Shown: piece after piece, positions 1 through 64,000 of the stretch
Layout of the letters: each line of letters opens with the position of its first letter
Position numbering within the stretch: position 1 is the stretch's first letter
NCBI GenBank assembly: GCA_038046365.1
Contig: JBBSWF010000020.1
Span: forward strand, 14,201-78,200
Length of the DNA: 64,000 nucleotides
Origin: Nanobdellota archaeon
GTDB lineage: Archaea; Nanobdellota; Nanobdellia; Woesearchaeales; JAGWAF01
Direction: 5' to 3'
Program-made: the position numbers and the translations under genes
The notes under the pieces: model-generated
What the model was told of the DNA's origin: nothing
What the model saw: the letters and a program-made list of their open reading frames with translations, nothing else
Databases searched by the model: none

Positions 1-1137
1 GCGAGGACCATAAAAGGGAAAGGAGTAGGCTTTGTGGAGGGAAGGAAAGACTGGCACGGAAGGGCATTGACACAACAAGAGCTGGCGCTGGCACTACGAG
101 AACTGGGGCCGATGCCGACGGTCGCTTCCAAGAAGCTGGTCAAGACCGCGCCGAAGATGACGGCAGAGAAGGTTTCGTTCAAAGGAAAGTTGATACCTGA
201 CCATTATATTAAACATGCAGCCACACGCGATGGATACGGTCACGCGCTCGTCAAACTTGGTGGGATGAACGAGTCGATCGTGGCTGTGGACGCTGAAGTG
301 CGAAATTCTACTAGGGCGGAATGGTTCTTCAAAGAGCACCCGGATCGCGGGTTTGATTGTTATATCGCGGAGTCGGCGATGGCTGGCGTGGCTATGGGGA
401 TGGCTGCAAAAGGGTTTATACCTTTCGCGGCGACGTTTTCCGCGTTCTTGAGCAGAGCGCATGATTTCGTACGTATGGCCGGGTTGTCGGGATTGAACGT
501 GAAATTCTGCGGGTCCCACAGCGGAGTGTCTGTCGGAGAAGATGGACCATCACAGATGGGGCTTGAGGATATCGCTATGTTCAGGGCTGTGCCTGGATGT
601 ATCGTGCTGTATCCGAGCGACGCTGTGTCGGCGGAGAAGTGCACAGAACTTCTCGCGCGGGCGAGGGGGATCGGGTATCTACGGACCGCGCGGATGGCGA
701 CGCCGATATTGTATGATGCTAACGAGAAGTTCGCTGTCGGAGGAGCGAAAGTGTTACGTAAGAGCGGGAAGGACAAGGTGAGCGTCATCGCTGCGGGAGT
801 GACAGTGCATGAGGCGCTGGCTGCCTATGAAGAACTGAAGAAAAAAGGGTTGTTGATCAGGGTCATCGATGCTTATTCAGTACAGCCGCTAGATGTGAAA
901 ACATTGAGAGAGGCGGCGAAGGCGAGCAAAGGAAAAGTTATCGTAGTGGAGGACCATTATGAAGCGGGCGGGCTCGGAGAGGCTGTGGCAACAGCGCTTT
1001 CTGGACTGGCTACGGTGACGCACCTGTGCGTTCGCGAATATCCGAGGTCGGGGAAGGCTGAGGAATTGATAGAGAAGTATGAGATAGGGAAGAATTCGAT
1101 CGTTGCGGCAGTAAGAAACATATTGGGAATCAAATAA
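1..1137 (+). CDS. tkt: Transketolase, 5'-truncated by the window edge. Frame 1 is open from nt 1 and continues into the pyrimidine-binding and C-terminal domains.
   Basis: The translation shows a GKGV..WHG-type end of the N-terminal (TPP) region. It continues into ATRDGYGHALVKLG and FIPFAATFSAFLSRAHDFVRMAGLSGLNVKF-type Pyr/C-terminal motifs with no stop from nt 1. Confidence 0.8.
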   Translation, partial: ARTIKGKGVGFVEGRKDWHGRALTQQELALALRELGPMPTVASKKLVKTAPKMTAEKVSFKGKLIPDHYIKHAATRDGYGHALVKLGGMNESIVAVDAEVRNSTRAEWFFKEHPDRGFDCYIAESAMAGVAMGMAAKGFIPFAATFSAFLSRAHDFVRMAGLSGLNVKFCGSHSGVSVGEDGPSQMGLEDIAMFRAVPGCIVLYPSDAVSAEKCTELLARARGIGYLRTARMATPILYDANEKFAVGGAKVLRKSGKDKVSVIAAGVTVHEALAAYEELKKKGLLIRVIDAYSVQPLDVKTLREAAKASKGKVIVVEDHYEAGGLGEAVATALSGLATVTHLCVREYPRSGKAEELIEKYEIGKNSIVAAVRNILGIK

Positions 1138-1183
1138 CACCTATAATTTTAGGAATATACACAGAAAAAGATATTAACAGATC

Positions 1184-2836
1184 ATGATTCCAAACCGCCA
1201 GAGGGAGAACATGGAAAAAATAATCGAGATGAAGATCATTCTCGACGGGATAAAACCGGCCATCTGGAGAGAGATCCGAGTAGAGAGCGATATATCCGTT
1301 GAAGAGCTGCACGAAACCATCCAAAAAGCGATGGGATGGGAGGATTATCACCCATATGAATTCCAGATCGGCGATAAGACTATCACGCCGGAAGAAGATG
1401 GATTCAATATGGCTGAGATCGCGATGCACCATCTGCACAAATCGCCGGAATTCATCGCGATGGTCGAGCAGCAGGCATTGGGAAAAGGTTCACATAGACA
1501 GAATCTCGACAGGATGAACAAGCTCTTAGAGAACGCACGCCAGAAAAGCTCCGATAATCAGATCAACCCTAATGCCCGGATCGACAAGCTGATCGACGCT
1601 GTCGGACAACGATTTACATATCTCTACGACTTCGGAGACCGCTGGCAACATACAATAACCGTCAAAAATATCAAGGACAAAGAAGAAGGGAATGTGTATC
1701 CCTCATGCACCGCAGGGGAGCGGGCCTGCCCTCCGGAAGACTGCGGTGGACCGCACGGTTATGAGGAACTCATGGAGATCAGAAAGAACAAGAAGCATCC
1801 GGATTATAATGAAAGGGTACGCGACTGGCTTGGAGATGGTTATGACCCGGAAAGATTCGATCTTGAACAGACCGATGACTTACTCCAACAAAGAGACTGG
1901 CCCCCAGGATCGCTGGACGATGAAATAGAGGATGACTTCATCCCGTTATCTGAACTGACACAGCCCGACAACGACAAGGTCAAAATAAAGTCTCTGTACA
2001 AACGTGAAGAAGAATATGCCGACTACCTAGCCGCGATCGAGTTCACTATCGCCAATCACTTCATTGAGAATCGTGGACTAAAGGACGCAGACGTTATATC
2101 CGCGATCAATAACATCAAAGAACACCTCATGGAAGATCTCGACTTCTTTGATACAGACCTCGAAACAGGCATCCTATTAAACTTAAGCTCAGCTTTACAG
2201 AACAAACCAATCACACGCCATGAACTCATGCTTGTACTTGGACACGTATTATGGGCGATCGATAACCGCTCCTGGCTAAAAGACAAGAGCGCATATGTGT
2301 CGTGGCTTGCCAACTTTTTCAAACTATACAACCAGAAAGAAGCGCAAGAATACACTGCACAGTTTACAAAAAAAGCTAAAAAGCTAGGAGTACCACCCGA
2401 TAAGATAAAAGCGATGATTAATCCAGAAGAAGACGCCGAGATAGACAAGTTCGAAGACGAGTTAAGCGAGGCAGATAGCATACTATTCTCAGTTCCAGAA
2501 GAAAAAAGATTCGACTATGTTGTCGGACATGGACTTGAAGAGCCCGGTTTACTGATAAATTATGCCAACTACCTGGAAAGAAAAGAAGATTACGTGACCA
2601 TAGAGAAGGTATACCTTAAGATGATGGAGCAGAGCAACGATTTCCCAACAATGGAATTCATGCTGGCCCTAAATTATTCCAACATGGGCAACATTCAATT
2701 GGCTAAAACCCATATTAGGAGTGCACTAGAGAAATTTGATAGTCTCCCAAAAGAATCCATACCAGAAGACCAGAAAGCAGAGCTGGTAAGAGAGATGAAG
2801 AGAGAGCTAAAACGGCTGGAAAAGAAGATGAGCTAA
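1184..2836 (+). CDS. pRiA4b ORF-3-like family protein (PF07929-like N-terminal domain) with a helical, TPR-like C-terminal region.
   Basis: The N-terminus IKPAIWREIRVESDISVEELHETIQKAMGWEDYHPYEF...YLYDFGDRWQHTITV matches the hallmark of the pRiA4b ORF-3/IS1096 TnpR-like family. Confidence 0.65.
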   Translation: MIPNRQRENMEKIIEMKIILDGIKPAIWREIRVESDISVEELHETIQKAMGWEDYHPYEFQIGDKTITPEEDGFNMAEIAMHHLHKSPEFIAMVEQQALGKGSHRQNLDRMNKLLENARQKSSDNQINPNARIDKLIDAVGQRFTYLYDFGDRWQHTITVKNIKDKEEGNVYPSCTAGERACPPEDCGGPHGYEELMEIRKNKKHPDYNERVRDWLGDGYDPERFDLEQTDDLLQQRDWPPGSLDDEIEDDFIPLSELTQPDNDKVKIKSLYKREEEYADYLAAIEFTIANHFIENRGLKDADVISAINNIKEHLMEDLDFFDTDLETGILLNLSSALQNKPITRHELMLVLGHVLWAIDNRSWLKDKSAYVSWLANFFKLYNQKEAQEYTAQFTKKAKKLGVPPDKIKAMINPEEDAEIDKFEDELSEADSILFSVPEEKRFDYVVGHGLEEPGLLINYANYLERKEDYVTIEKVYLKMMEQSNDFPTMEFMLALNYSNMGNIQLAKTHIRSALEKFDSLPKESIPEDQKAELVREMKRELKRLEKKMS

Positions 2837-2842
2837 CCGGAA

Positions 2843-3451
2843 ATGAACACCCCCCAGAATCAGATTGGACTACGGATCTTAAAACTGATCCATGGATTAA
2901 AGACCAATTATGGAAGATATAATCTAGCCAAGATGATCGGACGCGAAACAAGAGAGGTCTCCATCCCGCAGGCAAAAGCGTTATTGTCACAACTTATCGA
3001 GAAAGGATATCTCAAGGAAATGAACATTGGCATCGGCTTCCCGATGATAGTCCTCACATTGACTGAGAAAGGGAGAGAATCGATAGAAAAAGAGGAAGCG
3101 CCACTCCTTGACCTCCCGAGAGACCACCCCGCGACATTCTCAAAGGCATCTGACATCGGAATAATAGACAGGATCACGCTGGAAGAGTTCTATAATGTGA
3201 AAAAAGAGCTTATACAGCTGGAAAAGAGGGAAGCGGAACTAAAAGACACCATCAAGAAGACAATGATCGAGAAGAACGCCTCTGAGATCAACTCGGACCT
3301 GATAGATATATACTGCCGAACAATAGAGCGCATCACTTACCCGAAAGAGAAGATAGAACGATTTGTGCCGCAGGAAATCATTGAAAAGATAAAGACACTG
3401 AATAAGAGCGTCATATTAACAACTAGATTCAAGGACACGCCCAGCGCTTAA
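2843..3451 (+). CDS. Hypothetical protein with a putative N-terminal winged HTH and a coiled-coil C-terminus.
   Basis: Clean ORF that follows the upstream gene's stop by 6 nt. The N-terminal HTH-like segment is GRYNLAKMIGRETREVSIPQAKALLSQLIEKGYL. Confidence 0.45.
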   Translation: MNTPQNQIGLRILKLIHGLKTNYGRYNLAKMIGRETREVSIPQAKALLSQLIEKGYLKEMNIGIGFPMIVLTLTEKGRESIEKEEAPLLDLPRDHPATFSKASDIGIIDRITLEEFYNVKKELIQLEKREAELKDTIKKTMIEKNASEINSDLIDIYCRTIERITYPKEKIERFVPQEIIEKIKTLNKSVILTTRFKDTPSA

Positions 3452-3481
3452 GCAAAACAGGTAATATAGGGAAGAACCAAA

Positions 3482-3967
3482 ATGTTTAAGTCCCGAATGG
3501 ATATTATACGTTTTATGGACAACTGCATATTCTGCAAGATAGCCGACGGAACGATACCATCGACAAAGATATGGGAAGACCAAGACTTCCTCGCGATACT
3601 CGACATCATGCCAAACACGCGCGGGATGACGCTCGTGCTGACAAAGAAGCACTATGACTCCTACGCATTCGACATGTCTGATGAGGAGTATGCGCGGTTC
3701 ATGGGTGCGGCGAAGACCGTGGCTCGGATACTCGAGAAAGGGCTGAATGTACACCGCGTCGCGCTTGTCATGGAAGGCATGGGGATAAACCATGCTCACC
3801 TGAAACTCTATCCGTTGCACGGCGTCGACTCGAAGTTCAAGGAGATGTGGGCTGCTGAGAAGAAGTTCTTCGATCGGTATGAAGGATACATCTCGACACA
3901 GACAGGACCGAAGCTCGAGGCAGCTGAACTGCAGAAAGTCGCGGATGAGATACTCAGCAAGCAGTGA
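3482..3967 (+). CDS. HIT (histidine triad) family hydrolase.
   Basis: It carries CIFCKIADGTIPSTKIWEDQDFLAILDIMPNTRGMTLV and a histidine-triad-like HAHLKLYP motif. Confidence 0.7.
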   Translation: MFKSRMDIIRFMDNCIFCKIADGTIPSTKIWEDQDFLAILDIMPNTRGMTLVLTKKHYDSYAFDMSDEEYARFMGAAKTVARILEKGLNVHRVALVMEGMGINHAHLKLYPLHGVDSKFKEMWAAEKKFFDRYEGYISTQTGPKLEAAELQKVADEILSKQ

Positions 3968-3976
3968 GCGATTTGA

Positions 3977-4594
3977 ATGGCAAAAAAGGAAGACGTCAGA
4001 GGATCAAACGGGGTGACCCGGCTGATATTCGTCCGGCACGGCGAGACCGAGGAGAACAAAGCCAAGATAAGCCAAGGGCAACAACCAGGGAAGCTCTCAG
4101 AGGAGGGGATCGCCCAGGCAAAGAAGGTCGCGGCGAGATTAAAGGATGAGAAGATAGACTTCATCTACTCAAGCGATCTTGACAGATGCCGGCATACCAC
4201 CCAAGAGGTAATCAAATATCACAAGGCTCCGGTGGAATACACGACCGAGGCGCGGGAGCGGTCGATAGGAGTGTTTGAAGGCAGGCCAAAAGGACAATTC
4301 CAAGAAGCAGAGATGAGACTCCCTGATTACAAGCCGGAAAAAGGCGAGAGCCTCAACGAACTGCATGAACGGGCAAGGAAGTTCATCGAAGGCATACTAA
4401 AAAAGCATCGCGGCAAGACGATCCTCATCTCAAGCCATGGCGGACTGGTAAGGATGGCGATGGCCAACCTGCTCGGAATGACCATAAACGACGCGATGGA
4501 CATAAAGCTTGGGAACACAGCAGTGAGCGTCATCGAAGTCTCATCTGACGGACGCGCCAAGGCAGTATGCCTGAATTGCATGAAGCATCTGTGA
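3977..4594 (+). CDS. Histidine phosphatase (phosphoglycerate mutase-like) family protein.
   Basis: The catalytic RHG motif is present (LIFVRHGETEENK), with a SSHGG-like second motif. Confidence 0.7.
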   Translation: MAKKEDVRGSNGVTRLIFVRHGETEENKAKISQGQQPGKLSEEGIAQAKKVAARLKDEKIDFIYSSDLDRCRHTTQEVIKYHKAPVEYTTEARERSIGVFEGRPKGQFQEAEMRLPDYKPEKGESLNELHERARKFIEGILKKHRGKTILISSHGGLVRMAMANLLGMTINDAMDIKLGNTAVSVIEVSSDGRAKAVCLNCMKHL

Positions 4595-4634
4595 CCTGGC
4601 AGGACCGGTCCATTCCTCGGGATAGAATGGCTCA

Positions 4635-6182
4635 TCACAGAAAAGGCATCTTCGGATACTTGCAGGACAATATCGACTTGATCCGGATCAGCTGAGCCAC
4701 CAGGTAGAACATATATCCAGAACAGACTGATCCTCCGCTCACAAGGATGCCCTTGCCGACCATGTCGATTATAGTCGGAGTGTCCTTGACGTCAAATGAT
4801 TCCATCGAGTCACCCTTGCTGTGCTCTATAAGATTGTAAGCGAGCGTGTCAGCCACAAGCTGCGCGTTCTGAGCGCGCTTCCAGCCAGGGATGTTCAAGT
4901 CGTCAGGAACGAAACAGAGGGAGTCACCTGCGACAAAGACGTGAGGGTCGTCGACAGACTGGAGGAAGGATGACGTCTTGAGCCCGGCACGTTGATCGTG
5001 ATGAAGACCCATCGTGGCAAGCACAGGGCTCGAAGACCATCCTCCACAGAATACGACAGCATCGTTCTTCTGATGAGAACCATCCTCAAGGAGGATCGTG
5101 CTATCAGCGGCACCCTTCACCCGAGAGTTCAAGCGCACAGTGACGCCCTGACGGATCAGAGTCTCATGAGCGATACGCCTTGCTTTCTTAGGAAGGCCTG
5201 ACAGAAGATCAGGCCCGCTGCTGAACAAAGTTATGATGGCTTTGCCACGCCTTGGATAATCATGATCGAGATACCTCTGCAGGCCATCCTTCATCCAGGA
5301 AGCAAGCTGCACGCCTGTCGGACCGCCTCCGATGATGCCCACTTTGACATCGAACCTGCGCGTGCCTGCCTTGTGTGCCAGATTAGACGCTGTCTTGATC
5401 AGCCGATCCCAGATTGCATGGGCATCGCAGACATTTCTCAACGCAAGGGTCTTTGCATCAAATGACTGCGGGAGAGGGGTTGATGACGCGCCGAGCGCGA
5501 CAACACAATAATCATAGGCGATCTCATGCGAAACGGTATGAACCTTGCGGGACTTAGTGTCGATCGAAACTATCCTGTCCTGGACGAACTCGATGCCGAC
5601 CTCGTGCGCCCAGGGCTTTAGCGGTACGCTGATGTCCTCATAATTGAGATGGCCTGACGCCATGGCCATCAGAGCAGGAATATAGACGAATCGGTCCGAC
5701 ATGTCGATGCCGATCACCTTGCCCTTGCCGCCAAGACTGCCAACAAGAGACTTTGCCGCGGCCATGCCAGCGAAGCCAAGGCCGCAGACGACTATCGTCG
5801 GATAAGGACCGTGAGAGCTCCTTGGAGGAGGACCTGCGACATGCTCTTCTTTCTTAGAACCGTGATCGCCATTTAGGAGGACATGAGGATCCTTGTGGAC
5901 ACCGCGGATCTGAGTGCGCTCATTGAGGCGCTTGACTTCTAGCTCGCGCTTGACCTTGGGCCTGACATTGCCGCCGAGATGGGTCACCCTGACCGACTTC
6001 ATCTCGCCGACAAAGAAAGGCTTGTCTGTCCGAAAACCCAGATGGACAAGAGGATGCCTGCCGCCGGACGACTTACGAGATGAAGACTTACGCAAGATCG
6101 AGGACTTCTTTTTAGGATTACGGGCGACACGCCTAGCAGGCTTGCGACTGCGAGCCGCTGGCCTACCACCTCTTTTCACCAT
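4635..6182 (-). CDS. Type II NADH dehydrogenase (NDH-2) / FAD-dependent pyridine nucleotide-disulfide oxidoreductase with a roughly 125-aa highly basic N-terminal extension.
   Basis: Two Rossmann GxGxxG motifs are present (IVVCGLGFAGMAAAKSL and VGIIGGGPTGVQLA). I place the start at the ATG at 6182 on the minus strand because a TATA-like box (6204–6215) lies about 27 nt upstream. The tabulated ORF used a TTG 21 nt further upstream. Confidence 0.7.
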   Translation of the reverse strand: MVKRGGRPAARSRKPARRVARNPKKKSSILRKSSSRKSSGGRHPLVHLGFRTDKPFFVGEMKSVRVTHLGGNVRPKVKRELEVKRLNERTQIRGVHKDPHVLLNGDHGSKKEEHVAGPPPRSSHGPYPTIVVCGLGFAGMAAAKSLVGSLGGKGKVIGIDMSDRFVYIPALMAMASGHLNYEDISVPLKPWAHEVGIEFVQDRIVSIDTKSRKVHTVSHEIAYDYCVVALGASSTPLPQSFDAKTLALRNVCDAHAIWDRLIKTASNLAHKAGTRRFDVKVGIIGGGPTGVQLASWMKDGLQRYLDHDYPRRGKAIITLFSSGPDLLSGLPKKARRIAHETLIRQGVTVRLNSRVKGAADSTILLEDGSHQKNDAVVFCGGWSSSPVLATMGLHHDQRAGLKTSSFLQSVDDPHVFVAGDSLCFVPDDLNIPGWKRAQNAQLVADTLAYNLIEHSKGDSMESFDVKDTPTIIDMVGKGILVSGGSVCSGYMFYLVAQLIRIKSILSCKYPKMPFL

Positions 6183-6203
6183 AATAGGATTCCTGAAAAA
6201 CAA

Positions 6204-6215
6204 GGTATAAAAGCG
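6204..6215 (-). promoter_or_regulatory. TATA-like box (cgcTTTTATAcc on the minus strand) about 27 nt upstream of the NDH-2 ATG. This suggests a leaderless transcript.
   Basis: Read directly from the sequence. The spacing matches the archaeal TATA-to-TSS distance. Confidence 0.4.
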
Positions 6216-6252
6216 TTATGGAACCGAAAACAGTGCAACCGAGCAGGCAATG

Positions 6253-7071
6253 TCAAAGCGAAGAACAATAGTCCATCACAGCCTCCATCAAGACCACATC
6301 AAGTTCCACACGCCGCGGAAGCGCAGTTATCTGAGGGGTCTCTGTGCATACGATATACTTGCAGCCCTCATTTAGCATCCTGCGCTCGAAAGTGCCAAGG
6401 ATCCGAGGGACTGGATTGAAGAGGATTACACCGTTGTCCGCCTTCTCTTTCTCTATGACGTCCGCGCGATGGATAGGATAATATCTTGATGCGACATCGA
6501 CTAGGGTGCGGCAGAATGGAAGGGAATCAGGGCTGTCACAGTAGACATAGAAACACTCCATGCCTTCCTCATAATCCTCGTGGATCGAATGCATGAACGA
6601 GATATCCTTTCCATTGAGGCAGCCCAACAACAAGGCACATTCTCGCTCAAGAGGATCGCTATCGAACGAGCGGTTCAAGTCTACACCACGAAGATTGTAA
6701 CGATGGATACCCCTATCGAAACCTGACGGATTAGCGATCGGGAACATCAAGACGCGAAGGTCTGGCCATCGGGAGGGATCATACTCTTCAAGGAACCGCA
6801 GCGACGCCCACGGGCCAGCGATCTCAGTGCCATGCACGCCAGCGTTGAAGAGGACAGTCCTTGAGACGTGAGGGCGATCGTTTAGAATGACCGAGACGAC
6901 AGGATACTTCAGAGTATCATCGGCGTAACCGAGTATATCCAATCCTATGGCCTTGCTATGACATACAGAGTGCAGACGGTGCAGATAGGGTTCCAGCCGG
7001 CCTCCAACTTCATCAGCCCTGGTGAAACAGGACCAGGTCAAGTCGTCCAGACCAGCGTATGGCTTTTCCAT
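6253..7071 (-). CDS. Succinylglutamate desuccinylase/aspartoacylase (M14-like zinc peptidase) family protein.
   Basis: Zinc-binding HxxE is present (GVHGTEIAGPWA). The length and architecture fit the AstE/AspA family. Confidence 0.6.
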   Translation of the reverse strand: MEKPYAGLDDLTWSCFTRADEVGGRLEPYLHRLHSVCHSKAIGLDILGYADDTLKYPVVSVILNDRPHVSRTVLFNAGVHGTEIAGPWASLRFLEEYDPSRWPDLRVLMFPIANPSGFDRGIHRYNLRGVDLNRSFDSDPLERECALLLGCLNGKDISFMHSIHEDYEEGMECFYVYCDSPDSLPFCRTLVDVASRYYPIHRADVIEKEKADNGVILFNPVPRILGTFERRMLNEGCKYIVCTETPQITALPRRVELDVVLMEAVMDYCSSL

Positions 7072-7148
7072 GACCTGGCGGATGGGCTCTTGAAATAAAA
7101 GGGATATGGAAAAAGGCGGAAAGGATACGGACGCCTAGAAAGGTTTAA

Positions 7149-7173
7149 ATATATGACTCAATAAGTCATATAT
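7149..7173. promoter_or_regulatory. 10-bp perfect inverted repeat (atatatgact / agtcatatat, 5-nt spacer) in the divergent intergenic region next to a TTTAAATATAT box.
   Basis: Read directly from the sequence. It lies between divergent genes 6253..7071(-) and 7300..7662(+) and is a candidate operator. Confidence 0.4.
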
Positions 7174-7299
7174 TAGCGGTGAGCCAATGAAAACGCTGAT
7201 CGATGGCCTGACCGAGTTTTACGGCGAGAACGTAAAATAAGGGCAGCCATATCCACATCCGTGGGAGGGACAAAACTGACCGAGTGGAGATGAGTTGAA

Positions 7300-7662
7300 A
7301 TGAACTGCGAAATCAAAGTCGTGGAGTCGATAAGCAAGTACAACAAAGAGCTTAATGAGAAGATACTGAAAGGCACTTTGACCCGGCCTGAAAAAGGAAT
7401 AGTCATGACCCCCGAGACTTTCAGCAAGGTTTTCAGCCCTGAACGGATAAAGCTTTTACAAAGGATTTACAGGAATAATGTCCGAAGTATTTACCAACTT
7501 GCAAAAGATTTGGACAAACCTTACGAAGTAGTATTTAGGAACATCAAGTATCTGGAAGGCGTAGGTTTGATTGAGATCGTCAAAAAAGACAACAAAAGAA
7601 TCCCGCATCTAGCCTGCAAGCTTTCGATTGATATGTTCACGAGCCAGGGAATAAAAGCGTGA
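7300..7662 (+). CDS. Small HTH-type transcriptional regulator (winged-helix).
   Basis: Motif IKLLQRIYRNNVRSIYQLAKDLDKPYEVVFRNIKYLEGVGLIEIVKK resembles ArsR/TrmB-type wHTH. Confidence 0.5.
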   Translation: MNCEIKVVESISKYNKELNEKILKGTLTRPEKGIVMTPETFSKVFSPERIKLLQRIYRNNVRSIYQLAKDLDKPYEVVFRNIKYLEGVGLIEIVKKDNKRIPHLACKLSIDMFTSQGIKA

Positions 7663-7720
7663 GGTCTGGTAGAGGATAGGATGGAGCTAATAGCGGATCG
7701 CAGTATCTATAGTTCAATAA

Positions 7721-8356
7721 TCAATGCGTAAAGTCATAAGATTCGATCGAGTAAATAATCCGATCTTCTGAGACTCCCGGATCCAAAGGCAGCGCGCATA
7801 TCACCGCTGTGTGATCAGGACAGCGCTTGTCCTTGTACCATTCGAGAGGCAGGCCGAAGACCTTCCTTGAGAGAGAATCGCAATCTACACCAGTAGCCTC
7901 GAGGCTGAAGCGCATCTTGTCAGGATGCTTGCAGGGCTTTGCGAGCTTCTTCTGACAGGGCTTGCAGAGACGACAGGCGCCAGTGGCCAGATACCTGCCG
8001 CCGAACTCGGACTCCAAAGACCTCATCAGGCGCTCAAGGCGCGGCTTGATGACCGCATTGCCGAGGCGCAGGCGATGATGATCCAGATACCCCGCGCGGT
8101 CTAGCTGACGGAGATCGAGGCGGAGCATAACGACTAGCAGCCTACCGAGCTTGCCCTGCATCTTTCGGAAATCCGGCGAGCAAGGAGGACAGGAGAACTT
8201 CTTGCTGAAGTTCGGGCAGCCATCGCGGCACATCGCGAAGAAAACATCGTGATTTGTCACAAGATCAGACGCATCGCAGAACCCGAACAAAAGCTCCGCA
8301 GCAAGACTATGCGTTGGAGTATGTATCAACAACCCCTTCTTTGAGTGCGATTGCAT
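7721..8356 (-). CDS. Cysteine-rich putative metal-binding (Fe-S or Zn) protein. The family is uncertain.
   Basis: Cys clusters CPNFSKKFSCPPCSP and CRLCKPCQKKLAKPC plus a C-terminal CPDH..C. No confident family assignment was possible from the sequence alone. Confidence 0.4.
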   Translation of the reverse strand: MQSHSKKGLLIHTPTHSLAAELLFGFCDASDLVTNHDVFFAMCRDGCPNFSKKFSCPPCSPDFRKMQGKLGRLLVVMLRLDLRQLDRAGYLDHHRLRLGNAVIKPRLERLMRSLESEFGGRYLATGACRLCKPCQKKLAKPCKHPDKMRFSLEATGVDCDSLSRKVFGLPLEWYKDKRCPDHTAVICALPLDPGVSEDRIIYSIESYDFTH

Positions 8357-8518
8357 GATGGATCCAACCCAGTCAACAGGCCGAGTGTATCATGATTATA
8401 TAATCTTTGTAATCCAACAGCCAAGCCAGATGACATGAAGATCACGATCTGCGGAAGCATGACGTTCGCGCACGTCTTTGGCAAGAAGATACTCTGACAT
8501 AATCGCTGTACATCGGCA

Positions 8519-9457
8519 TCAGTCAGGCAGCCCCGCTTCAGGATATTTAAGCAGGACAGTGTTGGGCTGGGATATCAACCAGGTCATCTTCGCGAGGCTG
8601 ATCGAATGGAAGACCACAATAGATTCCTTCTTATTGCATCTGACAGAAAGAGAATGCCCGCTCCTGAAATAGGCCTCTTCCCAAATGTCGTTGATCTTAT
8701 GGAAGCCAGAGGTGTCCTTGATGGTGAACATCTTCTCAAATAAGACAAACATCGAAGACGCGCGCTCATAGAACCTGATGACCCTATCAGATATCCTTGA
8801 ACGGTCAGTCTCACGCGACAGCTTCTCATACATGAAATAATGATCATAGGCAGTTATGACCAGCCTCTCTAATAGAAGATCCCAAAGAGATTCATCAGTG
8901 CGCGAGACCACACTCTGGGAGTGCAATACCCTCCTGCAAAAGAGTGAATACCGCCGAGTGTCGTCCTCCAACCGGGTTATCTCACTGAGGTTAGAGAACT
9001 GTTGCGCACGCAGATCCCGCAATATGAGATCCCGCGCATAATCGATCACGTTGAGCAAGCGACGCAGTATAGCCCTGAACTCCTGAGGCGTCGGCATGGC
9101 AGTCTGCCCTACCCTGCAAGTCCCTTTACCCTCATCAAGGATCTCAAATCCGATAAGATTGGACACAGTCTCCCTGATCACCCTCATCGCTTCCGGCTGA
9201 TCGTACCGGATCATGATCTCTGACGTCCCGCGTAGATATTCGTTCTCGATCAAGATCCTGTAATAATGAGGTATTCCCTTCTTCAGGTCCAGCACGGATT
9301 TGGTCTGGGCCTGGCGCTTCTTTGCGAGGATGAGCAGGCCTACATCTTCTTCGACGAGGTCCAGCTCGCCAGCCTTCTCGAGATGGTTCTCCCTGACCCA
9401 CCGGATAGGCAGAGTGATCGTGTACGCGCTCTTCTGTTTGATTATCTTCCGTCGCAT
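8519..9457 (-). CDS. AbrB/MazE/SpoVT-type DNA-binding domain fused to a PhoU-like domain (archaeal phosphate-uptake-regulator-like). The start was reassigned to an internal ATG.
   Basis: A swapped-hairpin motif YTITLPIRWVRENHLEKAGE follows MRRKIIKQKS. A PhoU-like helical C-terminus follows that. The ATG at 9457 is preceded by TTTATATATAT (9478–9493), whereas the 440-aa tabulated ORF extends through that promoter. Confidence 0.6.
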   Translation of the reverse strand: MRRKIIKQKSAYTITLPIRWVRENHLEKAGELDLVEEDVGLLILAKKRQAQTKSVLDLKKGIPHYYRILIENEYLRGTSEIMIRYDQPEAMRVIRETVSNLIGFEILDEGKGTCRVGQTAMPTPQEFRAILRRLLNVIDYARDLILRDLRAQQFSNLSEITRLEDDTRRYSLFCRRVLHSQSVVSRTDESLWDLLLERLVITAYDHYFMYEKLSRETDRSRISDRVIRFYERASSMFVLFEKMFTIKDTSGFHKINDIWEEAYFRSGHSLSVRCNKKESIVVFHSISLAKMTWLISQPNTVLLKYPEAGLPD

Positions 9458-9477
9458 GGATATTGGTATAGGACCGA

Positions 9478-9493
9478 CATTTATATATATTTC
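9478..9493. promoter_or_regulatory. AT-rich TATA-box region in the divergent intergenic region (9458–9574). It serves 8519..9457(-) and possibly 9575..10018(+).
   Basis: The sequence is catttatatatatttc, 21–36 nt upstream of the minus-strand ATG. Confidence 0.4.
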
Positions 9494-9574
9494 TAATGAT
9501 TCGTATGAATCATATAAATAAGCATCTGACACATACTCCATCGGATGGAACTGAACATCAAATAAGGAAAACTT

Positions 9575-10018
9575 GTGCGGATCATCGAGAAAGGGTATGC
9601 CCCATACAAGGACATATGGGCAAGCCCTGTCGGAGTAAGCCACTACAGATCTGACCTGTCTGACAAAAAAGACCATCGGCCAGCAGGCCTGCAATACACT
9701 CTGTTCGAATTGATCGAGAAAGAGACCACGGAACCACGGTGCGAGGTCTTTCCGATGCATCTTGACCTGGATATAGAAGGTACTCATGTGCGATTCGCTG
9801 ACATGAAAAAAAGCTTCATGGATGGACGCACCGAATATCAATTAAGGATAGTGCAGGAAGATAAAAATGGCAGACTATACATCACCGACCCACGGGTACC
9901 AGAGTATAGTGAGAATGCATTGCGGGAATACGCGATGGAACACGCTAACCGCAAGAGGAGATCACCTGAGAACTCCATAGACCAAACTGACAGGATCCCG
10001 GCTCCGGACAAACATTAA
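9575..10018 (+). CDS. Hypothetical protein.
   Basis: Clean 147-aa ORF with average composition and no recognisable motif. Confidence 0.4.
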   Translation: MRIIEKGYAPYKDIWASPVGVSHYRSDLSDKKDHRPAGLQYTLFELIEKETTEPRCEVFPMHLDLDIEGTHVRFADMKKSFMDGRTEYQLRIVQEDKNGRLYITDPRVPEYSENALREYAMEHANRKRRSPENSIDQTDRIPAPDKH

Positions 10019-10555
10019 TATACCCCCTCTTCCGGTGACGTAACCGTTTGCGGTACGGTCAGATGACACAATAGTCTACTGACTGAAAAACGATCAGCCA
10101 ACGACGGACTAGTCCTTCGTCGGGCGCGGTGTGGTAACTGCGCGGGCGTGATTGAACGGGGGTAGACCTGTGAAGGGTGGTAGAACAAAGTCCAAACTGT
10201 CTAGCTCTGCCAGCTATTGCGCTAGTAGCTCTTGCGTGAAAGCGAGCGAAGCGAGATTGAGCGATCTGAGTAGAATTCAGTATGGTCGCTCTGAACCGGA
10301 TGACTCGATTAGTATCGAGTATATTCAGGGGTTTGGAAACCAGGATAGCTTAGTTTTATCTGTGGCGGATATGGACTCTTTGTCAAGCATAGATACTTCT
10401 CTTAATCTAACCAGAGGATCGGGGTCCTTTGATGAAAAAGGCGCGATCACCAACAGCCCTCATAATCATATCTCACTATCAAACGCGGAGACTGAAACGA
10501 ATTCTTCGGACCGCAAACAACCAAGGACAGTCTCCTCAACGAAAAAGAAGGATAG

Positions 10556-13500
10556 ATGGAAAGCCAAGACAGCTTCCAAGCCCGACAAGTAGACGAAAAC
10601 CTGGCAGAATGGGCAAGAAGCCAGGATGGAGGTAGCGAAAGCTATGCATTTACACCACCTTCTGCCCCGATCGCCTGGAGATCCCACCATAGGGAACACC
10701 TCGCAGAGGTCTTAGGCGCACAGCCAAAGGATCCGAGCAAGCTGCAGCTGGCCATCGGCGTGGTCGTGCCGCTGATGTTCATCATCGCGACAATAATGAC
10801 CCTCGCGGACCCGAGCATAACAGGACTTGTCGCTTATTCAGAGCGATCCATAATCGAACTGAACGCGACGATAACAAGCTCGAGGAATATCACGATCGGG
10901 CTAAATGACATACCAATGAGAGTGAGAGTAAGCGGAATGGCGACAGGAAACGTGTCCATCATCCATAGACCCAGCGGCAGGAAAATGTTCGAGACAGCAA
11001 GCCCAGGGATTGTGGCTCTGACAGAAGAATGCGGACAAGCCTGCGCAAGACGCGACTATTCTAGCTCGGCGGACCCGCCAAGATACAACCTCACACTCGA
11101 GGTCTCTATCGGAGAAGGAGCTGAACTGAACATAACAACTATCGGATACACTTTCACACCCGCGAACAGACAGCCATTGTTCAACAGGAAACTCGCCAAC
11201 CTCACAGCCACTGCCAAGACAACTACGAAAATAGACCTAGCAGGATACGCGAAAGACCCGGACAACGACTCCATCACTTTCATCGCCACGAACTCGATGC
11301 TGGCAGACATCGAGGTGCATGGAAGCATCCTCCAGATAATCCCCAAGAAAAATGCGACAGGCCCCACAAGGTTCGTCGTATACGCATCTGACACGAAATC
11401 GATATCAAGAGTGACAGTCAACCTCGATATCAGACAAGACATTGGCACGGACGAGGCCGCAGCGATAAACGCGCCTTTTGAAATAGAACCCGACCTAGTA
11501 GAACAAACACAACTGGAAGACGGGACGCCAGTCATAATCGAGCTTGAGGAGCCGCAAGAAGCTCTCGGAGAACTGATCAAGGCCGCAAAGATAAAAGAAG
11601 AACAGACCCTGCTTGACACAAAAACAAGCGATGAGAGAGTGAACGTGAAGAGAAGATACAAGAACATCCCGGCAGTATCCGCAGTCATGACACAGGAAGG
11701 CCTGCAAGACCTGCTGTCGAACCCGAACATCAAAGCAATCAGAGCAGACGAAGAGTTCTCAATTAGCATCACAGACGAGCTCAAACAGGTCCACGCAGAG
11801 CCGCAAGCAAGGATCATGCCCGACGGGACGCGGCTAGATGGCGAAGGCAAGACAGTATGCCTCATCGACACAGGAGTCCAGACCACCCATCCAGACCTAT
11901 TAGGAAAGGTGATCGGAGGATACAACTCAATAGACAGCCCCGAATATAGCTCGACAGACATATCTGATGACAACGGACACGGGACAGCAGTGGCAGGAAT
12001 AATCGCCGCGCCAGACGGTATCGCGCCGATGGCAATGATATTCCCAGTGAAGGCGTGCGGCAAGACCGGTTCCTGCAAAGCAAGCGCGATATTATCCGCG
12101 ATAGATGCATGCATCGGGGCAAGATCGACTCATAACATAACAGTCATCTCAGGAAGCTTCGGCGATGGATTAGCTCATACTGCAGGCGACTGCCCTGACA
12201 CGCTTGGAGCCGCGATTACCGCTGCGCACGACGCCGGGATGACCATGACATTTGCAGCTGGAAACAACGGTTACCTCGACGGAGTGAACTACCCTGCCTG
12301 CGACGGGCGAGCGATATCAGTAGGATCATCCACGCAATACGACACACCGACTAGCTTCACCAACAAAGGATCAAAGACAGACCTTCTCGCACCAGGACAG
12401 AATGTCACAACCACCATGATAGGCGGAGGATGGGGAGAAGCAAGCGGGACAAGCATCAGCACGCCATTTGCGGCAGGAGCGGCCATGATAATCGCCCAGG
12501 GGCTAGAGCTCACAGGACGGGGTGCCACCCCAGAGGACGTGAAGAACCTGCTGATGAACTACAGCGCCAAAGCGATGGGAATGCCAATGCTCGACCTGTC
12601 GGCAGCGATAGCCGCAGCGACAGGGAAGAGCGAGACACCGATTCCCATCAATGGGACACCGACAAGCCCGGCTGGAAACGAAACACAGACAATCGCAGCG
12701 GAACAACACGCAGGATCCATCCAAAAACCACCGGAGAACCAGCGGAGACTAACAGGCGGCGCCAAACCAACACCATCTTTCACACCAGCCTTGGGGAAAA
12801 CAAGCGCGCTAGTCACGAGACAGATCGAGACAGAAGGAAAAGCCGACGTCATAATCGAACTTGAACTGCCTAACATCACAATGAAAGATGGATTCGGCGT
12901 GATGTCACTCAACCAGGGCAGAGCGATGACAAAAGATGGACTTAAGGACGCAGTCGGCAGGGCACAGAGATCATCGCTAGAAGGGATGAAGACTGCCTTG
13001 AACGGAACATTCGGGACGTTATCATCTGATGAAGACATATCGATCACCGACCAGCCAGAATACTTGCCATTCATCACAGGGACCGTGAGCGCGAGCGGGC
13101 TTGAGAAACTGAAATCAACCCGATCCGTGAAAGCGATACACCCCAACCTCATCAGAGAACTGCTGCCCACAATAATAGACCCAGAGCCAAAGGCTTCATT
13201 TGACATCAGCCTCCCGACTATAGGGGCATTATACGCAAGAGATACACTAAACTACACCGGACTTGGCGTGAAAGTAGCGATAATCGACTCAGGAGTGGAT
13301 TACACGCATCCAGACCTTGGAGGATGCACACGCGACCAATTCCTCGCAGGAACATGCGCGAAAGTTCCGACTGGATACGCTTTTTGCAATGCCACCAACT
13401 GCGGAAGAGACCCCGACCCAATAGACCAATTCGGACACGGAAGCCACATCGCAGGGATCATCGGAGGCACTGGAGTAGGCGGATTAAAAGGCATAGCGCC

Positions 13501-16500
13501 GAACGCGACATTCATCGCCATCAAATCATGCAATGCGACAGGAAGCTGCCCCGACGCATCGGTCATCGCAGGCATCGACTACGCAATCTCGCATGGAGCT
13601 GACGTGATAACCATGTCGCTTGGCTCAGTGCCGATACCAAACGACGGGTTGGACGTGATCGGGCAAGCAGCATCGTCAGCAGCCATGATGTACTCAATAA
13701 CAGTGGTCGCTGCCGCAGGGAACTCCGGGCCAGGGACAGGATCTATCGCGACACCTGCCGCAGGGCAAGGCGTGCTGTCTGTTACTGCATCAAATGACGC
13801 CGGAACGGCCGCGGTGAGTGACGACACGATCGCGTCTTTCTCGGATCGAGGACCGTTAGCGTTCGGACGGTTCGGCCCAGACATCAGCGCGCCAGGAGTC
13901 AGCATAAACTCCACAGTCCCACAGACCAGTCAATGCCCGTATTCAACCGTACTGTGCTCGAATACAGGATACAAAGTCAGCTCAGGGACCTCATTTGCAA
14001 CACCACACGTCACGGGAGCCGTCGCGTTGCTGCGCGAGCAAGACAAGAACCTAACGCCCGCTGAGATAAGATCCATCCTGATGAGCAGCGCAGCGAGCAT
14101 AAGCGGGCACCCGTTCGACAAAGGAGCAGGACTCATCAACGCCACAGGCGCGCTGACTCGCGCGACAAGGATGCTAATAGACGGCGCCGAGAAAGGAAAT
14201 CTAGAATCGATAGCAGGGGAATACGCAGAGTTCAACATCACAATAGTGAACAAGGACTCCGTGTCAAGGACCATCACACTGACAGCCGAGAACATCAGCG
14301 AGCCTGATGGCAACAACTCCATAGCAGCATCGTGGGACCTGCCACTGCCATTCACAGCGCCAGGAAACAACAACACCACAGTCAGATTGAGAATGAAGAC
14401 CAACAGCGGCGCGACGCCTTCGGTATACGGGGGGACGATTATTGCCACAAGCGATCTTAGCGAGACGATGAGAACGCCATTTACGCTGACAGTCCCGCTC
14501 TATGGAGACGGAACCATCTCGATGAGGACATCAGACAGCTCCACATCGTCAAAGACCGGAGACATATTCTACTTCAAACTTATATCGCCAAACGCGAGCG
14601 GATTCACCACTTACTTATCATGGCCGGACCCGCAATACGACATGGACATGTACCTATTCTCAGAAGGCGGCCTGCTGCTGACGTACAGCGCAGGGCTTGA
14701 CGACCCTGAATGGGTTGGCGCAAGCAACATCTATGAGAAGAATTACTGGGTCGCGGCAAACTCGTATTATGTGCCATCATCAGGAATGAGCTTTGAGGTG
14801 GCGACAGCGTACAGCAGCAACCTGACTATCATACCCAACACCATCCAGGCCAGCGCGGTCGCAGGCCAGACAAAACAGATGACGTTTGCGATCAGGAACG
14901 GCCTTGGACCAAAGAACATGACCATCGCGCTGACACGCCTGCAAGACAGCGAGAGCGTCGACACGACAAGGACAGCCCCTGCAGGGGGCAATGACTACTA
15001 TTCATTCACAAGGAACGGACTTAATATATCTGGAATGAAGACCTGCGACGTAATAATCAACTGGACAGGCGGCGCTGACCTAGACCTGTCATACTACACC
15101 TCCAATGACGGCGGCTCGACAAACACGACACGCCTTCCTTCGAGCGCACATGACAACGGAGCGCTTAACCAGACACGCGAAGCATTGATCGCGCACGATG
15201 TCGGATTCATGGCCGGTTATTACAGCGAATGGGGCGTAAGGACATACAACAAGAACAATTCTGCGACACAATACAACCTCACAGTAAGATGCAAGAGCAA
15301 CAAGCCCGCTTCAGAGGCCAGCGTGTCACCATCATACATACAGACAATGAACAACAGCCAGGAAATCAACATTACAGTGAATGTAGACACAACCGATCTA
15401 GCGCCAAATTCATCCATCGCCTATATGCTCGTAGCAAGATACAATGACACACGCGAATGGGCCCATTCAGCAGTGACCCTCACAGTCGCAGCAGCCCCCG
15501 GCGTCCACGCCGCCAATGGAGAATATGACGGAGGCACGATCAACCTTAGCAACGTGGCAGACATCACGAACATACCAGATATGACACTTGAAAAGACAAC
15601 CATTGGCAGGATCAGATGGAACGGGCCAATCGACGCGCGCGACGCCAACTTCACCAGATACACCACTATAAGCGCAGGCCTGATAGCAGTGAACGCGTCT
15701 GTCCTCCACCGCAGCATAAACAGCAGCGCCAACATCACTTTCTATGGAGCATCATGCGCAGGATATAAACTGCTGACTTCCCGAGGATATATCCCAGACA
15801 AAGAGGAAGCGACAGAATCCGGAGACATATGCAACGCGACTAGCGACCCGGCCTGCAGCAGCATCGCATGCAGTGGCAACACCCTGACGTTCCAGGCAGA
15901 CCATCCCACCACATTCGCGCTGCTAAACGGAATCACCAACTCTATTATCACCACGTCAAGAATAGGAGAATCAAACCTCACCGACGCCAACATCACAGAT
16001 TCCAGGGTCAATTCATCGGACATCACACTGTCTAGCATCAAGAACGCAAGCCTAACCAGAAGCATCGTGAACCGAACGACAATCGACAACTCCACATTCA
16101 TCAAATCGAACGCGACTGGCTCCAACATAAACATCAGCAGCGTGAACAACTCTGACGTGCTCAACTCCACGCTGATCGAAGTCAACATGAAGGACTCGGT
16201 CGCGGCATGGTCATACATAGACCCGTCCAACATAACAAACTCCACAGTCAACAACAGCTTCGTTGAAGACTCTGAGATAGACAACAGCTCGATATATGAC
16301 TCAAACGCAACTAACTCCACAGTGAATGCATCGTTACTGTCTCAAGCAGACGTGCGCAACTCCACAATAAAGGGGTCGACAATACACAACACCAGCATCA
16401 ACAACTCCAGAATCGAGAACTCCACAATATCAAACGGAATCAACATCAGCTGCGGGCAGACACTCACCGAAAACATAAACCTAAGCTTCAACGTGGTCGG

Positions 16501-19500
16501 GCACACCCCATGCTACAATGCCGGCGCAGACTCAATCACAATCAACTGCAATGGATACACAGTGACAGGCACAGGCAGCGCGCCAGTCATCAATATCACA
16601 GGACGGGCAGGGGTAAATGTACTCAACTGCAACTTATTTGGAAACAACGCAATCGCGATCACAAGGTCTAACAGCAGCAGCATAACTAACGTCAGCGCAG
16701 GATGGGGAACCATCACTATCTCAGGGGCATCATCGAACAACACCCTACAGAGAGCCTCAAACATCAGCGCCCTCACCATTGGAGACGACGCGTCATACAA
16801 CCGCATGAACAACATCAGCCTATCCACACTGACAGTGAGCGGAAACTGGAACAACATCACCAACAGCAGCGTGAACCTGACCGCAACGGTCTCCGGAGCC
16901 AACAACACCATAACCGGCAGCTCAATGCAATCCGGCGGAAACATCATCACGATCAGTGGATCCGGCCACCTCATAGCCAACAACACAATAAGCGGAAACA
17001 TCGCCGCAGGACTCCTCTCATCCACCAGGATCAGCGACAACAATATGACAAACGCATGCGTGGGATCAATTGCGGCCGTGCCAAGAAATGACATCACCAT
17101 CAGCGGCAACAGGCTGCTCGCCTGCACGGGAGGCGCGGTAGCAATCAACTTCGAACCGATCCAAAACACAAACTTCACCGTCGCCAACAACCAGATACTA
17201 TCATCTGACAACCCCTTGAACCTAGTGGGCGGAAACGACTGGAAAATACTTGGCAACACATTCAACTATTCCGGCCCGATAACCCTGACAAGCTCAAATG
17301 GCACTCTATTTGCGAACAACACAGTCAACAGCCCGGTCAACGCGATAGCGATAGACATCTCCAACCTGACAGGTTCAAGCATCAGGGAGTCGACTATAGC
17401 TAACGGCAGCGAAGGAAGCATTGGGATAAGGCTGAGATCATCGATCGAGAACGGCACGATGGAGAACCTGGGGATAGACAACAACACAATCGAAGGGTTC
17501 ACCAAGTGCGTGAGCACTTCGACCGGAGAGGACTACCCCGAGAGGCTCAACGGTACAAGCATATACGGCAACAAATTCCACTCCTGCGGAATCGCGATAG
17601 AACTAGAGGCCAATGCCACAGGAGCCAGCGCAGGCGGAATGAGAATCCTACACAACCGGGTCACGTCGACTAGCACGGCGTTGAAGCTTCGGTCTGCTAG
17701 CGGAGCAAGGATCGAGAACAACGCATTCAACGCAACAGGCAACACAAGCATCCTATTGATAGACAACCTGAATGCCACTATGATAAACACAACAATCACA
17801 GGCACCCTCAATGGAATCTCGATCATAAACACCAGCGGAATTATCACCAGATACCTCCAGATATACAACGCCACCTCATGCGCAGTGCTACTAAACCGCA
17901 GCAATGGAGGAATACTAACAAACCTCACTATCAACACCACATCATCTAGCATACATATCACCGGAGGAATGAACCACACGATAAACGAGACGAACGCGCC
18001 GCACCCAGTCATCCTTGAGAACGCGTCATACAGCATCATAAACTTCACAGCGCAGGTCAACTTCACGGCCCAATCCCCAATATCGTCTATTGTGAACCTA
18101 TCAGACAACTATATCACAATAAACTCTACTCTCGCGCCGCAGTTCAACATAAGCGCCATCCTAACCGCATACGTCTCATTCAACGAAGCCGTCCCAGGAA
18201 TAGACCAAGAAGACGACGGAACATTGAGCACCTGCCCGCTGACGCGATGCACCACGATAAGCCAGACAGGGTCGATATTCGTGTTCAACGTGACCGGATT
18301 CACAAGCTATGGAGGAATATCGCCAACCCCCGGATCAGTAATCGTGAACTCCACCATAAACGGAAGCATCGTATCGAACAGCACAGTGAATAACGCGACA
18401 GTCACAAACTCGACAATCAACAGGAGCGTGATAACAAACAGCACAGTCCACAACAGCACAGCATCCAACTCCAGCATCATCAACTCCATACTTGGCAACT
18501 CCACCCTGACCAACTCCACGCTCACAGGGTCATACGCGAACGCATCGCAGATGCCGATCGCACAGATCCTAAACAGCACAATAATATCCGCTCTTGTCAA
18601 CAGAACAAACGCCGAGAATAGCTCGATTCGATTCTCCAACACCACATCATCGATAATAAATGCCTCGTCGGTCGATAACTCATCAAGTACCACAAGCAAC
18701 CTGACCACCAGTATAGTGAACCTATCCACAGTCTCAGGATCGATAATATCCAACAGCAGCGCATACTCATCTAACATCAGCGGATCAATATCGGATAATT
18801 CCACAATACACAACTCAAACCTGTCTCTATCGAACGCCAATACAAGCAATATAGACCTGTCCGGACTCTCAAATACCACCGCCTACGCTAGCAGGGTAAA
18901 CACCAGCTCGACTGCCAACGCCACCTTGATTCGAACCAACCTCACACTCGCCAACATCAGCCTGGCAACCCTCGAGAACAGCTCAGTCCAGAACAGCACC
19001 ATACTCCACGGCAGAATCACGTCATCCACCCTACTGAACTCTACTGCGAGCAACAGCACAATCACCGTGTCCAGGATAGTGACATCGATAACAGACAATT
19101 CCACGCAATTATCGACGAACCTGACGCGGAGCCTGATGAATGCCTCGGTGAGCGAGAACTCCAGGATGACAAACACAACATCAATGGCAAGCAATATCAA
19201 TTCGACAACAGCAGACAACACCACGACCGCAGACAGCCGTCTTGAACAGAGCACAACCAACACCACACGGTTGTATGGCAGCACCCTTGGCAACTCAAGC
19301 GCGATCCGGTGCATAATCAACTTGAGCCAGGCATATAACTCCACACTAGCAAACAGCACGATCCTACTAGCCACAGTAAACCTGAGCGCACTTGATAACT
19401 CGAGCGCATGGCAGTCCAACATAACGGAGAGCACAGTCAACAAATCGCTGTCAGACACGAGCTCGATCTACATGAGCGTTATAGCGAACGCACAGCTCAA

Positions 19501-22500
19501 TAACACGGTAAGCGACAACAGCACCGCGTCCAACATCAGCTCGACCAACTCGACGATAAACTCCAGCATCGCAGTTAACCTAACGTTGATCGAGTCCACG
19601 CTCATGTCTGCTAACGTCAACAGGACATACGCGCACAACATAACCGCGACCAACTCCACAATAAAGACCAGCACGATCAACAACTCCAGAGCAGAGAACA
19701 GCACGATCATAGGAAGCAACCAGACCTGGTCGGATGTCAACAACAGCGACGTGCGCAACTCGACAATCTACAGAGCGAATGTCACCGCATCTGTCGTGGC
19801 AGGAAGCACGGCCGTGAACTCCTCCATAAACCAATCCGATGTGGTGAACTGCAACCTCACAAACGTCACTGTGCACAACTCCACACTCTTTGGCGAGACG
19901 ATCATCAATGACATCGTAATCAACAGCAGGAGCCTGGCCGCATGCGGGAAGGTGATAGGGAGAGACGCTATAATGAACCAGAACATCACGTGCGACGGAG
20001 CAGCCCTCATATTCAACAGATCGAACAATAGAGTATCATGCCAGGGATTCCTGATCCAAGGAAACGGGACATCTACAGCCATAGAGATCAGATCAAAACC
20101 CAACTCAAGCGCAGACGCATGCATAATAACAAACTACTCCATCGCCATATCTGTAAATGATACAAATGACACCACCCTAACAAATATGAAGATAGACCAA
20201 AGCAGGATAGGGCTGCTAATATCCAATTCATCTAACGTCACGATCGGCAACATGACAGTGACAATGAGCACACTGGTCGGCGCGCTAATAGACCCCTCAG
20301 ACAACATAACCATAGAAAACAGCACTTTCGCCGGAGGCGTGAACCCGATCATCTTGCTAGACACCAACAACTCCAGAATAGCATTCAACCTCATAGAGAA
20401 CTCCACAGGAGGCCTGAACCTGACAAACAGCTTCAACAACCGCATCCACAACAACACCATCCGCAACAACTCAGTCAACATCAGGCTAACAAGCGGCACG
20501 GGCAACATCATATACGACAACTTCCTTAGCGACGCAAAATCATTGCACATCTTCGCCGGAGCAGGCAACAACTTCAACACCAGCGGAGCATCTGGAGGAC
20601 ATGGAAACCGGTTCGACAACACCATCGCGCTTAGGATCTACGACCAGAACGGAGACGGCTATGGGGAGAGAGGATGGGACTGGCCATACAACTCAACGAA
20701 CAATGGAACAGTCAACATAAACGTGAGTGACTTAGGTCCCATCACAAGCAGACAAGACCAGGCACCGGTGCAAGTCGGAGCGTTCAATATAGTAGAGATG
20801 ATCTCCGGCGGGACCTACAATCAGATCGACCTTGACGGAGTATTTAGCGATCCTGACGGCGATCCACTCAACTACACGGTAAGCGGAAACAACAGCCTGG
20901 GAGTCACAGTCGATGCAGTGACACACGTCGTATACATATCGGCACCAGGCAATTTCACCGGAACTCAAATAGTCACATTCATCGCCAATGACAGCATATT
21001 GGCAGTGTCCGCAGGCCTGACCATCAACGTCGCCGCAAGCGCCCCACCGCCATCCACGCCGCAAGGATCACAAGGACAAGGACTAGCCGGACCAAGCGCG
21101 GAAGATACAGCAGGAGCAGACGCGGCAGCGGCGGCAGCAGCAGCGGCTGCGGCAGCAGTGACAGCAGCGGCCCCAGCAGTGACAGCCGCAGCAGCGGCCC
21201 CAGCAGCAGCGGCCGCACCATCGCCACCCTCATCAGTATTCGCCCCGACAGTCACAGCTGAATCATTCCGAAACATGATCGAGGGCATCAAGAAGACCGA
21301 AGACACCCCTGTAGCATGCGGATACAGGACAAAAAAGACTATCGAGAAAGAGGTCGTGCCCACCAAGACCAATCTCACGCAAGTGAAGCTGCCAGAAGGA
21401 TACAAAATGGCCACCGACCCGTTCACGTTAAGCTGCGACGGCGACTCGCTAGACCTCACACTGAACGTGCCTGCCGGATTCACAGATCTCAAAGCGCTCA
21501 GGTGCAAGAAAGACGGCTGCACCAACATCATTGAGAAAGAGGTAACCACAAAAGAGCTTGTATGCGGAGGCAAAACAGTCACCCAGATCAGACAAGAGGA
21601 GATCACGCAGCGCAAAGAGTCGCTGGCGCTAGAAGACCTCGGAGTGATAATCGAAGAAGGAACGACAATCACAAATGCAAAGAGAGCGATCCAGAGCGGC
21701 AAGAACAGGCTCGAGTTCACAAGAGAGATTCGCGTGCCATTCCAAGCGAAGATATCATCTCCAAAAAGCTCCGTTCCTTTGCCGAAGAACCCGAGCGCGG
21801 CGATAATCGGAACGCCGCTGGAGGTGACACTGCGCAATGCGCAAGGGCCGCTCGCGGCAAGGATCACACTGCCATACATCAAACCCGAGAACTACGACCA
21901 GGACAGCTTCGCAATATTCGCCCTAACAGATGGAGAATGGGAATACATTGAGAGCAGCACACGCGATGAGAACAACCAGAAGATCAGCGCGGAGACAAAC
22001 GACCTCCTCAAATACGTCCGAAACGGAGTCGCGCAATTCGCAGTCATCGGAACAGGATGCGCGGCATGCCAACAATCCAAACTAGCACACACATACTCGC
22101 ATGAAGGCGCGCGCGCAGCCATAATACTGCTACATGGATTCGCATCAAGCCCAAAGACATGGCAATTCCTAATAGACGAAATAGCGCTTACAAACCAGCC
22201 ATACCAAGTATACACATTCGAGTTTAGCGCATCAAGGCCGATGATGACAACAACCCGCGAATTCATGGACCTGATGGAGCTTGAGAGCGGACAATTCGAC
22301 ACAGCATACATCGTCGCCCACAGCCTTGGAGGGTTGATCACACAAGAAGCCCTCCACCAGTCAGAACTCGCAGGCACCAAATACACATGGCTTCCAAAAG
22401 TCAAGAAAGTCGTGCTCATAGGAACGCCTAATGACGGCACCCCTGGAGTTGACGTGTTCCAAAACCTGTTCCAGAGCCTTGTGAATGAGAAGAGCGTCTT

Positions 22501-24367
22501 TAACCTGTTCAATCTCAACAGCCAGGTGATGGGAGAACTGTCAAAAGGGATGCAAGTCCAAAGGACCCCCGGCATCAGATACTACGCGATAGCCGGGACA
22601 AAGCCATACGAATTCAACCTTGGAGCGTTCACAGTCTCTACCAAGGAACTCTTCAAGCTCGTGCTGCCAAACGATGGGATCACTACAACAGCATCAGCGC
22701 AGCATGTCGGAGGGCAATACATAAACGACAGCTGCAAGAACTACTACCAGATAAACCTCACGCACACAGACCTTGTCGACAACCCATTATCCAGAAGAGT
22801 CATAGAGAGAATAGTCGGAGAAGACCAGTACAAACAGACCGGGACGGCGCTAGGATACAACCAATACCTGAGGCTACAGATCGAGAAATGCGACCCGCAA
22901 GAACAGATAGTAATCATCGGAAAACCGATCAAGCCAGCGGAAGAACCTGCCCCGCTTGGATGCAACTGCGGAAACGGAGTGTGCGGAGTAGACGAGACGC
23001 CCGAGACCTGCCCCCAAGACTGCTCCGCGAAGATAGAAAGGCCCGCTCAAGAGATCGCGACAGAGGTTGCGGTCTATCTTGTAAGCACGCTGGTGTTGAT
23101 ATTCATACTATACCGAGCATTCAGGATACTCAAGAGGCGCGAGACCAAGAAGTTCTACACAAAGGAAGAACCGTACATCAAGACAGAAGAACGCGTGCAG
23201 ATAATCGGCGCAGCAGGCATAGAAAACATGGCTGCGCCGCCAATTCGGCCGAAACCATATGGATACGAAACCCTCCCCGCGAACGAGAAGCTGAGAATAG
23301 ACCTCGCCGACCTTGAAGAGGACCTCGACCGCGTGCTAGACGGGAAACCCAAACGACCAGTCTTCTACCCGCTTGAACTCAAAGAAGAGATAGATTCCAT
23401 CAAAAATAAACTTGAGATCAAGATCCCTGAGAAGAGAGGCGAAAGAAAGAAAGAAGCGCCTGTCCCTCCCCTGATAGAGACTTCTGAGATACGGAAGAGA
23501 ATCGAAGAGCTAAGGAACCAATATCCGCTCGCGGGCGGAAAGAAGCTTGAAGCGGCTGCCAGCTCAACTGAAGGCGCCACGCAACTTGGCAACGCGATCA
23601 AACGCGGATTGGCATCGATTCGAGAGGAGATATCAAGGATGCTAAGCGGAAGGCCTCCCCCAGCAGCCGAAGACGAGAAAGCCGAAGAAATCCATACAGA
23701 CAATACTGAAACGCCCGCGCCAAGACCGAAGAAAAGACGCATTGAGCCAAAACCACCTGAAGAACCCGCCTCAAAGAAGCTCGGATGGAAAGACGATGAG
23801 AGAGAAAAACTGCTGCAGCTGCTAGAAGAGGCGAGGAACCAGACCAGGAGAGTGTCTTTGGCGAAACAATCCCGAAGGAATGAGGAACTCGCGCGCAAAG
23901 AGCCGCCAAAGATCAGCGCGATGATCAAAGGCGAGCTCGACGACCTCTTTGAAGACACCAAACGGCTAATAGACGGCGCGATACTGCGGACCAAAGATAA
24001 GAGAGAAGAGAAGAAGAAAGAATGGAAGAAAGAGATCAAACTCAACGAAGCCAAAACAGAAAAAACACCCAGGCGAGAGAAGATAGACCTGAAAACGGAA
24101 CTGAAACCGGTTCCAAAGACTGAGAAAACCATTCCCGCGAAGCCTGCGCCAAAGCCGATCAGCAGACCGGCAATCCACCCAAGACCCGCGCCTGCTAAAA
24201 GTATCATGCCGGCGAAATCACCGCCGAAGAAGAGAGAAAGCAGCGTCTTTGGCGCTGAACTCTCCGGACTCGCAGACGAAGCAGAGCGACTCCTAGGACT
24301 CACTGACAAGATCAGCCGCAAGGCTGAGGAATCACAGAAGGCCAAGCGCAAGATGGAGAAGAAGTGA
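10556..24367 (+). CDS. Giant (4,603-aa) multidomain cell-surface protein. In order it contains an N-terminal signal-anchor TM, two subtilisin-like (S8) peptidase domains, beta-sandwich domains, a very long N-x-S/T-rich right-handed parallel beta-helix (PbH1-type) region, an Ig-like D-x-D-G-D module, a poly-Ala/Pro linker, an alpha/beta-hydrolase (GHSLGG lipase-like) domain, a Cys-rich module, a second TM helix and a K/E/P-rich cytoplasmic tail.
   Basis: Uninterrupted 13.8-kb ORF. The first S8 triad is DTGV(Q) (about nt 11865), HGT (about 11980) and GTSISTP (about 12450). The second is IIDSGV (about 13285), GHGSHIAG (about 13440) and SGTSFATPHV (about 13990). PbH1-like repeats include NNSRIAFNLIENSTGGLNLTNSFNNRIHNNTIRNNSVN. 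The lipase-like domain has LLHGFASSP plus AHSLGG (22130–22335). TM helices lie at about 10745–10810 and 23065–23125. Confidence 0.85.
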   Translation: MESQDSFQARQVDENLAEWARSQDGGSESYAFTPPSAPIAWRSHHREHLAEVLGAQPKDPSKLQLAIGVVVPLMFIIATIMTLADPSITGLVAYSERSIIELNATITSSRNITIGLNDIPMRVRVSGMATGNVSIIHRPSGRKMFETASPGIVALTEECGQACARRDYSSSADPPRYNLTLEVSIGEGAELNITTIGYTFTPANRQPLFNRKLANLTATAKTTTKIDLAGYAKDPDNDSITFIATNSMLADIEVHGSILQIIPKKNATGPTRFVVYASDTKSISRVTVNLDIRQDIGTDEAAAINAPFEIEPDLVEQTQLEDGTPVIIELEEPQEALGELIKAAKIKEEQTLLDTKTSDERVNVKRRYKNIPAVSAVMTQEGLQDLLSNPNIKAIRADEEFSISITDELKQVHAEPQARIMPDGTRLDGEGKTVCLIDTGVQTTHPDLLGKVIGGYNSIDSPEYSSTDISDDNGHGTAVAGIIAAPDGIAPMAMIFPVKACGKTGSCKASAILSAIDACIGARSTHNITVISGSFGDGLAHTAGDCPDTLGAAITAAHDAGMTMTFAAGNNGYLDGVNYPACDGRAISVGSSTQYDTPTSFTNKGSKTDLLAPGQNVTTTMIGGGWGEASGTSISTPFAAGAAMIIAQGLELTGRGATPEDVKNLLMNYSAKAMGMPMLDLSAAIAAATGKSETPIPINGTPTSPAGNETQTIAAEQHAGSIQKPPENQRRLTGGAKPTPSFTPALGKTSALVTRQIETEGKADVIIELELPNITMKDGFGVMSLNQGRAMTKDGLKDAVGRAQRSSLEGMKTALNGTFGTLSSDEDISITDQPEYLPFITGTVSASGLEKLKSTRSVKAIHPNLIRELLPTIIDPEPKASFDISLPTIGALYARDTLNYTGLGVKVAIIDSGVDYTHPDLGGCTRDQFLAGTCAKVPTGYAFCNATNCGRDPDPIDQFGHGSHIAGIIGGTGVGGLKGIAPNATFIAIKSCNATGSCPDASVIAGIDYAISHGADVITMSLGSVPIPNDGLDVIGQAASSAAMMYSITVVAAAGNSGPGTGSIATPAAGQGVLSVTASNDAGTAAVSDDTIASFSDRGPLAFGRFGPDISAPGVSINSTVPQTSQCPYSTVLCSNTGYKVSSGTSFATPHVTGAVALLREQDKNLTPAEIRSILMSSAASISGHPFDKGAGLINATGALTRATRMLIDGAEKGNLESIAGEYAEFNITIVNKDSVSRTITLTAENISEPDGNNSIAASWDLPLPFTAPGNNNTTVRLRMKTNSGATPSVYGGTIIATSDLSETMRTPFTLTVPLYGDGTISMRTSDSSTSSKTGDIFYFKLISPNASGFTTYLSWPDPQYDMDMYLFSEGGLLLTYSAGLDDPEWVGASNIYEKNYWVAANSYYVPSSGMSFEVATAYSSNLTIIPNTIQASAVAGQTKQMTFAIRNGLGPKNMTIALTRLQDSESVDTTRTAPAGGNDYYSFTRNGLNISGMKTCDVIINWTGGADLDLSYYTSNDGGSTNTTRLPSSAHDNGALNQTREALIAHDVGFMAGYYSEWGVRTYNKNNSATQYNLTVRCKSNKPASEASVSPSYIQTMNNSQEINITVNVDTTDLAPNSSIAYMLVARYNDTREWAHSAVTLTVAAAPGVHAANGEYDGGTINLSNVADITNIPDMTLEKTTIGRIRWNGPIDARDANFTRYTTISAGLIAVNASVLHRSINSSANITFYGASCAGYKLLTSRGYIPDKEEATESGDICNATSDPACSSIACSGNTLTFQADHPTTFALLNGITNSIITTSRIGESNLTDANITDSRVNSSDITLSSIKNASLTRSIVNRTTIDNSTFIKSNATGSNINISSVNNSDVLNSTLIEVNMKDSVAAWSYIDPSNITNSTVNNSFVEDSEIDNSSIYDSNATNSTVNASLLSQADVRNSTIKGSTIHNTSINNSRIENSTISNGINISCGQTLTENINLSFNVVGHTPCYNAGADSITINCNGYTVTGTGSAPVINITGRAGVNVLNCNLFGNNAIAITRSNSSSITNVSAGWGTITISGASSNNTLQRASNISALTIGDDASYNRMNNISLSTLTVSGNWNNITNSSVNLTATVSGANNTITGSSMQSGGNIITISGSGHLIANNTISGNIAAGLLSSTRISDNNMTNACVGSIAAVPRNDITISGNRLLACTGGAVAINFEPIQNTNFTVANNQILSSDNPLNLVGGNDWKILGNTFNYSGPITLTSSNGTLFANNTVNSPVNAIAIDISNLTGSSIRESTIANGSEGSIGIRLRSSIENGTMENLGIDNNTIEGFTKCVSTSTGEDYPERLNGTSIYGNKFHSCGIAIELEANATGASAGGMRILHNRVTSTSTALKLRSASGARIENNAFNATGNTSILLIDNLNATMINTTITGTLNGISIINTSGIITRYLQIYNATSCAVLLNRSNGGILTNLTINTTSSSIHITGGMNHTINETNAPHPVILENASYSIINFTAQVNFTAQSPISSIVNLSDNYITINSTLAPQFNISAILTAYVSFNEAVPGIDQEDDGTLSTCPLTRCTTISQTGSIFVFNVTGFTSYGGISPTPGSVIVNSTINGSIVSNSTVNNATVTNSTINRSVITNSTVHNSTASNSSIINSILGNSTLTNSTLTGSYANASQMPIAQILNSTIISALVNRTNAENSSIRFSNTTSSIINASSVDNSSSTTSNLTTSIVNLSTVSGSIISNSSAYSSNISGSISDNSTIHNSNLSLSNANTSNIDLSGLSNTTAYASRVNTSSTANATLIRTNLTLANISLATLENSSVQNSTILHGRITSSTLLNSTASNSTITVSRIVTSITDNSTQLSTNLTRSLMNASVSENSRMTNTTSMASNINSTTADNTTTADSRLEQSTTNTTRLYGSTLGNSSAIRCIINLSQAYNSTLANSTILLATVNLSALDNSSAWQSNITESTVNKSLSDTSSIYMSVIANAQLNNTVSDNSTASNISSTNSTINSSIAVNLTLIESTLMSANVNRTYAHNITATNSTIKTSTINNSRAENSTIIGSNQTWSDVNNSDVRNSTIYRANVTASVVAGSTAVNSSINQSDVVNCNLTNVTVHNSTLFGETIINDIVINSRSLAACGKVIGRDAIMNQNITCDGAALIFNRSNNRVSCQGFLIQGNGTSTAIEIRSKPNSSADACIITNYSIAISVNDTNDTTLTNMKIDQSRIGLLISNSSNVTIGNMTVTMSTLVGALIDPSDNITIENSTFAGGVNPIILLDTNNSRIAFNLIENSTGGLNLTNSFNNRIHNNTIRNNSVNIRLTSGTGNIIYDNFLSDAKSLHIFAGAGNNFNTSGASGGHGNRFDNTIALRIYDQNGDGYGERGWDWPYNSTNNGTVNINVSDLGPITSRQDQAPVQVGAFNIVEMISGGTYNQIDLDGVFSDPDGDPLNYTVSGNNSLGVTVDAVTHVVYISAPGNFTGTQIVTFIANDSILAVSAGLTINVAASAPPPSTPQGSQGQGLAGPSAEDTAGADAAAAAAAAAAAAVTAAAPAVTAAAAAPAAAAAPSPPSSVFAPTVTAESFRNMIEGIKKTEDTPVACGYRTKKTIEKEVVPTKTNLTQVKLPEGYKMATDPFTLSCDGDSLDLTLNVPAGFTDLKALRCKKDGCTNIIEKEVTTKELVCGGKTVTQIRQEEITQRKESLALEDLGVIIEEGTTITNAKRAIQSGKNRLEFTREIRVPFQAKISSPKSSVPLPKNPSAAIIGTPLEVTLRNAQGPLAARITLPYIKPENYDQDSFAIFALTDGEWEYIESSTRDENNQKISAETNDLLKYVRNGVAQFAVIGTGCAACQQSKLAHTYSHEGARAAIILLHGFASSPKTWQFLIDEIALTNQPYQVYTFEFSASRPMMTTTREFMDLMELESGQFDTAYIVAHSLGGLITQEALHQSELAGTKYTWLPKVKKVVLIGTPNDGTPGVDVFQNLFQSLVNEKSVFNLFNLNSQVMGELSKGMQVQRTPGIRYYAIAGTKPYEFNLGAFTVSTKELFKLVLPNDGITTTASAQHVGGQYINDSCKNYYQINLTHTDLVDNPLSRRVIERIVGEDQYKQTGTALGYNQYLRLQIEKCDPQEQIVIIGKPIKPAEEPAPLGCNCGNGVCGVDETPETCPQDCSAKIERPAQEIATEVAVYLVSTLVLIFILYRAFRILKRRETKKFYTKEEPYIKTEERVQIIGAAGIENMAAPPIRPKPYGYETLPANEKLRIDLADLEEDLDRVLDGKPKRPVFYPLELKEEIDSIKNKLEIKIPEKRGERKKEAPVPPLIETSEIRKRIEELRNQYPLAGGKKLEAAASSTEGATQLGNAIKRGLASIREEISRMLSGRPPPAAEDEKAEEIHTDNTETPAPRPKKRRIEPKPPEEPASKKLGWKDDEREKLLQLLEEARNQTRRVSLAKQSRRNEELARKEPPKISAMIKGELDDLFEDTKRLIDGAILRTKDKREEKKKEWKKEIKLNEAKTEKTPRREKIDLKTELKPVPKTEKTIPAKPAPKPISRPAIHPRPAPAKSIMPAKSPPKKRESSVFGAELSGLADEAERLLGLTDKISRKAEESQKAKRKMEKK

Positions 24368-24470
24368 AACGACGATGACGATCATGAGAATCACTGGAAT
24401 GGAACCAACAACCGAGATGAAAACAAGACCGGTGTCCAAGTCAGAGAAAGAAAAATGGATGCCGCATACC

Positions 24471-24518
24471 GGGAATTTCGCAAAAAATGAGGCCAAGCCG
24501 AATTTTTGCGAAATTCCC
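24471..24518 (+). terminator. Perfect 16-bp stem hairpin (gggaatttcgcaaaaa / tttttgcgaaattccc, 16-nt loop) downstream of the giant gene.
   Basis: Exact reverse-complement arms, read from the sequence. Confidence 0.45.
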
Positions 24519-24541
24519 AATCACACTCCCAGAAGTGGGGG

Positions 24542-24614
24542 GTGGAAAGCCATCAGGACTACCCCAGGTACCGCAAACAACACCCGGGAAAGATGGCTTT
24601 CCACTTTCTTTTTC
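24542..24614 (+). terminator. Perfect 13-bp stem (gtggaaagccatc / gatggctttccac) followed by the T-tract tttctttttc. It resembles an intrinsic terminator.
   Basis: Exact reverse-complement arms plus a downstream oligo-T run. Confidence 0.45.
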
Positions 24615-24667
24615 AGCACAGAAGTCACCAATCGTCCCGAACAGAGAAATATATAGATGCATTAAAT

Positions 24668-24828
24668 CCGCCGCGGCATGAGGCGGCACGACGGCCGTGC
24701 CGCTACCGCGTCACGGCCTAGCCACCACCCCGGAGGGGGCCATCTGGAAATCGCTTGCGATTTCCAGGGGTTTGCTTCGCCCTGCTCGCAAACCAACCCC
24801 CGGACCATCGCGCGCCATGCCGCGGCGG
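24668..24828. ncRNA. Candidate structured non-coding RNA of about 161 nt. It is closed by a 13-bp terminal helix and has at least three internal perfect hairpins. Class and strand are undetermined.
   Basis: The ends pair as ccgccgcggcatg and catgccgcggcgg. Internal stems are gcggcacg/cgtgccgc, ctggaaatcg-CUUG-cgatttccag (a CUUG tetraloop) and ggtttgc/gcaaacc. The element is about 64% GC in a roughly 50% GC genome and contains no credible ORF. Confidence 0.45.
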
Positions 24829-24849
24829 GTTGATAGACGAATTGAGAGG

Positions 24850-26646
24850 CTATCTTTTTCCGGGATCCTCATAGATCCCTTTTGAGGCGGCGATGAGCCA
24901 CTCTGGAGGGAAGTGGTATCTCATCAGATGTACAGCGACATCTCTTAACGGTTCTGGAACAGTGATCCTGATGGCCCAGTGATTATAGAGAAGCTCATCG
25001 ATCGACCATCTCTGGCTGGGCCGGAGGTCGTAGAGATTCTTGACACCATCCTTTGTGAGGATCGGAGCATATTCCGGCTTTTTCTTGTGGAGATTGATAG
25101 GTATCACGATCGCGATGTCGTCGGCGGTGAGGTCACGCCTGGCCTCGCAATCTTCGCAGAATGCGCTTGGAGCAAGAGACTGTGCCGCGACGTACCCTGC
25201 CATACCTTCTTCGGTCTTGACAGACTCGTCCAGATCTTTCTTGTCCACCAGCCGATTGTTATGGCAATAATCGCAGGGAGACTGGCTTATCTCCCGGTTC
25301 AGGAACCACGCTATGCCCTCTTCCGCCTTGAGGAGCGCGTCGTGGGACTTGAGCGCGTCGCAGACAGTCATTGCTTTATCACGCTCGATGCCGCGGATGT
25401 ACTCATCATTGATGCGGCCGCGAGTCCTGAAGAAATTGTTACCTGCGCTCTCCGCAAACTCCGGCGGCTCACCTGGAGGCTCCCTATAGAACACTGTGCC
25501 CATGCGCGTGTAGATCTTCATAGCGAGAGACGTCATCGTGATCCTGCCTAGATCAAGGCGGCGATGATACATCTCTGCCACCCGCTCATCGTGATGATGT
25601 GTCAGGAGATCCTCAAGTTGTGGATCATCAAGGCCTGGCAGCATCCCGGAGGACGCAAGACCTGAAGCCTCAAGCACCTTGTGAGCGAAGCGCTGGATTA
25701 TCTGCACGTTAGGATTATGATATATCTTGTTGTAAGCGATGGCGCGCAAGCGAAGGAAGTCAGCGGCGAGGTCGATAGCGTCGCTCTTTATCGCCAGAAC
25801 AGTCTGCCCATCCTGCTTGGCGAGGACCATGTTAGAGATGAGTTGTCCTGGATCGAGGCGGAATAGAGAGTAAGGCTCCTTCTCTAGGGTGCGCGTGAGT
25901 TCCAGGTCACGCAAGAGGTAAGCGATGCGGTCAGAACCGAAAGCGCCTGAGACCACCTGAGCCAGAGGATGATCCCCCCGAAACATTGCCAAGATGTCTT
26001 CAAGACGGACGTGAGCCTCGATGTGCCTCGCAAGCTCCTGCTCGCAGATGCGCATCCCCTCTTTCTCATGGTCGAAACCGTCTTTTCTCAACAGGTTCTC
26101 AGCGCAGTGGCCCCAAGGAGGATGGCCAATATCGTGGAGCAGGCCATCGACCTCAACCAATCGCTTTTCATAATCGCCGAGACCGAGCGCGTCCGCAATC
26201 TTCCCTGCGAAATATGAAGCCATCATAGAATGCTCACCGCGAGTGTGGTTGGCGCCATTGAACGCGTGCTGGACATGGGTGAGCTGGGCGATGCGCAGGA
26301 TGCGCTTGAACTGAGGAGACCTTATGAGATTGTGATAGCGATGGAAGCTGACACGAGTCATCTTGTACTCATACGGGTTGAGCGAGAGGAATGGGCGCAG
26401 TTCGAGGTCGGAGTGAAAGTTGAGTCCGTAACAGTAAGGAGGCCGGTTGAGTATACCCTTGAAACGCTCGCTCATATCCCGCAGGTCCTTTCTGTCCGAC
26501 GAGATGATCCTTGACAATCTATCATCATCCACCTGCTCTGGATCAGGCTCCGGAACCGGAGGATCGCCTATTGGAGCATCAGCGTAATCCTCGCAGGCTT
26601 TCTTGTACTCCGCGACCAAAGATTCCAGCGTCGGCTTGGCTTCCAT
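24850..26646 (-). CDS. HD-domain dNTP triphosphohydrolase-like protein (dGTPase/SAMHD1-type).
   Basis: HD motifs HVQHAFNGANHTRGEHS and LLHDIGHPPWGH are present. The roughly 600-aa length fits dGTPase-like enzymes. Confidence 0.7.
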   Translation of the reverse strand: MEAKPTLESLVAEYKKACEDYADAPIGDPPVPEPDPEQVDDDRLSRIISSDRKDLRDMSERFKGILNRPPYCYGLNFHSDLELRPFLSLNPYEYKMTRVSFHRYHNLIRSPQFKRILRIAQLTHVQHAFNGANHTRGEHSMMASYFAGKIADALGLGDYEKRLVEVDGLLHDIGHPPWGHCAENLLRKDGFDHEKEGMRICEQELARHIEAHVRLEDILAMFRGDHPLAQVVSGAFGSDRIAYLLRDLELTRTLEKEPYSLFRLDPGQLISNMVLAKQDGQTVLAIKSDAIDLAADFLRLRAIAYNKIYHNPNVQIIQRFAHKVLEASGLASSGMLPGLDDPQLEDLLTHHHDERVAEMYHRRLDLGRITMTSLAMKIYTRMGTVFYREPPGEPPEFAESAGNNFFRTRGRINDEYIRGIERDKAMTVCDALKSHDALLKAEEGIAWFLNREISQSPCDYCHNNRLVDKKDLDESVKTEEGMAGYVAAQSLAPSAFCEDCEARRDLTADDIAIVIPINLHKKKPEYAPILTKDGVKNLYDLRPSQRWSIDELLYNHWAIRITVPEPLRDVAVHLMRYHFPPEWLIAASKGIYEDPGKR

Positions 26647-26731
26647 CGACGGCGGGATTGGAGGGGATTATAAAAGGGTGAGGGGAATGGAGGCGCGGAG
26701 AGCCTGAGTAGAAACCATTTTATCCTACCCA

Positions 26732-27421
26732 GTGAGTTCCAGTGAAATGATAATCGACGTCCCGCTGATACGACAGCCCAAAGATTCAGTCGATTGCGGA
26801 ATCGCAGGAATAACAATGATTTTGGCGCACCATGGAATCAACAGACCGTTTGATGATGTCAAGAAAGATATAATGACGGACCATACCGGAACATACGCGC
26901 CTCAACTAGGAACCTACCTGATCAAGCAGGGTTTCGATGTCGAGATCGTGACAATGCACCCAGGATTATTCACAAAGAAACATCTGCCTAAGGACAGCAA
27001 TGACTCAAAGGCACATTTCCAAGGATTGATGCCAAAGACGAGCAAGGAACAAGACCGGAAGGTGATAGGCCATTTCATCGAATTCTTATCAGCGGGCGGA
27101 CTGGTGCGCGCGAAAAGGCCGACTGAAAAGGATCTCCTCTCAGAGATCGGCCAAGGAAGGCCTGTCGGCGCTCTACTGACCACCAACTTCCTGTCTGAAG
27201 AAGAACCAAAGTTCAATTTCCACTTCAACGTGATCACCGGAATCGATGTCAAGAAAGTATATGTGAACGACCCAATGTGGGACAAGAGAGGCGGGAAGAA
27301 GACCTATTTGATAGAAGACTTCTTTTTCGGATTATACGCGAGCTCATACGGCGATCTTGATAATGGGTGCCTGATAATGGTGCGGCCGAAGGGGGGCATG
27401 GCGATACACAATCAGGGTTGA
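26732..27421 (+). CDS. Peptidase C39-like (papain-fold cysteine peptidase) domain protein.
   Basis: N-terminal IRQPKDSVDCGIAGITMIL has a Gln before the catalytic Cys, typical of C39-like domains. Confidence 0.5.
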   Translation: MSSSEMIIDVPLIRQPKDSVDCGIAGITMILAHHGINRPFDDVKKDIMTDHTGTYAPQLGTYLIKQGFDVEIVTMHPGLFTKKHLPKDSNDSKAHFQGLMPKTSKEQDRKVIGHFIEFLSAGGLVRAKRPTEKDLLSEIGQGRPVGALLTTNFLSEEEPKFNFHFNVITGIDVKKVYVNDPMWDKRGGKKTYLIEDFFFGLYASSYGDLDNGCLIMVRPKGGMAIHNQG

Positions 27422-27475
27422 CGAAAAACTGGGACTTATCTGGGAGGGATAGAGAGTTCTAATACCCCCGATTCA

Positions 27476-28408
27476 TCACTTGCACTGCTTGACTATCTTA
27501 TACAAGAATCTCGGACTCAGATCAAGTCTAGGAAACTCCAGAGGCCTCCTTCTTAGCTCTTGCTCCATCTCTACTGGTGAAAGAGCGCAATGAGTGTCAT
27601 GATAGAAAGCGCCCATCGTCTTTGAGACTTCCTCATATCTGCCTTGTGCCACTATAGCCCTCATCAGGTTCAAGCGGTCCGACGCCAGACTCCCATGAGA
27701 CATATCCAAGGCCCGTTTGAAATGTCGCTCCGAAGGGACATACTCCTCAACATTATAATAAGCCACTCCGAGCACCACATTCGCGGCATAGGAACTCGAT
27801 GTGATAGACTCCAATCTCTCATGGACTGCCGGATGGGTATGACCATCCCGGATATCAATCTCAGAGAGAGCGATCTTCGCTACGGGATCATCCCCCACCA
27901 ATCGAAGGAAACTTCGGGCCGCTTTATGATCCCCGGACTTCAGATTGAGCAAACCCAGGACTAACTTTTCACCGTCTGAGAGCCGCTCGAACATATTATA
28001 GCAAACCATAGCAGACCGATTATCCCCTACAAATAACGCCGCTGCGGCGTATTCACTGAGGAGATCTGAGTTGGATAGATCGATGACCTCCTGTCTATAC
28101 TCATCGACCGCTTTTTTCATATAATCATGTCCTTGATTCTCAGGATCACTAAATGTCCTGCGAAGGGCGTCCACCCGGATATCTTTCACTGTCCGACGAA
28201 CAGATGCGCTTTTAGAAGAGTGTCTAAACCTGCTTGTATAATCATCAGGCCGCCCAAATGACCAATCCAGCCCTCCAAGTTGAGACCAATCCAGCCCCCC
28301 AAGTGGAACAAAACAATCCGGACCGATTCCCTCACCAAACCATCCAAACCCGTGATGGATAGGCCTATCAGGTCTTCTCGCCCCCTCTCCACTATCTTTC
28401 TTCGCCAT
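27476..28408 (-). CDS. TPR-like repeat protein.
   Basis: Helical repeat composition with W/Y/A periodicity (for example AYYNVEEYVPSERHFKRALDM). Confidence 0.45.
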   Translation of the reverse strand: MAKKDSGEGARRPDRPIHHGFGWFGEGIGPDCFVPLGGLDWSQLGGLDWSFGRPDDYTSRFRHSSKSASVRRTVKDIRVDALRRTFSDPENQGHDYMKKAVDEYRQEVIDLSNSDLLSEYAAAALFVGDNRSAMVCYNMFERLSDGEKLVLGLLNLKSGDHKAARSFLRLVGDDPVAKIALSEIDIRDGHTHPAVHERLESITSSSYAANVVLGVAYYNVEEYVPSERHFKRALDMSHGSLASDRLNLMRAIVAQGRYEEVSKTMGAFYHDTHCALSPVEMEQELRRRPLEFPRLDLSPRFLYKIVKQCK

Positions 28409-28493
28409 GATACCAAATAGCGCCAGAACCTTTTATAGTTCACTCCCCCCCTAATGGGGAACATTTTAATAGTCCGGCGAGTTAGAGGCGCTG

Positions 28494-29231
28494 ATGCTGA
28501 AAGAGAAGCTGTCAAAGATCGGCCTGACTGACGGAGAGGCAGAAGTCTACGAGTTACTCATCGAGAGAGGCGAGAGCAAAGCAGGCGAGCTAATCAAGAG
28601 CGCAAGCCTGGCCAGCTCAAAGGTTTATGAAGTGCTGCAGCGATTGGTGAACAAAGGACTTGCCAGCTTCTCAGTCAAGGACGGGATAAAAAGGTATCAA
28701 GCGACGCCTCCAGAGCGGCTCGTGGACTTTCTCGAAGACAAGAAGTCACAGATCGACCAGGCCAAGGAAGAGGTGCTGAAGATAATCCCCGCGATAAAAC
28801 AGAAGAATGAATCGCGGCAGTCGACAAACAACATCAGGATGTATATCGGGCGGGACGGACCGAAGATCGCCATCAAGGAGCTGGCAGAGGCAAGCATGAA
28901 AGACAAATGCAATTATGGGTATGGAACTCAAGACAACCCTTTTGCAGAGCGCTATCCCAAAGAGCTCAAAGAATGGTTCGAGACAGAGAAAAGATATGGG
29001 CTCAAGACAAAGATAATTTTCGCTGAAGGCCACAAGCAGAGGCAACCCAGCGCGCAGATAAGATACCTCCCTCCCGGATTCCTTTCACCGGTGCGGACGA
29101 TGATCGCAGGCCACAAAGTATTTCTTGTGGACTTCACCGAGCCGTTCACCACGATAATAATCGAGAACAAGGCCATCGCCCAAAGCTACAAAGATCATTT
29201 CTTGATGCTCTGGAAAACCGCGAAGGCCTGA
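28494..29231 (+). CDS. TrmB-family transcriptional regulator.
   Basis: N-terminal LTDGEAEVYELLIERGESKAGELIKSASLASSKVYEVLQRLVNKGL is a classic TrmB wHTH. Confidence 0.7.
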   Translation: MLKEKLSKIGLTDGEAEVYELLIERGESKAGELIKSASLASSKVYEVLQRLVNKGLASFSVKDGIKRYQATPPERLVDFLEDKKSQIDQAKEEVLKIIPAIKQKNESRQSTNNIRMYIGRDGPKIAIKELAEASMKDKCNYGYGTQDNPFAERYPKELKEWFETEKRYGLKTKIIFAEGHKQRQPSAQIRYLPPGFLSPVRTMIAGHKVFLVDFTEPFTTIIIENKAIAQSYKDHFLMLWKTAKA

Positions 29232-29349
29232 TATAGACAACTGCGCAGTTATCGATATCTTGGGATTTGCCCCTCGACGACCCAAACAGGCCATCGAAAG
29301 GGTTAAATAGTGGGTTGATGGGAGATTGGGACATATTGGGGGTGCATAG

Positions 29350-29709
29350 ATGGAATTCGATTACTTCACAGAGGAATCTGCCTCTGCAGGACAGAAGGCG
29401 CAGCACTACTTGCTTAGCAAATCAGAGAACATAGTGATACAGGCCACAAAAGAGGGATTCTGCCTGCGGACGGAGCTATGGCTTAGGAGCTATCTTGACA
29501 CGGTGCTGGCAGGGAATGCACTGCCCGGATTCTCGCACCACGGAAAAGTGGATGTCGATGAAGCGACGATAAGGCCAATGATCGACGGACTGTCATATAA
29601 GGCATACATGGAACAGAAGCTGACGCGCATAAACAAGGCGCTTGCCATGCAAGGCCAGCGAGTGATGTCATCCATACCATTTGAAGAAAAGGACCGCATC
29701 AACGCGTGA
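29350..29709 (+). CDS. Hypothetical protein.
   Basis: Clean 119-aa ORF. Confidence 0.35.
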   Translation: MEFDYFTEESASAGQKAQHYLLSKSENIVIQATKEGFCLRTELWLRSYLDTVLAGNALPGFSHHGKVDVDEATIRPMIDGLSYKAYMEQKLTRINKALAMQGQRVMSSIPFEEKDRINA

Positions 29710-29752
29710 ACAACAAGCACATAGGTTTTTTATTCTTGGAGTTCTTATTTTG

Positions 29753-29785
29753 GTTTAGCATCTTAGAAACAGAAGGATGCTAAAC
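29753..29785 (+). promoter_or_regulatory. 10-bp perfect hairpin (gtttagcatc / gatgctaaac, 13-nt loop) overlapping the first in-frame ATG of the downstream HD gene.
   Basis: Read from the sequence. A second ATG (29801, MATSIKS) lies just downstream. Confidence 0.35.
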
Positions 29786-30472
29786 AAAAATCACACAAAA
29801 ATGGCGACCTCGATAAAAAGCGTTGTGATGTATAGAATCAGGAAAAACGCTATTGAAACAAGGCTGATACTGCGCGCGTACTACCTCGCCAAGAAGAGGC
29901 ACAGAAATCAGTTCCGCAAGTCAGGAGCGCCATACATCTACCATCTGACACAAGTCGCATACTATCTGGCGAAATGGAGCAGAGGACATGAAGTGGTGAT
30001 AGCGGGATTATTGCACGACACCATCGAAGACACAGGATACACCAAATCAGAAATCAGACGGCAGTTCGGACGCCGGGTAGCGGACCTAGTGGATGGGTCT
30101 AGCTGGATCGGGAAGAAGGACGGACCGCGCGACTGGCCCGCCACATACAAGAAGTTCTCGTACTACGCGCAAGCAGACCCCGAGCTTGTGATACTAAAAG
30201 CCGCGGACTATCTGAGCAACCTGCAATCCTACAAAGATCCGCGGCGGAAGCTGTACGTGAGCGAGAAGGCAGCGCCAAGGAACAAGACATTCTGGATACC
30301 GTTCTTTCGCGACGCGGGACTGCGCAAGTTCGCACGAATGCTCGAGACCGACACAAACAATGCATCTAAGAAGAAAGTCCCGGTGACACTATACAAATAC
30401 ATCACACGCAATGAGATGGCTAAACTAAGAGCTGCTGTCCTTGAGATGAATGGGATAGAGGAATTGGTGTGA
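29777..30472 (+). CDS. HD-domain hydrolase of the RelA/SpoT (ppGpp hydrolase-like) type. The start may be the ATG at 29801.
   Basis: Motifs RHRNQFRKSGAPYIYHLTQVAYYL and VVIAGLLHDTIEDTGYT (HD...HDxxED) are present. Confidence 0.65.
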   Translation: MLNKNHTKMATSIKSVVMYRIRKNAIETRLILRAYYLAKKRHRNQFRKSGAPYIYHLTQVAYYLAKWSRGHEVVIAGLLHDTIEDTGYTKSEIRRQFGRRVADLVDGSSWIGKKDGPRDWPATYKKFSYYAQADPELVILKAADYLSNLQSYKDPRRKLYVSEKAAPRNKTFWIPFFRDAGLRKFARMLETDTNNASKKKVPVTLYKYITRNEMAKLRAAVLEMNGIEELV

Positions 30473-30589
30473 GAAAGCAGCCGGGCCCCTATAGTAAAGG
30501 ACACAAATAAGTGATAAAAATAGTTGTGTCCTTTAGATATAGTGGCGGAGACTGAGTGTTCAATTATTCATGTCCGCCACTATAGAACC

Positions 30590-30800
30590 GGCTATGCGGG
30601 ATGGCGCGAATAATGGCGCGATTAGAAGCCTGTTTTCTCGTCCATAAAATAATAATCGCGCCAAAACTATGGCGCGAATATGGCGTGATTGTGGCGCGAA
30701 TAATCGGCGTTTCTCGTCTATAAAAAAACCTAATCGCGCCATCGGCATGGCGCGAATATGGCGCGATAGTGGCGTGATAATGGCGCGATAAATTCAATAT
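30590..30800. repeat. Intergenic array of about ten roughly 11-nt direct repeats (core TGGCGCGAATA / ATGGCGCGA). They are organised as two larger units of about 90 bp, each with an inverted repeat ggcgcga(t/a)ta ... taatcgcgcc around an A/T-rich spacer.
   Basis: Read from the sequence. The spacing is irregular and there are no unique spacers of uniform length, so it is not CRISPR-like. Confidence 0.6.
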
Positions 30801-30931
30801 TGGTGGAGTGCGATAAAAAAATTTAAATAAGCTGCCCTGTATAAAGGCTATATCCTTCCCCTTGCGACGTAGGGTGAAAGGATGGGCACGAGGTCCGCTC
30901 ATTATCTGAAACGAGGACTGCCAATGCGTCG

Positions 30932-31339
30932 TTGAGGCAGCTAATGAATCAAACCGCGATATATACTCAAAAACAAAGTCTTGAACCACTTTCGGAACCG
31001 AAATCCTTTTATCTGCCATACCCACGGAAAAATTACAACATGGACATGACAGGAGTGTTGATCAGCGCCTTAGCAGGAGGGGCTGCGGCGGTCTTAAGGA
31101 AGGAGCCAAGCAACCGTAAGGTCATACCGGACTACGCCGACGCCCTGATTGGTGCCGCCGGAGGCATGACGCTGGCCTACTACTTGCCGGTATACTATCC
31201 AGGGTTCACTCTAATATCATATATCTGCTTCACGCTGCTGTGCGCCATGAGCGGGTACGCGCTCGATGACCTGGCCAGCTCGGTCGCGTATCTGGCGACA
31301 CTGCCGGGAAAGAAATCAGCGAGGCGGAGACGCAGATGA
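30932..31339 (+). CDS. Small membrane protein. The start is possibly the internal ATG at about 31037.
   Basis: Hydrophobic segments GVLISALAGGAAAVL and GFTLISYICFTLLCAMSGYAL with a basic C-terminus. Confidence 0.4.
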   Translation: MRQLMNQTAIYTQKQSLEPLSEPKSFYLPYPRKNYNMDMTGVLISALAGGAAAVLRKEPSNRKVIPDYADALIGAAGGMTLAYYLPVYYPGFTLISYICFTLLCAMSGYALDDLASSVAYLATLPGKKSARRRRR

Positions 31340-31860
31340 ACGAGGCGCTGCAGATGGCGGTCGGCTCGGGCGGAGGAGCGCTCATCCGGGCAGTGATAGG
31401 GATAATCAAAGCATTGGGAGACAGGACGTTTGAATATATAGATTGGAGAAAGCTCATCGCGAACACGGCAGTCGGGTCGATATGCGGTCTGATCGTCATG
31501 ATAGCCCTAGAAGCGATTCCCTTCTTAAAAGTCAACTGGGAATACAGGGCGTACATCGCGATCATCGTAGGATTCGCCGGGAGCGACTTCTTCGACAAGC
31601 ACTTCAAGAGCTTCGGGCTCACATCAAGCTCCCTTGGCGCCCCGATGATCGGCCAGCCTCAAGAATCAAGCTCGATCAGCCCACGCCAGCAGAAGGCGCT
31701 AGACTATATCAGATCCAGTGGGTCGATAAACAACGACCAATACAAAGAACTCAACAAAGTATCCGACCGCACAGCTGTGCGAGACATGCAAGACCTCAAA
31801 GACAAAGGGAAGGTCAAGACGCAGGGCAAGGGAAGGAATGTGAAGTATGTGCTGCCATAA
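31336..31860 (+). CDS. Membrane protein with a C-terminal winged-HTH (DeoR/Fic-associated type).
   Basis: TM segments IRAVIGIIKAL, VGSICGLIVMIALEAIPFL and AYIAIIVGFAG. The C-terminal QQKALDYIRSSGSINNDQYKELNKVSDRTAVRDMQDLKDKGKV is wHTH-like. Confidence 0.5.
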   Translation: MNEALQMAVGSGGGALIRAVIGIIKALGDRTFEYIDWRKLIANTAVGSICGLIVMIALEAIPFLKVNWEYRAYIAIIVGFAGSDFFDKHFKSFGLTSSSLGAPMIGQPQESSSISPRQQKALDYIRSSGSINNDQYKELNKVSDRTAVRDMQDLKDKGKVKTQGKGRNVKYVLP

Positions 31861-31922
31861 GACCCCTAACTATCCCGACCATACACTCTTTTATACCGTA
31901 CCGGAATCCCCCCGCTCAGGTG

Positions 31923-32447
31923 ATGAACATGGGATTACTACACAGCGTGCAACCAAAAGACCTCGAATTCCTGACAACCCTCGACAAGAAGATGAGGACG
32001 TGGCATCCCTTGGCCCAGAGCCGAGTGTACAGCGAAGGAGGGGATTACGATTTCAATGAAGTGAAGATCACAGAGGAAGAACTCCGAGGGGTGCTCGACG
32101 CGTGCAAGAGAAACGACCTCGTTTTCTATCCTAAAAATACCAACACGGGATTCTCGCTGGGATATTTCGTCGCAAAGACACTGATGCTGCCAAGCGACAG
32201 GCAGAAAAGCCTGCTTGACCGGATCAAACGGAACACCTGCCCGGACATAAATCTCGGCGTGTTTACAGACCTCCTGACGTGGAACGAGACCCTGTTCGGG
32301 ATGATAGAGCGCCAGATGCCTGCAGGATACGACGGGGCTGAAGGGTTCAAGAGATTATCAGACCACTTCATGACAGAAAAGAACCTGAAATTGGCGAAGG
32401 CCGCAGGTATCACGATCATAAACGATTACACCAGGCATCAATATTGA
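31923..32447 (+). CDS. Hypothetical protein. I place the start at the internal ATG because the tabulated 334-aa ORF overlaps the upstream gene in another frame.
   Basis: MNMGLLHSVQ begins at 31923 after an AGGTGA motif. The upstream 480 nt of the tabulated ORF is an Arg-rich shadow of gene 31336..31860. Confidence 0.4.
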   Translation: MNMGLLHSVQPKDLEFLTTLDKKMRTWHPLAQSRVYSEGGDYDFNEVKITEEELRGVLDACKRNDLVFYPKNTNTGFSLGYFVAKTLMLPSDRQKSLLDRIKRNTCPDINLGVFTDLLTWNETLFGMIERQMPAGYDGAEGFKRLSDHFMTEKNLKLAKAAGITIINDYTRHQY

Positions 32448-32476
32448 GGACCTAACAGGAGCAGAGAGGAGGGGAC

Positions 32477-32560
32477 TCAAAACCCCTTCAGCAACCGCAA
32501 CAACTCCACCGCCTTCTTCGGGCTTCCACGACCGACAGATCCGTGACCGATGCCCAGCCC
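32477..32560 (-). pseudogene. Duplicated 3'-terminal fragment of the UDG-like gene (it encodes ...GRGSPKKAVELLRLLKGF). It is a remnant created by the direct duplication that flanks the HEPN/MNT cassette.
   Basis: A 41-nt exact match (32498–32538 equals 33764–33794 plus flanks) to the end of gene 33727..34425. Confidence 0.5.
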
Positions 32561-32618
32561 ATCGACGGGAGTGTATAAAATATAACAGAAAATTGTTGAT
32601 AGTATAACATAATCAGAG

Positions 32619-33074
32619 GTGTTACATTTAATAGAAAAGTATTTAAATGATAACACACCATCAGGATTGATGACCACGATCGATAACCACAAGGCCATCC
32701 TGCGCGAGCTCCTCGAGGATATCGATGAGAAGATCAGGAAAGACATCATCCTTGAGAGGCAGAAGATCCTCGGTTTCGCCCTCTCTGAGGCGTCATCCCA
32801 CATGCTAGCCGTGCTCCTCCTCAAGAACAAGCTTGTAAGCTCCGGATTCACAATCAACCACCGCTACTTCTGCTCTGAACAGAGAGCGAGAGAGAGGCTG
32901 AAAATGGACTTCCCTGGAAAGGATGAGATTATCCCGCTCCTCGTGAAACAGGAACAGGCCAGGGACAGGCTATGCTACGGCAGGGACAAGAGCAGAAAAG
33001 AGGTGGAAGAGGCAATAGCCAACATCAGCAGGCTAAAGACGATAATAGAAGATAAACTGGGTGAACCATTATGA
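32619..33074 (+). CDS. HEPN-like / nucleotidyltransferase-partner protein (putative TA component).
   Basis: Small helical protein immediately upstream of, and overlapping by 4 nt, the MNT gene. The family assignment is tentative. Confidence 0.4.
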   Translation: MLHLIEKYLNDNTPSGLMTTIDNHKAILRELLEDIDEKIRKDIILERQKILGFALSEASSHMLAVLLLKNKLVSSGFTINHRYFCSEQRARERLKMDFPGKDEIIPLLVKQEQARDRLCYGRDKSRKEVEEAIANISRLKTIIEDKLGEPL

Positions 33075-33685
33075 GACAACAAGACCTCATCTCACTGGCA
33101 TATGACTACCTATCCCTGCTCACAGCCAGAGTAGGGACCGCGAAGATAAGGAGAGTGGTGCTCTTCGGTTCCGCCGCGCGCGACGAAGCAGACAAGGAAA
33201 GCGATATAGATATATTCATCGACACGACAGACAAGATAGACCATGAAGTGGAGAGAGCCACAAAATCGTTCGATGTAATACGTGAAAGCCGATGGGACAT
33301 AAGGGGAGTGCGCAATCCATTAAGGCCTATATGCGGAGACCTAGAGACAAAGAGATGGGCTGAGCTACGCGAAGAGATGGAAGACCACGGGATACTCCTA
33401 TATGGACGGATGGAGACCGGCGCGCTCAAAGAACAATACCTTGTCAGCTATGACCTGCAAGGGATGGCCCAAAACAAAAAGATGAAACTTATCAGGACGC
33501 TGCATGGATACTCCACCAGAAAAGACGGAAAGACCTATTCGCATAAAGGCCTTATAGAGAAGACAGGAGGCGCTCGCATCGGACAGAACGCGTTCCTCGC
33601 GCCGACTTGCTCGAAGAAGACAATCGAGGAGACCTTCGACAAGACAGGAGCCAAGTTCCAGATGAGAAAGATGATGAGCAGATGA
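33071..33685 (+). CDS. Minimal nucleotidyltransferase (MNT) domain protein with a C-terminal extension.
   Basis: The GS..D.D NTase motif is present (RRVVLFGSAARDEADKESDIDIFID). Confidence 0.65.
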   Translation: MRQQDLISLAYDYLSLLTARVGTAKIRRVVLFGSAARDEADKESDIDIFIDTTDKIDHEVERATKSFDVIRESRWDIRGVRNPLRPICGDLETKRWAELREEMEDHGILLYGRMETGALKEQYLVSYDLQGMAQNKKMKLIRTLHGYSTRKDGKTYSHKGLIEKTGGARIGQNAFLAPTCSKKTIEETFDKTGAKFQMRKMMSR

Positions 33686-33726
33686 ACGGCGCAATCGACC
33701 ATCGTCTCTATTTTCCCGACACGGCG

Positions 33727-34425
33727 TCAGCGAATACATTCCTTGAGCAACCTCAACAACTCCACCGCCTTCTTCGGGCTTCCACGACCGACAGGGAAGT
33801 AGCAAGGGATGACCTCGGAAGAGGCATATCTCGAGCGGTCGTTGTCTCCGAAGGAAACCTTGAACGTCCCCAACCTCTTCTTCGCCAGCGCTTGTGAATG
33901 ATAATCAGCGAGCTTGATCTTCCGCCCTGTCAAGCGCTCGAAAGGGATAAGACCCATCGCCACTAGGTATTTTGGCTTGACAATCTCCAGTTCACGCTGG
34001 AGAGCCGGGAGGAACAGATTGATCTTCGCCGAATCAGGCAAGGCAGCGTCAGCGCCGGTGGACTTGACGACATTCGAGATGTAGATGGAGTTGGAATCCA
34101 GGAAATCCCTCACCTTATCCGTGAAGCGGACAGACCATCGCGGGTTGGACTCGATATAAGAGAGCAATCCATCGTCGAAGAGCCCTGCCTTGTGGAAGAC
34201 CCTCCAGACCTGCTTGGTGCCGATGAACGGGAACCTCGGCCCAGTCCAGGAAGGATCAGAACTGATATTGCGGCGGGTCGGATTGATGAAGACGAACATA
34301 AACTCAGGATTCTGTTCACGACCTCCACCGTAGATCGGAGAGAGGCCGCTGCCCGGGAAGTTATCCTTGTCGATCTTGTCGACGTGACGCCAGAGGCTCT
34401 TCAGATCAGAGATATGATCGAGCAT
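33727..34425 (-). CDS. Uracil-DNA glycosylase superfamily protein (family 4-like).
   Basis: A motif-A-like segment is present (IYGGGREQNPEFMFVFINPTRRN). The C-terminal segment FPVGRGSPKKA matches the fold and length. The assignment is tentative. Confidence 0.45.
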   Translation of the reverse strand: MLDHISDLKSLWRHVDKIDKDNFPGSGLSPIYGGGREQNPEFMFVFINPTRRNISSDPSWTGPRFPFIGTKQVWRVFHKAGLFDDGLLSYIESNPRWSVRFTDKVRDFLDSNSIYISNVVKSTGADAALPDSAKINLFLPALQRELEIVKPKYLVAMGLIPFERLTGRKIKLADYHSQALAKKRLGTFKVSFGDNDRSRYASSEVIPCYFPVGRGSPKKAVELLRLLKECIR

Positions 34426-34527
34426 ATGGAAAGCAGCGCAAGCTGGTTAAAATAACTTTGTCAAACCGATCCTAGTGCGCGCAGAAACATTTATATATGT
34501 CTCTAAACCATAATACTATGGTCTAAC

Positions 34528-35094
34528 ATGGATAATGAACGCCTGAACATACTCAAGCTCCTGATAGAGAGCAAGGAAGAGACATTCAGCATCAGGCAGA
34601 TCTCGCTCCATAGGAAGATCAACTACAAATCAGCGTACATCAGCACCCATCAGCTAGCGAAAGAAGGGATAGTCGCAATGAAGAAACAGGGCAACACGAC
34701 AGTATGCTCATACAACAACACATTCAACAGCACAGTGTTCCAGGTCGAATACCAAAGACAGCAGGAACTGTTGAAACGCCCAGATTTCAAGGTCTTGCAC
34801 AACCGCCTGTCAAAGGTGAAAGAACAGTTCATACTCCTGCTCTTCGGCTCCTACGCCAAGGGAAAAGAGAAAAAAGGATCGGATATCGACCTATTGCTCA
34901 TCTCAGACGACCCAAAACCAGTCGAAGCACAGATCCGCCTCATCCCCTTGGACATCCATCTGACACACATAACCTATGACAGCTTCACAAAGATGTTAAA
35001 ATCAAAAGAGTTCACAGTAGTGTCAGAAGCGCAGAAGAATAACATCCTGCTCTTCGGAATAGAAGACTATTACCGGCTGATCAACAATGCTTGA
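34528..35094 (+). CDS. wHTH + minimal nucleotidyltransferase (MNT) protein.
   Basis: LLLFGSYAKGKEKKGSDIDLLLISDD NTase motif, preceded by a wHTH. Confidence 0.65.
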   Translation: MDNERLNILKLLIESKEETFSIRQISLHRKINYKSAYISTHQLAKEGIVAMKKQGNTTVCSYNNTFNSTVFQVEYQRQQELLKRPDFKVLHNRLSKVKEQFILLLFGSYAKGKEKKGSDIDLLLISDDPKPVEAQIRLIPLDIHLTHITYDSFTKMLKSKEFTVVSEAQKNNILLFGIEDYYRLINNA

Positions 35095-35617
35095 TGATAA
35101 TAGGATAAAGGAAGCGGAGAGGAACGTCAGAGAATACCTACAGTCAGGCATGCTCGAGAAGCATAAACCCGACAAAGACATCGAGAAAGTCCTCCTCGAC
35201 AACTCAAAGGACAGCATCGAGATAGCGGACTTCCTCGCAGAAAACAAGAGATCCGACCTGTGGATCATAGTCACCTCATATTATTCGATGTTCTACATGG
35301 CCAATGCGGTGCTCCTCAGAGCAGGATTCAAAGTCGGGGACAAGATCCCCCATAAGGTCACAGCCGACGCCCTCATCGTCTTTGTCAGAGACAAGCTGAA
35401 GAAGAGTATCATAGAAGAATATGAAGAAGCGCAAATCGAAGCTCTCCCTGGAATAAAAGCAGACGAGATAATCGACGAATTCGACAAGGAAAGAAGGAAG
35501 AGGGGCATACTCCAATACGAGACCACGCAAATAGAGAAACATTCGAAAGCGATTACTTCTTTAAACAGAGCCAAGAGCTTCCTCTTCGAGATGGAGAAGC
35601 TGATGGAGATCCCATGA
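35087..35617 (+). CDS. HEPN domain protein, partner of the upstream MNT.
   Basis: It overlaps the MNT stop by 8 nt. Helical protein with a YSMFYMANAVLLRAGF-type HEPN core. Confidence 0.55.
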   Translation: MLDDNRIKEAERNVREYLQSGMLEKHKPDKDIEKVLLDNSKDSIEIADFLAENKRSDLWIIVTSYYSMFYMANAVLLRAGFKVGDKIPHKVTADALIVFVRDKLKKSIIEEYEEAQIEALPGIKADEIIDEFDKERRKRGILQYETTQIEKHSKAITSLNRAKSFLFEMEKLMEIP

Positions 35618-35640
35618 TGACGAGTCTCCAGAATCCCAGC

Positions 35641-36270
35641 TCATCGCAATACACTAACAAAACCCAATCCGTCACCCACATGGACCTCCCTGTCGCTGAC
35701 AGTGTAGGGAGACAGCATCTCTTTCAGGCCCGACAAAGGGATATACCTCAGATGCGCAGGAGAATTCCCGAGGCTTGGCGGAACAAGAGTTATCAGCTTC
35801 CCGCCAGACCGCGTGACCCTCGCAGCCTCTTCTATCGTGAGAGCAGGATCAAAGACATGCTCAAGAGTGTGGGACAGGATCGCTGTGTCAAAAGAACCAT
35901 CGCGGAAAGGTAGTCCCTCTGAATATGATTTCACTACATGGAAAGGATACATCGAACCAGCCGCTTGCCAATAAGACAGGCGGCAGCAGCGATCGATAAG
36001 ATCCACGCCCACAACTTCCTTGCCTTGCCTGGCGATCTCCACAGCGAAGAATCCGTCGTAACAGCCGATATCGATCACTCGTCCGTCTGCCTCGCGCTTC
36101 AAGAAGTCGAGCCTCCGGACCACATCCTCGACGCCCTGTCGGGCCAGATCCCGCAATGGAACATACTTATTCTTGTATAAAGGCGCCAGGGATTCCATCC
36201 TGGAACGCAGCCGCTCTTTAGTGCCGGAGCTAGCCAGCCAGTACCTGACTACTCTACTTATCAGCCCCAT
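35641..36270 (-). CDS. Class I SAM-dependent methyltransferase.
   Basis: Motif I is VIDIGCYDGFFAVEIARQG. A motif II/III-like region follows. Confidence 0.65.
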   Translation of the reverse strand: MGLISRVVRYWLASSGTKERLRSRMESLAPLYKNKYVPLRDLARQGVEDVVRRLDFLKREADGRVIDIGCYDGFFAVEIARQGKEVVGVDLIDRCCRLSYWQAAGSMYPFHVVKSYSEGLPFRDGSFDTAILSHTLEHVFDPALTIEEAARVTRSGGKLITLVPPSLGNSPAHLRYIPLSGLKEMLSPYTVSDREVHVGDGLGFVSVLR

Positions 36271-36388
36271 GTGACAAGCGGTGAGCGGGGCGTTTAAAAA
36301 GATGGGCGGGGCTGCCGAGAGGCAAAGGACCGGAAACCTTATTAACCATATTCATATAAAGTGAATAATCATTCATTTTTATCGAAAA

Positions 36389-37072
36389 ATGATACCCAAG
36401 AACACCGCGAAGATAATCCGCCTGCTGCTGCGCAGGACAGACAGGATAGGCCTGAACATCAACCAGATCGCCAAGGCGTGCGAGATAAGCGTCGGCAGCG
36501 CTTTCAAGATACTGAAAAGCCTGGAGAATGACAGGCTGGCCTCCTGCCAGAAGATAGGGAACGGCTCTTTCTACTCACTCGACCTTGGCAACAAGGAAGC
36601 GGTGAAAATCTGCGAGCTTCTGCTCCTTGAAGAGAGGCGGAACCTCAAAGGGTACGCAAGGCTGTACGCAAAGGACATAGAGACATTTGGCAAGGCGAAG
36701 ATGATAGTCCTGTTCGGGTCGGTGCTGAGAGGCAACCGATTCAACGATGTCGACGCGCTGTTCGTGACAGAAAGAGCGAAGGAGGCAGCTGATTTCTGCG
36801 ACTCGCTAAGCGCAGCACGTACCAAAGTCATATCCCCCCTTATAATCCCCATATATGACCTTATACGAGAAATGAAAAAGGGCGGAGGCGTAGTCGGCTC
36901 CATAGTCAAGGAAGGAGTCATAATAAAAGGGGAAGACTCCTTTGTGGAGGCGATAAGAGATGGCAGGAAGGATCACTCGATTGGGATGGTGCCTGAAGAG
37001 GGGAAAAAGGCTGCGAAGGACCAAGCCAGACCCACTAGAGGCAGGAAGACACATCAAAAAAGCGGATCATAA
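36389..37072 (+). CDS. wHTH + minimal nucleotidyltransferase (MNT) protein.
   Basis: MIVLFGSVLRGNRFNDVDALFV NTase motif with an N-terminal wHTH (INQIAKACEISVGSAFKILKSLE). Confidence 0.65.
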   Translation: MIPKNTAKIIRLLLRRTDRIGLNINQIAKACEISVGSAFKILKSLENDRLASCQKIGNGSFYSLDLGNKEAVKICELLLLEERRNLKGYARLYAKDIETFGKAKMIVLFGSVLRGNRFNDVDALFVTERAKEAADFCDSLSAARTKVISPLIIPIYDLIREMKKGGGVVGSIVKEGVIIKGEDSFVEAIRDGRKDHSIGMVPEEGKKAAKDQARPTRGRKTHQKSGS

Positions 37073-37400
37073 CCTAAATGCAGCAAGATACAACATCCTC
37101 GGCGGCTTCTCGGATTGGGCAGTCTCTCAGGCATATTACGCGATGTACCATGGATTATTGGCGATCCTGGCAGCCAAAGGCTATGAATCCCGGAACCATG
37201 AATGCACATTGACAGCGGTCGAGCACCTCATCGGAGCGAAGGAGACCGAGCTGACTTTAGAAGAGCTGTACTTCATAAGGAACGCAGGCCAGAACACAGA
37301 CCTGGACGCGAAATCGTTACGAGAGACCTTCCAATATGGGACAAGAGTCACGGTCGAGAAAGAGCTCCTAGACCGGCTCCTTGGCAAGGCGAAGCGATAG
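36960..37400 (+). CDS. HEPN domain protein, partner of the upstream MNT. The start is uncertain. By analogy with the other pair, a near-cognate start close to the MNT stop (for example TTG 36981) is plausible.
   Basis: A HEPN-type R-x4-H motif is present (ESRNHECT), with the helical core WAVSQAYYAMYHGLLAILAAKGY. Confidence 0.55.
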   Translation: MAGRITRLGWCLKRGKRLRRTKPDPLEAGRHIKKADHNLNAARYNILGGFSDWAVSQAYYAMYHGLLAILAAKGYESRNHECTLTAVEHLIGAKETELTLEELYFIRNAGQNTDLDAKSLRETFQYGTRVTVEKELLDRLLGKAKR

Positions 37401-37494
37401 TCGAGAAGATCGAGGCCGGACTGCCGACAGCCTAGAGCGCCAGGCCAGTATAGGCGATCCCATCACACCTGAAATTGATAAAACCCAATCCCTA

Positions 37495-38388
37495 CTAGAC
37501 CAAACCCATCCACAAACTAGGTATGCTCCGCTCGTGCTTCTCCTTGAAGAAGAAACCCTTGCCGCCATCGGCTGTCGGGCGCTCCACCACATTGACTCGC
37601 GGGCGGTAATGGTCGATCATGTCGAAGTTTGCTGTGGTGATGTTGAAGTTCTTCGCGCCGAGATTCCGAGAGATGGAGAGAGCCTTGAGAAAGACCTCAG
37701 GCATCATGACCGCGCAGCCGACATTGAGGACCACGCCTCCAGAGCTTTGGTCTCCGCCGAGATGGCAGACTGTATCAGTGAACTTGAGGAAGTCGTTGTA
37801 TGTCGCGAGGCCTAGTCTTGCGCCATCGCAGGCAGGATGCTGATGGATGATATCCGCGCCGATACCGACGTGGACCGTGTAAGGGATGCTCTTCTTCAAG
37901 CACTTGTAGGAGACGCTGAGGTCCTTTAGAGGGAGGTTCCGGTCTTCGATCATCTTGCCGTGGGCATAACCGTAACCTTTCTCGGCGTCCTTGTTGATCG
38001 CCTCGTTTATCCAGCGGCCAGTCTCCTCAGCCATGCCAAAAGAGCCGTCCTTGATCCTTGCGGCGACGTCCTCGCTAGTCTCGCCGCCGAAAGCCATCTC
38101 GAAATCATGGATCGAAGCAGCGCCGTTGGTGGCGAGATGCGTGATGAAACCCTTGTCGATGAGATCGACGATGTATCTCGAGAGACCCTGCTTGATAGCG
38201 TGGCCGCCCATCATGAAGATTATGGGCTTATTAGCTTTCTTAGCAGCCTTGATCCGCGCGATGAGATCCCTGAAGTCCACACTATCTATAGGATCAGGGA
38301 TGCTGGCGAGCGGCTTGACATCTGACAAGGATACCTTCGACGGGCGAGACTTGAGAGGGTAGGTGCGGATGCGGGAACGGTCGAACAT
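37495..38388 (-). CDS. dys: Deoxyhypusine synthase. The start was reassigned to the internal ATG at 38388.
   Basis: Typical DHS sequence (IIFMMGGHAIKQGLSRYIVDLIDKGFITHLATNGAASIHD... GGDQSSGG...). The upstream 56 codons of the tabulated ORF overlap hsdR and the shared promoter. Confidence 0.75.
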   Translation of the reverse strand: MFDRSRIRTYPLKSRPSKVSLSDVKPLASIPDPIDSVDFRDLIARIKAAKKANKPIIFMMGGHAIKQGLSRYIVDLIDKGFITHLATNGAASIHDFEMAFGGETSEDVAARIKDGSFGMAEETGRWINEAINKDAEKGYGYAHGKMIEDRNLPLKDLSVSYKCLKKSIPYTVHVGIGADIIHQHPACDGARLGLATYNDFLKFTDTVCHLGGDQSSGGVVLNVGCAVMMPEVFLKALSISRNLGAKNFNITTANFDMIDHYRPRVNVVERPTADGGKGFFFKEKHERSIPSLWMGLV

Positions 38389-38407
38389 AAGAGACTGAAG
38401 GAGAACG

Positions 38408-38420
38408 TCATATTTAAATC
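38408..38420. promoter_or_regulatory. Palindromic TATA-like element (tcatatttaaatc) in the 46-bp divergent intergenic region between dys and hsdR.
   Basis: Read from the sequence. It is about 20–27 nt from both start codons. Confidence 0.35.
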
Positions 38421-38434
38421 CCAATATATTCCCA

Positions 38435-41266
38435 ATGAGTAATATGCCTAAAGCGATTATCCCTCCAGAACAGAACGAGACGGAATCGCAGACCCGGATC
38501 ACCAAAATCAATGTCTCCCTTGAAGAGGCTGGCTGGAAAGTTCGAAGCAAGGCCATGGTCTGGGAAGAGGCAGATACCTTACAGTCAGATTTCAGGAGCG
38601 GAAACTACCTCACCCATGATGACACTTATGAAAATGAACAACAAAGCCGTTACGCAGATTATCTCCTCCTTGACTCAAAAGGTAATCCGTTGGCGGTAAT
38701 AGAGGCAAAAAAGACGACCAAGGACCCAGTAACCGGGCAAAAACAGGCAGAGGGCTACGTTGACGATATCAAGAAACAGACCGGGAAAGACCTGTTTATC
38801 TTCTTCACAAACGGTTATGAAATCTGGTTCTGGAACAGGCCATATGAGAACCCGCGATTAGTGAAGGGATTCCATAGCCGAGAAGACCTTGAGAACATCC
38901 GATTCCAGAACGAATCAAAGAAGGAGCTGTCTGACATACCTATCAGGACTGAAATCGTCAACCGCCCTTATCAGATTGAAGCCGTGAAAAGAGTCCTTGG
39001 AGGAATACAAAAAGGCAAAAGAAAATTCCTGATAGTCCAAGCCACTGGAACCGGGAAGACAAGGGTCGCGATGGCCTTGATTGATATATTGAAACGCTCG
39101 CATCGCGCAGAGCGGATCCTATTTCTCGCAGATAGAAAAGCCCTGAGAGACCAGGCATTTGATGAAGGGTTCAAAGAATGGTTGCCTGAAGAATCCCGGT
39201 CAAAGATATTTGGAGGAAGCCTTGATAAAAACGCGAAACTCTACGCTTCTACAATCCAGACATTTATGGAATGTTACAAGGAGTTCTCTATCGGCGCTTT
39301 TGACCTGATAATCTCTGACGAAGCACATAGGTCGATCTATAACAAATGGAAGGAGGTGTTCACGTATTTTGACGCAATCCAGATCGGTTTGACCGCAACC
39401 CCCTCAGATCTTATCGAAAAAGACACGTTCAAGTTCTTCCAGTGTGATGGGCAGCAACCGACCTTCCTGTATACATACGACCAAGCGAAAAAAGAAGGGT
39501 GGCTATGCGACTTCAAGCGATGGGAAGCGCAGACACATTTCCAGATCGAAGGAGTCAAGCCATCAGACATCCCAGACTCGATAAAGGCAAGACTAGCAGA
39601 GCAGGGCCTTGACGAGGAGGATATGGCCTGGGATGGGTCCTCCATAGAAAAAGAAGTGGCGGTGGTCGGCACGAACGAGGCTATCGTCAAGGAATTCATG
39701 GAGAACTGCATCAGAGACGAGACTGAAACACCTGCAAAAACTATAATATTCGCTGTGTCAAAAAAACATGCGAAAAGGATCTGGGAAGCTTTCGAGCGTC
39801 TCCATCCAGAATATAAAGGCAGACTTGCCCGGATAATAACCTCGGATGACAGCAGCGCGCAAAAGTTGCTGAAAGATTTCAAGACCGAAACGTACCCGCG
39901 GATAGCCATCTCGGTAGATATGCTAGACACAGGCGTAGACATCCCAGAGGTATGCAATCTAGTATTCGCCAAACCGGTCTTCTCCAAGATAAAATTCTGG
40001 CAGATGATCGGACGTGGCACAAGGAATGACGAAGCATGCAAAAAGAAAGAATGGATGCCTGGAGGTAAAAAAGAGTATTTCCTGATATTCGATTTCTGGA
40101 ACAATTTCGAGTTCTTCCAGATGAAGCCAGCTGGAAGAGAAGAAAAACCGACTGAAGCGATCGCTACCCGAATATTCAGGACACGGATCGAACAATTGAA
40201 GGATTTCATAAGCCAGGGAGATAAGAAGAGAGCCGACGAGGTCAAGAAGAGAATAAATCAAGACATCACGAGCCTTCCGCTGAAATCCGCATCATTGAAA
40301 GAACATATGAACGATATCGAAACCGCACTATCAGACGACTTCTGGGATAACGTAGGGATCGAACCAGTTAAATTCCTATCAGAGAGGATCAGACCATTGA
40401 TGAGGTTCCAGACAGATATCAATCTCAACAAGGCATCGTTCATACTGAAATGCGAGAGGCTCGGACTGGCAAGCCTACGCTCAGAAGAGCAAGGCATGGA
40501 AGAGCTAAAGGAGGGTATTGTGGCAGACATAAACCTCCTGCCAAAAACTCTCGACAAGGTCAAGGACAAGAAAGAGATGATATCCCGGGCGGTCAGCAAA
40601 GAATTCTGGGAAAAAGTCTCATATGATAACGCACAAGAGTTGATACGAGAACTCGGACAGGTAATCACATACAAGAGGAAAGAGGTCAAGAAGACTATCG
40701 TGCTGGACATAGATGATGTCGTCAAGCAACGCCGACTCATCGAGTACGGCCTTGAACCAAAACAAGAGTATGTCGATACCTATATCGAGAAAGTCGAGAG
40801 CCATATCAAGGAATTGGCGAGATCTGACACCACGATCAAGAAGATAGAAGCCGGCGAGCCGCTCGATGAAGAAGACCTCACCAAACTCGAAAAAAAGCTC
40901 AACAGCCCAGAGCTTTTCATAACCGAAGAAGTCATGCAGAAAGCGTATGAAAAGAGCAAAGGGACGCTGGTGCAATTCATAAAAAAGATACTCGGCCTCT
41001 ATGAGTTCCCTGACCCCAAGAAGCGGATCGAAGAAGAATTCAAGACCTTCATGATCGCGAACAACCAGTCTTACAACGCGGACCAGATCAATTTCTTACG
41101 GGCCATACAGACAGTCTTCGCAAAGAAGAAGCACATAGAATACGCCGACCTGTTCGACCCGCCATTCACGAACTTCGGGACACAGGCACCGGTACCCCTA
41201 TTCTCCAAAGAACAGCTCATCGACATAATCAAGCTATGCGATGAACTGGAAAATGAAGTTTTTTAG
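38435..41266 (+). CDS. hsdR: Type I restriction enzyme R subunit (HsdR), superfamily-2 helicase/nuclease.
   Basis: N-terminal [19 protein letters not shown]. Motif I is [10 protein letters not shown] and motif II is a DEAH-like ISDEAHRS. The length is 943 aa. Confidence 0.85.
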
Positions 41267-41267
41267 A

Positions 41268-41304
41268 TATTTGTTTACAAATCTAGCTTATTTGTAAACA
41301 AATA
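41268..41304. promoter_or_regulatory. 15-bp perfect inverted repeat (tatttgtttacaaat-ctagctt-atttgtaaacaaata). It lies between the hsdR stop and a TATA-like box (41306–41318) upstream of the RHH gene. It is a candidate operator/C-box and/or the hsdR terminator.
   Basis: Exact reverse-complement arms at 41268–41282 and 41290–41304. Confidence 0.55.
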
Positions 41305-41336
41305 GATATTTATAATAGATTCACTAATCGGCCTAT

Positions 41337-41756
41337 ATGACTTCACAAGAGTGGACCACCATATCTGTAAAGGTGACCAAGCAACAGAAGCAACTCATCG
41401 AACGGATATGCGAAAAGAATGGCAAGTCGGTCAACAAGCTTCTGAGCGGAATGATAGAACGGGAACTCAAACCTATGAGTGACCCCTCGTGTTTCCCAGA
41501 AAACCAGGGGATACCCCTAATCGGCGAGAACCGATTCTCCTACCTGCCTGAGAAAGACCAGTTCATCTGGAAGATAGATCTTGGCGTCCACGGATCCTCA
41601 ATACTCAGCGAAGAAGTCACGCCCGCATACCTTAAGAGCCTGTCCTCTGCAGTAGCGGAAGGCATCAAGCAGAGAGAGGATTTCAACGATAAACTGAATA
41701 GGGGCGCGGTCGTCCCGAAGAAACTCATCAAACTTGGGGTGAAACGCCGATGTTAG
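41337..41756 (+). CDS. Ribbon-helix-helix (CopG/Arc-like) DNA-binding protein embedded in the R-M operon. It is a candidate controller.
   Basis: N-terminal TISVKVTKQQKQLIERICEKNGKSVNKLLSGMIEREL fits a strand-helix-helix pattern. It overlaps the hsdM start by 7 nt. Confidence 0.5.
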   Translation: MTSQEWTTISVKVTKQQKQLIERICEKNGKSVNKLLSGMIERELKPMSDPSCFPENQGIPLIGENRFSYLPEKDQFIWKIDLGVHGSSILSEEVTPAYLKSLSSAVAEGIKQREDFNDKLNRGAVVPKKLIKLGVKRRC

Positions 41757-43234
41757 CGCCTGAACTGAAATCAAGGATCAACAAACTCTGGGACAAATTC
41801 TGGGCAGGAGGACTGGCAAACCCGCTGACAGCGATAGAGCAGATATCATACCTCATCTTCCTCCGACGGCTCGAAGACCTGGACGACCAGGAAGCAAAGA
41901 GAGCCGAGGCCCTGAAACATATCCACGCGTCGGTCTTCAAAGGCCACGAAGACTGCCGATGGTCGCACTGGAAACACTACAACGCTGAAGATATGCTGGT
42001 CCACGTCAGAGATAAGGTGTTCCCATTCCTGAAGAACATACAGAAGGGAGAGGACGGCGAGTTCTCAAGGCAGATGCAGGACGCGATATTCCTGATACCC
42101 AAACCATCACTGTTACAAGAAGCGGTCAGTATAGTAGACGAGCTGAACATCACCGCACGGAACCAGGACACACAGGGAGACATCTACGAATACCTACTGT
42201 CTGAACTCAACCAGGCCGGAAAAGCCGGGCAATTCAGGACCCCTCGCCATATAATCAGGATGATGGTAGAGATCGTGAATCCACAGTTTGGAGAGAAAAT
42301 ATGCGATCCGGCGTGCGGAACAGCCGGCTTCCTGATAAACGCCTATCAGCACATCCTGAAGATCAACACATCGCCCGAGACTGTCAAGTATGATGCAGAA
42401 GGCGTGGCATACAATCTTGTCGGGGACAAGATAACCGACAAGAAACAGTGGGAGGCTCTGCGACGGAATACATTGTATGGGTTCGATTTCGACCCGACGA
42501 TGGTCAGGATCGCCTCCATGAATATGATACTGCACGGGATAGAACACCCCAACATCAAGCGGTTCGACACGCTATCCAAGGCATTTGAACACATAGCCAC
42601 ATATGACGTGATACTCGCCAACCCGCCATTCACGGGAAGCATCGACTCCTCTGACATAAGCGCGGAGTTCAAGCTGAACACCACAAAGACCGAACTGCTG
42701 TTCTTAGAGCTGTTCCATAACCTCCTGGAGATCGGCGGACGATGCGCGGTGATAGTCCCGAACGGAGTGCTGTTTGGATCATCCAAGGCACACGTCCAGA
42801 TAAGAAAACTGCTCCTTGAGAAGTGCCAGATGGAAGCGGTGATCTCCATGCCATCAGGGGTATTCAAGCCCTATTCCGGCGTAGGGACCGCAGTTATAGT
42901 GTTCACGAAAGGCGGACAGACCAAAGACGTCTGGTTCTACGACATGAAATCAGACGGGTTCTCCCTCGATGACAAGCGAGATCTCATAGACGGGAAAGGT
43001 GACATACCAGACATCGTCGAACGATTCAAGAACAAGCAGAGCGGAGAGAACAGCATAATCGTCTCATTCGAAGATATCAGGAGCAATGACTATAACCTGT
43101 CCATATCTCGGTATAAAGAAGTCAAACACGAAGAGGTCGTCTATGAAAAACCTGAGGCTATCATCGAACGGGTGATGAAGAGAGAAGAGGAGATCACTAA
43201 AGAGCTTGCCGAACTCAAACGGATTATAAAATGA
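41750..43234 (+). CDS. hsdM: Type I restriction-modification N6-adenine DNA methyltransferase (HsdM).
   Basis: N-terminal ISYLIFLRRLED, motif I DPACGTAGFL and catalytic NPPF (LANPPFTG). Confidence 0.85.
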   Translation: MLAPELKSRINKLWDKFWAGGLANPLTAIEQISYLIFLRRLEDLDDQEAKRAEALKHIHASVFKGHEDCRWSHWKHYNAEDMLVHVRDKVFPFLKNIQKGEDGEFSRQMQDAIFLIPKPSLLQEAVSIVDELNITARNQDTQGDIYEYLLSELNQAGKAGQFRTPRHIIRMMVEIVNPQFGEKICDPACGTAGFLINAYQHILKINTSPETVKYDAEGVAYNLVGDKITDKKQWEALRRNTLYGFDFDPTMVRIASMNMILHGIEHPNIKRFDTLSKAFEHIATYDVILANPPFTGSIDSSDISAEFKLNTTKTELLFLELFHNLLEIGGRCAVIVPNGVLFGSSKAHVQIRKLLLEKCQMEAVISMPSGVFKPYSGVGTAVIVFTKGGQTKDVWFYDMKSDGFSLDDKRDLIDGKGDIPDIVERFKNKQSGENSIIVSFEDIRSNDYNLSISRYKEVKHEEVVYEKPEAIIERVMKREEEITKELAELKRIIK

Positions 43235-44568
43235 CACTCAAAGAGACAGAAACACTGGAACTCAAAAAATCCACAGCAGAACTAAAAGACGGCATAATCT
43301 CAATAGTTGCCATTTTGAATAAACACAACAAAGGAATACTCTATTTTGGCGTAAAAAACAATGGCGAACCAATAGGGCAATCCATATCAGATGCTACACT
43401 CAGAGAGATCTCCCAAACAATATCCAGTAACATAGAACCAAAAATATACCCAGAAATCCATACCGAAAGCTTAAACGATAAAAAATGCATAAAATTGTCA
43501 TTCGAAGGCCATGACCAACCATACCTAGCATATGGTAGGGCCTACACTAGGGTCGCTGATGAAGACAAACAACTATCAGCCAAAGAACTAGAAAACCTGA
43601 TAATGCGCAAAAACAGCGAACACCTAAATTGGGATGGAGAACCATGCAAAACAGCAAAAATCACAGACGTAAACACCAACCGAATCAAAACATTCCTAAA
43701 AACAACAGGGAAGAAATACGACTCTGTACAAAACGTGCTAGAAAAACTCCACCTACTAAAAGGATCTTACCTGACCAACGCCGCAATAGCACTATTCGGC
43801 AAAGATCCAGACAAATACTTCATGAATGTCTATCTTAGATGCGCCACCTTCGCCACAGAAGACACCACAGTGCCACTTGACATGCAAGACTTCCATGGCG
43901 ATGTATTCAGCTTGATAGACAAAGCAGAATCGTACATACTCAAAAATATCCACATAGGTATGAGATTAGAAGGCTTACGAAGAGTTGATGTGCCTGAGAT
44001 CAACAGAGATGCTATCCGAGAAGCGATTTTGAATGCATTTTGCCATAGAGACTATAAAAGAATGGACTCGGTGGATGTCGCCGTGTTCAAAGACAAGGTA
44101 GAGATACGAAGCCCAGGACTATTAATAGACAATCTGACCATAGAAGAAATAAGATCGAAACAAGTATCTGTAAGAAGGAATCCACTGATCGCACGCATCT
44201 TCAAGGAAGGAAACCTAATCGAAAGCTGGGGAACAGGCATCAAGAAGATGATGACCCTAGAACCCACCCTGCAAATGGAGGAGTTAGGCTCTTACTTTAT
44301 CGTCAGATTTCTTAGACCGAGAGGGGCAGAACATTCAGGAAAGGTCCTAGAAAAGGTCCTAGAAAAGGTCCTAGAAAAGGTCACTAAAAACCAGAAGAGA
44401 ATCCTCGAAGAAATATCAAAAAACAACACCCTAACAAGCAGAGAGCTAGCCAAAATCGTAGGAATCTCCGAGAGAAAAATCAGGGTAAACATCGCCAAAC
44501 TCAAGACCAAAGGACTACTAAGAAGAATAGGACCTGACAAAGGCGGACACTGGGAGATCATCAAATGA
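43231..44568 (+). CDS. AlbA_2/Schlafen-like divergent AAA (putative DNA-binding) domain protein with a C-terminal wHTH. It is an R-M-associated accessory gene.
   Basis: N-terminal ETLELKKSTAELKDGIISIVAILNKHNKGILYFGVKNNGEPIGQ matches the AlbA_2/AAA-4 N-terminus. The C-terminal wHTH is TLTSRELAKIVGISERKIRVNIAKLKTKGLL. It is ATGA-coupled to hsdM. Confidence 0.6.
   Translation: MTLKETETLELKKSTAELKDGIISIVAILNKHNKGILYFGVKNNGEPIGQSISDATLREISQTISSNIEPKIYPEIHTESLNDKKCIKLSFEGHDQPYLAYGRAYTRVADEDKQLSAKELENLIMRKNSEHLNWDGEPCKTAKITDVNTNRIKTFLKTTGKKYDSVQNVLEKLHLLKGSYLTNAAIALFGKDPDKYFMNVYLRCATFATEDTTVPLDMQDFHGDVFSLIDKAESYILKNIHIGMRLEGLRRVDVPEINRDAIREAILNAFCHRDYKRMDSVDVAVFKDKVEIRSPGLLIDNLTIEEIRSKQVSVRRNPLIARIFKEGNLIESWGTGIKKMMTLEPTLQMEELGSYFIVRFLRPRGAEHSGKVLEKVLEKVLEKVTKNQKRILEEISKNNTLTSRELAKIVGISERKIRVNIAKLKTKGLLRRIGPDKGGHWEIIK
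44341..44382 (+). repeat. In-frame 12-nt tandem repeat (aaggtcctagaa, 3.5 copies) encoding (KVLE)n within the AlbA_2 gene.
   Basis: Read from the sequence. Confidence 0.7.
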
Positions 44569-44768
44569 AACAATCTGATCCGCATAAGGCAGTGTGTAGG
44601 GTATGCAACAAGAAGTCCAAGGAATCTCCTTGCGAGAACTGCGCATATCTGATAAAAAATGGCGCAAGCGAAGAAACCATCAAAAAGATGCTAGGAGACA
44701 AACGAGTCAACAAGATATGGGAAGAGAACAAAGAAACTACGGATTCAACACATTCTGCGAAGGCATAA
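44565..44768 (+). CDS. Small zinc-ribbon-like protein (CxxC..CxxC), translationally coupled (ATGA) to the AlbA_2 gene.
   Basis: CRVCNKKSKESPCENC motif with the start overlapping the upstream stop. Confidence 0.45.
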   Translation: MKQSDPHKAVCRVCNKKSKESPCENCAYLIKNGASEETIKKMLGDKRVNKIWEENKETTDSTHSAKA

Positions 44769-44770
44769 AC

Positions 44771-44887
44771 ATGACACTGGATATAATCATGCCGCTGCTG
44801 GACAAAGAATCACAAAAGAAAATCAAGGCAAAAATACTTATGATGATGGAATCGAGATACATGCGCAAGGAGAAGAAGAGAAAATGA
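44771..44887 (+). CDS. 38-aa micro-protein MTLDIIMPLLDKESQKKIKAKILMMMESRYMRKEKKRK. A diverged paralog exists at 54745..54861.
   Basis: Protein-level conservation with a second 38-aa ORF despite diverged DNA. It is ATGA-coupled to the downstream gene. Confidence 0.45.
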   Translation: MTLDIIMPLLDKESQKKIKAKILMMMESRYMRKEKKRK

Positions 44888-45522
44888 ATACTACCCCTAT
44901 TGCTCTAAGTAAGAATTTTTATGTTCTCACTAACGATCAGACTCATCAGGTATTTGACAAAAGAGATAAAAAATCTCACCCTCTTACAGAATTAGAGACC
45001 AAGATTATTATCTATGAAGATAGAGTTAAACATTGGTTTTTGCAGATAGCGGAGAATCTGAAGAATGATAATGAAGCTGGATTTGTAATTCTTTCCATAG
45101 CAATAGCTTACATAGAGGGAAACCAGCAGTTTAGGGATGGAAAGAGTAGTGCTCCTCAGTTTAAAAATGGAAAGCGTATTGCCGGGAAGTCAGAGAAGTT
45201 CTTTATTAAGGGGATGAGAAGAATTTTTGACAAAGAAGATGTACCAAAGCCCATACTTAAAAGTTATTATGGTCAAATACGATGCGGACTTTTTCATGAT
45301 GGGATGACTAAGAAAAATGTAGTTATTTCCTGTGAGTTCCCAAATCCGATCAGCTATACTGGAAGCCAAGATGGACAGAATGGTGTGATTATGATAAATC
45401 CGCATAAGTTTCTCGATAAGCTCACAGAAGATTTTGAGGGATATATTTCTGAACTGAAAGCCGGTTCTGATACTGAAATTATTAAGAATTTTGAAACAAG
45501 GTGGCAATTAGAAAATGCATAA
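44884..45522 (+). CDS. Hypothetical 212-aa protein encoded between the hsdM module and hsdS, in markedly AT-rich DNA.
   Basis: Clean ORF, ATGA-coupled upstream, overlapping the hsdS start by 8 nt. No recognisable motif. The local GC is far below the window average. Confidence 0.5.
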   Translation: MNTTPIALSKNFYVLTNDQTHQVFDKRDKKSHPLTELETKIIIYEDRVKHWFLQIAENLKNDNEAGFVILSIAIAYIEGNQQFRDGKSSAPQFKNGKRIAGKSEKFFIKGMRRIFDKEDVPKPILKSYYGQIRCGLFHDGMTKKNVVISCEFPNPISYTGSQDGQNGVIMINPHKFLDKLTEDFEGYISELKAGSDTEIIKNFETRWQLENA

Positions 45523-46705
45523 ATTACCTAAAAATTGGGAATGGAAAAAATTAGGGAATATCTGTACGAGTAAAGCCCAATATGGTTCTGGTGCTAAAAA
45601 GGCAGATTTTGATGGTAAAGTGAGGTATATAAGAATTACAGATATTGAGGATAATGGAAATTTAAAAAATGATGAATTTGTCTCTCCCTCTTTGACAGAG
45701 GAGGAGTGCTTTTTAGAAAAAGATGATTTACTTTTTGCACGTTCCGGTTCAGTTGGTAGAACTTATCTTCATTCCAAAAATGATCTAAAGTACCAATTTG
45801 CGGGTTATCTTATCAGGTTCAAAATAAACCCCAAGATTGCTGATGCGAAGTATGTTTTTTATATAACTAAGTCAAAATACTACTTAAGTTGGGTTGAATC
45901 TTTAAAACGAAATGTAACAATCTCAAACATAAATGCAAAAGAGTATTCTTCGTTAGAAATCCCCGTCCCCCCTCTACCCGTCCAAAAGGAGATAGTCGCA
46001 ATCCTCGAACGAGCAGAAGCACTCAAACAAAAAAGAGAACAAGCCAACAAAGACACCAACACAATAATCCAAAGCCGGTTCTACGAGATGTTTGGTGATC
46101 CGATAAAATCTGATAAATGTGAATCTTTACCAATTTCTGCGGTTACCAGCTTTGTTTCTTATGGGTTCACACGCCCTATGCCTCATTTGGACAAAGGAAT
46201 TCCCATTATAACCTCAAAAAATGTTTTTTCGGGGTTTATTAACTATGATCAAGTGGACTTTACTGATGAAAAATCCTTTTCGGAATTATCAAAAAAGGAT
46301 CGCCCGATAATGGGCGATATCTTATATACAAAGGATGGCAGAATTGGGGAAGCTGCATTAGTGAAGATAAACTCCCCTTTTTGTATAAGTCAGGCAGTGG
46401 CTATACTAAGACCTATCCCAAACAAGATCAACCCGCTTTTCTTTGAGTCCTTACTAAATTCCGACAAGTTCAAAAAAGTGGTTAACTCAATGGCTTATGG
46501 CGTTGCATTGAAACATATCTCAATAACAAAACTAGGGGCATTAAACATCGTTGTCCCCCCCATTGAGCGTCAAAATCTATTTGCTTCATTCGTTGAGATG
46601 GTATGTTCACTAAAACGAAAGCAGAATGATGTGAACTCGGAGATTAATGTACTTTTCGACGCGCTGATGCAGAAGGCGTTCAATGGGGAGTTGTCTTCGG
46701 GGTGA
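45515..46705 (+). CDS. hsdS: Type I R-M specificity subunit (HsdS) with two target-recognition domains.
   Basis: Central conserved LEIPVPPLPVQKEIVAILERAEALKQ and distal conserved LNIVVPPIERQNLFASFVEMV...NSEINVLFDALMQKAF repeats. Confidence 0.85.
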   Translation: MHKLPKNWEWKKLGNICTSKAQYGSGAKKADFDGKVRYIRITDIEDNGNLKNDEFVSPSLTEEECFLEKDDLLFARSGSVGRTYLHSKNDLKYQFAGYLIRFKINPKIADAKYVFYITKSKYYLSWVESLKRNVTISNINAKEYSSLEIPVPPLPVQKEIVAILERAEALKQKREQANKDTNTIIQSRFYEMFGDPIKSDKCESLPISAVTSFVSYGFTRPMPHLDKGIPIITSKNVFSGFINYDQVDFTDEKSFSELSKKDRPIMGDILYTKDGRIGEAALVKINSPFCISQAVAILRPIPNKINPLFFESLLNSDKFKKVVNSMAYGVALKHISITKLGALNIVVPPIERQNLFASFVEMVCSLKRKQNDVNSEINVLFDALMQKAFNGELSSG

Positions 46706-46713
46706 GCGAATAA

Positions 46714-47119
46714 ATGACGATCCTCTACATCGATACAAACATCCTCCTGAACGCCGCCTTAGAGGAAAAGAACCTGACCGGCAAAGACCTAGCGACCCCC
46801 GCCTCCCGCCTATTCCTCGAAGCGCTCACCTGCAAATACACACTCCTTATATCATCATGGACTATCAAAGAAATGATGAGAAAGATACCAATCGAACACA
46901 TCCGGTCAACGATGGCGATATTGAACCCAAAAATCAGACAATGCCCATATGACCAACAAGATGAAGCGTCAGCCCGCGCCAGATCAAAGGATAATTTTCC
47001 TGATGCATTACATATAATAATCGCCGAAAAAAAAGGCGGATTACATAATCACTCGAGATCTGCATGATTTTCTTAAGATTGGGACACGGATCCCGATAAG
47101 AACGCCGGAGTCACTTTAA
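46714..47119 (+). pseudogene. PIN-domain (VapC-like) gene interrupted by a +1 frameshift in an A8 homopolymer (47027–47034). The downstream frame restores the ...IITRDLHDF C-terminal PIN motif.
   Basis: N-terminal ILYIDTNILLNAAL (first acidic PIN residue). After the A-run the +1 frame reads DYIITRDLHDFLKIGTRIPIRTPESL and stops at 47117–47119. Confidence 0.55.
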
Positions 47120-48301
47120 TCCAACTTGCTCGAAGAGCCACTCTTGGAATCTCTTATGGCCCAGTTCCTTCTCTTTTCGAGTCAGTTCCGCTATTCCCGC
47201 TTTTTTCTCTTCAGGAGATAATTCTCTCGCAGAACCCTGCAAAACCTTAAGTTTCCGACCGATCTCATCGTCAGGGAGCTCATATTTAGGAAGGGCCTCA
47301 TATAATGAGTCCATAGATTCCAAACACGTCTCCTTCAACTCATTCAACCGTTCGAAGAAATAGTCTTTCAACAGTTCCTTGTCGAAAAAACGTGTCAGTG
47401 AATCATATAATTCATATGTCGCCACTAACTGCCAAACGTTGTTGAAATTCTCAATCACAATAGGCTTCGATTGGTTGATCTCATCAACTGAGCCATGCCT
47501 TAGAATCTGTAACACGCTTGAACAGAAATCATCCACCAAAGCGATTATCCATGAATTAAACTCCTTTCTCTCCAGATTGAATATGAAATTGTTTAGAGCC
47601 TCACGAATCTTGTTCTTATTCTTAGGATCATTATAATCGAAATAGGTCAAATAGTATGATAAATCCTCCTTTACCAGATAGAGAGGTTTCTTCTTCTTCT
47701 CATATTGATGTCTTCTAATCTTGTAGGAGGCATCACAGCACCCACAATATTCCTTGCATACCCCTCTAATGTATCCCACCTTCGGAGTCTCATCGATCGG
47801 AGGCCCATAATCCTGATCCGAATCAAATGGGAGCATAAGGATCTCTCCGTACAGATACCAGCCTCTAGGAACCTCAGGGTGAAGTTCTTCAATCACATCC
47901 ACTGCGATCTTCTGCATCAATGTCTTCGACAAAGGTTTGTCACAGATAGAAGGCCAGACTTTGAGTACTGTCGCATAAACCTTCTTGATACGCTCTTTGG
48001 ACTCCGCGCTTAACGGAATCGAAAACAGGGTGTCTGATTTGTAAGACCTCATCTTCTGATAGACTACTTTTCCGTTCTCCTCTAATCGCCGAAGCACATC
48101 TATCTTAACAAAAACTTCAACATGCCGCTTGACACTATCGTAACTGACACCTGCCTCTTTGGCGATGTCCTGTATGCTCATAGATCTACCTGCGTGCGAA
48201 GAAAGAACCTCCAAAATTTTCTGCGACACCTCACCTGCTGCGCGCTTGCCCATCGGTCTCGGATGATTTCGCAAGCGGTAGTATATATACCTTTTCATCA
48301 A
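47111..48301 (-). CDS. Hypothetical protein with an N-terminal HTH.
   Basis: HTH SIQDIAKEAGVSYDSVKRHVEVF, then a long helical C-terminal region. Confidence 0.5.
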   Translation of the reverse strand: MMKRYIYYRLRNHPRPMGKRAAGEVSQKILEVLSSHAGRSMSIQDIAKEAGVSYDSVKRHVEVFVKIDVLRRLEENGKVVYQKMRSYKSDTLFSIPLSAESKERIKKVYATVLKVWPSICDKPLSKTLMQKIAVDVIEELHPEVPRGWYLYGEILMLPFDSDQDYGPPIDETPKVGYIRGVCKEYCGCCDASYKIRRHQYEKKKKPLYLVKEDLSYYLTYFDYNDPKNKNKIREALNNFIFNLERKEFNSWIIALVDDFCSSVLQILRHGSVDEINQSKPIVIENFNNVWQLVATYELYDSLTRFFDKELLKDYFFERLNELKETCLESMDSLYEALPKYELPDDEIGRKLKVLQGSARELSPEEKKAGIAELTRKEKELGHKRFQEWLFEQVGLK

Positions 48302-48403
48302 TTATCTAAAAGTAGAGATTGGTTGTATGGATATAACGAAAAGATTAAATACTGACTCATATTTAACGAAGATGCGCATATACAACGCGCGGAGAAAACG
48401 AAG

Positions 48404-48595
48404 ATGCAAAAAATCATTTTGGGGGGCCTTGCAGGCTCAGGAATCGTTGCGACACTGATAATATCAGGAATCGGATTGTATGTGACTAACGTCACAAAGG
48501 AAATTGGTATGATCGCAATATCCGGCGGAGTGGGAATAGGAATCCTACTTGGAATCCTTGGAGTGATCGGTGTCCTGAAGCGGGTGGCAGGATAA
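48404..48595 (+). CDS. Small two-TM membrane protein.
   Basis: GGLAGSGIVATLIISGIGLYV and IGMIAISGGVGIGILLGILGVIGVL. Confidence 0.4.
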   Translation: MQKIILGGLAGSGIVATLIISGIGLYVTNVTKEIGMIAISGGVGIGILLGILGVIGVLKRVAG

Positions 48596-48891
48596 ACAAG
48601 AGAGGTCGCCATTAAAGAGAGGGGAGAATCATCCGGAATCGAGTTATCGACATTCTGTCGACAACTGAAATACCCTCAGCAGCGGTACCACAAAAAAGAC
48701 GAAAAAATAAAAAGCACCCCTCACGCTCCCGGATGGTTCAACGGCTTGTATATCAAAGGCCAACTCTTAAAAGCAGTAAGTCCTATTGCCACTCCAAGAT
48801 TTTCTAAAAAAGTGAGCGTGACAGGCAGCGTAAGATACCTCTTCAAGATAATTCTCCTTGTCCGAGGAGTTCGGACTACCAGAGTCGGCAC

Positions 48892-49233
48892 TTAAGGCGA
48901 TGGATCTCCATAACACACATGAAAATGAAGATGCTTTGAATCCTGATATTTTCCTAGGTTAGTAAGTATTCTACAGGATCCATGTTCATTGTTTACTTTC
49001 TTCGCGACCTGTTTGATTACTTCCAAGATCTCAATCACAAGGGGACTATCAGAAATAGTGAGAAGTGATTCGATATGTTCCTTTGGAACAACGACGATGT
49101 GAACAGGCCAGTGAGGCTTAGTATGGTAATATGCCAGAACATTGTCAGTCTCTAATATTTTATTAACCGGTGTTTTCCCACTGAACACTTCATCACAATA
49201 AAAATCATCAGTCATGGAATCCGTTATTCGCAT
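48892..49233 (-). CDS. HIT family hydrolase.
   Basis: Histidine triad HLHFHV, plus the HTKPHWPVHIVVVP segment. Confidence 0.65.
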   Translation of the reverse strand: MRITDSMTDDFYCDEVFSGKTPVNKILETDNVLAYYHTKPHWPVHIVVVPKEHIESLLTISDSPLVIEILEVIKQVAKKVNNEHGSCRILTNLGKYQDSKHLHFHVCYGDPSP

Positions 49234-49384
49234 TGATTTTTAAATATTGTGCAGGCCCATCTCCGTAGCCAGGAGAATTCTTTAAGTGAATCCCAGATGT
49301 GTTGAGAAGGATTTAGAGTTCGCCACAGAACAAACCCTCAAACAACTTATAAACAAGGATGCCCACCCCAATCACTGAAACGAC

Positions 49385-50218
49385 ATGGACCAGGAATCAG
49401 CTTTAGTGGTCTTCCAGGACAAGAGGATAAGGAGGACGTGGCAAGAAGGAGAATGGTGGTTCTCAATAGAAGATATAGTCTATGCGTTGACTGATTCTAA
49501 GGACCCAAAACAGTACATCCAGAAGATGAAGCAACGGGATGAGCCCCTATCCGAAGGGTGGGTACAGATTGTACATACCCTTCCTATGCAGACCGAAGGC
49601 GGCGTCCAACTGATGAACAGCGTAAATGTCAAAGGAGCGTTTAGGGTCATCCAGTCCATCCCATCTAGCAAAGCCGAACCATTCAAGATATGGCTTGCCA
49701 AAGTAGGATATGAGCGGGTCCAGGAGATCGAGAACCCGGAACTGGCACAGGAGAGGATGAAGGAACTCTACGAACAGAAAGGATACTCAAAAGAATGGAT
49801 CGAGAAGAGATTGAGAGGCATCGCAGTACGGCAGGAACTGACAGGCGAATGGAAACAGAGAGGAGCGGACGAGAACAAGGAGTATGCCATACTCACCAAT
49901 GAGATCAGCCAGGCGACCTTCGGAAAGACAGTCGATGAATACAAACAGCTCAAAGGCCTGAACAAAGAGAACCTGCGCGACCACATGGACGACCTTGAAC
50001 TGATATTCACGATGCTAGGGGAAAAGGTAACGACCGAGATCACAAAGAAAGACGACGCGCAAGGATTCCCTGAATGCAAAGACGCCGCGCACCGAGGCGG
50101 ACGGGTCGCAGGCAGCGCCAGAAAAGACGCCGAGAAAGAGATAGGCAGGGATATCTCGACACCAGAGAACTACCTCGACGCGCCAGAGAAAGAGAAAAGG
50201 AAGAGGATAGGGAAATAG
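49385..50218 (+). CDS. DinD / Bro-N-like (DNA-damage-inducible protein D family) protein.
   Basis: N-terminal FQDKRIRRTWQEGEWWFSIEDIVYALTD is a Bro-N-like pattern. The central region resembles E. coli DinD (for example GYSKEWIEKRLRGIAVRQELTGEWKQRGA). Confidence 0.5.
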   Translation: MDQESALVVFQDKRIRRTWQEGEWWFSIEDIVYALTDSKDPKQYIQKMKQRDEPLSEGWVQIVHTLPMQTEGGVQLMNSVNVKGAFRVIQSIPSSKAEPFKIWLAKVGYERVQEIENPELAQERMKELYEQKGYSKEWIEKRLRGIAVRQELTGEWKQRGADENKEYAILTNEISQATFGKTVDEYKQLKGLNKENLRDHMDDLELIFTMLGEKVTTEITKKDDAQGFPECKDAAHRGGRVAGSARKDAEKEIGRDISTPENYLDAPEKEKRKRIGK

Positions 50219-50448
50219 TGGATCCTACCCACAGATCATGGCGAGCATATCACAGAAAGTCATCTTCAATAATTAAGGGAAAGGATATTCTCATTCACGA
50301 GTTCTAGTGTTACAGGAGCCATATACACCTAGAAACCCCTATCTTTTAAATACCTTGCGCGGTAAAGCATCAAAAGACAATATGACTATCACCTAAGTGA
50401 TCACTTAATCGCTGAATAATAAGACCGAATAAATAGGAGGAAACCACA

Positions 50449-50610
50449 ATGGCAGCCACACCAAAAGACCAACAGAAGATACAACTAGACTATCGGATCG
50501 ACAGAGACGCATACAACCAGTTCGTCAAAGCATGCAGCGCCAAAGGATACGCCCCGCAAGTCGTAGTAGAGAGGTTGATGAAGAAGTATATAGAGACTGG
50601 GCAGATGTAG
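50449..50610 (+). CDS. 53-aa ribbon-helix-helix-like small protein preceded by a strong AGGAGG Shine-Dalgarno. It is not in the ORF track because it is under 60 aa.
   Basis: The translation MAATPKDQQKIQLDYRIDRDAYNQFVKACSAKGYAPQVVVERLMKKYIETGQM has a strand-helix-helix pattern. AGGAGG lies 9 nt upstream of the ATG. Confidence 0.4.
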   Translation: MAATPKDQQKIQLDYRIDRDAYNQFVKACSAKGYAPQVVVERLMKKYIETGQM

Positions 50611-50643
50611 TTTTACTCGAAAAGGGGACAATCGGGAGCCAAA

Positions 50644-50925
50644 ATGAAAATTGCAATCGACGGCAAGAGTTTGCACGATATCAAGATGAAGCTAAAGAGC
50701 AGCAATACCTCCACTACCCCCCTGATCTCCTACCCAGAAAATCGCATAAAAGCCAGCGTCAATAAGGAGATAGTGACACTGATGCTTCCTCCATTGCTGG
50801 CACTCGAATTATTCAGGTTAGGGGTTCTACAATCTAAAGAACTACGTTATATCAGTCAAACTCCAGGGAAAGGATTTGGGATCCTTCCGCTTCGAGGATT
50901 TAAGACATCCAGATCAGTTATATGA
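50644..50925 (+). CDS. Hypothetical 93-aa protein downstream of the RHH gene.
   Basis: Its ATG is 33 nt after the RHH stop and follows GGGAG. Confidence 0.3.
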   Translation: MKIAIDGKSLHDIKMKLKSSNTSTTPLISYPENRIKASVNKEIVTLMLPPLLALELFRLGVLQSKELRYISQTPGKGFGILPLRGFKTSRSVI

Positions 50926-51041
50926 CGACGGGCTTGTCGAGGTCATGCTCGCTAAGTACCAAAGGACATGAATGATGACCAAAATCAGGGCGGAGTGAGC
51001 GAACGAACATATTTATACATCCTAAACTGTCGGAGGGGCTA

Positions 51042-51794
51042 ATGGAATGCATACCAAAAGATAAGCTCAAAGAGATCGTGAATGAACAGGAATTATCTGA
51101 ACTGCTCCTATACCCCGCGATCTTCCCAAACGCTGAATTCATCCTCGAACATGAATTCCCGGAATATCGCGTGATTGACGCGTATTGCGTCAACCCTGAA
51201 TGCAAATGCGAAGAGGTAGCATTGTATTTCACGAAAAAGCAAGGCGATGAGCTTAAACACGAATTTTCCTTCGTGTTTGAATATATACATCATGACGTGC
51301 TCGCCTGTGACGATATCCCAGATCATGAAGCCGCCGAGATAATAAAAAAGATTCCCACTACAACAATTGACGATATCAAGAAGAGACGCGAGCAACTCAG
51401 ACTTGCTGTACTCGAAGAGATGTCGATCAAACTAGAGAGCCATAAAAACACAGCGAAAAGGAAATTAGGCCGTAATGAACTCTGCCATTGCGGCTCAGGC
51501 ATCAAGTACAAGAAATGCTGCCTGAAGATGGACATCGAGAAGAACGGCAAACCCATGATGATCCTGGACCCTGAATCAGGTGAGGAAGACAGCTTCTGGC
51601 AGAAAGGCTCGTTCGCCCAATCAGTCAGCAAGGAGGATATGGAGAGAAAAAACCGCACGATCCACATGAGCCATGATGAAGATATGGACTTCGACTGCAA
51701 GAAGTGCGACACTAAGATATCCGCGCACAACAAGGACTGGCATGACGGCATGTGCGACGAGTGCTTCGATAAAACCTACTTCAGGGACCGATAA
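51042..51794 (+). CDS. SEC-C motif (metal-binding) domain protein with a C-terminal zinc ribbon.
   Basis: NELCHCGSGIKYKKCC is the SEC-C motif. CKKCDTKISAHNKDWHDGMCDEC is the C-terminal zinc ribbon. Confidence 0.6.
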   Translation: MECIPKDKLKEIVNEQELSELLLYPAIFPNAEFILEHEFPEYRVIDAYCVNPECKCEEVALYFTKKQGDELKHEFSFVFEYIHHDVLACDDIPDHEAAEIIKKIPTTTIDDIKKRREQLRLAVLEEMSIKLESHKNTAKRKLGRNELCHCGSGIKYKKCCLKMDIEKNGKPMMILDPESGEEDSFWQKGSFAQSVSKEDMERKNRTIHMSHDEDMDFDCKKCDTKISAHNKDWHDGMCDECFDKTYFRDR

Positions 51795-51799
51795 ACAAG

Positions 51800-52213
51800 A
51801 TGGACATCCTGGAAAAAATCAGAAAAGTCGAGGCCTTGATCGAGCGCGCCGGGACAGAAGGCGAGAAGCAGTCAGCAATCCAGGCCCGAGAAAGGCTACT
51901 GAAGTCAAAAATTGATGAAGAGCTAGAATATACTATCCACATACAGGACATGTGGCATAAAAAGCTGTTTCTCGCAATCTGCCATAAGCACAATCTGAAA
52001 CCATATCGGTATCATAGACAGAAATACACCACTGCGATGGTGCGGATAAGCAAATCGTTTTTAGACACCATAGTCTGGCCTGAGTACCTTAGATTCGCTA
52101 AAATACTTGAAGAACTCGTCGATGAGATCACCGCAGAGGTCATCTCCAAAATCCACAAGGATGAAACCGAGACCGTGATAGATGGAGAACTGAGCGGGCC
52201 GGACAGCAACTAG
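51800..52213 (+). CDS. Hypothetical protein.
   Basis: Clean ORF 6 nt after the upstream stop. Confidence 0.35.
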   Translation: MDILEKIRKVEALIERAGTEGEKQSAIQARERLLKSKIDEELEYTIHIQDMWHKKLFLAICHKHNLKPYRYHRQKYTTAMVRISKSFLDTIVWPEYLRFAKILEELVDEITAEVISKIHKDETETVIDGELSGPDSN

Positions 52214-52223
52214 AGGGGACTCC

Positions 52224-53234
52224 ATGAACAAAGAAGAAGCATATGATTATGCATACCGCCTTTATGAAGATGGAAATAATTCTGAGGCGATTACCGTATT
52301 AGAAGGGCTTTGCCGCGAACATCCAGAATTTCTTGACGCATTGAATCTATACGCAGGCTGCCTTATCAATATCTCTCATTTCATAGACGCAACGAGAATA
52401 CTGATGAATGCTGAAAAAATAGACCCCGAAAGTCCGGAGATAAAATATAATCTGGGCTATGCCTTGCTATGCGCAGGCCGTGTCTCAGATGCGATGAGAT
52501 ACTTTGAAGAGTCGTTAAAGATGAACCCCCAGACAGAGGCCAAAAAGATGGCGGAACGCATGCTCAAGGAACGGCAAGACTTTGAAAAGAATATTGAGAA
52601 CAATTACCCAATCTCTTTGGAAGAAGAGTTTGAATGCTATGATAATTTCCTCAAGGCCCAGAGATTCCTATATTCAAAGAAAGAGGAAAAGGCCATTGAG
52701 ATCTACATGAAAATCCTAGAAAAGAAGCCGGATCATCCTGAAACGATCCATAATATCGGCACAGCTTACTTTAATCTGAGCCAGTATGAGAAGGCGCTTG
52801 AATTCTTTGAAAAATTGGGAAAGAAGGATTCATTAGCGCTCGCTAATCTCGCGATCACCTATTCGAAACTCGGCAATACAAGAAAAAAAGAAGAATGCCT
52901 AGAGATTCTCAGAAGAGAAAAAGACGATCCGTCAGTGAGGGATGCAGTAAGAATCATCACAGCCTTAATTGAGATTGGTGAACAATCCATCGCTAAGGAT
53001 ATCCTGAACAGACTCAGAAAAAAGACACAACATCCCCAACTTGAATTCTTGCATGCAGTGATACTGGCGAAAGAAGGCGATTGGAAGAACGCAAAGAATC
53101 TGTTTCGGAAGTTAAGCGATCTTTCAGATAGATGCATCGAATACTACGAAGCCACAGACCAGCTAAGCCAAGGCAAGATAACAGAATACGATTTTAAACC
53201 AGGTCTCATCTTTTGTGATATCCAATCAATCTAA
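52224..53234 (+). CDS. TPR repeat protein.
   Basis: Multiple 34-residue helical repeats (AxxxYxxxG...A patterns, for example NIGTAYFNLSQYEKALEFFEK). Confidence 0.6.
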   Translation: MNKEEAYDYAYRLYEDGNNSEAITVLEGLCREHPEFLDALNLYAGCLINISHFIDATRILMNAEKIDPESPEIKYNLGYALLCAGRVSDAMRYFEESLKMNPQTEAKKMAERMLKERQDFEKNIENNYPISLEEEFECYDNFLKAQRFLYSKKEEKAIEIYMKILEKKPDHPETIHNIGTAYFNLSQYEKALEFFEKLGKKDSLALANLAITYSKLGNTRKKEECLEILRREKDDPSVRDAVRIITALIEIGEQSIAKDILNRLRKKTQHPQLEFLHAVILAKEGDWKNAKNLFRKLSDLSDRCIEYYEATDQLSQGKITEYDFKPGLIFCDIQSI

Positions 53235-53246
53235 ACAGGTGGAACC

Positions 53247-54686
53247 ATGAAAATCGACGAGGTATACAGCGAGAGAGTCATCGAACGCGGCGAAGACTAC
53301 ATAGGCAATGTGAAATCATGCATCAAAGCGAACGGATCACTCTTCGCCGAAGTGCATGGAAGCCGCTTATACAAGACCAAAGTCAACCTGGCAAGCCTTG
53401 AAGGGGAATGCTCATGCCCCTACCAGCATAACTGCAAACACGCAGTCGCAGCATACATCTACCACAAGAAAGGGCACAGCGTCAACGCTGATGATTTCCT
53501 CAAAAACCTTGAAAAGCTCGACAAGAAAGAACTCATCCGGATCATCACGAACGTCCTGCCGGGCAATCCGGAATTGGCCACCGACTACGTCTTTAGGAAA
53601 AAGACCAGCTTTGAGTCATTAGTCGATGATCTAATCGAAAAATTCACAATAAGAAAGATGGATCAGATAGAGAAGAACCTCGACCGCCTCAATTTCGAAC
53701 AGCTCTATAATATACTGGAATTCATTGAGAAAGAGGCGGACACGATATTCGAAAACGCCTCCGATGAATTCGAAGGATACAACGGGTACGGATATGACGA
53801 TGAAGGCCAGTTCCTTGACGAATTCACCGAAAAAGTGACAGAAGAAGCCATGAAAAGAATAGACTCAAAAGAAAAGCTAAATGCCGCGATACACCAAAGA
53901 CTCCTCCGCGCGGAAATGATCAATCATGCCGAGCAATTCTACCACCGCAGAGACCAGATCAAGAGCCAGATCTCCCGGCAAGAATACTGCGATTTCCTGC
54001 TAAACTGCAAGAATCCTGACGTCAAAGAGCTCAAGGAGAGCATTGTACCTGAATCAATCGACCGCCTCCCGCGCCTACCACTGAAAAACCTCCATCTGGC
54101 AGAAAAGCTGGCCCCTCTCCTTAAGAATGATGATATCTATTTCATGATATCATACCAGAAAGAAGATCTCTTCGGGATGATCCGGCGTATAGACCGATTA
54201 GACCCACTCATAAGAAAATACCTGCCTATACGCGCATCCAAGATAGTTGATATGATGAAAAGAAAAAAGACTGCTGACAAGAAAACCATCCGTATCTTAT
54301 TCAATAGGAGACATCTTGAGGGCTACACTCCAAAACAGATAGAATACTTAGCCAAACAGGTAGAGAACACCACGATACTCCGGGATACTCTAGATATGAG
54401 CCGGAAGTTCTCAAATGCAATCCCGATAATCAACAGGTTGGCCCATCTCGGGATCGACATTAAAAAGATATTCCAAAAGGAAGACCTCCTGGAAACAAAG
54501 CATTGGACAGAGATCATTGAGATCATAAGATACATCAAGGACAATCTCGGAAAGGATTATCTCGCTAATTTCATCAAGACGCACAAAAGAAGCTTCGCTA
54601 CCTCATCAACACTCAAACACAACCTAAAAAAAGAAGGGATATGCATACAAGACAGAAAAGGAAAATTCGAGGTAGATATGACATGA
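53247..54686 (+). CDS. SWIM zinc-finger domain protein.
   Basis: CSCPYQHNCKHAVAAYIYH is the CxC...CxH SWIM signature. Confidence 0.6.
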   Translation: MKIDEVYSERVIERGEDYIGNVKSCIKANGSLFAEVHGSRLYKTKVNLASLEGECSCPYQHNCKHAVAAYIYHKKGHSVNADDFLKNLEKLDKKELIRIITNVLPGNPELATDYVFRKKTSFESLVDDLIEKFTIRKMDQIEKNLDRLNFEQLYNILEFIEKEADTIFENASDEFEGYNGYGYDDEGQFLDEFTEKVTEEAMKRIDSKEKLNAAIHQRLLRAEMINHAEQFYHRRDQIKSQISRQEYCDFLLNCKNPDVKELKESIVPESIDRLPRLPLKNLHLAEKLAPLLKNDDIYFMISYQKEDLFGMIRRIDRLDPLIRKYLPIRASKIVDMMKRKKTADKKTIRILFNRRHLEGYTPKQIEYLAKQVENTTILRDTLDMSRKFSNAIPIINRLAHLGIDIKKIFQKEDLLETKHWTEIIEIIRYIKDNLGKDYLANFIKTHKRSFATSSTLKHNLKKEGICIQDRKGKFEVDMT

Positions 54687-54793
54687 TAACCAACAACAGC
54701 CCAAACTGCCGCATCTGCGGAGGAAAGGACGCTGAAAAAGACCTATGCCTATTATCATGCCTCTGCTCGATAAGACAACCAAGGCCAGAATGA
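54683..54793 (+). CDS. 36-aa Cys-containing micro-ORF (MITNNSPNCRICGG...), ATGA-coupled to the SWIM gene. It appears to be a degenerate counterpart of the 44565 zinc-ribbon ORF.
   Basis: A shared CR(V/I)C motif and the same coupled position as 44565. Confidence 0.3.
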   Translation: MITNNSPNCRICGGKDAEKDLCLLSCLCSIRQPRPE

Positions 54794-54861
54794 AGCACCG
54801 GATCGACAGGATGATAGAACTGAGAATAATGCATAAAGAGAGCAATAACAAATCACATTGA
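54745..54861 (+). CDS. 38-aa micro-protein MPIIMPLLDKTTKARMKHRIDRMIELRIMHKESNNKSH, a paralog of 44771..44887.
   Basis: The IIMPLLDK core and basic C-terminus are shared with the 44771 ORF. The length is identical (117 nt). Confidence 0.4.
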   Translation: MPIIMPLLDKTTKARMKHRIDRMIELRIMHKESNNKSH

Positions 54862-54912
54862 TTATTGAACTACAGATAATGCAATCCGCTATAACATGAA
54901 AAACGGAAGAAA

Positions 54913-55281
54913 ATGACAGCCTCCCCGTTAATGGACGTGCTAGAAACCCTCCTTGCCAAGGAAAAAAAGACCAAGGAATTCAGAAAGCGCCTGCGATTGA
55001 GAGGAAAAGTCACGGCGAAAGCAATGACCAAGAGTAACAACATCAGCCTGACTGTCGAAAAAGACAAAGAGGAATACAAGTTTACGATACTGAGATCCCA
55101 CAAGGAGCGCTATTCGCTCGCTGAGAAAATACGCACAGGACAGAGCGTATCGATAGACGGCATCCCAAAGTTCAAATGGATCATATGCACACGCCTCAAG
55201 ATCCTCGAGAAGGGGATCGCGGAAGGAAGACAGGAGAAGCTAGCGGGATTCTTAAACCAAGAACAAACACAATCCCTCTGA
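54913..55281 (+). CDS. Hypothetical protein.
   Basis: Clean 122-aa ORF ending 8 nt before the next gene. Confidence 0.35.
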   Translation: MTASPLMDVLETLLAKEKKTKEFRKRLRLRGKVTAKAMTKSNNISLTVEKDKEEYKFTILRSHKERYSLAEKIRTGQSVSIDGIPKFKWIICTRLKILEKGIAEGRQEKLAGFLNQEQTQSL

Positions 55282-55289
55282 GGGAAAAA

Positions 55290-56555
55290 ATGGATAAAAA
55301 CCAACAACCCAAATTCAGACCCATGCGAAACTGGCTGCCGATCATGATAGCACTGATCGTGTGCTCTTCAGCTGTGATTACCTCCTGCGCGAAAGAGCCG
55401 CAGACAAGGATACTCTCTGAATCAGAAGTGAAAGCGCTAGGAGTGGAACCCATCGCCGACACGGAGCCCGCTGCGCCGAAGGCGACCGCCAAAGAGAAGA
55501 ACCAAACAAAACAACCAGAAATCACTGACCAAAGCGGACAGGAGATCCCCTCCGAAGAAACCCAAGCGGCTCCATCAAGCGAGAAGAACAAGACATCCTC
55601 TGACGAGAACAACTCGACATCGGAAACCTATCCTGCCGAGCCGGCGCAAAAGCAGAGGGAACTCACGCACAGGCCCAAAAGAAAAGATGGAGCAGAACTC
55701 CTTTACAAGCCCACATCCCCCGCCAGCGCCCAGAACCCTGCCTTCTCTCCAGACGGCAAGGAGATACTGTTCACCTTGTTCCACAACGGATACAACGAAG
55801 GCCCAGCAGGACTGTATAAGATAGACATAGAGACAGGGGAAGTAACCAAGATATTCGAGGAACCGAACCAAGACGCAGTGAACCTGCCTGGATCGAGCTG
55901 GAACAAGAACGGAAGGATTGCGTTCTCATCAGACAGGCAGGGAAGAGAATCGATATGGACTGTAGGCGCAGACGGAAAAGACCCTCTGCGGGCAAGCTCG
56001 CCGCCATCCGGGAAATACCACATCGAACCAAGCATGTCACCAGACGGGAAATGGGTGGTGTATGAAGAGAACAACGACACCGAAGAGATAGGCAAACGAG
56101 GCATGATATACAAAGAACTCATCGGGGGCGGCGAGAGAAAGAACCTCACAGACGGGCCAGGCAAAGGATACGACGACAGACAGCCAAACTGGTCGCCAAA
56201 AGGAGACAGGATAGCGTACCAGCGAAGAGTCGGAAACAGCGATGAGTGGAACATATATACCGTGGATACCGAAGGCGGAGATGAGAAAACAGTAACTACC
56301 TACGGAGAAGACACAGACGCGAGCTGGTCAAGCGATGGTGAGCGGATAGTGTATTCATCCACTGACGGCGGCCTTGATTCACCTAGCATATTCACCATAC
56401 CTGCGGATGGCGGAAGCCCGACCCGCGTGACTGAACAGAAAGGAGACTCTGACTCGGCACCGTCATACTCACCTGATAACCGGCGGATAGCCTTCGAGTC
56501 ACACAGGGCGGATAACGAAGAATCACCTGCATCGATATGGATAATAGAGGCGTGA
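55290..56555 (+). CDS. TolB-like (PD40/WD40-like beta-propeller repeat) protein with a lipoprotein-type signal. The start was reassigned to the internal ATG.
   Basis: Signal MRNWLPIMIALIVCSSAVITSC. PD40 repeats include SPDGKEILFT, SPDGKWVVYE, SPKGDRIAYQ, SSDGERIVYS and SPDNRRIAFE. The ATG at 55290 follows GAGGGAAAAAA. Confidence 0.65.
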   Translation: MDKNQQPKFRPMRNWLPIMIALIVCSSAVITSCAKEPQTRILSESEVKALGVEPIADTEPAAPKATAKEKNQTKQPEITDQSGQEIPSEETQAAPSSEKNKTSSDENNSTSETYPAEPAQKQRELTHRPKRKDGAELLYKPTSPASAQNPAFSPDGKEILFTLFHNGYNEGPAGLYKIDIETGEVTKIFEEPNQDAVNLPGSSWNKNGRIAFSSDRQGRESIWTVGADGKDPLRASSPPSGKYHIEPSMSPDGKWVVYEENNDTEEIGKRGMIYKELIGGGERKNLTDGPGKGYDDRQPNWSPKGDRIAYQRRVGNSDEWNIYTVDTEGGDEKTVTTYGEDTDASWSSDGERIVYSSTDGGLDSPSIFTIPADGGSPTRVTEQKGDSDSAPSYSPDNRRIAFESHRADNEESPASIWIIEA

Positions 56556-56576
56556 GCATAGAAGCGACTGGCGCCA

Positions 56577-56831
56577 TCACCTTTCATGACAATATTCCAT
56601 CCAGACTTTCTTGAAAAATGGAAGGCTCAACGTAGAAATTATGAAACCTACAGCCGGAACAATCGCGTTAAACCACGGAGATGGAGCATCGATCGACCAA
56701 AGGAAGACGACCACCACCGCATAAGTCATCAACGCGATGAGCGACCGCCTCGTTACGCTCGTCTCCCAGGCCTTATCCGCTTCGACCCGCTTATTCCTCT
56801 CTTTGATCCGTTCGAGGTCTTCTCTCATCAC
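56577..56831 (-). CDS. Small membrane protein.
   Basis: Two hydrophobic helices (LIALMTYAVVVVFLW and AIVPAVGFIISTLSL). It lies downstream of the Cys-rich secreted protein on the same strand. Confidence 0.35.
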   Translation of the reverse strand: MMREDLERIKERNKRVEADKAWETSVTRRSLIALMTYAVVVVFLWSIDAPSPWFNAIVPAVGFIISTLSLPFFKKVWMEYCHER

Positions 56832-56888
56832 CGATCAAAGGAGCGTCGGGCCTTAAATGCTTTGCCCTGGCTGAATCGCCATCAGGAT

Positions 56889-58727
56889 TCACCTTATCTT
56901 TGAAGTCATATCCCTCCAATAATCCCTAAGAGGAGCGCCTGAGCCTCCAGACGCCGGCGTCCTCGCAATAGCGACCATGCGCATCCGACCGTTAGATGGA
57001 TCATACACACAGTCATATCCTTTGAGGTTCGAAGGATCGAGACGATAGGCAAACAAGTCACACATGGTCTTTTGCGTGGCTGGATCGACGACAGCCACCC
57101 CATCGTAGGCCAGGGCAGTGACATCGATGAAACCATCGAAGAACACGTCTCTCTCAAGGACCCCGAAATAGTAACGGTTAGGACCGTGGAGGATGAACAA
57201 GCCGCTGAACTGGCTGATATTCGCAAGCGGATCCTGGAACTGCTTCCTTGAAGCAGTGTCCACAAAAGAGCGCAGATTAGCCATCGGCTGGGTGATCTGA
57301 GTCTCTGCTGACATCTTCAAGACAGGCTTTGACACAGGAGACGACAACGCCGCCGCGCCACTGGGCGTTGAAGAATAGGATGTCGATGAGATGATCGATT
57401 GCAGGCCATGATTGTACGCGAGCGCCTGACTCGGGCCCGGATTGGAGACAAAGAGGCCCAAGATGCTCTGCCACAGCGTAGCGTACCAAGCCTGCGAAGA
57501 GCAATCATGGAACCGGCCGTCATCGATCGCGGCAGAGTTGCATGTGGTCTCTTCGAGGCCCAAAGCCTTCAGGAAACTACGATCAGGATCATCAACAGGG
57601 ATATTGAGCGAAGTCCCGAAACCAGTCTTAACCCCGCCGATCCGGATCACACAGAAGTTATTGACGCAAGGGATGACCGCCCCGTCACGCACACAGCCGG
57701 CCTCGATAAAACTCTTCAGAGATCCGGCGCCAAGAGTCAGAGGATCGTAATCGACGAAGTTGAGAGCGTCTTTGTAATCACCACAGAACAGAGCATAATC
57801 ATTGGGAGACTGGATCTGGGCAGAGTCTATCATCTCAAGAGCCAGAGCCTTGGACCGGCTAGTCCAACTGCCTTCTATACACAAGTAATCCATGATATAC
57901 TGGCCGTCAGCCAAGCAGACAGGCTGACCAAGGGGATTGTCCTTTGAGGAGAAATACCGGCCTGGCAGGTAGTTGCTGGCCTCAGAACCTCTGGGGTTCC
58001 ACAAGCAATCAGTAGCGCGCGGACAGAATCCACGCCCGAAACGATCAGGAGTGTACTTGAGCGAAGTGGCCTGGCAGCATATCTTGTTACGGAAACTCGA
58101 GCCGCAGGCAGCGATGTGCGAGTCGACCGTGTCAGCCACAGCGCCCAAACAGACCTCACTCGAGCCGCACTGAGACCCGACCATCTCCACCCTGCATGTC
58201 AGTATCGAATTCTTTGATGAAAGACAAAGAGGGGACGGGTTGGGGATCGTCGCCGCCAAGCCAGGCAATAGCACATGATCGTCGTCAGTAGAGTAGGCAA
58301 GCAAGAACGGCTGCGCGAGATTCGACCCCCCGCATTGAGTGCTCAGCTCGCCTGAACCCGAGGCACAGCACATGGAGTAAGGATTGGCCTGCTTCAGATC
58401 CGTCTTGAAGATGTGAGATTCCGATGGATCGGACAACGCGTAGACAAATGTCTCTCCTGGGACGCAGCCGCCCTGGCGGAGAGCGCACGACAAGTCAGGC
58501 GCGGGATCACTCACGGCAAAACCCATGATGGCACTTGAGAAGGATCGACCGCTGATGGTAAATGGACGCGACGGGCCTGGATAGAATGAATCATCGATAC
58601 CTCCCCCTAGGACAGAGAGCACCGCGGAGATCGAGACGATGACCAGTATAGATACCATGAATAAGGTCAATCCAGAGATCTCTATATGTTCAGTCTTTGA
58701 ACACCCCTTGCTTCCTAGAGTAGCCAT
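56889..58727 (-). CDS. Cysteine-rich secreted/extracellular protein with an N-terminal signal anchor.
   Basis: N-terminal TM LTLFMVSILVIVSISAVLSVL and more than 25 Cys spread through a 612-aa sequence. No known motif. Confidence 0.5.
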   Translation of the reverse strand: MATLGSKGCSKTEHIEISGLTLFMVSILVIVSISAVLSVLGGGIDDSFYPGPSRPFTISGRSFSSAIMGFAVSDPAPDLSCALRQGGCVPGETFVYALSDPSESHIFKTDLKQANPYSMCCASGSGELSTQCGGSNLAQPFLLAYSTDDDHVLLPGLAATIPNPSPLCLSSKNSILTCRVEMVGSQCGSSEVCLGAVADTVDSHIAACGSSFRNKICCQATSLKYTPDRFGRGFCPRATDCLWNPRGSEASNYLPGRYFSSKDNPLGQPVCLADGQYIMDYLCIEGSWTSRSKALALEMIDSAQIQSPNDYALFCGDYKDALNFVDYDPLTLGAGSLKSFIEAGCVRDGAVIPCVNNFCVIRIGGVKTGFGTSLNIPVDDPDRSFLKALGLEETTCNSAAIDDGRFHDCSSQAWYATLWQSILGLFVSNPGPSQALAYNHGLQSIISSTSYSSTPSGAAALSSPVSKPVLKMSAETQITQPMANLRSFVDTASRKQFQDPLANISQFSGLFILHGPNRYYFGVLERDVFFDGFIDVTALAYDGVAVVDPATQKTMCDLFAYRLDPSNLKGYDCVYDPSNGRMRMVAIARTPASGGSGAPLRDYWRDMTSKIR

Positions 58728-59098
58728 TGGAATCGCCTATGTCTGATTCTCCAATTCACGGTATAATAAGGTTTCCGGAATCCATGACTCCGGACCGCCC
58801 AGAGAAAGATCAGCAACCTCCATTGGCTGGAGAAATGAAAACTCACAAAGTTATGTTTCTTCTCCAATTTTGGGATGAAAATTGCCCAGTTTCTATAATT
58901 ATTTATCGACGATAAAAGCCACTAGACCTCCAATTTTGGAATCTGTCCCACCACAGAAATATCAGCATTGGTAGTTTATAGGTTCGGAGCGGAAGGCCCC
59001 GAAGCGGGCCGGAGCGAAGGACCTGCCCCCGCAGGGCTTTATCTGGGCGCGACAAAGAGGTCATATCAAAATCTGCCTAAAATGGGAGAAGAGCTAAA

Positions 59099-59112
59099 GT
59101 TATATATATATT
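59099..59112 (+). promoter_or_regulatory. TATA box (ttatatatatattg) about 25–30 nt upstream of the GTG start of the first tail-fibre-like gene. Analogous boxes lie at about 60380–60400 and 62342–62355.
   Basis: Read from the sequence. Confidence 0.45.
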
Positions 59113-59133
59113 GAGCGTACGGAAAGATAATAC

Positions 59134-60294
59134 GTGAAAATAGTCATCAACTTAGACAAATGGCACGCATACGCCATAACCCTCCTCCTGACCATAATCG
59201 CAGGAGCATTCCTCGCAGCAGGAGCAGCCCCAGCAGGCGTATCGACACACCAGACACTATTCACAGACACGATAAAAGGGAAAAGCGGAGATAATGTAGC
59301 AGTGATGGGCAATGTGGGGATCGGGACCACCATGCCCCGGGCTAAACTCCATTTATACGCTCCGTCCTCCAATTCATTCATGGACATCGAGACCGCGGGA
59401 CCATACGCATCAGGATTACTTATAGGCGCCGCGACCAGCAACTCAATGAAAGAGGGCCAGATACAATACACAGACATCTTCAGGATAATCAATCGGCGCT
59501 TCCTGACAGACAACACAGACGGCGGCCGTGACATCATGACGTTCCAGCCTGAGGGCAATGTAGGGATCGGAACGACCAATCCATTGACAAGATTGCATAC
59601 TGAAGGACAACAGATATCGACATTCACCGGGACCGCGCGAGGATTACTCACTTTAAGCGCGCCATACAATGTAGGATATTACACGCCGCTGGATTTTCTA
59701 TACACCCCAGGAGCGTATCCCACAGCAAGAATCGCCGCTTATCATGACGGCGGCGGTTCAAAACTCGTATTCGGGACTTCATACAATTATGCCGCGGGCA
59801 TAACCACCACCGCCATGACAATAGATCAATACGGCAAAGTCGGCATCCTCCAGACAAATCCGCAGCGGACACTACAAGTAGGCGGCGACATATTGACAGA
59901 GGGGGATTTCTACGACGGAGGGATGCCTGCGGTGAACGGGGGATGGGACGTGTGGATGGAAACAGGCACAGGCAGATTCGGAACAGCTCCAGCTAGCAGC
60001 AGAAGATACAAAGAAAATATCGAAAATTCTACACTTGGGCTGAATGATGTCATGAGGTTAAGACCGGTGCTTTTCAACTACAAAAAGAGCTATGTGAATG
60101 ACAGCACAAGACACGCAGGCCTGATCGCGGAAGAAGTCAGCGAGGTCAGCCCGATGCTTGTGCAACTAAAAGACGGGCGGGTAGAGGACGTGAAATACAA
60201 AGAGATCACTCCTTTGCTAGTCAAAGCGATCCAAGAGCAGCAAGCGCAGATAAAGTCGCTGCAGAACAGGCTGGAAGAACTCGAGAAGAGATAG
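59134..60294 (+). CDS. Tail-fibre-like surface protein. It has an N-terminal hydrophobic signal/anchor, GNVGIGTTxP..KLH repeats and a C-terminal peptidase S74 / intramolecular chaperone (endosialidase-chaperone) domain.
   Basis: The C-terminus SSRRYKENIENSTLGLNDVMRLRPVLFNYKK...GLIAEEVSEVSPMLV...ITPLLVKAIQEQQAQIKSLQNRLEELE matches the S74 auto-cleaving chaperone signature (S-x-R-x-x-K-E-N-I ... LRPV.F.YK). Confidence 0.7.
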   Translation: MKIVINLDKWHAYAITLLLTIIAGAFLAAGAAPAGVSTHQTLFTDTIKGKSGDNVAVMGNVGIGTTMPRAKLHLYAPSSNSFMDIETAGPYASGLLIGAATSNSMKEGQIQYTDIFRIINRRFLTDNTDGGRDIMTFQPEGNVGIGTTNPLTRLHTEGQQISTFTGTARGLLTLSAPYNVGYYTPLDFLYTPGAYPTARIAAYHDGGGSKLVFGTSYNYAAGITTTAMTIDQYGKVGILQTNPQRTLQVGGDILTEGDFYDGGMPAVNGGWDVWMETGTGRFGTAPASSRRYKENIENSTLGLNDVMRLRPVLFNYKKSYVNDSTRHAGLIAEEVSEVSPMLVQLKDGRVEDVKYKEITPLLVKAIQEQQAQIKSLQNRLEELEKR

Positions 60295-60414
60295 CGACGA
60301 CAAAAAAAGGGATGCAAGACCAGATTTGACCGGGTAGAACCAGATTTGAGACTATCCTCACCGACCAAGAGGACACTCGCAAAGTTATTATAGTGATAAT
60401 CCGGAAGAAAACAT

Positions 60415-62286
60415 GTGAAAATAGTCATCAACTTAGACAAATGGCACGCATACGCCATAACCCTCCTCCTGACCATAATCGCAGGAGCATTCCTCGCAGC
60501 AGGAGCAGCCCCAGCAGGCGTATCGACACACCAGACACTATTCACAGACCTGATAAAAGGGAAAAGCGGCTCTTCAGTTGCTATGATGGACAAGGTAGGC
60601 ATCGGGACGACGAACCCCACAACACCCCTCGATGTCGCAGGATCCGCAAAAGCGACCCGGCTCATATCCCAAGGCAACACTGGCGCGGATCTTATCGTGA
60701 TTAGACCCGGCGATGACCTCAACCCGGCGTATCCAGCGATAACATTAGGAAACGCGGCATGGACCGCCTGGCCATTCCAAGTCCTGAAGAACGGAAACAT
60801 CATCACTGCCGGCAAGATGGGGATCGGAACGACAACCCCCGAATCCCAATTGGATGTCAGAACAATCACATCACAACCGATGGCATACTTCGAAGGAAAA
60901 GACCTGCGAGCCCAAGCGCAATACCCGACCAATCCAGACCCAAGTTCCTACATATTCCTAAAAGACCTGGACAGCACAGCGTTGTGGGGACTCCGAGTCG
61001 GCAACACAGGAGACTTCGCCATACACCAAGCGAGCGTGGCCGACCGGATGACCATATTGAACAATGGAAATGTCGGCATAGGCACGACCAGCCCGACCGC
61101 AAAACTGGATGTCGCAGGAACGGCAATACTCGATTACCTAGCAGTCGACCCACAGGACACAAACATCGAAGGCGGAGAGATCCAGCTTCGAGGCGCCGGG
61201 AGCAATGGAGGATTCCAGATAGACAATTACGCAGGCAACGCAAGGATACACACACTCGCATCAGGAAAAACATTCCAAGTGCTAGGCGGAGGGATCTACG
61301 CAGAAGGGCCCATACAATCCACCAGCGGAGGGATCAAATTCCCAGACGGGACAGTACAGAACACCGCAGCAGCAGGCGGATTCTCGCTGCCACCTGGCGT
61401 CACGATACAAGGCACAGCAGGAAGGAACTATTTCCGCGACACTGAAAACGCCGGAGACCTCCGAGTCGGCGCCGCATGGGGAATGCCAGGAATATACGCA
61501 GAGACCGGAGCGGGGGTTTTGGGAGGAGCAGGAGGCGCGAGCCTGCAGAACAACGCACTAGTCGTGAAAACCGACGGCAAAGTAGGCATCGGAACGACAA
61601 CCCCTGCGTACAAACTCGACGTGAACGGTGACATGATCAACGGCTGGTTCAGATCAAGAGGACAAACAGGATGGTACAGCCAGGATTACGGCGGCGGATG
61701 GTACATGATCGACCCATGGTGGATCCGCTCAGTCGGCTCAAAAAACGTCTGGGTAGACCAAGTGATAGGATCAAACGCAGGACTCACAGTAGGATACGGC
61801 GGGCAAGGACCTCCGAGCACAGGAGCTATAATCGCGGGAAATGTGGGGATAGGGACATCTGGACCATTGTCTAAACTTCATGTCTACAGCACAGGCAATA
61901 CCATCTCGGGAGTGCAAGGAGGGGTCCAGTCATTATGGGGCATGGAAGCATTGTCTAACACCAACGCGATGCAGATAGGCAACCTCAATGGCGCGGATCT
62001 GAATCCATCTATCTTTCTAAATAGTGGAGGGAATGTCGGAATCGGCACGACAGCACCCACACAAAAGCTCGACGTAGCCGGAAATGTCAAGACAAACGGC
62101 ATCGTATTCTCTGACGGCACGACACAGACCACTAAAGCGATAACCGGCATCTGGATAACCCCCGAAGGCACACACGTCCCCGGCGGAACCGGATGCCCTT
62201 CAGGATATACCCAAATAGCAAGCTTCGCCGACTGCGGACAGGCTAATTGTTACGGCAACCAACTGGTGTGCGTGAAATACGGATAG
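60415..62286 (+). CDS. Tail-fibre-like surface protein paralog with six GNVGIGTTxP-x-KLDV repeats and a Cys-containing C-terminal domain.
   Basis: The first 136 nt are identical to gene 59134. Repeats include KVGIGTTNPTTPLDV and GNVGIGTTSPTAKLDV. Confidence 0.65.
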   Translation: MKIVINLDKWHAYAITLLLTIIAGAFLAAGAAPAGVSTHQTLFTDLIKGKSGSSVAMMDKVGIGTTNPTTPLDVAGSAKATRLISQGNTGADLIVIRPGDDLNPAYPAITLGNAAWTAWPFQVLKNGNIITAGKMGIGTTTPESQLDVRTITSQPMAYFEGKDLRAQAQYPTNPDPSSYIFLKDLDSTALWGLRVGNTGDFAIHQASVADRMTILNNGNVGIGTTSPTAKLDVAGTAILDYLAVDPQDTNIEGGEIQLRGAGSNGGFQIDNYAGNARIHTLASGKTFQVLGGGIYAEGPIQSTSGGIKFPDGTVQNTAAAGGFSLPPGVTIQGTAGRNYFRDTENAGDLRVGAAWGMPGIYAETGAGVLGGAGGASLQNNALVVKTDGKVGIGTTTPAYKLDVNGDMINGWFRSRGQTGWYSQDYGGGWYMIDPWWIRSVGSKNVWVDQVIGSNAGLTVGYGGQGPPSTGAIIAGNVGIGTSGPLSKLHVYSTGNTISGVQGGVQSLWGMEALSNTNAMQIGNLNGADLNPSIFLNSGGNVGIGTTAPTQKLDVAGNVKTNGIVFSDGTTQTTKAITGIWITPEGTHVPGGTGCPSGYTQIASFADCGQANCYGNQLVCVKYG

Positions 62287-62374
62287 ATAACTGAAATCAC
62301 TGCGAGATCGAGATGATTCCACGATCTCCAAAATCTAAGAAGATTTTTATAGTCACTACCCGGGAAAATGCGCC

Positions 62375-63463
62375 ATGAAGATCCTAATAAATCTAGAGAA
62401 ATACCACGTCTACGTGATAGTCCTGGCACTCGTGCTTCTCGTAGGCGCATTCCTCGCAGCCGGAGCCGCACCCGCTGGGATATCGACACACCAGACGCTA
62501 TTCACTGACACGATTAAGAGCAAAAGCGGATCTTCCATCGCGATGATGGACAAGGTAGGCGTCTGGACCGCCACGCCACAGTATCCATTAGATGTGAACG
62601 GGGCATTCGCCGCCAGGGACAACGTAGAGATAGGCCATATTCCCGGCGTATCAGGAGGGATATTCATAACAAAGAGCTCCACTTACGGCAAGCCCGCGGT
62701 CCAAGCAGTGACACCAGCGTTTGGATTCGATCAACTCGCATTGAACCCAGGAGGAGGCAACGTAGGAATCGGGACAGCTTCTCCAACAGAGAAGCTTGAT
62801 GTGGCCGGAAATATCAAAGCCACTGGATTCTGCATAGACACCAACTGCAAGACAAGCTTTTCAGGCGGAGGCGGCCTGCTGGCGATCCGATCATATGCCT
62901 CAAGCGCCACCTGGACAAAACCATCAGGACTCGCATATATAATAGTCGATGTCTGGGGAGCAGGCGGAGGAGGAGGCGGAAGCAATCCAGGCAGTGCTGA
63001 TGGAGGAGCAGGCACATCATCATTATTTGGTCCTTATGTATCAGCAAGTGGCGGCGAAGGCGGAAGTGCCGTCGGAGGATATGGCGGCGGTCGCGGCGGT
63101 GTAGGCACTAATGGAGATATCAATCTCATAGGCCAATCTGGTCAGTTAGCCTGGGCTGGCGGCGGAGGCATGGGAGGATCTTCACCCAATGGCGGCGCTG
63201 GCGGCCAAAGTCGATGGTGTTCATACTGCAATTCACAGGATATGGGTATAGTTCCAGGCGGTGGAGGAGCCGGAGACTCCAATATGGGTTCCCAAGGCGC
63301 TCCGGGCGGCGGCGCAGGAGGATATTCAAAGAAAAGAATAGACGCTAACGCACTGACTGCAACTGTGCCAATCACAATAGGTGATGGCGGCGCAGGAGGC
63401 AGCGGCCACGATGTCGGTGGCATAGGCGCCAATGGAATGGTTGTTGTCTATGAGTATGGTTGA
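62375..63463 (+). CDS. Tail-fibre-like surface protein paralog with a Gly-rich C-terminal domain.
   Basis: The N-terminal protein sequence is conserved with the two upstream paralogs (different codons). It has one GNVGIGTASPTEKLDV repeat. The C-terminus is about 45% Gly. Confidence 0.6.
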   Translation: MKILINLEKYHVYVIVLALVLLVGAFLAAGAAPAGISTHQTLFTDTIKSKSGSSIAMMDKVGVWTATPQYPLDVNGAFAARDNVEIGHIPGVSGGIFITKSSTYGKPAVQAVTPAFGFDQLALNPGGGNVGIGTASPTEKLDVAGNIKATGFCIDTNCKTSFSGGGGLLAIRSYASSATWTKPSGLAYIIVDVWGAGGGGGGSNPGSADGGAGTSSLFGPYVSASGGEGGSAVGGYGGGRGGVGTNGDINLIGQSGQLAWAGGGGMGGSSPNGGAGGQSRWCSYCNSQDMGIVPGGGGAGDSNMGSQGAPGGGAGGYSKKRIDANALTATVPITIGDGGAGGSGHDVGGIGANGMVVVYEYG

Positions 63464-63601
63464 ACAGGCAAACACGATGATCTGAAACTCGTAAAATTAT
63501 CATAGATAGGAAACTTTGCGGATTTTCTCACGGTATGACTCGTTGTTGCATATACAATATATCCCCAAATGATATCTTCTCAACAGGCAGTATGATGAAG
63601 T

Positions 63602-64000
63602 ATGAACCTCAAGAAAACACTCGTGACAATTGTTGCCACAGCGATGCTGTACGCCGGAGCGCCAGGAATGGCAGAGGCGTACAGACCCGTTAGGGGGAGG
63701 ACACTAGAGACATACGTTGAGACCAAAGACAAGACCGACACACCAGCCAAGATATGGGCATTCTTCAAGACCAGCATCAAGTACGCAAGCGACAAAGAAG
63801 GGAAGTTCAAGAACCACAAAGGAGAGGAAAGGACGCTTGGCAATGACTACATGCAAGACCCGATCGACACATACCTTCGAGGCAAAGGCGACTGCGATGA
63901 CTACGCTGCGCTGGCGCACGACTGGCTCAAAGAAGCAGGATATGAAACAAAGATGATCTCATACTTTGCCAAGGGAAAGAAGACCGGGCACGCGATATGC
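63602..64000 (+). CDS. Secreted transglutaminase-like cysteine peptidase domain protein, 3'-truncated by the window end.
   Basis: Signal MNLKKTLVTIVATAMLYAGAPGMAEA and a GKGDCDDYAALAHDWL catalytic-Cys motif. The ORF has no stop before nt 64000. Confidence 0.5.
   Translation, partial: MNLKKTLVTIVATAMLYAGAPGMAEAYRPVRGRTLETYVETKDKTDTPAKIWAFFKTSIKYASDKEGKFKNHKGEERTLGNDYMQDPIDTYLRGKGDCDDYAALAHDWLKEAGYETKMISYFAKGKKTGHAIC

Follow-up and report, generated by a model that had tools for sequence, protein, structure and literature searches.

A Type I restriction-modification locus with extra operon genes in a groundwater DPANN archaeon as a probable mosaic of defence genes

A groundwater DPANN archaeon is the host of an intact-looking Type I restriction-modification (R-M) locus with extra genes in its operon, which raises the question of whether these genes are parts of one expanded restriction machine or a mosaic of defence genes. 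In the window (the whole 64-kb stretch of DNA that was analysed), all nine ORFs (9/9) were found on the plus strand at the coordinates given below, confirming the gene order from hsdR to PIN that the first-pass annotation had proposed, together with its picture of additional genes packed tightly between hsdM and hsdS of a Type I R-M locus. The family assignments were upheld by Pfam and PADLOC searches, in which HsdR, HsdM and HsdS far exceeded the thresholds. The hsdR gene (38435-41266, +) encodes a 943-aa, type IB/EcoAI-like restriction subunit (Pfam: ResIII, 135.5 bits; EcoEI_R_C, 89.5; Helicase_C, 38.7; HSDR_N, 30.8; PADLOC: REase_I, 460.5 bits); it scored 283 bits against the EcoAI family of NCBIfam, under the equivalog cutoff, and its translation shows DEAH and D...ExK motifs. 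The hsdM gene (41750-43234, +) encodes a 494-aa Type I N6-adenine methyltransferase carrying an NPPF motif (N6_Mtase, 225.6 bits; HsdM_N, 59.3; PADLOC MTase_I, 577.8), and hsdS (45515-46705, +) a 396-aa specificity subunit with two target-recognition domains (Methylase_S, 97.4 bits in two stretches; PADLOC Specificity_I, 231.9). Judged by sequence, these three genes look intact and the Type I system looks functional.

The genes had been described as one co-translated unit in which successive genes overlap by ATGA or by 7–8 nt. When the junctions were read from the sequence, overlaps were present at five of the eight, namely 7 nt at ORF139/hsdM, 8 nt at ORF212/hsdS and ATGA at hsdM/AlbA_2, AlbA_2/ORF67 and ORF38/ORF212, while the other three proved to be gaps of 2 nt (ORF67/ORF38), 8 nt (hsdS/PIN) and 70 nt (hsdR/ORF139). 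The single unit thus breaks at its first junction, and since two palindromic boxes lie with a TATA-like element in the 70-nt spacer, the genes follow the classical arrangement of two predicted transcription units, hsdR alone and hsdM through hsdS (the M-S unit). The two boxes, a putative operator pair (41269-41303, unstranded), are exact 14-bp sequences, ATTTGTTTACAAAT (41269-41282) and ATTTGTAAACAAAT (41290-41303), which lie 21 nt apart and together make up a perfect 15-nt inverted repeat. Apart from these two boxes, the window has no match to ATTTGTWWACAAAT, even with two mismatches allowed; in the shuffle control, at least two matches occurred in 9 of 100 shuffles. A similar motif (ATTTGTATACAAAT and ATTTGTAAACA) was found at the same position in the orthologous locus L005. 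A TATA-like box, tttataat (41309-41316, +), which precedes the ORF139 start codon by ~25 nt, is the putative promoter of the M-S unit; another TATA-like element, atatttaaat (38410-38419, +), precedes the hsdR start codon by ~20 nt and is the putative hsdR promoter in a 46-nt divergent intergenic region.

The small product of ORF139 (41337-41756, +) is RHH-like at its N-terminus (residues ~6-48), followed by an uncharacterised C-terminal domain. Its Pfam matches were all sub-threshold, all to RHH-fold families (RepB-RCR_reg, RHH_1, NikA-like and DUF6290) and all at residues 7-46, and the same RHH-fold matches were also obtained for its homologues in L005 and in a second related DPANN locus, L025. 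The AF2 model (overall pLDDT 66) shows beta(6-14)-alpha(15-28)-alpha(32-48), with pLDDT 74-80 in that part; a Foldseek search with this model returned no significant match. ORF139 is ~48-49% identical to a 141-aa gene at the same position in L005, and in L025 its homologue lies directly upstream of an ORF212 homologue. Since ORF139 leads the M-S unit in all three loci and is RHH-like, it is probably an autorepressor, which would bind the two palindromic boxes beside its own TATA box and repress the operon. It would thereby fill the role of a controller protein. The controller (C) proteins of Type II systems, such as C.PvuII, C.AhdI and C.Esp1396I, are of the Xre-type HTH class and bind paired palindromic C-boxes; here, likewise, a putative DNA-binding protein heads the operon with two palindromic boxes immediately upstream, at the promoter, but the putative regulator is RHH-like, has an extra ~90-aa domain and belongs to an archaeal Type I system.

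The extra genes sort into four classes: ORF139, ORF212, the Schlafen gene with ORF67 and ORF38, and PIN. The orthologous locus L005 has the layout R-139-M-212-S, without the Schlafen gene, ORF67 and ORF38, and its products are 69% (HsdR), 79% (HsdM), 57% (HsdS) and 69-71% (ORF212) identical to those of the window. Because ORF139 and ORF212 are both kept, their linkage to the R-M system is real, which supports the earlier view to that extent; for PIN and for the Schlafen gene, ORF67 and ORF38 it is not supported. The latter three make up a 1,653-bp insertion that is missing from L005; there, hsdM and the ORF212 homologue share an ATGA overlap, and the hsdM/ORF212/hsdS coupling is kept. Since this insertion is missing from the one orthologous locus compared and close AlbA_2 homologues occur outside R-M contexts, it is a predicted passenger cassette of recent arrival. 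The tight ATGA couplings around it could nevertheless reflect co-option rather than mere hitch-hiking.

The main gene of the cassette (43231-44568, +; 445 aa) encodes a prokaryotic Schlafen of the "Schlatpase"-HTH kind, with an AlbA_2 nuclease domain (PF04326; 55.3 bits, cutoff 25.3), a GHKL ATPase domain (PF13749, HATPase_c_4; 63.8 bits, cutoff 26) and a C-terminal wHTH (HTH_24, above threshold). The nuclease motif E5-x4-E10-x-K12 and the ATPase residues E264-x3-N268 were invariant in 24 homologues. More than 2,438 homologues, 50-60% identical, span bacterial and archaeal phyla; among their settings are a position behind an hsdM, a provirus-like stretch and a stand-alone gene. Prokaryotic Schlafens defend against phage, tRNA cleavage has been demonstrated for the Schlafen-Argonaute RzAgo, the Schlafen-HisKinase-HTH form accounts for 19.2% of architectures, and 69.6% of prokaryotic Schlafens have a defence gene within 10 kb (PMC13056530; bioRxiv 10.64898/2026.05.29.728809). 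The window protein shares with these pSlfn/Schlatpase proteins the order of AlbA_2, GHKL and C-terminal HTH, as well as the E-x4-(D/E)-x-K nuclease motif and the conserved GHKL E/N residues (PMC13056530; bioRxiv 10.64898/2026.05.29.728809); it differs in its archaeal (DPANN) host, and its activity is predicted. In Poribacteria, Type I operons carry Schlatpase modules either stand-alone or fused to HsdS (bioRxiv 10.64898/2026.05.29.728809). The window gene likewise stands alone within a Type I operon, but it lies between hsdM and ORF212/hsdS, is ATGA-coupled and has two orphan micro-ORFs behind it. Homology to characterised prokaryotic Schlafens predicts that its product acts in abortive infection as an ATP-dependent tRNase, a second line of defence that would borrow the transcription and translational coupling of the operon without needing the R-M enzyme.

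The two micro-ORFs were less clear. ORF67 (44565-44768, +), ATGA-coupled to the Schlafen gene and annotated by NCBI as AABX47_01485, had been labelled a Zn-ribbon; its CxxC-x8-CxxC motif is present, while the DZR match was sub-threshold (E = 0.024). Its frame has the top codon score of the three. ORF38 (44771-44887, +), a doubtful micro-ORF that bridges ORF67 to ORF212 and whose stop overlaps the ORF212 ATG, is the weakest gene call: it is skipped by the NCBI annotation, another gene caller preferred a 56-aa version, and its codon signal is weak (0.19 bits per codon vs 0.28 +/- 0.15 for in-frame windows). Homologue searches found no homologues of either. Since the two together occupy 323 nt between two ATGA couplings, a length not divisible by 3, and both frames are open over 44603-44768, they are possibly one split gene, and ORF38 could be the tail of a frameshifted ~107-aa gene shared with ORF67.

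The frameshift reported in PIN (46714-47119, +; VapC-like) is real, as three-frame translation shows. With one A removed from an A8 run (47027-47034), the gene encodes 135 aa, and this repaired product passes PF13470 (PIN_3; 30.9 vs cutoff 27) and aligns without gaps, at 49% identity, with the intact 135-aa PIN at L016:1773-2180. L001 and L002, which come from different samples, both carry the A8 run, as does L128, an assembly rich in indels. The end of PIN is overlapped by a convergent gene (47111-48253, -) for a 380-aa wHTH protein (HTH_24, E = 8.8e-4), which matches L016:2177-3319(-) over its full length (26% identity, E = 4e-35), and this homologue is likewise convergent with a PIN. Because the convergent pair recurs in L016, PIN belongs to a neighbouring module and is not the tail of the R-M operon, as had been supposed. 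NCBI names the product a VapC family toxin, and the repaired protein, a PIN_3 above the Pfam threshold, resembles the toxins of type II toxin-antitoxin systems; it differs in having no upstream antitoxin gene, in its convergent wHTH partner and in its A8 frameshift, owing to which it would be disabled or possibly slippage-dependent.

The sole fresh lead of the locus is the ORF212 family. ORF212 (44884-45522, +) had no match in Pfam, NCBIfam or PADLOC, and a fold search of PDB and BFVD with its mostly helical AF2 model (pLDDT 91.3) gave no match at E <= 0.001. The family is large and unannotated (2,224 representative clusters), with W51, E78, S103 and R133-x4-H138 invariant in an alignment of 40 diverse members. 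The order M-212-S was found in L005, L007, L009 and L050, and 212-S in L047, where the upstream side is cut off. Among relatives with enough flanking sequence, HsdS adjoins 4 of 8 at >= 50% identity, 2 of 22 at 40-50% and 1 of 47 below 40%; the commonest neighbouring families are Methylase_S downstream (8/56) and N6_Mtase upstream (7/61). Relatives 50-58% identical to ORF212 fill the M/S slot of systems whose HsdM is only ~24% identical to that of the window. A sub-clade of the family thus adjoins hsdS across unrelated Type I families, and ORF212 appears to move together with the specificity part of the operon. Since it is kept in the ortholog and adjoins hsdS, ORF212 may serve as a true subunit or guardian instead of acting autonomously; across the family, most members lie away from R-M genes, some of them solitary on plasmids, which argues against an obligate R-M role. 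ORF212 would most likely be an autonomous or HsdS-associated defence factor.

Overall, the best explanation, to which we give a probability of about 70% and all functional steps of which we infer, is a classical two-unit Type I system whose M-S operon would have turned into a mosaic landing site for further defence genes. Two independent additions would lie between hsdM and hsdS: ORF212 (~200 aa), directly upstream of hsdS, and later the 1,653-bp Schlafen-nuclease/GHKL-ATPase/HTH cassette with its one or two micro-ORFs, which would have entered after ORF212 was in place. Base composition supports this reading: it breaks at the hsdM/AlbA_2 junction, where GC3 falls from 0.65 to 0.44, it is 0.32 in ORF212 and 0.37 in hsdS, and a low-GC block spans 43 to 55 kb. 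On this reading the locus is a defence mosaic of a kind already known rather than a newly fused machine, and to speak of a canonical system fused with additional components overstates a mosaic. R-M loci with co-expressed extra genes have been described, and accessory genes inside them are a known phenomenon with PrrC as the paradigm: in EcoprrI/PrrC, the gene of an anticodon nuclease is embedded in a Type IC R-M locus (Makarova et al. 2013, PMC3632139; EcoSal Plus 2025, PMC12707154). As in that system, a Type I hsd locus contains an RNase gene of the abortive-infection type, accessory genes are apparently co-expressed with R-M subunits, and the logic is one of layered immunity and suicide; unlike it, the window has no PrrC-type ABC-ATPase/anticodon nuclease, the embedded effector is a Schlafen/GHKL/HTH protein, and there is a second embedded gene, ORF212, of no described family. 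The rlo ("R-linked ORF") genes in Type I hsd loci of Campylobacter jejuni, reportedly described by Miller et al. in 2005, are likewise unrelated, variable ORFs between hsd genes that differ among otherwise orthologous loci; other gene families are inserted there, and the likeness is one of arrangement.

An alternative that we hold to be unlikely leaves the rest of this picture unchanged and makes ORF212 a PrrC-like guardian or fourth subunit, which binds the HsdS/M2S1 core, is kept inactive by it, fires when phage anti-restriction proteins disable the enzyme and may act as a HEPN-like RNase via the invariant R-x4-H. Besides the PrrC precedent, the invariant residues and the confident helical model, it draws on the overlap of the ORF212 stop with the hsdS start, on the hsdS neighbourhood in unrelated families, where ORF212 is far better conserved than the R-M subunits, on a natural fusion in L136, where a 56-nt deletion joins ORF212 in frame to HsdS, and on a replicated fusion to a HEPN_AbiU2 domain beside a Gabija-like gene pair. 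However, the HsdS fusion is known from a single 2-kb contig, the HEPN fusion would fit equally well an ORF212 domain that senses rather than cleaves, none of 40 members matched a HEPN family even at E <= 10, and in the model, which has no fold match, R133 closes a helix and H138 falls in a short turn, unlike the usual single-helix placement; the many members away from R-M genes also speak against it. Quite improbable, in our view, is the expanded machine itself, with all five accessory genes as co-translated parts that regulate, extend or back up restriction: the 4-8 nt overlaps at five of eight junctions, the retention of ORF139 and ORF212 in L005 and the published Schlatpase-HsdS fusions would fit it, but hsdR is set apart by the promoter/operator region, L005 keeps the M-212-S coupling without the cassette, close Schlafen homologues live outside R-M contexts, the micro-ORFs lack any homologue found, and PIN is frameshifted and part of a different conserved pair. 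Least credible of all is a decaying locus, in which the micro-ORFs and PIN are debris, the insertions are eroding the R-M system and the couplings are functionless leftovers. The PIN frameshift in L001, L002 and L128, the possibly split ORF67/ORF38 gene and the mosaic composition agree with it, but no truncation or loss of a catalytic or invariant motif affects hsdR, hsdM, hsdS, the Schlafen gene or ORF212, and the fragmented versions in L128 and L129 come from indel-rich assemblies that are 99.8% identical, which points to assembly error rather than real decay.

All nine open reading frames listed in the first-pass annotation were found on the + strand (hsdR, ORF139, hsdM, the AlbA_2/GHKL/wHTH Schlafen gene, ORF67, ORF38, ORF212, hsdS and PIN), and HsdR, HsdM and HsdS were named as such by Pfam, PADLOC and NCBIfam. 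HsdR scored above the Pfam cutoffs for ResIII, Helicase_C, HSDR_N and EcoEI_R_C and reached 460.5 bits against PADLOC REase_I, the make-up of an SF2 helicase/translocase with an N-terminal nuclease region. HsdM matched as an N6-adenine methyltransferase (N6_Mtase 225.6 bits and HsdM_N 59.3 bits in Pfam; MTase_I 577.8 bits in PADLOC), and HsdS showed two target-recognition domains (Pfam Methylase_S 97.4 bits, in two stretches; PADLOC Specificity_I 231.9 bits). The DEAH, D...ExK and NPPF motifs were readable in the translations of the core genes, NPPF being in HsdM. The three genes look intact and type IB/EcoAI-like, and Type I restriction-modification (R-M) function, with m6A methylation of a bipartite site and ATP-dependent cleavage at a distance, is predicted from these sequences. 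Upstream of hsdR lies a divergent gene (37495-38556, - strand) whose longest ORF of 353 aa would overlap the hsdR start (38435); the gene callers gave a 297-aa version ending at 38388, leaving a 46-nt divergent promoter region before hsdR.

The locus had been described as a single co-translated unit in which successive genes overlap. Five of the eight junctions did overlap, by 7 nt between ORF139 and hsdM, by 8 nt between ORF212 and hsdS, and by ATGA at hsdM/AlbA_2, AlbA_2/ORF67 and ORF38/ORF212, but the other three were gaps, of 70 nt between hsdR and ORF139, 2 nt between ORF67 and ORF38 and 8 nt between hsdS and PIN. The 70-nt gap contains the boxes ATTTGTTTACAAAT (41269-41282) and ATTTGTAAACAAAT (41290-41303), two exact 14-bp copies located 34-68 nt upstream of the ORF139 ATG, which combine into a perfect 15-nt inverted repeat. 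These boxes were the sole matches to the motif ATTTGTWWACAAAT in 64 kb when up to two mismatches were tolerated, and a related motif, ATTTGTATACAAAT plus ATTTGTAAACA, occupies the orthologous position in the R-M locus L005. Downstream of the boxes, the sequence tttataat lies about 25 nt ahead of the ORF139 ATG, and hsdR has a TATA-like element of its own. Because of the gap with its inverted-repeat boxes, the tttataat sequence and the separate element of hsdR, the locus appears to have the classical two-unit Type I layout, with hsdR set apart, and not that of one co-translated string. A sigma-70 promoter and terminator scan returned counts equal to the shuffle expectation, the scan model being uninformative for an archaeal host.

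The gene that heads the second unit, ORF139, gave only sub-threshold Pfam matches, and its N-terminal 50 residues matched families of the ribbon-helix-helix (RHH) fold exclusively (RepB-RCR_reg, RHH_1, NikA-like and DUF6290, residues 7-46). The same RHH-only, sub-threshold pattern was obtained with its homologues in L005 and L025, three homologues in all. The AF2 model showed a beta(6-14)-alpha(15-28)-alpha(32-48) order with a local pLDDT of 74-80; a Foldseek search with this low-confidence model returned nothing significant, the RHH regulator AvtR ranking third at E = 0.26. A word-indexed homologue search found two proteins only. One slot-matched relative is the 141-aa gene of L005 (49% identity), and in L025 a 139-212-x-S-x-M cluster opens with the ORF139 homologue, immediately followed by an ORF212 homologue. 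The palindromic, operator-like pair lies at ORF139's own promoter, as would be looked for in an RHH regulator, and we infer that ORF139 is a putative operon-leading RHH autorepressor. By analogy with the C proteins of Type II systems a controller-like role is possible; however, C proteins are Xre-type HTH proteins, whereas ORF139 matched no HTH family and has an RHH-like topology, and it is thus not a member of the C family. Type I systems are controlled mainly post-translationally, and to our knowledge a transcriptional controller of such a system would be unusual, although a literature search gave no confirmation of this. A possible RHH-type repressor with paired operators at the start of a Type I M-S operon is of secondary interest. 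The idea that the small ORFs upstream of ORF212 homologues are RHH regulators in general was rejected: it is true of the ORF139 homologues only, and the other small upstream genes encode glyoxalase, transposase, PD-(D/E)XK proteins and others.

Between hsdM and ORF212 lies a cassette that probably did not belong to the original operon. Its 445-aa product combines AlbA_2 (PF04326, 55.3 bits against a cutoff of 25.3), a GHKL domain (HATPase_c_4, PF13749, 63.8 bits against 26) and a C-terminal wHTH (HTH_24, residues 386-431, 33.2 bits against 21.9). The nuclease motif E5-x4-E10-x-K12 and the GHKL residues E264 and N268 were invariant across 24 homologues, in agreement with the published Schlafen nuclease motif E-x4-(D/E)-x-K (PMC13056530; bioRxiv 10.64898/2026.05.29.728809) and with the catalytic GHKL residues E314 and N318 of RzAgo, the equivalents of E264 and N268 (bioRxiv 10.64898/2026.05.29.728809). 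Among the architectures of prokaryotic Schlafens, Schlafen-HisKinase-HTH has a share of 19.2%; for 69.6% of these genes a defence gene is no more than 10 kb away, and several prokaryotic Schlafens act in phage defence (PMC13056530). The "Schlatpase" module brings about ATP-dependent tetramerisation and tRNA cleavage, and it occurs in Type I operons of Poribacteria either alone or fused to HsdS (bioRxiv 10.64898/2026.05.29.728809). By analogy with these members, for which they have been demonstrated, tRNA cleavage and phage defence are predicted for the Schlafen protein of the window.

The Schlafen family is large (>2,438 matches), with 50-60% identity across unrelated phyla. Of three close homologues, one stands after an hsdM, with more AlbA_2 paralogues, another is part of a provirus-like region, and the third is a lone gene with redox genes around it. 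An array of paralogues attached to a Type I methylase was seen in L011 (ENA ERZ27247100 k141_402578, 1257-8212), where an apparently split hsdM is followed by three consecutive AlbA_2-family genes of 631, 346 and 441 aa and then by KwaB; no hsdS was seen there. L005 shares with the window 69% identity in HsdR, 79% in HsdM, 48% in ORF139, 69-71% in ORF212 and 57% in HsdS, values that mark it as a real ortholog. In this locus hsdM runs straight into the ORF212 homologue through an ATGA overlap, and there is no Schlafen gene, ORF67 or ORF38; GC3 in the window falls from 0.65 in hsdM to 0.44 in AlbA_2 at the junction. Because of both observations, 43231-44883 is read as a 1,653-bp insertion, a predicted passenger cassette, and for these three genes the proposal of integrated accessory components does not stand, since the ortholog keeps its linkage in their absence. 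From 43231 to about 55000 the GC content is low (0.35-0.46, compared with 0.50-0.55 in both flanks). This block also holds ORF212, hsdS, PIN, the wHTH gene and genes for Bro-N (49385-50218), SEC-C-motif (51042-51794), TPR (52224-53234) and SWIM (53247-54686) proteins; it starts exactly at the hsdM/AlbA_2 junction and therefore places a compositional island boundary inside the R-M operon.

Within the cassette, ORF67 encodes a CxxC-x8-CxxC motif and gave a sub-threshold match to DZR; NCBI annotates it, and its frame had the highest codon score of the three. ORF38 was skipped by the NCBI annotation, is 56 aa long according to another gene caller and has weak codon support. ORF67, ORF38 and a 94-aa alternative frame had no relatives in viral contigs or in the fetched loci. 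Since the two ATGA couplings around them are separated by 323 nt, a distance not divisible by 3, and both frames are open over 44603-44768, ORF67 and ORF38 may be parts of one gene of about 107 aa that a frameshift has divided.

The trailing PIN gene had been reported as frameshifted, and this was borne out. Frame 1 stops after 117 aa and frame 2 runs on to 47119; removal of one A from an A8 run (47027-47034) yields a 135-aa protein that passes the PIN-domain threshold (PF13470, 30.9 bits against 27) and can be aligned without gaps with a 135-aa ORF that is intact on an Aenigmatarchaeota contig (L016), the two being 49% identical. The A8 run is present in L001 and L002, which come from two different samples, and in the indel-rich assembly L128. 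Its place in the operon was not upheld: in both the window and L016, PIN faces a homologous 380-aa wHTH gene (E = 4e-35) in convergent orientation, with a slight overlap between the two. PIN, whose frameshift is genuine, is one of the two genes of a neighbouring module. Although VapC/PIN toxins share its domain, the PIN of the window has no intact frame, is preceded by hsdS and not by an antitoxin, and has the convergent wHTH gene as its partner. PIN and ORF139 as the halves of a split VapBC pair were also rejected, since PIN has this conserved partner of its own and L005 contains ORF139 but lacks PIN. In the assemblies L128 and L129 of this same locus (ENA ERZ2470813 and ERZ1286166), four genes are fragmented by indels: hsdR, the Schlafen gene, ORF212 and hsdS. 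Both assemblies are 99.8% identical to the window, with 15-17 gaps and at most 2 mismatches, a pattern of assembly error that led us to reject pseudogenisation of hsdR, hsdS and ORF212 in relatives. The protein databases hold spurious truncated versions from these assemblies (P0340, P0351 and P0338).

ORF139, ORF67, ORF38 and ORF212 matched no PADLOC or NCBIfam model, and for the ORF212 family there was no Pfam model either; its RefSeq plasmid copies are annotated "hypothetical protein". The word index gave 71 homologues of ORF212, and a profile search gave 2,224 representative clusters at 50% identity, 1,227 of them at E <= 1e-10. In 40 diverse members W51, E78, S103, R133 and H138 were invariant, the last two within the motif RCGLFHDG. 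The AF2 model is confident (pLDDT 91.3) and begins with a meander of four strands, after which come six helices. Foldseek against the PDB gave nothing at E <= 0.001 and against BFVD only two uncharacterised phage proteins (E = 6e-3 and 1.8e-2), a PDB profile search gave one spurious homeobox match, and tblastn against the phage database gave no match. The invariant R133-CGLF-H138 has the form of the HEPN-type R-x4-6-H motif, but a HEPN assignment was not supported, as no HEPN family appeared at E <= 10 in a Pfam run of the 40 alignment members (the only signal, Sec7 in 11 members with a best E of 4e-4, is probably spurious) and the placement of R-x4-H in the AF2 model is atypical. An anticodon nuclease of the PrrC/RloC kind was likewise rejected: those proteins join an N-terminal ABC-type NTPase to a C-terminal anticodon-nuclease domain, whereas ORF212, at 212 aa, has no P-loop and gave no ATPase match.

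The genomic context of ORF212 was surveyed in 112 non-redundant loci. Among loci with at least 1 kb downstream, HsdS abutted the ORF212 relative in 4 of 8 at >= 50% identity to the ORF212 of the window, 2 of 22 at 40-50% and 1 of 47 below 40%. Across the family, the commonest downstream neighbour was Methylase_S (8/56) and the commonest upstream neighbour N6_Mtase (7/61), the remainder being other defence, mobile-element and housekeeping genes; the defence neighbours included OLD nucleases, a TOTE helicase, MORC-like HATPase_c_3, Type ISP, IIG and III enzymes, SIR2-STAND, Mrr and MvaI/BcnI. Relatives of 50-58% identity occupy the M/S slot in loci whose HsdM is only ~24% identical to that of the window and whose HsdR is of another family, and this clade is far better conserved than the flanking hsdM and hsdS. 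In loci with S-M gene order ORF212 still precedes hsdS, immediately in L067 and separated from it by one or two genes in L014 and L025. On one contig (L136, JGI Ga0209542_10184139), a 56-nt deletion between two A-runs relative to L047 removes the last 10 codons of an ORF212 homologue and the first 8 of hsdS and joins the two in frame into a fusion protein of at least 522 aa. A 475-aa fusion of an ORF212-family domain to HEPN_AbiU2 occurs on five contigs; both fetched examples, L137 and L138 (Logan SRR10609162 and SRR31738697), have a UvrD-like helicase nearby, and the longer, L137, also has an OLD-type ATPase, giving a Gabija-like pair, while L138 stops before that gene. SEC-C-motif proteins were seen near ORF212-family genes in three unrelated loci (window 51042-51794; L009 9848-11134, between hsdS and hsdR; L135 11776-12456), and this recurrence may reflect a co-occurring partner or coincidence.

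Taken together, the neighbourhoods indicate that ORF212 represents a defence-island family, one clade of which appears tied to the Type I specificity end. A bolder reading, to which we give a probability of about 0.15, is that the family would be an undescribed, widespread defence component, one clade of which would be an HsdS-associated fourth Type I partner, moving with the specificity end between unrelated Type I families and triggered, as guardian or effector, once restriction is blocked. Reviews describe extra genes, variable and apparently co-expressed, in R-M loci of every type, and work through PrrC/EcoprrI as an example of an R-M guardian (PMC3632139; PMC12707154). Because such extra genes, and Schlafen modules in Type I operons, have already been published, the locus is of a known kind and exemplifies the rule that other defence genes use Type I hsd operons as landing pads. 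Its own contribution is an archaeal (DPANN) case in which a Schlafen/GHKL/HTH effector is spliced into the M-S unit through start-stop overlaps, and its one fresh element is the ORF212 family, a cheap and well-defined candidate for defence-system screens. The first-pass annotation was largely right in what it observed, but the evidence bears out only part of its picture of one expanded, fused system.

Elsewhere in the window, a single giant ORF of 4,603 aa occupies 10556-24367 (+ strand), within a stretch of strongly positive AT skew and negative GC skew. The region 33071-35617 contains two NTP_transf_2 (MNT-like) genes (33071-33685 and 34528-35094), with a UDG-family gene (33727-34425) on the opposite strand; the second MNT-like gene overlaps a 176-aa ORF (35087-35617) that matched no family, and the two could form an MNT/HEPN-type toxin-antitoxin pair.

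Follow-up and report, generated by a model that had tools for sequence, protein, structure and literature searches.

A mosaic Type I restriction-modification operon in a DPANN archaeon and a candidate effector family with members encoded directly upstream of hsdS

Shuffling of target-recognition domains (TRDs), in which recombination at the conserved regions of hsdS yields new specificities, and the presence of AT-rich foreign DNA are textbook features of restriction-modification (R-M) loci. A second theme is the accessory gene. PrrC, an anticodon nuclease whose gene lies within a Type Ic R-M operon, is associated with EcoprrI as a latent RNase that becomes free once the R-M system has been neutralised, and it is the paradigm for the at least 16 HEPN clades that have been linked to R-M systems (PMC3710099). 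HEPN proteins are characterised by an Rx4-6H motif and by an acidic residue upstream of that motif, in helix 2 (PMC3710099). Their fold is an up-down bundle of four helices formed by two alpha-hairpins, and the motif lies where helix 3 ends. More generally, the genes nested within Type I R-M systems show an enrichment for defence functions (bioRxiv 10.1101/2024.01.29.577857).

Here we analyse a 64-kb stretch of DNA ('the window') that carries a Type I operon with a 212-aa accessory gene, FAM, directly 5' of hsdS. It comes from an archaeon of ~50% GC that was binned as Nanoarchaeota (DPANN). HsdR (SF2 helicase-nuclease), HsdM (N6-adenine methyltransferase), and HsdS are all matched by both Pfam and PADLOC models, and the genes lie on one strand with close spacing or overlaps, as expected for a Type I system. 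For FAM and hsdS, the coordinates and gene calls of a preliminary description of this DNA hold. The operon comprises the following features:

38435–41266, forward strand: hsdR, 943 aa, with an EcoEI_R_C-type C-terminus (Pfam ResIII, EcoEI_R_C, and HSDR_N; PADLOC REase_I, E 3e-138)
41337–41756, forward strand: conserved 139-aa ORF between hsdR and hsdM (141-aa counterpart at the same position in sister locus L001, 49% amino-acid identity)
41750–43234, forward strand: hsdM, 494 aa (Pfam N6_Mtase and HsdM_N; PADLOC MTase_I, E 5e-174)
43231–44568, forward strand: 445-aa AlbA_2 (Schlafen-like), HATPase_c_4, and winged-helix protein (Pfam; GC 0.413, GC3 0.439)
44565–44887, forward strand: small overlapping ORFs bridging the 445-aa gene and FAM (from the ORF list, translations, and gene calls on the identical contig L010)
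44884–45522, forward strand: FAM, 212 aa (ORF; 8-nt overlap with hsdS)
45515–46705, forward strand: hsdS, 396 aa (two Pfam Methylase_S matches)
46714–47067, forward strand: 117-aa PIN-like ORF starting 8 nt past the end of hsdS (Pfam PIN_12, E 0.004, a weak match below the family cut-off)

Through the 8-nt overlap, FAM is translationally coupled to hsdS. The 445-aa gene, which sits between hsdM and FAM and shares its first 4 nt with the end of hsdM, is missing from L001. The 139-aa ORF, which gave only weak PHROG matches (Arc-like and RelB-like) and has a weakly ribbon-helix-helix/Arc-like N-terminus, may be a regulator of the operon. The small ORFs, with candidates of 67 aa (44565–44768, containing CxxC...CxxC) and of 56 or 94 aa (ending at 44887), match no family in Pfam, NCBIfam, PADLOC, or PHROGs, and their status as coding genes is uncertain.

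The preliminary description had claimed a sharp drop in GC across FAM and the first half of hsdS, a second drop across the second variable half, and a return of the hsdS conserved regions to the window mean. The GC and GC3 profiles are indeed non-uniform, and the trough is the minimum of the window. The GC content of 44884–45950 is 34.1% (0.341), as compared to 49.5% (0.495) across the 64 kb; this interval is approximately the global minimum for its length, with only 0.02% of windows equally low, and 45001–46000 is the lowest-GC kilobase of the 64. For the longer interval 44884–46560, 0.5% of same-length windows are as low. AT skew and GC skew both shift across the AT-rich tract. The broader 43–55 kb region is also slightly GC-poor (0.41–0.46). 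Gene by gene, hsdM (GC 0.502, GC3 0.646) and hsdR (GC 0.465, GC3 0.57) are native-like in composition, and GC3 steps from 0.65 in hsdM to 0.32 in FAM (GC 0.355, GC3 0.315) and 0.37 in hsdS (GC 0.377, GC3 0.368 for the whole gene). Within hsdS, TRD1 (45515–45950) has a GC content of 0.319 and TRD2 (46090–46560) one of 0.384, the latter lying between a central conserved region (45950–46090) at 0.475 and a distal conserved region (46560–46705) at 0.438. The second drop is thus present; the claimed return to the window mean is correct in that both conserved regions rise, but the distal region falls short of it.

Comparison with L001, a sister Type I locus from the same aquifer with a GC content of 36% and the gene order hsdR-141aa-hsdM-FAM-hsdS, defines the history of the trough. 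We compared the window and L001 codon by codon, scoring third-position identity at identical amino acids. The hsdR and hsdM proteins are 70–79% identical to their L001 counterparts (69.6% amino-acid identity for hsdR), synonymous sites are saturated (pS 0.94–1.0), and third-position identity is 0.25–0.5. One interval differs from this pattern:

~44960–45900, forward strand: recombinant tract common to L001, comprising the 3' four-fifths of FAM and TRD1

In this tract, third-position identity rises to 0.7–0.98, with one saturated patch at 45109–45258 (0.36–0.51); nucleotide identity peaks at 97–98% in TRD1; and dS is 0.27 for TRD1, as compared to ~0.6 for the flanking parts of FAM. A blastn search against L001 gives an 82.6% match spanning 44993–46099. 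The GC3 of the tract (0.22–0.34) is that of the L001 genome, unlike that of the window. The TRD2 segments of the two loci, by contrast with TRD1, are unrelated (14–26% amino-acid identity). We conclude that a tract of low-GC origin recently replaced most of FAM and TRD1 of hsdS, that the direction of transfer is from a low-GC donor into the ~50%-GC genome, and that TRD2, AT-rich as well, has a separate origin. A mosaic, horizontally transferred origin of the AT-rich stretch is, in our judgement, very highly probable, and the proposal in the preliminary description that the TRDs were horizontally acquired or shuffled is supported. Its further proposal that FAM arrived on the TRD cassette stands in part: most of FAM lies in the TRD1 tract, but, because the left breakpoint (~44960) falls inside FAM, a gene of the same family must already have been present, and FAM is not a new arrival but the replacement of a resident.

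The dip in GC could in principle have arisen without transfer, from the amino-acid composition of these proteins or from local mutational bias. K, N, I, F, and Y are abundant in FAM and the TRDs; the GC3 of the central conserved region is raised even in low-GC L001; and in other genomes, too, FAM genes have a higher AT content than the genes beside them. However, the steepest drop occurs at synonymous third positions, and the dip falls where synonymous sites have diverged little from those of a 36%-GC genome, while the flanking genes are saturated. To judge from the synonymous-site comparison with L001, composition or mutational bias is already contradicted as the explanation, and we assign it next to no probability.

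Alignment of hsdS with L001 and with four other loci (L048–L051) maps the modules as follows:

~45515–45950, forward strand: TRD1
~45950–46099, forward strand: central conserved region
~46100–46530, forward strand: TRD2
~46530–46705, forward strand: distal conserved region

This is the TRD1-CR1-TRD2-CR2 layout of a Type I HsdS, and the two halves are weakly similar to each other. The conserved regions are 50–72% identical at the protein level over many loci. TRD1 is common to a subset of loci (93% protein identity with L001, 90% with L048), and TRD2 is unique, with no close relative among the loci fetched. Homology to L048–L051 ends abruptly at ~46099, the end of the central conserved region. 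The joints of the mosaic are the hsdS conserved regions. The locus is not a phase-variable hsdS shufflon, since the window contains no second hsdS copy or repeats by tblastn and self-blastn, no inverted repeat, and no recombinase.

FAM belongs to a large family. A word search returned 71 homologues and an exhaustive search 901 clusters at 50% identity, mostly from DPANN archaea and uncultured bacteria and annotated solely as 'hypothetical'. FAM has no match in Pfam, NCBIfam, PADLOC, or PHROGs. Searches of PDB sequences, run with FAM alone and with each of two profiles, returned matches no better than chance, tblastn against phage genomes gave none, and tblastn against plasmids gave seven, all to a 'hypothetical protein' or on unannotated records. 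A literature search with the FAM motif strings found no papers, and a search of all ORFs of the fetched loci with a family HMM (hmmsearch) found no remote paralogues. Weak matches of some members to Sec7 (best E 4e-4) are below the cut-off and were judged spurious. The AF2 model of FAM is confident (pLDDT 92.4); Foldseek with this model returned nothing with E<3 from the PDB, where many HEPN structures are deposited, and from BFVD only two uncharacterised phage proteins (E 4e-3 and 1e-2). The dN/dS of FAM relative to L001 is about 0.12–0.14, and the gene is under purifying selection. The possibility that FAM is not a real gene is ruled out by dN/dS, family size, and model confidence. We conclude that FAM is a genuine gene under selection and that the large family to which it belongs has no existing model.

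One clade of this family has become established between hsdM and hsdS in Type I operons. FAM lies immediately between these two genes, or directly 5' of hsdS, in eight distinct loci (the window, L001, L003, L006, L009, L046, L057, and L059), six of which are Type I operons in which hsdM was found, and it lies within a Type I operon in L005/L014 and in L017. The operons have two families of HsdR, EcoEI_R_C (window, L001, and L005) and T1RH-like_C (L003, L006, L009, and L046), and the junctions are 2–17-nt gaps or 4–32-nt overlaps. The Type I-embedded members form a derived clade; most members are solitary, without a conserved neighbour. Apart from near-duplicate contigs, no neighbour family recurs at the solitary loci, and a candidate conserved upstream partner, an antitoxin-like ORF of ~70–95 aa present at many solitary loci, was rejected, as these ORFs do not align with one another. 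Translational coupling and the occurrence of one fused FAM-HsdS ORF are possible hints at masking of FAM by the R-M system. That FAM is a recurrent accessory gene of Type I operons we hold with good confidence. It is not a universal subunit, the outcome that would have spoken against acquisition on a cassette, because most family members are not beside hsdM.

One alternative reading makes FAM a partner, without catalytic activity, of the specificity or methylase subunits, such as an assembly factor or a restrainer of restriction while a new specificity establishes; FAM would then travel with hsdS cassettes because of its partner role. In the embedded clade FAM is always immediately 5' of hsdS and coupled to it, L057 has a second hsdS copy with FAM in front of it, FAM and TRD1 have been exchanged jointly here, and one ORF (P0073) fuses FAM in frame to HsdS, although P0073 is a single metagenomic ORF and could reflect a sequencing error. 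Against a partner role, the near-invariant E, R, and H of 132 divergent members (see below) look catalytic. Moreover, an R-M neighbour is lacking for most members, so an R-M partner is not a requirement of the family overall, and the relatives of TRD1 in L048 and L049 are preceded by different cargo or by none, which means that a TRD can be transferred without FAM. We consider the partner reading unlikely.

The converse possibility is that FAM is an autonomous selfish or toxin-like gene with no functional tie to R-M, for which the hsdM-hsdS slot is simply a safe, co-transcribed landing site. The slot in sister loci carries unrelated cargo (DUF1016/YhcG, DUF3800, and AlbA_2), solitary FAM genes occur in toxin-antitoxin-rich plasmid regions and in defence islands, and FAM is lower in GC than the adjacent hsdM in 5 of 5 loci measured. 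A mere landing site, however, does not readily account for a pre-hsdS position that is strikingly constant, with start/stop overlaps, across two HsdR families, or for the restriction of embedded members to one clade under purifying selection. We regard the selfish-gene reading as improbable.

Sequence conservation points to a set of candidate catalytic residues:

45115–45117, forward strand: E78 codon; the residue is acidic and lies in the second long helix of the model (residues 63–85)
45280–45297, forward strand: R133-C-G-L-F-H138 (Rx4H), at the end of helix 122–133 and the start of the following loop

Among 132 diverse members, E78 is conserved in 131, R133 in 131, and H138 in all 132, and the motif reads R-[C/N/H/S]-G-L-F-H, with C, N, H, or S at position 134. 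The predicted topology comprises a long-helix hairpin with E78 in its second helix, an insert, a helix ending in R133, a loop with H138, and a long helix. FAM thus has two of the HEPN features, an Rx4-6H motif (R133-x4-H138) and an acidic residue in the second long helix of the model. The motif fits HEPN; HEPN membership of FAM is only a candidate assignment. The model also has a beta-structured stretch of ~30 residues that follows the Rx4H loop and precedes the next helix, as well as a beta segment at the N-terminus; both are atypical of HEPN. Detectable similarity to an accepted HEPN family was found neither with Pfam and PDB profiles nor with Foldseek or hhalign: no HEPN family model matched FAM members (54, then 132; E<=1), the AbiJ_NTD, AbiTii, and HEPN_Toprim_N Pfam models did not match, and hhalign of the FAM profile against the AbiU2 and AbiV domains fused to FAM was negative, a weak test with each domain represented by a single sequence. 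A search for homologues of the fused AbiU2 domain, from which a HEPN profile could be built, returned nothing.

Those fusions suggest another role. FAM is N-terminal to HEPN_AbiV in P0215 and to HEPN_AbiU2 in P0077, and, as in AbiJ sensor domains, this placement means that FAM could be a sensor rather than an effector: an AbiJ-NTD-like sensor or adaptor that senses a phage cue and activates a C-terminal HEPN domain, the restriction complex, or the product of a neighbouring gene. FAM precedes two different HEPN clades, an architecture of the kind described for Abi N-terminal domains (PMC3710099), and FAM itself is unrecognised by any HEPN family model. Yet there are only these two fusions in ~260 sequences, solitary ~200-aa proteins without a conserved neighbour as effector dominate, and the Rx4H motif is retained in the fusions. 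Tandem HEPN domains are common, and the fusions therefore do not exclude catalysis. A sensor role strikes us as rather unlikely. We give little chance to a further reading, in which FAM is not HEPN but founds a new type of enzyme fold, moves along with hsdS cassettes, and targets the Type I complex or works through it; such a protein could, for example, restrain HsdR while a new TRD establishes, or link RNA cleavage to a methyltransferase that has lost its integrity, and, if real, it would be a compact, ATPase-free module that makes specificity swaps between distant lineages survivable.

We favour an effector role. FAM would be a latent effector of the RNase type, metal-independent, with E78, R133, and H138 acting in a HEPN-like Rx4H motif; it would be co-expressed with, and probably restrained by, the M2S methyltransferase core; and it would fire as second-line abortive infection once a virus disables the restriction enzyme. 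For the explanation as a whole, mosaic Type I operon and effector mechanism together, we judge the balance to tip slightly in favour. That FAM is an enzyme with an E/R/H active site we put at an even chance, and that it is specifically a PrrC-like second-line RNase, a proposal made by analogy, is tentative.

The TRD shuffling is the ordinary part of these results, although the locus pair is a clean natural case in which tract limits, direction of transfer, and relative age (low TRD1 dS between saturated flanks) can be read. The more useful result is the FAM family: ~900 clusters, no model in four libraries, a catalytic-looking E/R/H set, and a fixed pre-hsdS position in one clade. If FAM is a second-line RNase, the PrrC principle extends to DPANN archaea and to a minimal, ATPase-free protein; if it is not, FAM represents a partner of Type I specificity subunits that is still unexplored.

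Compared with the closest described systems, FAM resembles PrrC/EcoprrI and RloC in being an accessory gene that sits among hsd genes and is transcribed along with them (directly before hsdS in the window and seven other loci, inside the operon in two more), in having a conserved Arg/His (Rx4H) signature with an acidic residue upstream, and in the logic, predicted for FAM, of a latent RNase freed upon R-M neutralisation. Unlike PrrC, which has an N-terminal ABC-type NTPase domain, FAM lacks an ABC-ATPase domain (~200 aa, with no Pfam or NCBIfam match), lies between hsdM and hsdS, resembles no HEPN protein in sequence or by Foldseek, and occurs mostly in DPANN archaea and uncultured bacteria, with most members not R-M-linked. 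With the R-M-linked HEPN clades (DUF4145, Ymh, ApeA, AbiU2, AbiJ, and others) FAM shares small size, mainly helical structure, R-[C/N/H/S]-x3-H at a helix end with an acidic residue in the preceding hairpin, and defence-island and R-M contexts, and its fusion partners are HEPN clades; it differs from them in its extra N-terminal beta segment and ~30-residue beta insert and in lacking a Pfam HEPN match or a PDB Foldseek match. Like the HEPN-fused N-terminal domains (AbiJ-NTD1-5, AbiTii, and HEPN/Toprim-NTD1), FAM is an alpha+beta unit of ~200 aa that occurs before two HEPN clades and also alone; unlike them, it has its own invariant E/R/H set, rare fusions, and no Pfam match. Like the 'guilt-by-embedding' defence candidates (PADLOC PDC/HEC), it is nested in Type I R-M in the same orientation without mobility or housekeeping annotation; unlike them, it matches none of the 5027 models of PADLOC-DB v2.0.0, and it is therefore not among the published candidates of that release. 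Finally, as in classical hsdS domain shuffling, TRD1 and TRD2 have different histories, the breakpoints lie in or at conserved regions, and TRD1 (90–93% protein identity) is common to loci differing in TRD2 or upstream cargo; unlike in classical shuffling, the tract here reaches upstream of hsdS into an accessory gene, FAM, and the exchange spans a 14-point GC gap between lineages.

The sharp fall in GC content over FAM (the 212-aa gene and its unnamed protein family) and the first half of hsdS is, as the preliminary description had it, real, and it is extreme. The trough falls within a + strand Type I restriction-modification operon, comprising:

38435-41266, + strand, hsdR, with an EcoEI_R_C-type C-terminus
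41337-41756, + strand, conserved 139-aa ORF between hsdR and hsdM
41750-43234, + strand, hsdM
43231-44568, + strand, 445-aa AlbA_2 (Schlafen-like)/HATPase_c_4/winged-helix gene, with hsdM on one side and FAM on the other
44565-44887, + strand, two small overlapping putative ORFs
44884-45522, + strand, FAM, 212 aa
45515-46705, + strand, hsdS
46714-47067, + strand, PIN-like ORF directly after hsdS

Because its genes overlap by 4-8 nt or lie a few bases apart, the operon looks like a single transcription unit. GC content is 49.5% for the window, 50.2% for hsdM (GC3 0.646), 35.5% for FAM (GC3 0.315), and 37.7% for hsdS (GC3 0.368). The interval 44884-45950 is essentially the window's GC minimum at that length (0.02% of positions equally low), 45001-46000 is the lowest-GC kilobase of all 64, and AT skew and GC skew shift in the tract as well. 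With the boundaries of the preliminary description, hsdS has 31.9% GC in its first target-recognition domain (TRD1), 47.5% in the central conserved region, 38.4% in the second target-recognition domain (TRD2), and 43.8% in the distal conserved region; the conserved regions thus approach the window mean, as had been described, but the distal one does not fully reach it.

The origin of the trough is revealed by comparison with L001, a sister Type I locus in a genome of ~36% GC. Both come from one aquifer: the window matches a Hainich contig exactly, and L001 was recovered from a different sample. The gene order in L001 is hsdR-141aa-hsdM-FAM-hsdS. The counterpart of the 139-aa ORF (L001 6108-6533) keeps its position with 49% protein identity; the N-terminus of the 139-aa ORF gives weak ribbon-helix-helix/Arc-like matches, and the ORF may be an operon controller. 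The 445-aa gene, coupled to both flanks in the window, is missing from L001; its GC content is intermediate (0.41), and its product weakly resembles, in PADLOC, the N-terminal parts of pAgo-associated proteins. In protein, the identity to L001 is 70% for hsdR, 79% for hsdM, 71% for FAM, and 57% for hsdS. At the nucleotide level the trend is reversed, with 67% for hsdR, 70% for hsdM, 78% for FAM, and 86% for the first 585 nt of hsdS, reaching 97-98% within 45590-45815. Codon by codon, where the amino acid is unchanged, third-position identity is 0.25-0.5 in hsdR and hsdM and 0.7-0.98 from ~44960 to ~45900, with an internal patch (45109-45258) at 0.36-0.51. Synonymous divergence shows the same tract:

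Synonymous divergence of the window from L001 (Nei-Gojobori)
hsdR and hsdM: pS 0.94-1.0, saturated
FAM, 44959-45108 and 45259-45519: dS about 0.6
FAM, internal patch 45109-45258: synonymous sites saturated
TRD1: dS 0.27
Central conserved region: dS 0.9
TRD2 and distal conserved region: saturated

The synonymous-site evidence excludes amino-acid composition alone as the cause of the GC dip. GC3 in the tract (0.22-0.34) equals the genomic GC3 of L001, not that of the window (0.6-0.7), and the direction of transfer was therefore from a low-GC lineage into the window genome. The left breakpoint of the tract is inside FAM, so the tract overwrote the greater part of a FAM-family gene that was already present. 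The proposal that FAM came on the same cassette as the recognition domains accordingly holds for a joint tract of FAM and TRD1, and fails for FAM as a new arrival. Residues 90-101 of the window protein (45151-45186) carry a ~10-residue insertion relative to nearly all homologues, PQFKNGKRIAG, modelled as a beta-hairpin between the second and third helices; because this insertion falls in the single saturated patch of FAM, the results suggest that the patch is a further small mosaic piece.

TRD2 has a separate history. It is unrelated to TRD2 of L001 (14-26% identity) and to that of every other fetched HsdS, and nucleotide similarity to four loci (L001, L048, L050, and L051) stops at ~46099, where the central conserved region ends. 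Together with the low TRD1 divergence set against saturated hsdR and hsdM, this supports the earlier view of the recognition domains as horizontally acquired or shuffled. The window contains neither a further hsdS copy nor repeats, which rules out a phase-variable shufflon. Relatives of TRD1 (54-93% identity) occur in loci with differing upstream cargo and also in fused M-S proteins. Those at 54-60% identity lie inside ~800-aa proteins that also match HsdM (L052 2353-4893; L054/L055 3645-6098; L056 894-3323), and the TRD1 recognition domain therefore circulates also in fused methylase-specificity enzymes.

FAM has no match in Pfam, NCBIfam, PADLOC-DB v2 (including its candidates), PHROGs, or PDB sequences. 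A word search found 71 homologues, a profile search 329, and an exhaustive HMMER search 901 clusters at 50% identity, in DPANN archaea, ANME-1, Omnitrophota, Planctomycetota, Myxococcota, cyanobacteria, and Bacteroides, and on plasmids of Synechocystis PCC 6714 and Bacillus cereus; all annotated members are "hypothetical protein," including the NCBI entry for the window protein ("Nanoarchaeota archaeon" MAG). The dN/dS of 0.12-0.14 against L001 shows that FAM is under purifying selection. Five fetched loci (L001, L003, L006, L009, and L046) have FAM directly between hsdM and hsdS; it is directly upstream of hsdS in L057 and L059, and within Type I operons in L005/L014 and L017, with tight junctions (32-nt overlaps to 17-nt gaps) and with two HsdR families (EcoEI_R_C and T1RH-like_C). 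The L045 copy is part of a Type II R-M/EVE/KAP island. The L047 copy neighbours a Type I locus (24-4845, minus strand) in which a CBASS pair (CD-NTase with Cap15) is embedded together with a DUF1016/YhcG nuclease between hsdM and hsdS; an integrase and conjugation genes are close by. In a neighbour-joining tree, embedded members form one derived clade and a small second group; deeper members are mostly solitary, with no recurrent neighbour found, and FAM is thus not universally linked to hsdM. We conclude from the multiple embeddings and solitary deeper members that FAM is a recurrent accessory of the hsdM-hsdS slot, not a standard subunit. Slot cargo in sister loci (DUF1016/YhcG, DUF3800, AlbA_2) fits the published pattern that embedded genes, many of them for defence, are frequent in Type I systems (bioRxiv 10.1101/2024.01.29.577857). 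Alternatively, FAM may be a purely selfish gene using a convenient slot.

Among 132 divergent members, the top conserved polar residues are E78 (131/132), R133 (131/132), and H138 (132/132), the last two in a motif R-x-G-L-F-H (x = C in 108, N in 13, H in 7, S in 4) that fits the HEPN Rx4-6H signature. In the confident AlphaFold model (pLDDT 92.4, pTM 0.88), four short N-terminal strands precede a hairpin of two 23-residue helices, with E78 in the second; then come an insert, a helix ending exactly at R133, the H138-containing loop, ~30 residues of beta structure, and two C-terminal helices. The order of elements agrees with the published HEPN description; the beta elements of the model are not typical of HEPN proteins. 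R-M systems are linked to at least 16 HEPN clades, and in the PrrC model the Type I complex keeps an RNase masked until a phage disables the complex and so frees the RNase (PMC3710099). Two fused homologues that retain the motif have a C-terminal HEPN_AbiV (P0215) or HEPN_AbiU2 (P0077), and a single ORF joins FAM to HsdS. Motif, element order, PrrC precedent, and fusions make it the most likely reading, though a tentative one, that FAM would act as a latent effector of RNase type, coupled to the methyltransferase core. HEPN models match no FAM member even at E<=1, Foldseek of the model gives no PDB neighbour at E<3, and hhalign of the FAM profile against the fused HEPN domains, a weak test with single sequences, was negative; because detectable homology, one defining feature, was not found, membership in HEPN is not established. 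FAM occupies the N-terminus in the fusions, where a sensor domain of the AbiJ N-terminal kind would be expected, and it could be such a domain. Its tight link to hsdS would also suit a partner of the specificity subunit that has no catalytic role and perhaps eases uptake of a new specificity.

The operon belongs to a ~12-kb lower-GC stretch at 43-55 kb (0.41-0.46) that, with its PIN-like ORF and the first three genes below, has the look of a defence island. Proteins with a SEC-C motif (last three entries) turn up repeatedly in the vicinity of FAM genes, possibly by coincidence:

47111-48301, minus strand, 396-aa winged-helix protein
48892-49233, minus strand, HIT-family gene
49385-50218, + strand, Bro-N domain protein, full-length match to PADLOC candidate defence family PDC-S13 (E 3e-111)
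51042-51794, + strand, 250-aa SEC-C protein ~5.5 kb downstream of FAM
L006 9848-11134, 428-aa SEC-C protein embedded in the hsdS-hsdR interval
L043 11776-12456, SEC-C protein ~5 kb from the Bacillus cereus plasmid FAM homologue

The PIN-like ORF takes the post-hsdS slot that in L050 (6205-7143) holds an AbiJ-like gene (AbiJ_NTD4, DUF7014, and Abi_C HEPN) and in L001 (9786-10712) a 308-aa gene of similar size. Of the two putative ORFs before FAM, one (67 aa) has a zinc-ribbon-like CxxC...CxxC pattern, and the other (56/94 aa), lysine-rich, overlaps it in another frame and ends on the FAM start codon; neither has a family match.

The family is undescribed in the libraries (Pfam, NCBIfam, PADLOC, and PHROGs) and literature searched, and FAM can reasonably be put forward as a new "embedded" defence candidate whose proposed active site can be tested. 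Compositional anomaly and TRD shuffling are known phenomena, cleanly documented at this locus: hsdS has been shuffled in the classical TRD manner, the conserved regions serving as joints, and the one departure is that the tract extends upstream into the neighbouring gene, FAM.

What the first reader, a model, noticed from the sequence alone, without database searches (positions are those of the whole stretch)
59134..63463. Three tandem tail-fibre-like paralogs sharing an N-terminal anchor module; one retains an S74 intramolecular-chaperone domain
All three begin with a nearly identical roughly 50-aa N-terminus (MKIVINLDKWHAYAITLLLTIIAGAFLAAGAAPAGVSTHQTLFTD...). They carry GNVGIGTTxP-x-KLDV beta-helix repeats typical of phage tail fibres and tail-spikes. 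The C-termini differ: an S74 auto-cleaving chaperone (SSRRYKENI...LRPVLFNYK), a Cys-containing domain and a Gly-rich domain. No capsid, portal or terminase genes are nearby, and each gene has its own TATA box. They look like host-encoded surface fibres or adhesins with swappable tips rather than a prophage.
Basis: partly seen in the sequence, partly recalled or inferred. Interest (0 to 1): 0.6.

Follow-up and report, generated by a model that had tools for sequence, protein, structure and literature searches.

The report
Archaeal surface fibres with swappable tips
A tiny symbiotic (DPANN) archaeon from groundwater carries three neighbouring genes for phage-tail-fibre-like surface fibres that share one leader/anchor segment but end in three different tips; they are archaeal relatives of the fibres that the predatory bacterium Bdellovibrio uses to recognise prey, so they are good candidates for how such archaea recognise their hosts.

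Summary
Three + strand genes (59134-60294, 60415-62286, 62375-63463) share a 58-aa N-terminal module. g1 and g2 are 100% identical over the first 135 nt; g3 is about 70% identical. Together they carry 11 copies of the VGIGTTxPxxKLxV motif and have three unrelated C-termini. g1 has a Peptidase_S74 domain (E 4.8e-10) with the Ser288/Lys293 dyad.

The contig is from a Hainich groundwater Nanoarchaeota (DPANN) MAG. No virion genes lie in the 64-kb window or in the 10 kb downstream.

The closest solved structures, by sequence and by fold, are the Bdellovibrio MAT (mosaic adhesive trimer) prey-recognition fibres, which also come in S74 and non-S74 forms.

The N-module is a rare, undescribed family: 37 clusters among 1.84 billion representatives. 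It sits at the N-terminus of archaeal proteins with highly variable, often Cys-rich tips, in housekeeping contexts. A gene for an uncharacterised Cys-rich protein (here 56889-58727, minus strand) lies next to it in six of the seven other loci examined. Related genomes hold different fibre sets in the same slot ([g2] or [g3,g2]), and g2 is mosaic.

Best reading: cell-encoded, secreted or membrane-anchored trimeric adhesin fibres with exchangeable tips, a new archaeal variant of the MAT kind. Surface location, trimerisation and host binding are inferred, not shown.

The parts
59134..60294 (+). g1, 386 aa. S74-type fibre: N-module, three capping-loop motifs (aa 59, 141, 234), a beta-rich domain (aa 157-233) and a C-terminal S74 intramolecular chaperone.
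   Evidence: ORF. Pfam Peptidase_S74 E 4.8e-10. PHROG tail-fibre families. AF2 model mean pLDDT 73.8. Foldseek top hits are Bdellovibrio MAT fibres. NCBI name 'tail fiber domain-containing protein [Nanoarchaeota archaeon]'.
59995..60291 (+). g1 S74 intramolecular-chaperone/auto-protease domain (aa 288-386). Predicted cleavage at Ser288, with Lys293 as the general base.
   Evidence: Pfam match aa 288-343. S288 and K293 are conserved in 58 of 67 aligned homologues. pLDDT is 93-98. Aligns to the SDRRIK motif of phage S16 gp37, PDB 6F45.
60415..62286 (+). g2, 623 aa. Non-S74 fibre: N-module, six capping-loop motifs (aa 59, 133, 218, 388, 475, 539), a Shufflon_N-like segment (aa 400-447) and a C-terminal knob with four Cys.
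   Evidence: ORF. PDB 8OND (Bd2133 MAT fibre) E 2e-12. PHROG 9942 tail fibre E 2e-21. Pfam Shufflon_N 25.6 bits, below the 27.5 cutoff. Cys at 594, 607, 612 and 619.
62375..63463 (+). g3, 362 aa. Non-S74 fibre: N-module, two capping-loop motifs (aa 59, 128) and a Gly-rich C-terminal domain (about aa 163-362).
   Evidence: ORF. PHROG 863 E 5.9e-20. Pfam Gly_rich_2 23 bits, below the 24.3 cutoff. Homologues carry PF21722, including a uvMED phage protein.
59134..59307 (+). N-module of g1 (aa 1-58): conserved n-region MKIVINLDKWH, a hydrophobic helix, then the motif STHQTLFTDTIKGKSG.
   Evidence: Alignments A1, A3 and A5. Hydropathy maximum at aa 14-32. Helix 10-26 in the model. The profile finds only 37 clusters in 1.84e9 proteins.
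60415..60588 (+). N-module of g2. Its first 135 nt (60415-60549) are 100% identical to 59134-59268.
62375..62548 (+). N-module of g3: 71% aa and about 70% nt identity to g1 and g2.
59100..59112 (+). TATA-like box (TTATATATATATT) centred 28 nt upstream of the g1 GTG start, preceded by AAAG (BRE-like). Implies a leaderless or near-leaderless mRNA.
   Evidence: sequence; pattern rarity
60385..60393 (+). TATA-like box (TTATTATAG) centred 26 nt upstream of the g2 GTG start, preceded by CAAAG.
   Evidence: sequence
62344..62352 (+). TATA-like box (TTTTTATAG) centred 27 nt upstream of the g3 ATG start, preceded by AAGAAGA.
   Evidence: sequence; pattern rarity
56889..58727 (-). Divergently transcribed gene for a 612-aa Cys-rich protein with an N-terminal hydrophobic anchor and the motif DSHIAACGSSFRNKICC. 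Candidate partner of the fibres.
   Evidence: No Pfam, PHROG, NCBIfam or PDB match. Orthologues sit next to the fibre slot in L005 and L007. The homologous domain lies inside or beside N-module gene clusters in L009 (BLASTP 1e-8), L006, L010 and L012. The motif occurs only once in the 64-kb window.
63602..64000 (+). Conserved downstream flank of the fibre slot: a DUF553/transglutaminase-core-like gene that runs off the window.
   Evidence: Gene calls in L001 and L005. 84% nt identity to L005.

Best explanation
The three genes encode cell-surface fibre adhesins of a DPANN (Nanoarchaeota/Woesearchaeota-type) archaeon. They are archaeal relatives of the Bdellovibrio MAT (mosaic adhesive trimer) fibres, which themselves share their building blocks with phage tail fibres.

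Proposed mechanism:
1. Each gene is transcribed from its own TATA/BRE-type promoter as a leaderless mRNA.
2. The shared N-module takes the protein across the membrane. Its hydrophobic helix acts as a Sec signal peptide or an uncleaved signal anchor.
3. The conserved stretch that follows, (S/T)HxTLFTDxIxGKSG, holds the fibre base at the cell envelope. It may do so by docking onto the Cys-rich membrane protein encoded next door.
4. The body folds as a trimeric beta-helical shaft punctuated by VGIGTTxPxxKL capping loops.
5. The C-terminal tips differ and set binding specificity.
   - In g1, the S74 intramolecular chaperone drives trimer folding and then cuts itself off at Ser288 (Ser288/Lys293 dyad), exposing a Bd3182-like beta-helix tip.
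   - g2 ends in a small four-Cys knob.
   - g3 ends in a Gly-rich domain of a type also found in phage fibre proteins.
6. The identical 5' ends act as recombination handles. Cassettes are duplicated, lost, reordered and exchanged between lineages, which diversifies what the cell can bind. The most plausible target is the surface of host or partner cells of this episymbiont.

Shown here: gene structure, domain homologies, catalytic residues, the N-module family, cellular context and locus variability.
Inferred: export, trimerisation, auto-cleavage, envelope docking and host binding.
For: Organism and context.
- g1 is deposited as a Nanoarchaeota MAG protein from Hainich groundwater.
- The window and the 10 kb downstream hold metabolic, restriction-modification and regulator genes and no virion genes.

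Fibre nature.
- 11 capping-loop motifs.
- g2 vs Bd2133 (8OND) E 2e-12, and g1 vs 8OND E 2e-4.
- The 17 best Foldseek PDB matches to the g1 model (E from 7e-8 to 1.8e-3) are Bdellovibrio MAT fibres, apart from three chains of the MyRF ICA domain (ranks 11, 13, 16).
- 373 viral S74 fibre models match at E<=1e-3.
- PHROG tail-fibre hits for all three proteins.

S74 domain. Pfam hit above cutoff; S288 and K293 conserved in 58 of 67 homologues; pLDDT 93-98.

MAT parallels. S74 and non-S74 subclasses, a capping-loop motif, a constant N-terminus and swapped tips are described in PMC10769870.

Export.
- Single hydrophobic segment at aa 10-32, predicted helical.
- A family member in L006 has a plain Sec-type leader, MKRIIIFFTVVLLLAAFISA|TGY..AHDTLYADNI.
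- A VKOR (disulfide-forming) gene sits beside a Cys-rich family member.

N-module as a reusable handle. 37 clusters in 1.84e9 proteins, nearly all at the N-terminus, with unrelated C-termini.

Cellular contexts of family members. EF-1alpha/S10, EF-2/L7Ae/S28e/proteasome and FtsZ/RNase P/DNA ligase.

Cassette dynamics.
- 135 nt of perfect g1/g2 identity, against about 35% aa identity elsewhere in the proteins.
- The slot holds [g1,g2,g3] here, [g2] in L005, and [g3, g2-like...] in L007.
- The g2 5' 1.2 kb is 95% identical to L005, while the flanks are 82-84% identical.
- A second tandem array of N-module fibres occurs in L009.
Against: - No experiment or expression data. Surface location, trimerisation, auto-cleavage and any ligand are all inferred.
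- Only monomers could be modelled. The g2 model is poor (mean pLDDT 56.7) and the tips of g2 and g3 remain structurally undefined.
- The fibres are short (about 250-590 mature residues, against about 1,000 in Bdellovibrio MATs) and lack the roughly 130-aa conserved N-domain that defines MATs. The three proteins diverge after about aa 75.
- Whether the hydrophobic segment is cleaved or stays as an anchor cannot be decided with these tools.
- The host-recognition role rests on analogy and on the DPANN lifestyle. Homologues of the shaft are also common in free-living bacteria.
- The link to the Cys-rich neighbour is gene-neighbourhood evidence from seven loci only.
Confidence: 0.62

Rival explanations
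1. The genes are the receptor-binding module of an integrated or decayed archaeal virus, or of a phage-tail-like particle (tailocin/eCIS). They are kept because the particle is still made or was recently inactivated.
For: All three proteins hit PHROG tail-fibre families. 373 viral S74 fibre models match the g1 fold. A Bro-N gene with a very strong PHROG hit (E 7e-82) and a low-GC island lie 5-20 kb upstream. Viruses of DPANN archaea are poorly known, so their structural genes could go unrecognised.
Against: - No capsid, portal, terminase, sheath, tube, baseplate or integrase in the 64-kb window or the 10 kb downstream.
- The fibre genes have the GC content of the core genome (0.52), not that of the island.
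- Each protein has an N-terminal signal/anchor, which virion fibres lack.
- The slot is flanked by the same genes in relatives that are 78-84% identical.
- N-module proteins sit among housekeeping genes in several archaeal lineages.
- No N-module and no g1 relative was found in 2.9 million IMG/VR contigs, although this was a pattern search of limited sensitivity.
Confidence: 0.07
2. The proteins are adhesins associated with type IV pili. On this reading the N-module is a pilin-like segment that inserts into, or caps, an archaeal type IV pilus. The variable C-termini would then act like the PilV tip adhesins of shufflon plasmids.
For: - In L006, N-module fibres lie in one same-strand cluster with 4-6 pilins that carry class III signal peptides (KRGQ|A.., KKG|F..), next to T2SSF x2 and T2SSE.
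- L010 has two pilin-like genes two genes downstream of an N-module gene.
- g2 has a weak Shufflon_N (PilV constant region) match, and many g2 homologues carry PF04917.
- The MAT paper itself raises a possible interplay with type IV pili.
Against: - The N-module lacks the [KR][GAS] prepilin-peptidase site before the hydrophobic stretch. It has ..DKWH/..EKKH instead.
- A regex scan found no plausible class III leader in the window, and none of the scanned window ORFs gave a T2SSE/F or pilin match.
- One family member has an ordinary Sec-type leader.
- The Shufflon_N match is internal (aa 400-447) and below Pfam's cutoff.
Confidence: 0.13
3. They are tailspike-like surface enzymes (glycan depolymerases) or structural envelope or S-layer-associated proteins with no role in partner recognition.
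For: S74 chaperones were first described on endosialidase tailspikes. Beta-helix bodies often carry glycanase sites. One PHROG hit is annotated hyaluronidase (E 1.9e-6), and a Streptomyces hyaluronidase appears among weak fold matches.
Against: No catalytic-domain family is detected in Pfam or NCBIfam. The bodies are short and dominated by capping-loop repeats, as in MAT shafts. Tip hypervariability and cassette turnover fit recognition better than a housekeeping structural role.
Confidence: 0.08

Closest known systems
Bdellovibrio bacteriovorus MAT (mosaic adhesive trimer) fibres: Bd3182 (S74 type); Bd2133, Bd1334 and Bd2439 (non-S74 types). PMC10769870; PDB 8ONC, 8OND, 8OML, 8ONF.
   Same: - Cell-encoded, secreted, phage-fibre-like proteins.
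- The same capping-loop motif (GNVGIGTxxPxxKLxV).
- Direct sequence matches (g2 vs 8OND E 2e-12), and these are the top fold matches for g1.
- A family split into S74-terminated and non-S74 members.
- A constant N-terminal part and exchanged C-terminal tips ('tip swapping').
- The owner is an organism that must recognise other cells.
   Different: - Archaeal, not bacterial.
- Fibres are one quarter to two thirds as long.
- The constant part is a 58-aa leader plus short motif, not a roughly 130-aa beta-rich domain after a signal peptide.
- The genes are tandem, with a perfectly identical 135-nt 5' end.
- They sit next to a conserved Cys-rich partner gene.
- No localisation, structure or ligand data exist here.
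Phage tail fibres and tailspikes with a C-terminal S74 intramolecular chaperone: K1F endosialidase (PDB 3GW6), T5 pb1 (4UW7/4UW8), S16 gp37 (6F45), and cyanophage S74 fibres.
   Same: The S74 domain with its Ser-Lys dyad. Beta-helical shaft modules. Hits to many PHROG tail-fibre families. The g1 model matches Synechococcus phage S-B28 S74 protein at E 1.2e-19.
   Different: The phage proteins have an N-terminus that binds the virion and no signal peptide. They are encoded in virion modules, and no such genes are present here. Only g1 has the S74 domain.
Shufflon PilV tip adhesins of IncI plasmids (Pfam Shufflon_N, PF04917)
   Same: The concept of a constant N-terminal region joined to alternative C-terminal segments that set partner specificity. 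g2 and many of its homologues share a segment with the PilV constant region.
   Different: PilV variation comes from site-specific DNA inversion by the Rci recombinase within one gene. Here there are separate tandem genes in direct orientation, each with its own promoter, and no recombinase or inverted repeats. The Pfam match is below cutoff.
MyRF (myelin regulatory factor) ICA domain, PDB 7DC3
   Same: An S74-type trimerising, self-cleaving domain preceded by a capping-loop-like motif. It is a fold match to g1 (E 1.4e-4).
   Different: It is a eukaryotic membrane-bound transcription factor with an unrelated function and architecture.

Membership tests
Peptidase_S74 / intramolecular chaperone auto-processing domain (g1 only) | Match to the Pfam PF13884 profile above the gathering score | tested here: met
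   E 4.8e-10, 40 bits against a cutoff of 22, covering profile positions 1-57 of 58.
Peptidase_S74 / intramolecular chaperone auto-processing domain (g1 only) | Catalytic Ser and Lys five residues apart (the S-D/S-x-x-x-K motif) | tested here: met
   S288-S-R-R-Y-K293. It aligns with SDRRIK of PDB 6F45. S and K are conserved in 58 of 67 homologues. The +1 position is S in 37 and D in 19.
Peptidase_S74 / intramolecular chaperone auto-processing domain (g1 only) | C-terminal helical/coiled-coil chaperone fold | tested here: met
   The AF2 model has pLDDT 93-98 over aa 290-386 and a terminal helix at 355-385. Fold matches to MyRF ICA and the K1F IMC.
Peptidase_S74 / intramolecular chaperone auto-processing domain (g1 only) | Trimer-dependent autoproteolysis that releases the chaperone | not testable with these tools
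   Needs recombinant expression of wild type against S288A.
MAT (mosaic adhesive trimer) fibre family of Bdellovibrio | Beta-helical fibre body with the capping-loop motif (V-G-x-G-x-x-x-P-x-x-x-L) | tested here: met
   11 motifs. Sequence hits to Bd2133 and Bd3182 chains. MAT fibres are the top Foldseek matches.
MAT (mosaic adhesive trimer) fibre family of Bdellovibrio | Signal peptide, meaning a secreted, cell-encoded protein outside a phage context | tested here: met
   A hydrophobic N-terminal segment in all three proteins. No virion genes nearby. Whether the segment is cleaved was not determined.
MAT (mosaic adhesive trimer) fibre family of Bdellovibrio | Conserved beta-rich domain of about 130 aa directly after the signal peptide (present in all 21 MATs, PMC10769870) | tested here: not met
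   The three paralogues share only about 25-40 aa after the hydrophobic segment. The first capping loop starts at aa 59, and similarity is lost after about aa 75. No direct comparison with a Bdellovibrio N-domain sequence was possible, because none was available.
MAT (mosaic adhesive trimer) fibre family of Bdellovibrio | Alternative C-terminal tips: S74 or diverse non-S74 domains | tested here: met
   g1 has S74, g2 a four-Cys knob and g3 a Gly-rich domain.
MAT (mosaic adhesive trimer) fibre family of Bdellovibrio | Trimeric assembly, surface display and binding to the envelope of another cell | not testable with these tools
   Only monomer prediction is offered. There are no localisation or binding data.
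Prophage or virion tail-fibre module | Embedded among virion structural or packaging genes (capsid, portal, terminase, tail, baseplate) | tested here: not met
   Pfam and PHROG scans of most window ORFs of at least 150 aa, plus the genes called in 10 kb downstream, found none. The only phage-like gene is a Bro-N gene 9 kb upstream.
Archaeal type IV pilins (class III signal peptide) | Short charged leader ending in [KR][GAS] immediately before the hydrophobic helix (the PibD/FlaK/EppA site) | tested here: not met
   g1-g3 read ...LDKWH|AYAITLLL and family members read ...EKKH|LY. Genuine pilins in L006 and L010 show KRGQ|, KKG| and KRG|. A regex scan of the window found no plausible pilin.
Gly_rich_2 (PF21722) domain (g3) | Match to the Pfam profile above the gathering score | tested here: inconclusive
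   23.0 bits against a cutoff of 24.3. However, PHROG 863 hits at E 5.9e-20, and the homologue search returns many PF21722 proteins.
Shufflon_N (PF04917) / PilV constant region (g2) | Match to the Pfam profile above the gathering score, N-terminal pilin segment, and shufflon inversion repeats with the Rci recombinase | tested here: not met
   25.6 bits against a cutoff of 27.5, and only profile positions 222-271 of 324 are covered, at an internal location. No inverted repeats of note.

The most novel reading that the evidence does not exclude
DPANN archaea possess a dedicated, previously undescribed surface-display system made of two parts:
1. a conserved leader/anchor module, MKIxINIEKKHxY - helix - (S/T)HxTLFTDxIxGKSG;
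2. a co-encoded Cys-rich 'DSH...NKICC' membrane protein, sometimes within type IV pilus loci, that serves as the dock.

Interchangeable receptor-binding tips are mounted on this system. They include MAT/phage-fibre modules captured from bacteria or viruses. Recombination at the identical 5' handles reshuffles the cassettes and so sets and shifts the host range of these episymbionts. This would be the archaeal counterpart of prey recognition by Bdellovibrio fibres and of host-range switching by phage tail fibres.
Probability: 0.3. Interest if true: 0.78.

Novelty: new variant of a known kind. Interest (0 to 1): 0.56.

Why it matters
How DPANN archaea find and attach to their hosts is an open question. 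The abstract of a 2024 cryo-tomography paper on a DPANN co-culture says the molecular details of host recognition remain unknown, and the authors saw fibre-like 'antennae' with bulbous, phage-fibre-like tips, though these were on the host cell (PMC11329633).

This locus supplies concrete candidate molecules for that role:
- they are homologous to the only cellular fibres shown to mediate cell-to-cell recognition by a predator (PMC10769870);
- they come with a recognisable sequence handle (the N-module) that can be used to mine DPANN genomes;
- the auto-processing step can be tested directly (S288A);
- the slot varies between relatives, so fibre content could be correlated with host identity in metagenomes.

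It also shows that the fibre/S74 module toolkit shared by phages and bacteria has been taken up by archaeal cells with a different anchoring solution.

Tried and rejected
- NCBIfam scan of g1-g3 and the Cys-rich neighbour: no family.
- Genome-contig scan with the three-sequence N-module alignment: 131 pattern matches, none confirmed. A nine-sequence alignment gave only two loci.
- Viral contigs and JGI metagenome contigs: no N-module by pattern. These pattern scans are strict, so absence is weak evidence.
- The AF2 monomer model of g2 was poor (mean pLDDT 56.7) and was not used for fold search.
- Diversity-generating retroelement or shufflon-type variation: no reverse transcriptase, no template/variable repeat pair and no meaningful inverted repeats in 55-64 kb. 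Rejected.
- Class III (pilin) signal peptide in the N-module: rejected on the cleavage motif. A looser link with pilus loci is kept as a rival.
- The small genes upstream of the Woesearchaeota g1 homologue P0002 were checked for pilins. They are secreted HExxH-like proteins and unrelated.
- Cluster look-up for organism names of N-module proteins gave no names.
- Literature searches linking DPANN with S74 or tail fibres found no description of such fibres in archaea. The library is limited to open-access papers.
- Pfam/PHROG coverage of the window is incomplete. A few ORFs of at least 150 aa (3482-3967 and 35641-36270 not in Pfam; 30564-31025, 31336-31860 and 32619-33074 in neither library) and all ORFs shorter than 150 aa were not scanned.
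- Transcription terminators between the genes: no clear oligo-T tracts after g1 or g2. Independent transcription is suggested by the promoters, but read-through cannot be excluded.

Full report
**1. What is in the sequence**

The three + strand ORFs are exactly as reported: g1 59134-60294 (386 aa), g2 60415-62286 (623 aa) and g3 62375-63463 (362 aa).

They share an N-terminal module.
- g1 and g2 are 100% identical in DNA over the first 135 nt of the CDS. Identity then collapses, and the upstream DNA is unrelated.
- tblastn finds only these three copies in the 64-kb window.

A 16-aa motif, G(N/K)VGIGTTxPxxKL(D/H)V, occurs 3, 6 and 2 times in g1, g2 and g3. It also appears as DNA repeat families.

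The C-termini are unrelated.
- g1 has a Pfam Peptidase_S74 domain (E 4.8e-10, 40 bits against a cutoff of 22).
- g2 ends in a segment with four Cys. It also has an internal, sub-threshold Shufflon_N match.
- g3 ends in a domain that is 33% glycine. This domain hits PHROG 863 (E 5.9e-20) and falls just below cutoff for Pfam Gly_rich_2. Its homologues carry PF21722 and include an uncultured marine phage protein.

Each start codon is preceded by an AT-rich TATA-like box centred at -26 to -28 with a purine-rich BRE-like stretch. The core pattern is rare in this 52% GC window: 10 hits on the + strand. This fits archaeal promoters driving leaderless mRNAs. No clear oligo-T terminators follow g1 or g2, so read-through is not excluded.

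**2. Organism and context**

The same DNA is found in contigs of up to 189 kb from Hainich groundwater metagenomes, at 99.9-100% identity. NCBI holds g1 as 'MAG: tail fiber domain-containing protein [Nanoarchaeota archaeon]'.

The window encodes:
- metabolic genes and a 4603-aa subtilase/beta-helix/hydrolase giant protein;
- a type I restriction-modification system in a low-GC stretch;
- a Bro-N gene, and TPR, SWIM and PD40 proteins.

The 10 kb beyond the window encodes DUF553/transglutaminase-like, NUDIX, PEP-utilizer and AsnC-type genes. PHROG and Pfam scans found no capsid, portal, terminase, tail or integrase gene. The fibre genes have the GC content of the core genome.

**3. What the proteins resemble**

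Against PDB sequences, g2 matches Bdellovibrio Bd2133 (8OND, E 2e-12). g1 matches Bd2133 and the S74 end of phage S16 gp37 (6F45).

The AF2 model of g1 has mean pLDDT 73.8. The S74 part scores 93-98, and aa 10-26 form a helix. By Foldseek its best PDB matches are all Bdellovibrio MAT fibres (Bd1334, Bd3182, Bd2133, Bd2439), then the MyRF ICA domain, then more weakly the K1F chaperone. Against predicted viral structures, 373 S74 fibre proteins match; the best is from a Synechococcus phage at E 1.2e-19.

The MAT paper (PMC10769870) describes 21 cell-encoded fibres in Bdellovibrio.
- Thirteen end in S74 (SDxxxK) and eight do not.
- They have capping loops with a motif equivalent to the one repeated here.
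- They have an invariant N-terminal part and exchanged tips.
- They are located on the predator surface, and one of them binds prey glycans.

g1 has S288-S-R-R-Y-K293. Ser and Lys are conserved in 58 of 67 aligned homologues, and the +1 residue is more often S than D in this set.

Homologues of the shafts number in the thousands. By the names available, they occur in DPANN, CPR bacteria, Omnitrophota and many ordinary bacteria. The shaft and S74 toolkit is therefore widespread and already annotated.

**4. The N-module is the distinctive part**

A profile of the 58-aa module, searched against 1.84 billion representative proteins, found only 37 clusters at E<=1e-3. In almost all of them the match is at residue 1.

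The family consensus is MKIxINIEKKHxY - about 20 hydrophobic residues - (A)TGYxxGxx(S)HxTLFTDTIxGKSGxxVxVxD. His39 and Leu42 are invariant and Asp45 nearly so.

The C-terminal parts are extremely diverse: small Cys-rich domains, fibre repeats, and one S74 end.

One relative (L006 3525-5552) has an ordinary Sec-type leader, MKRIIIFFTVVLLLAAFISA, followed by TGY..AHDTLYADNI. This suggests that the hydrophobic part is an export signal and that the conserved motif is extracellular. Whether the segment is cleaved or kept as an anchor cannot be settled here. It does not have the [KR][GAS] site of archaeal pilins, whereas real pilins in L006 and L010 do.

Family members sit among archaeal housekeeping genes:
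- EF-1alpha and S10 in a Woesearchaeota MAG (L008);
- EF-2, L7Ae, S28e, proteasome and aCPSF1 (L012);
- FtsZ, RNase P p30 and DNA ligase (L010).

None was found in IMG/VR by pattern search.

**5. A conserved neighbour**

The divergently transcribed gene at 56889-58727 encodes a 612-aa Cys-rich protein with an N-terminal hydrophobic anchor. It has no match in Pfam, PHROG, NCBIfam or the PDB.

Its motif D(S/G/A)H...(K)(I/L/V)CC occurs once in the 64-kb window. It also occurs within about 3.5 kb of N-module genes in L005, L007, L009, L006, L010 and L012.
- The L009 protein aligns at E 1e-8.
- The L012 neighbour shows the same three-fold repeat.
- In L012 and L013 a VKOR gene lies beside the N-module gene.
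- In L006 and L010, pilin-like genes and pilus assembly genes are adjacent.

This neighbourhood evidence suggests a partner, possibly the dock for the fibre base. It comes from only seven loci.

**6. The slot is variable**

In a relative whose flanking genes are 82-84% identical in nucleotide sequence (L005), the slot between the Cys-rich gene and the DUF553 gene holds only a g2 allele. In another relative (L007, 78-83%), it holds a g3 orthologue followed by a g2-like gene.

The first 1.2 kb of g2 is 95% identical to L005, far above the flanks. The 3' part is 79-84% identical and contains an indel. A different genome (L009) has its own tandem array of at least three N-module fibres, with a Cys-rich gene inside the array.

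Together with the 135-nt perfect identity between g1 and g2, this indicates gene conversion and cassette gain, loss and exchange through the shared 5' handle. No inversion system or diversity-generating retroelement is present.

**7. Verdict**

The genes encode cell-encoded, exported fibre proteins built from the phage/MAT fibre toolkit, on a DPANN archaeon, with three alternative tips. One of them is matured by an S74 chaperone-protease.

They work like MAT fibres. They are not strict members of that family as defined, because the roughly 130-aa N-domain is replaced by a short, archaeon-specific module.

The shaft and S74 annotation is known. New here are the archaeal setting, the N-module family, its Cys-rich neighbour and the variable slot.

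Function in host recognition is a reasoned inference from homology and lifestyle, not a result.

Noticed in passing
window 10556-24367 (+): Single 4603-aa ORF with two subtilase (Peptidase_S8, E 2.9e-84) regions, three right-handed beta-helix regions and an alpha/beta-hydrolase domain. It is a giant multi-enzyme, probably surface, protein of the kind reported for DPANN archaea.
   Followed up: partly
window 38435-54686: Low-GC stretch (0.38-0.47) holding a type I restriction-modification system (HsdR, HsdM, a Schlafen/AlbA_2-HATPase gene, HsdS), a Bro-N protein with a very strong PHROG match (phrog_15286, E 7e-82), and SEC-C, TPR and SWIM proteins. In the relative L005 the UDG gene lies about 3 kb from the PD40 gene. 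Here the two are 21 kb apart (UDG at 33727-34425, PD40 at 55176), so this looks like an inserted defence/mobile island.
   Followed up: partly
window 56889-58727 (-); L009 1564-2289; L012 9086-10009; L006 12390-16343: Uncharacterised Cys-rich domain with a roughly three-fold repeat ending in D(S/A/G)H...NK(I/L)CC. It has no Pfam family and recurs beside N-module genes in several archaeal genomes. Its fold and role are unknown.
   Followed up: partly
L006 1746-21140 (Nanoarchaeota GCA_034722435.1): A same-strand cluster that mixes class III signal-peptide pilins, three N-module or fibre genes, and large MopE-repeat/Cys-rich proteins, next to two T2SSF genes and a T2SSE gene. This suggests that fibres and type IV pili may be co-deployed in some DPANN archaea.
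   Followed up: partly
L012 7254-7634 and L013 18-398: A VKOR (disulfide-bond-forming) gene lies directly upstream of a Cys-rich N-module gene in two independent contigs. This is consistent with extracellular disulfide-bonded tips.
   Followed up: no
L009 (CAYHWL010000064.1): A contig with a tandem array of N-module fibres is labelled 'uncultured Methanosarcinales archaeon'. Every other member with an organism label is Nanoarchaeota or Woesearchaeota, so this may be a mis-binned contig, or the family may reach beyond DPANN.
   Followed up: no
window 26732-27421 (+): A stand-alone Peptidase_C39 (bacteriocin-processing type) domain protein, with no adjacent ABC transporter among the ORFs scanned.
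   Followed up: no
L014 4461-7483 (-), Woesearchaeota GCA_016211195.1: Five tandem paralogous small secreted proteins with an HE(F/L)xHAYD motif (putative metalloprotease-like) lie just upstream of the closest g1 homologue, P0002.
   Followed up: no
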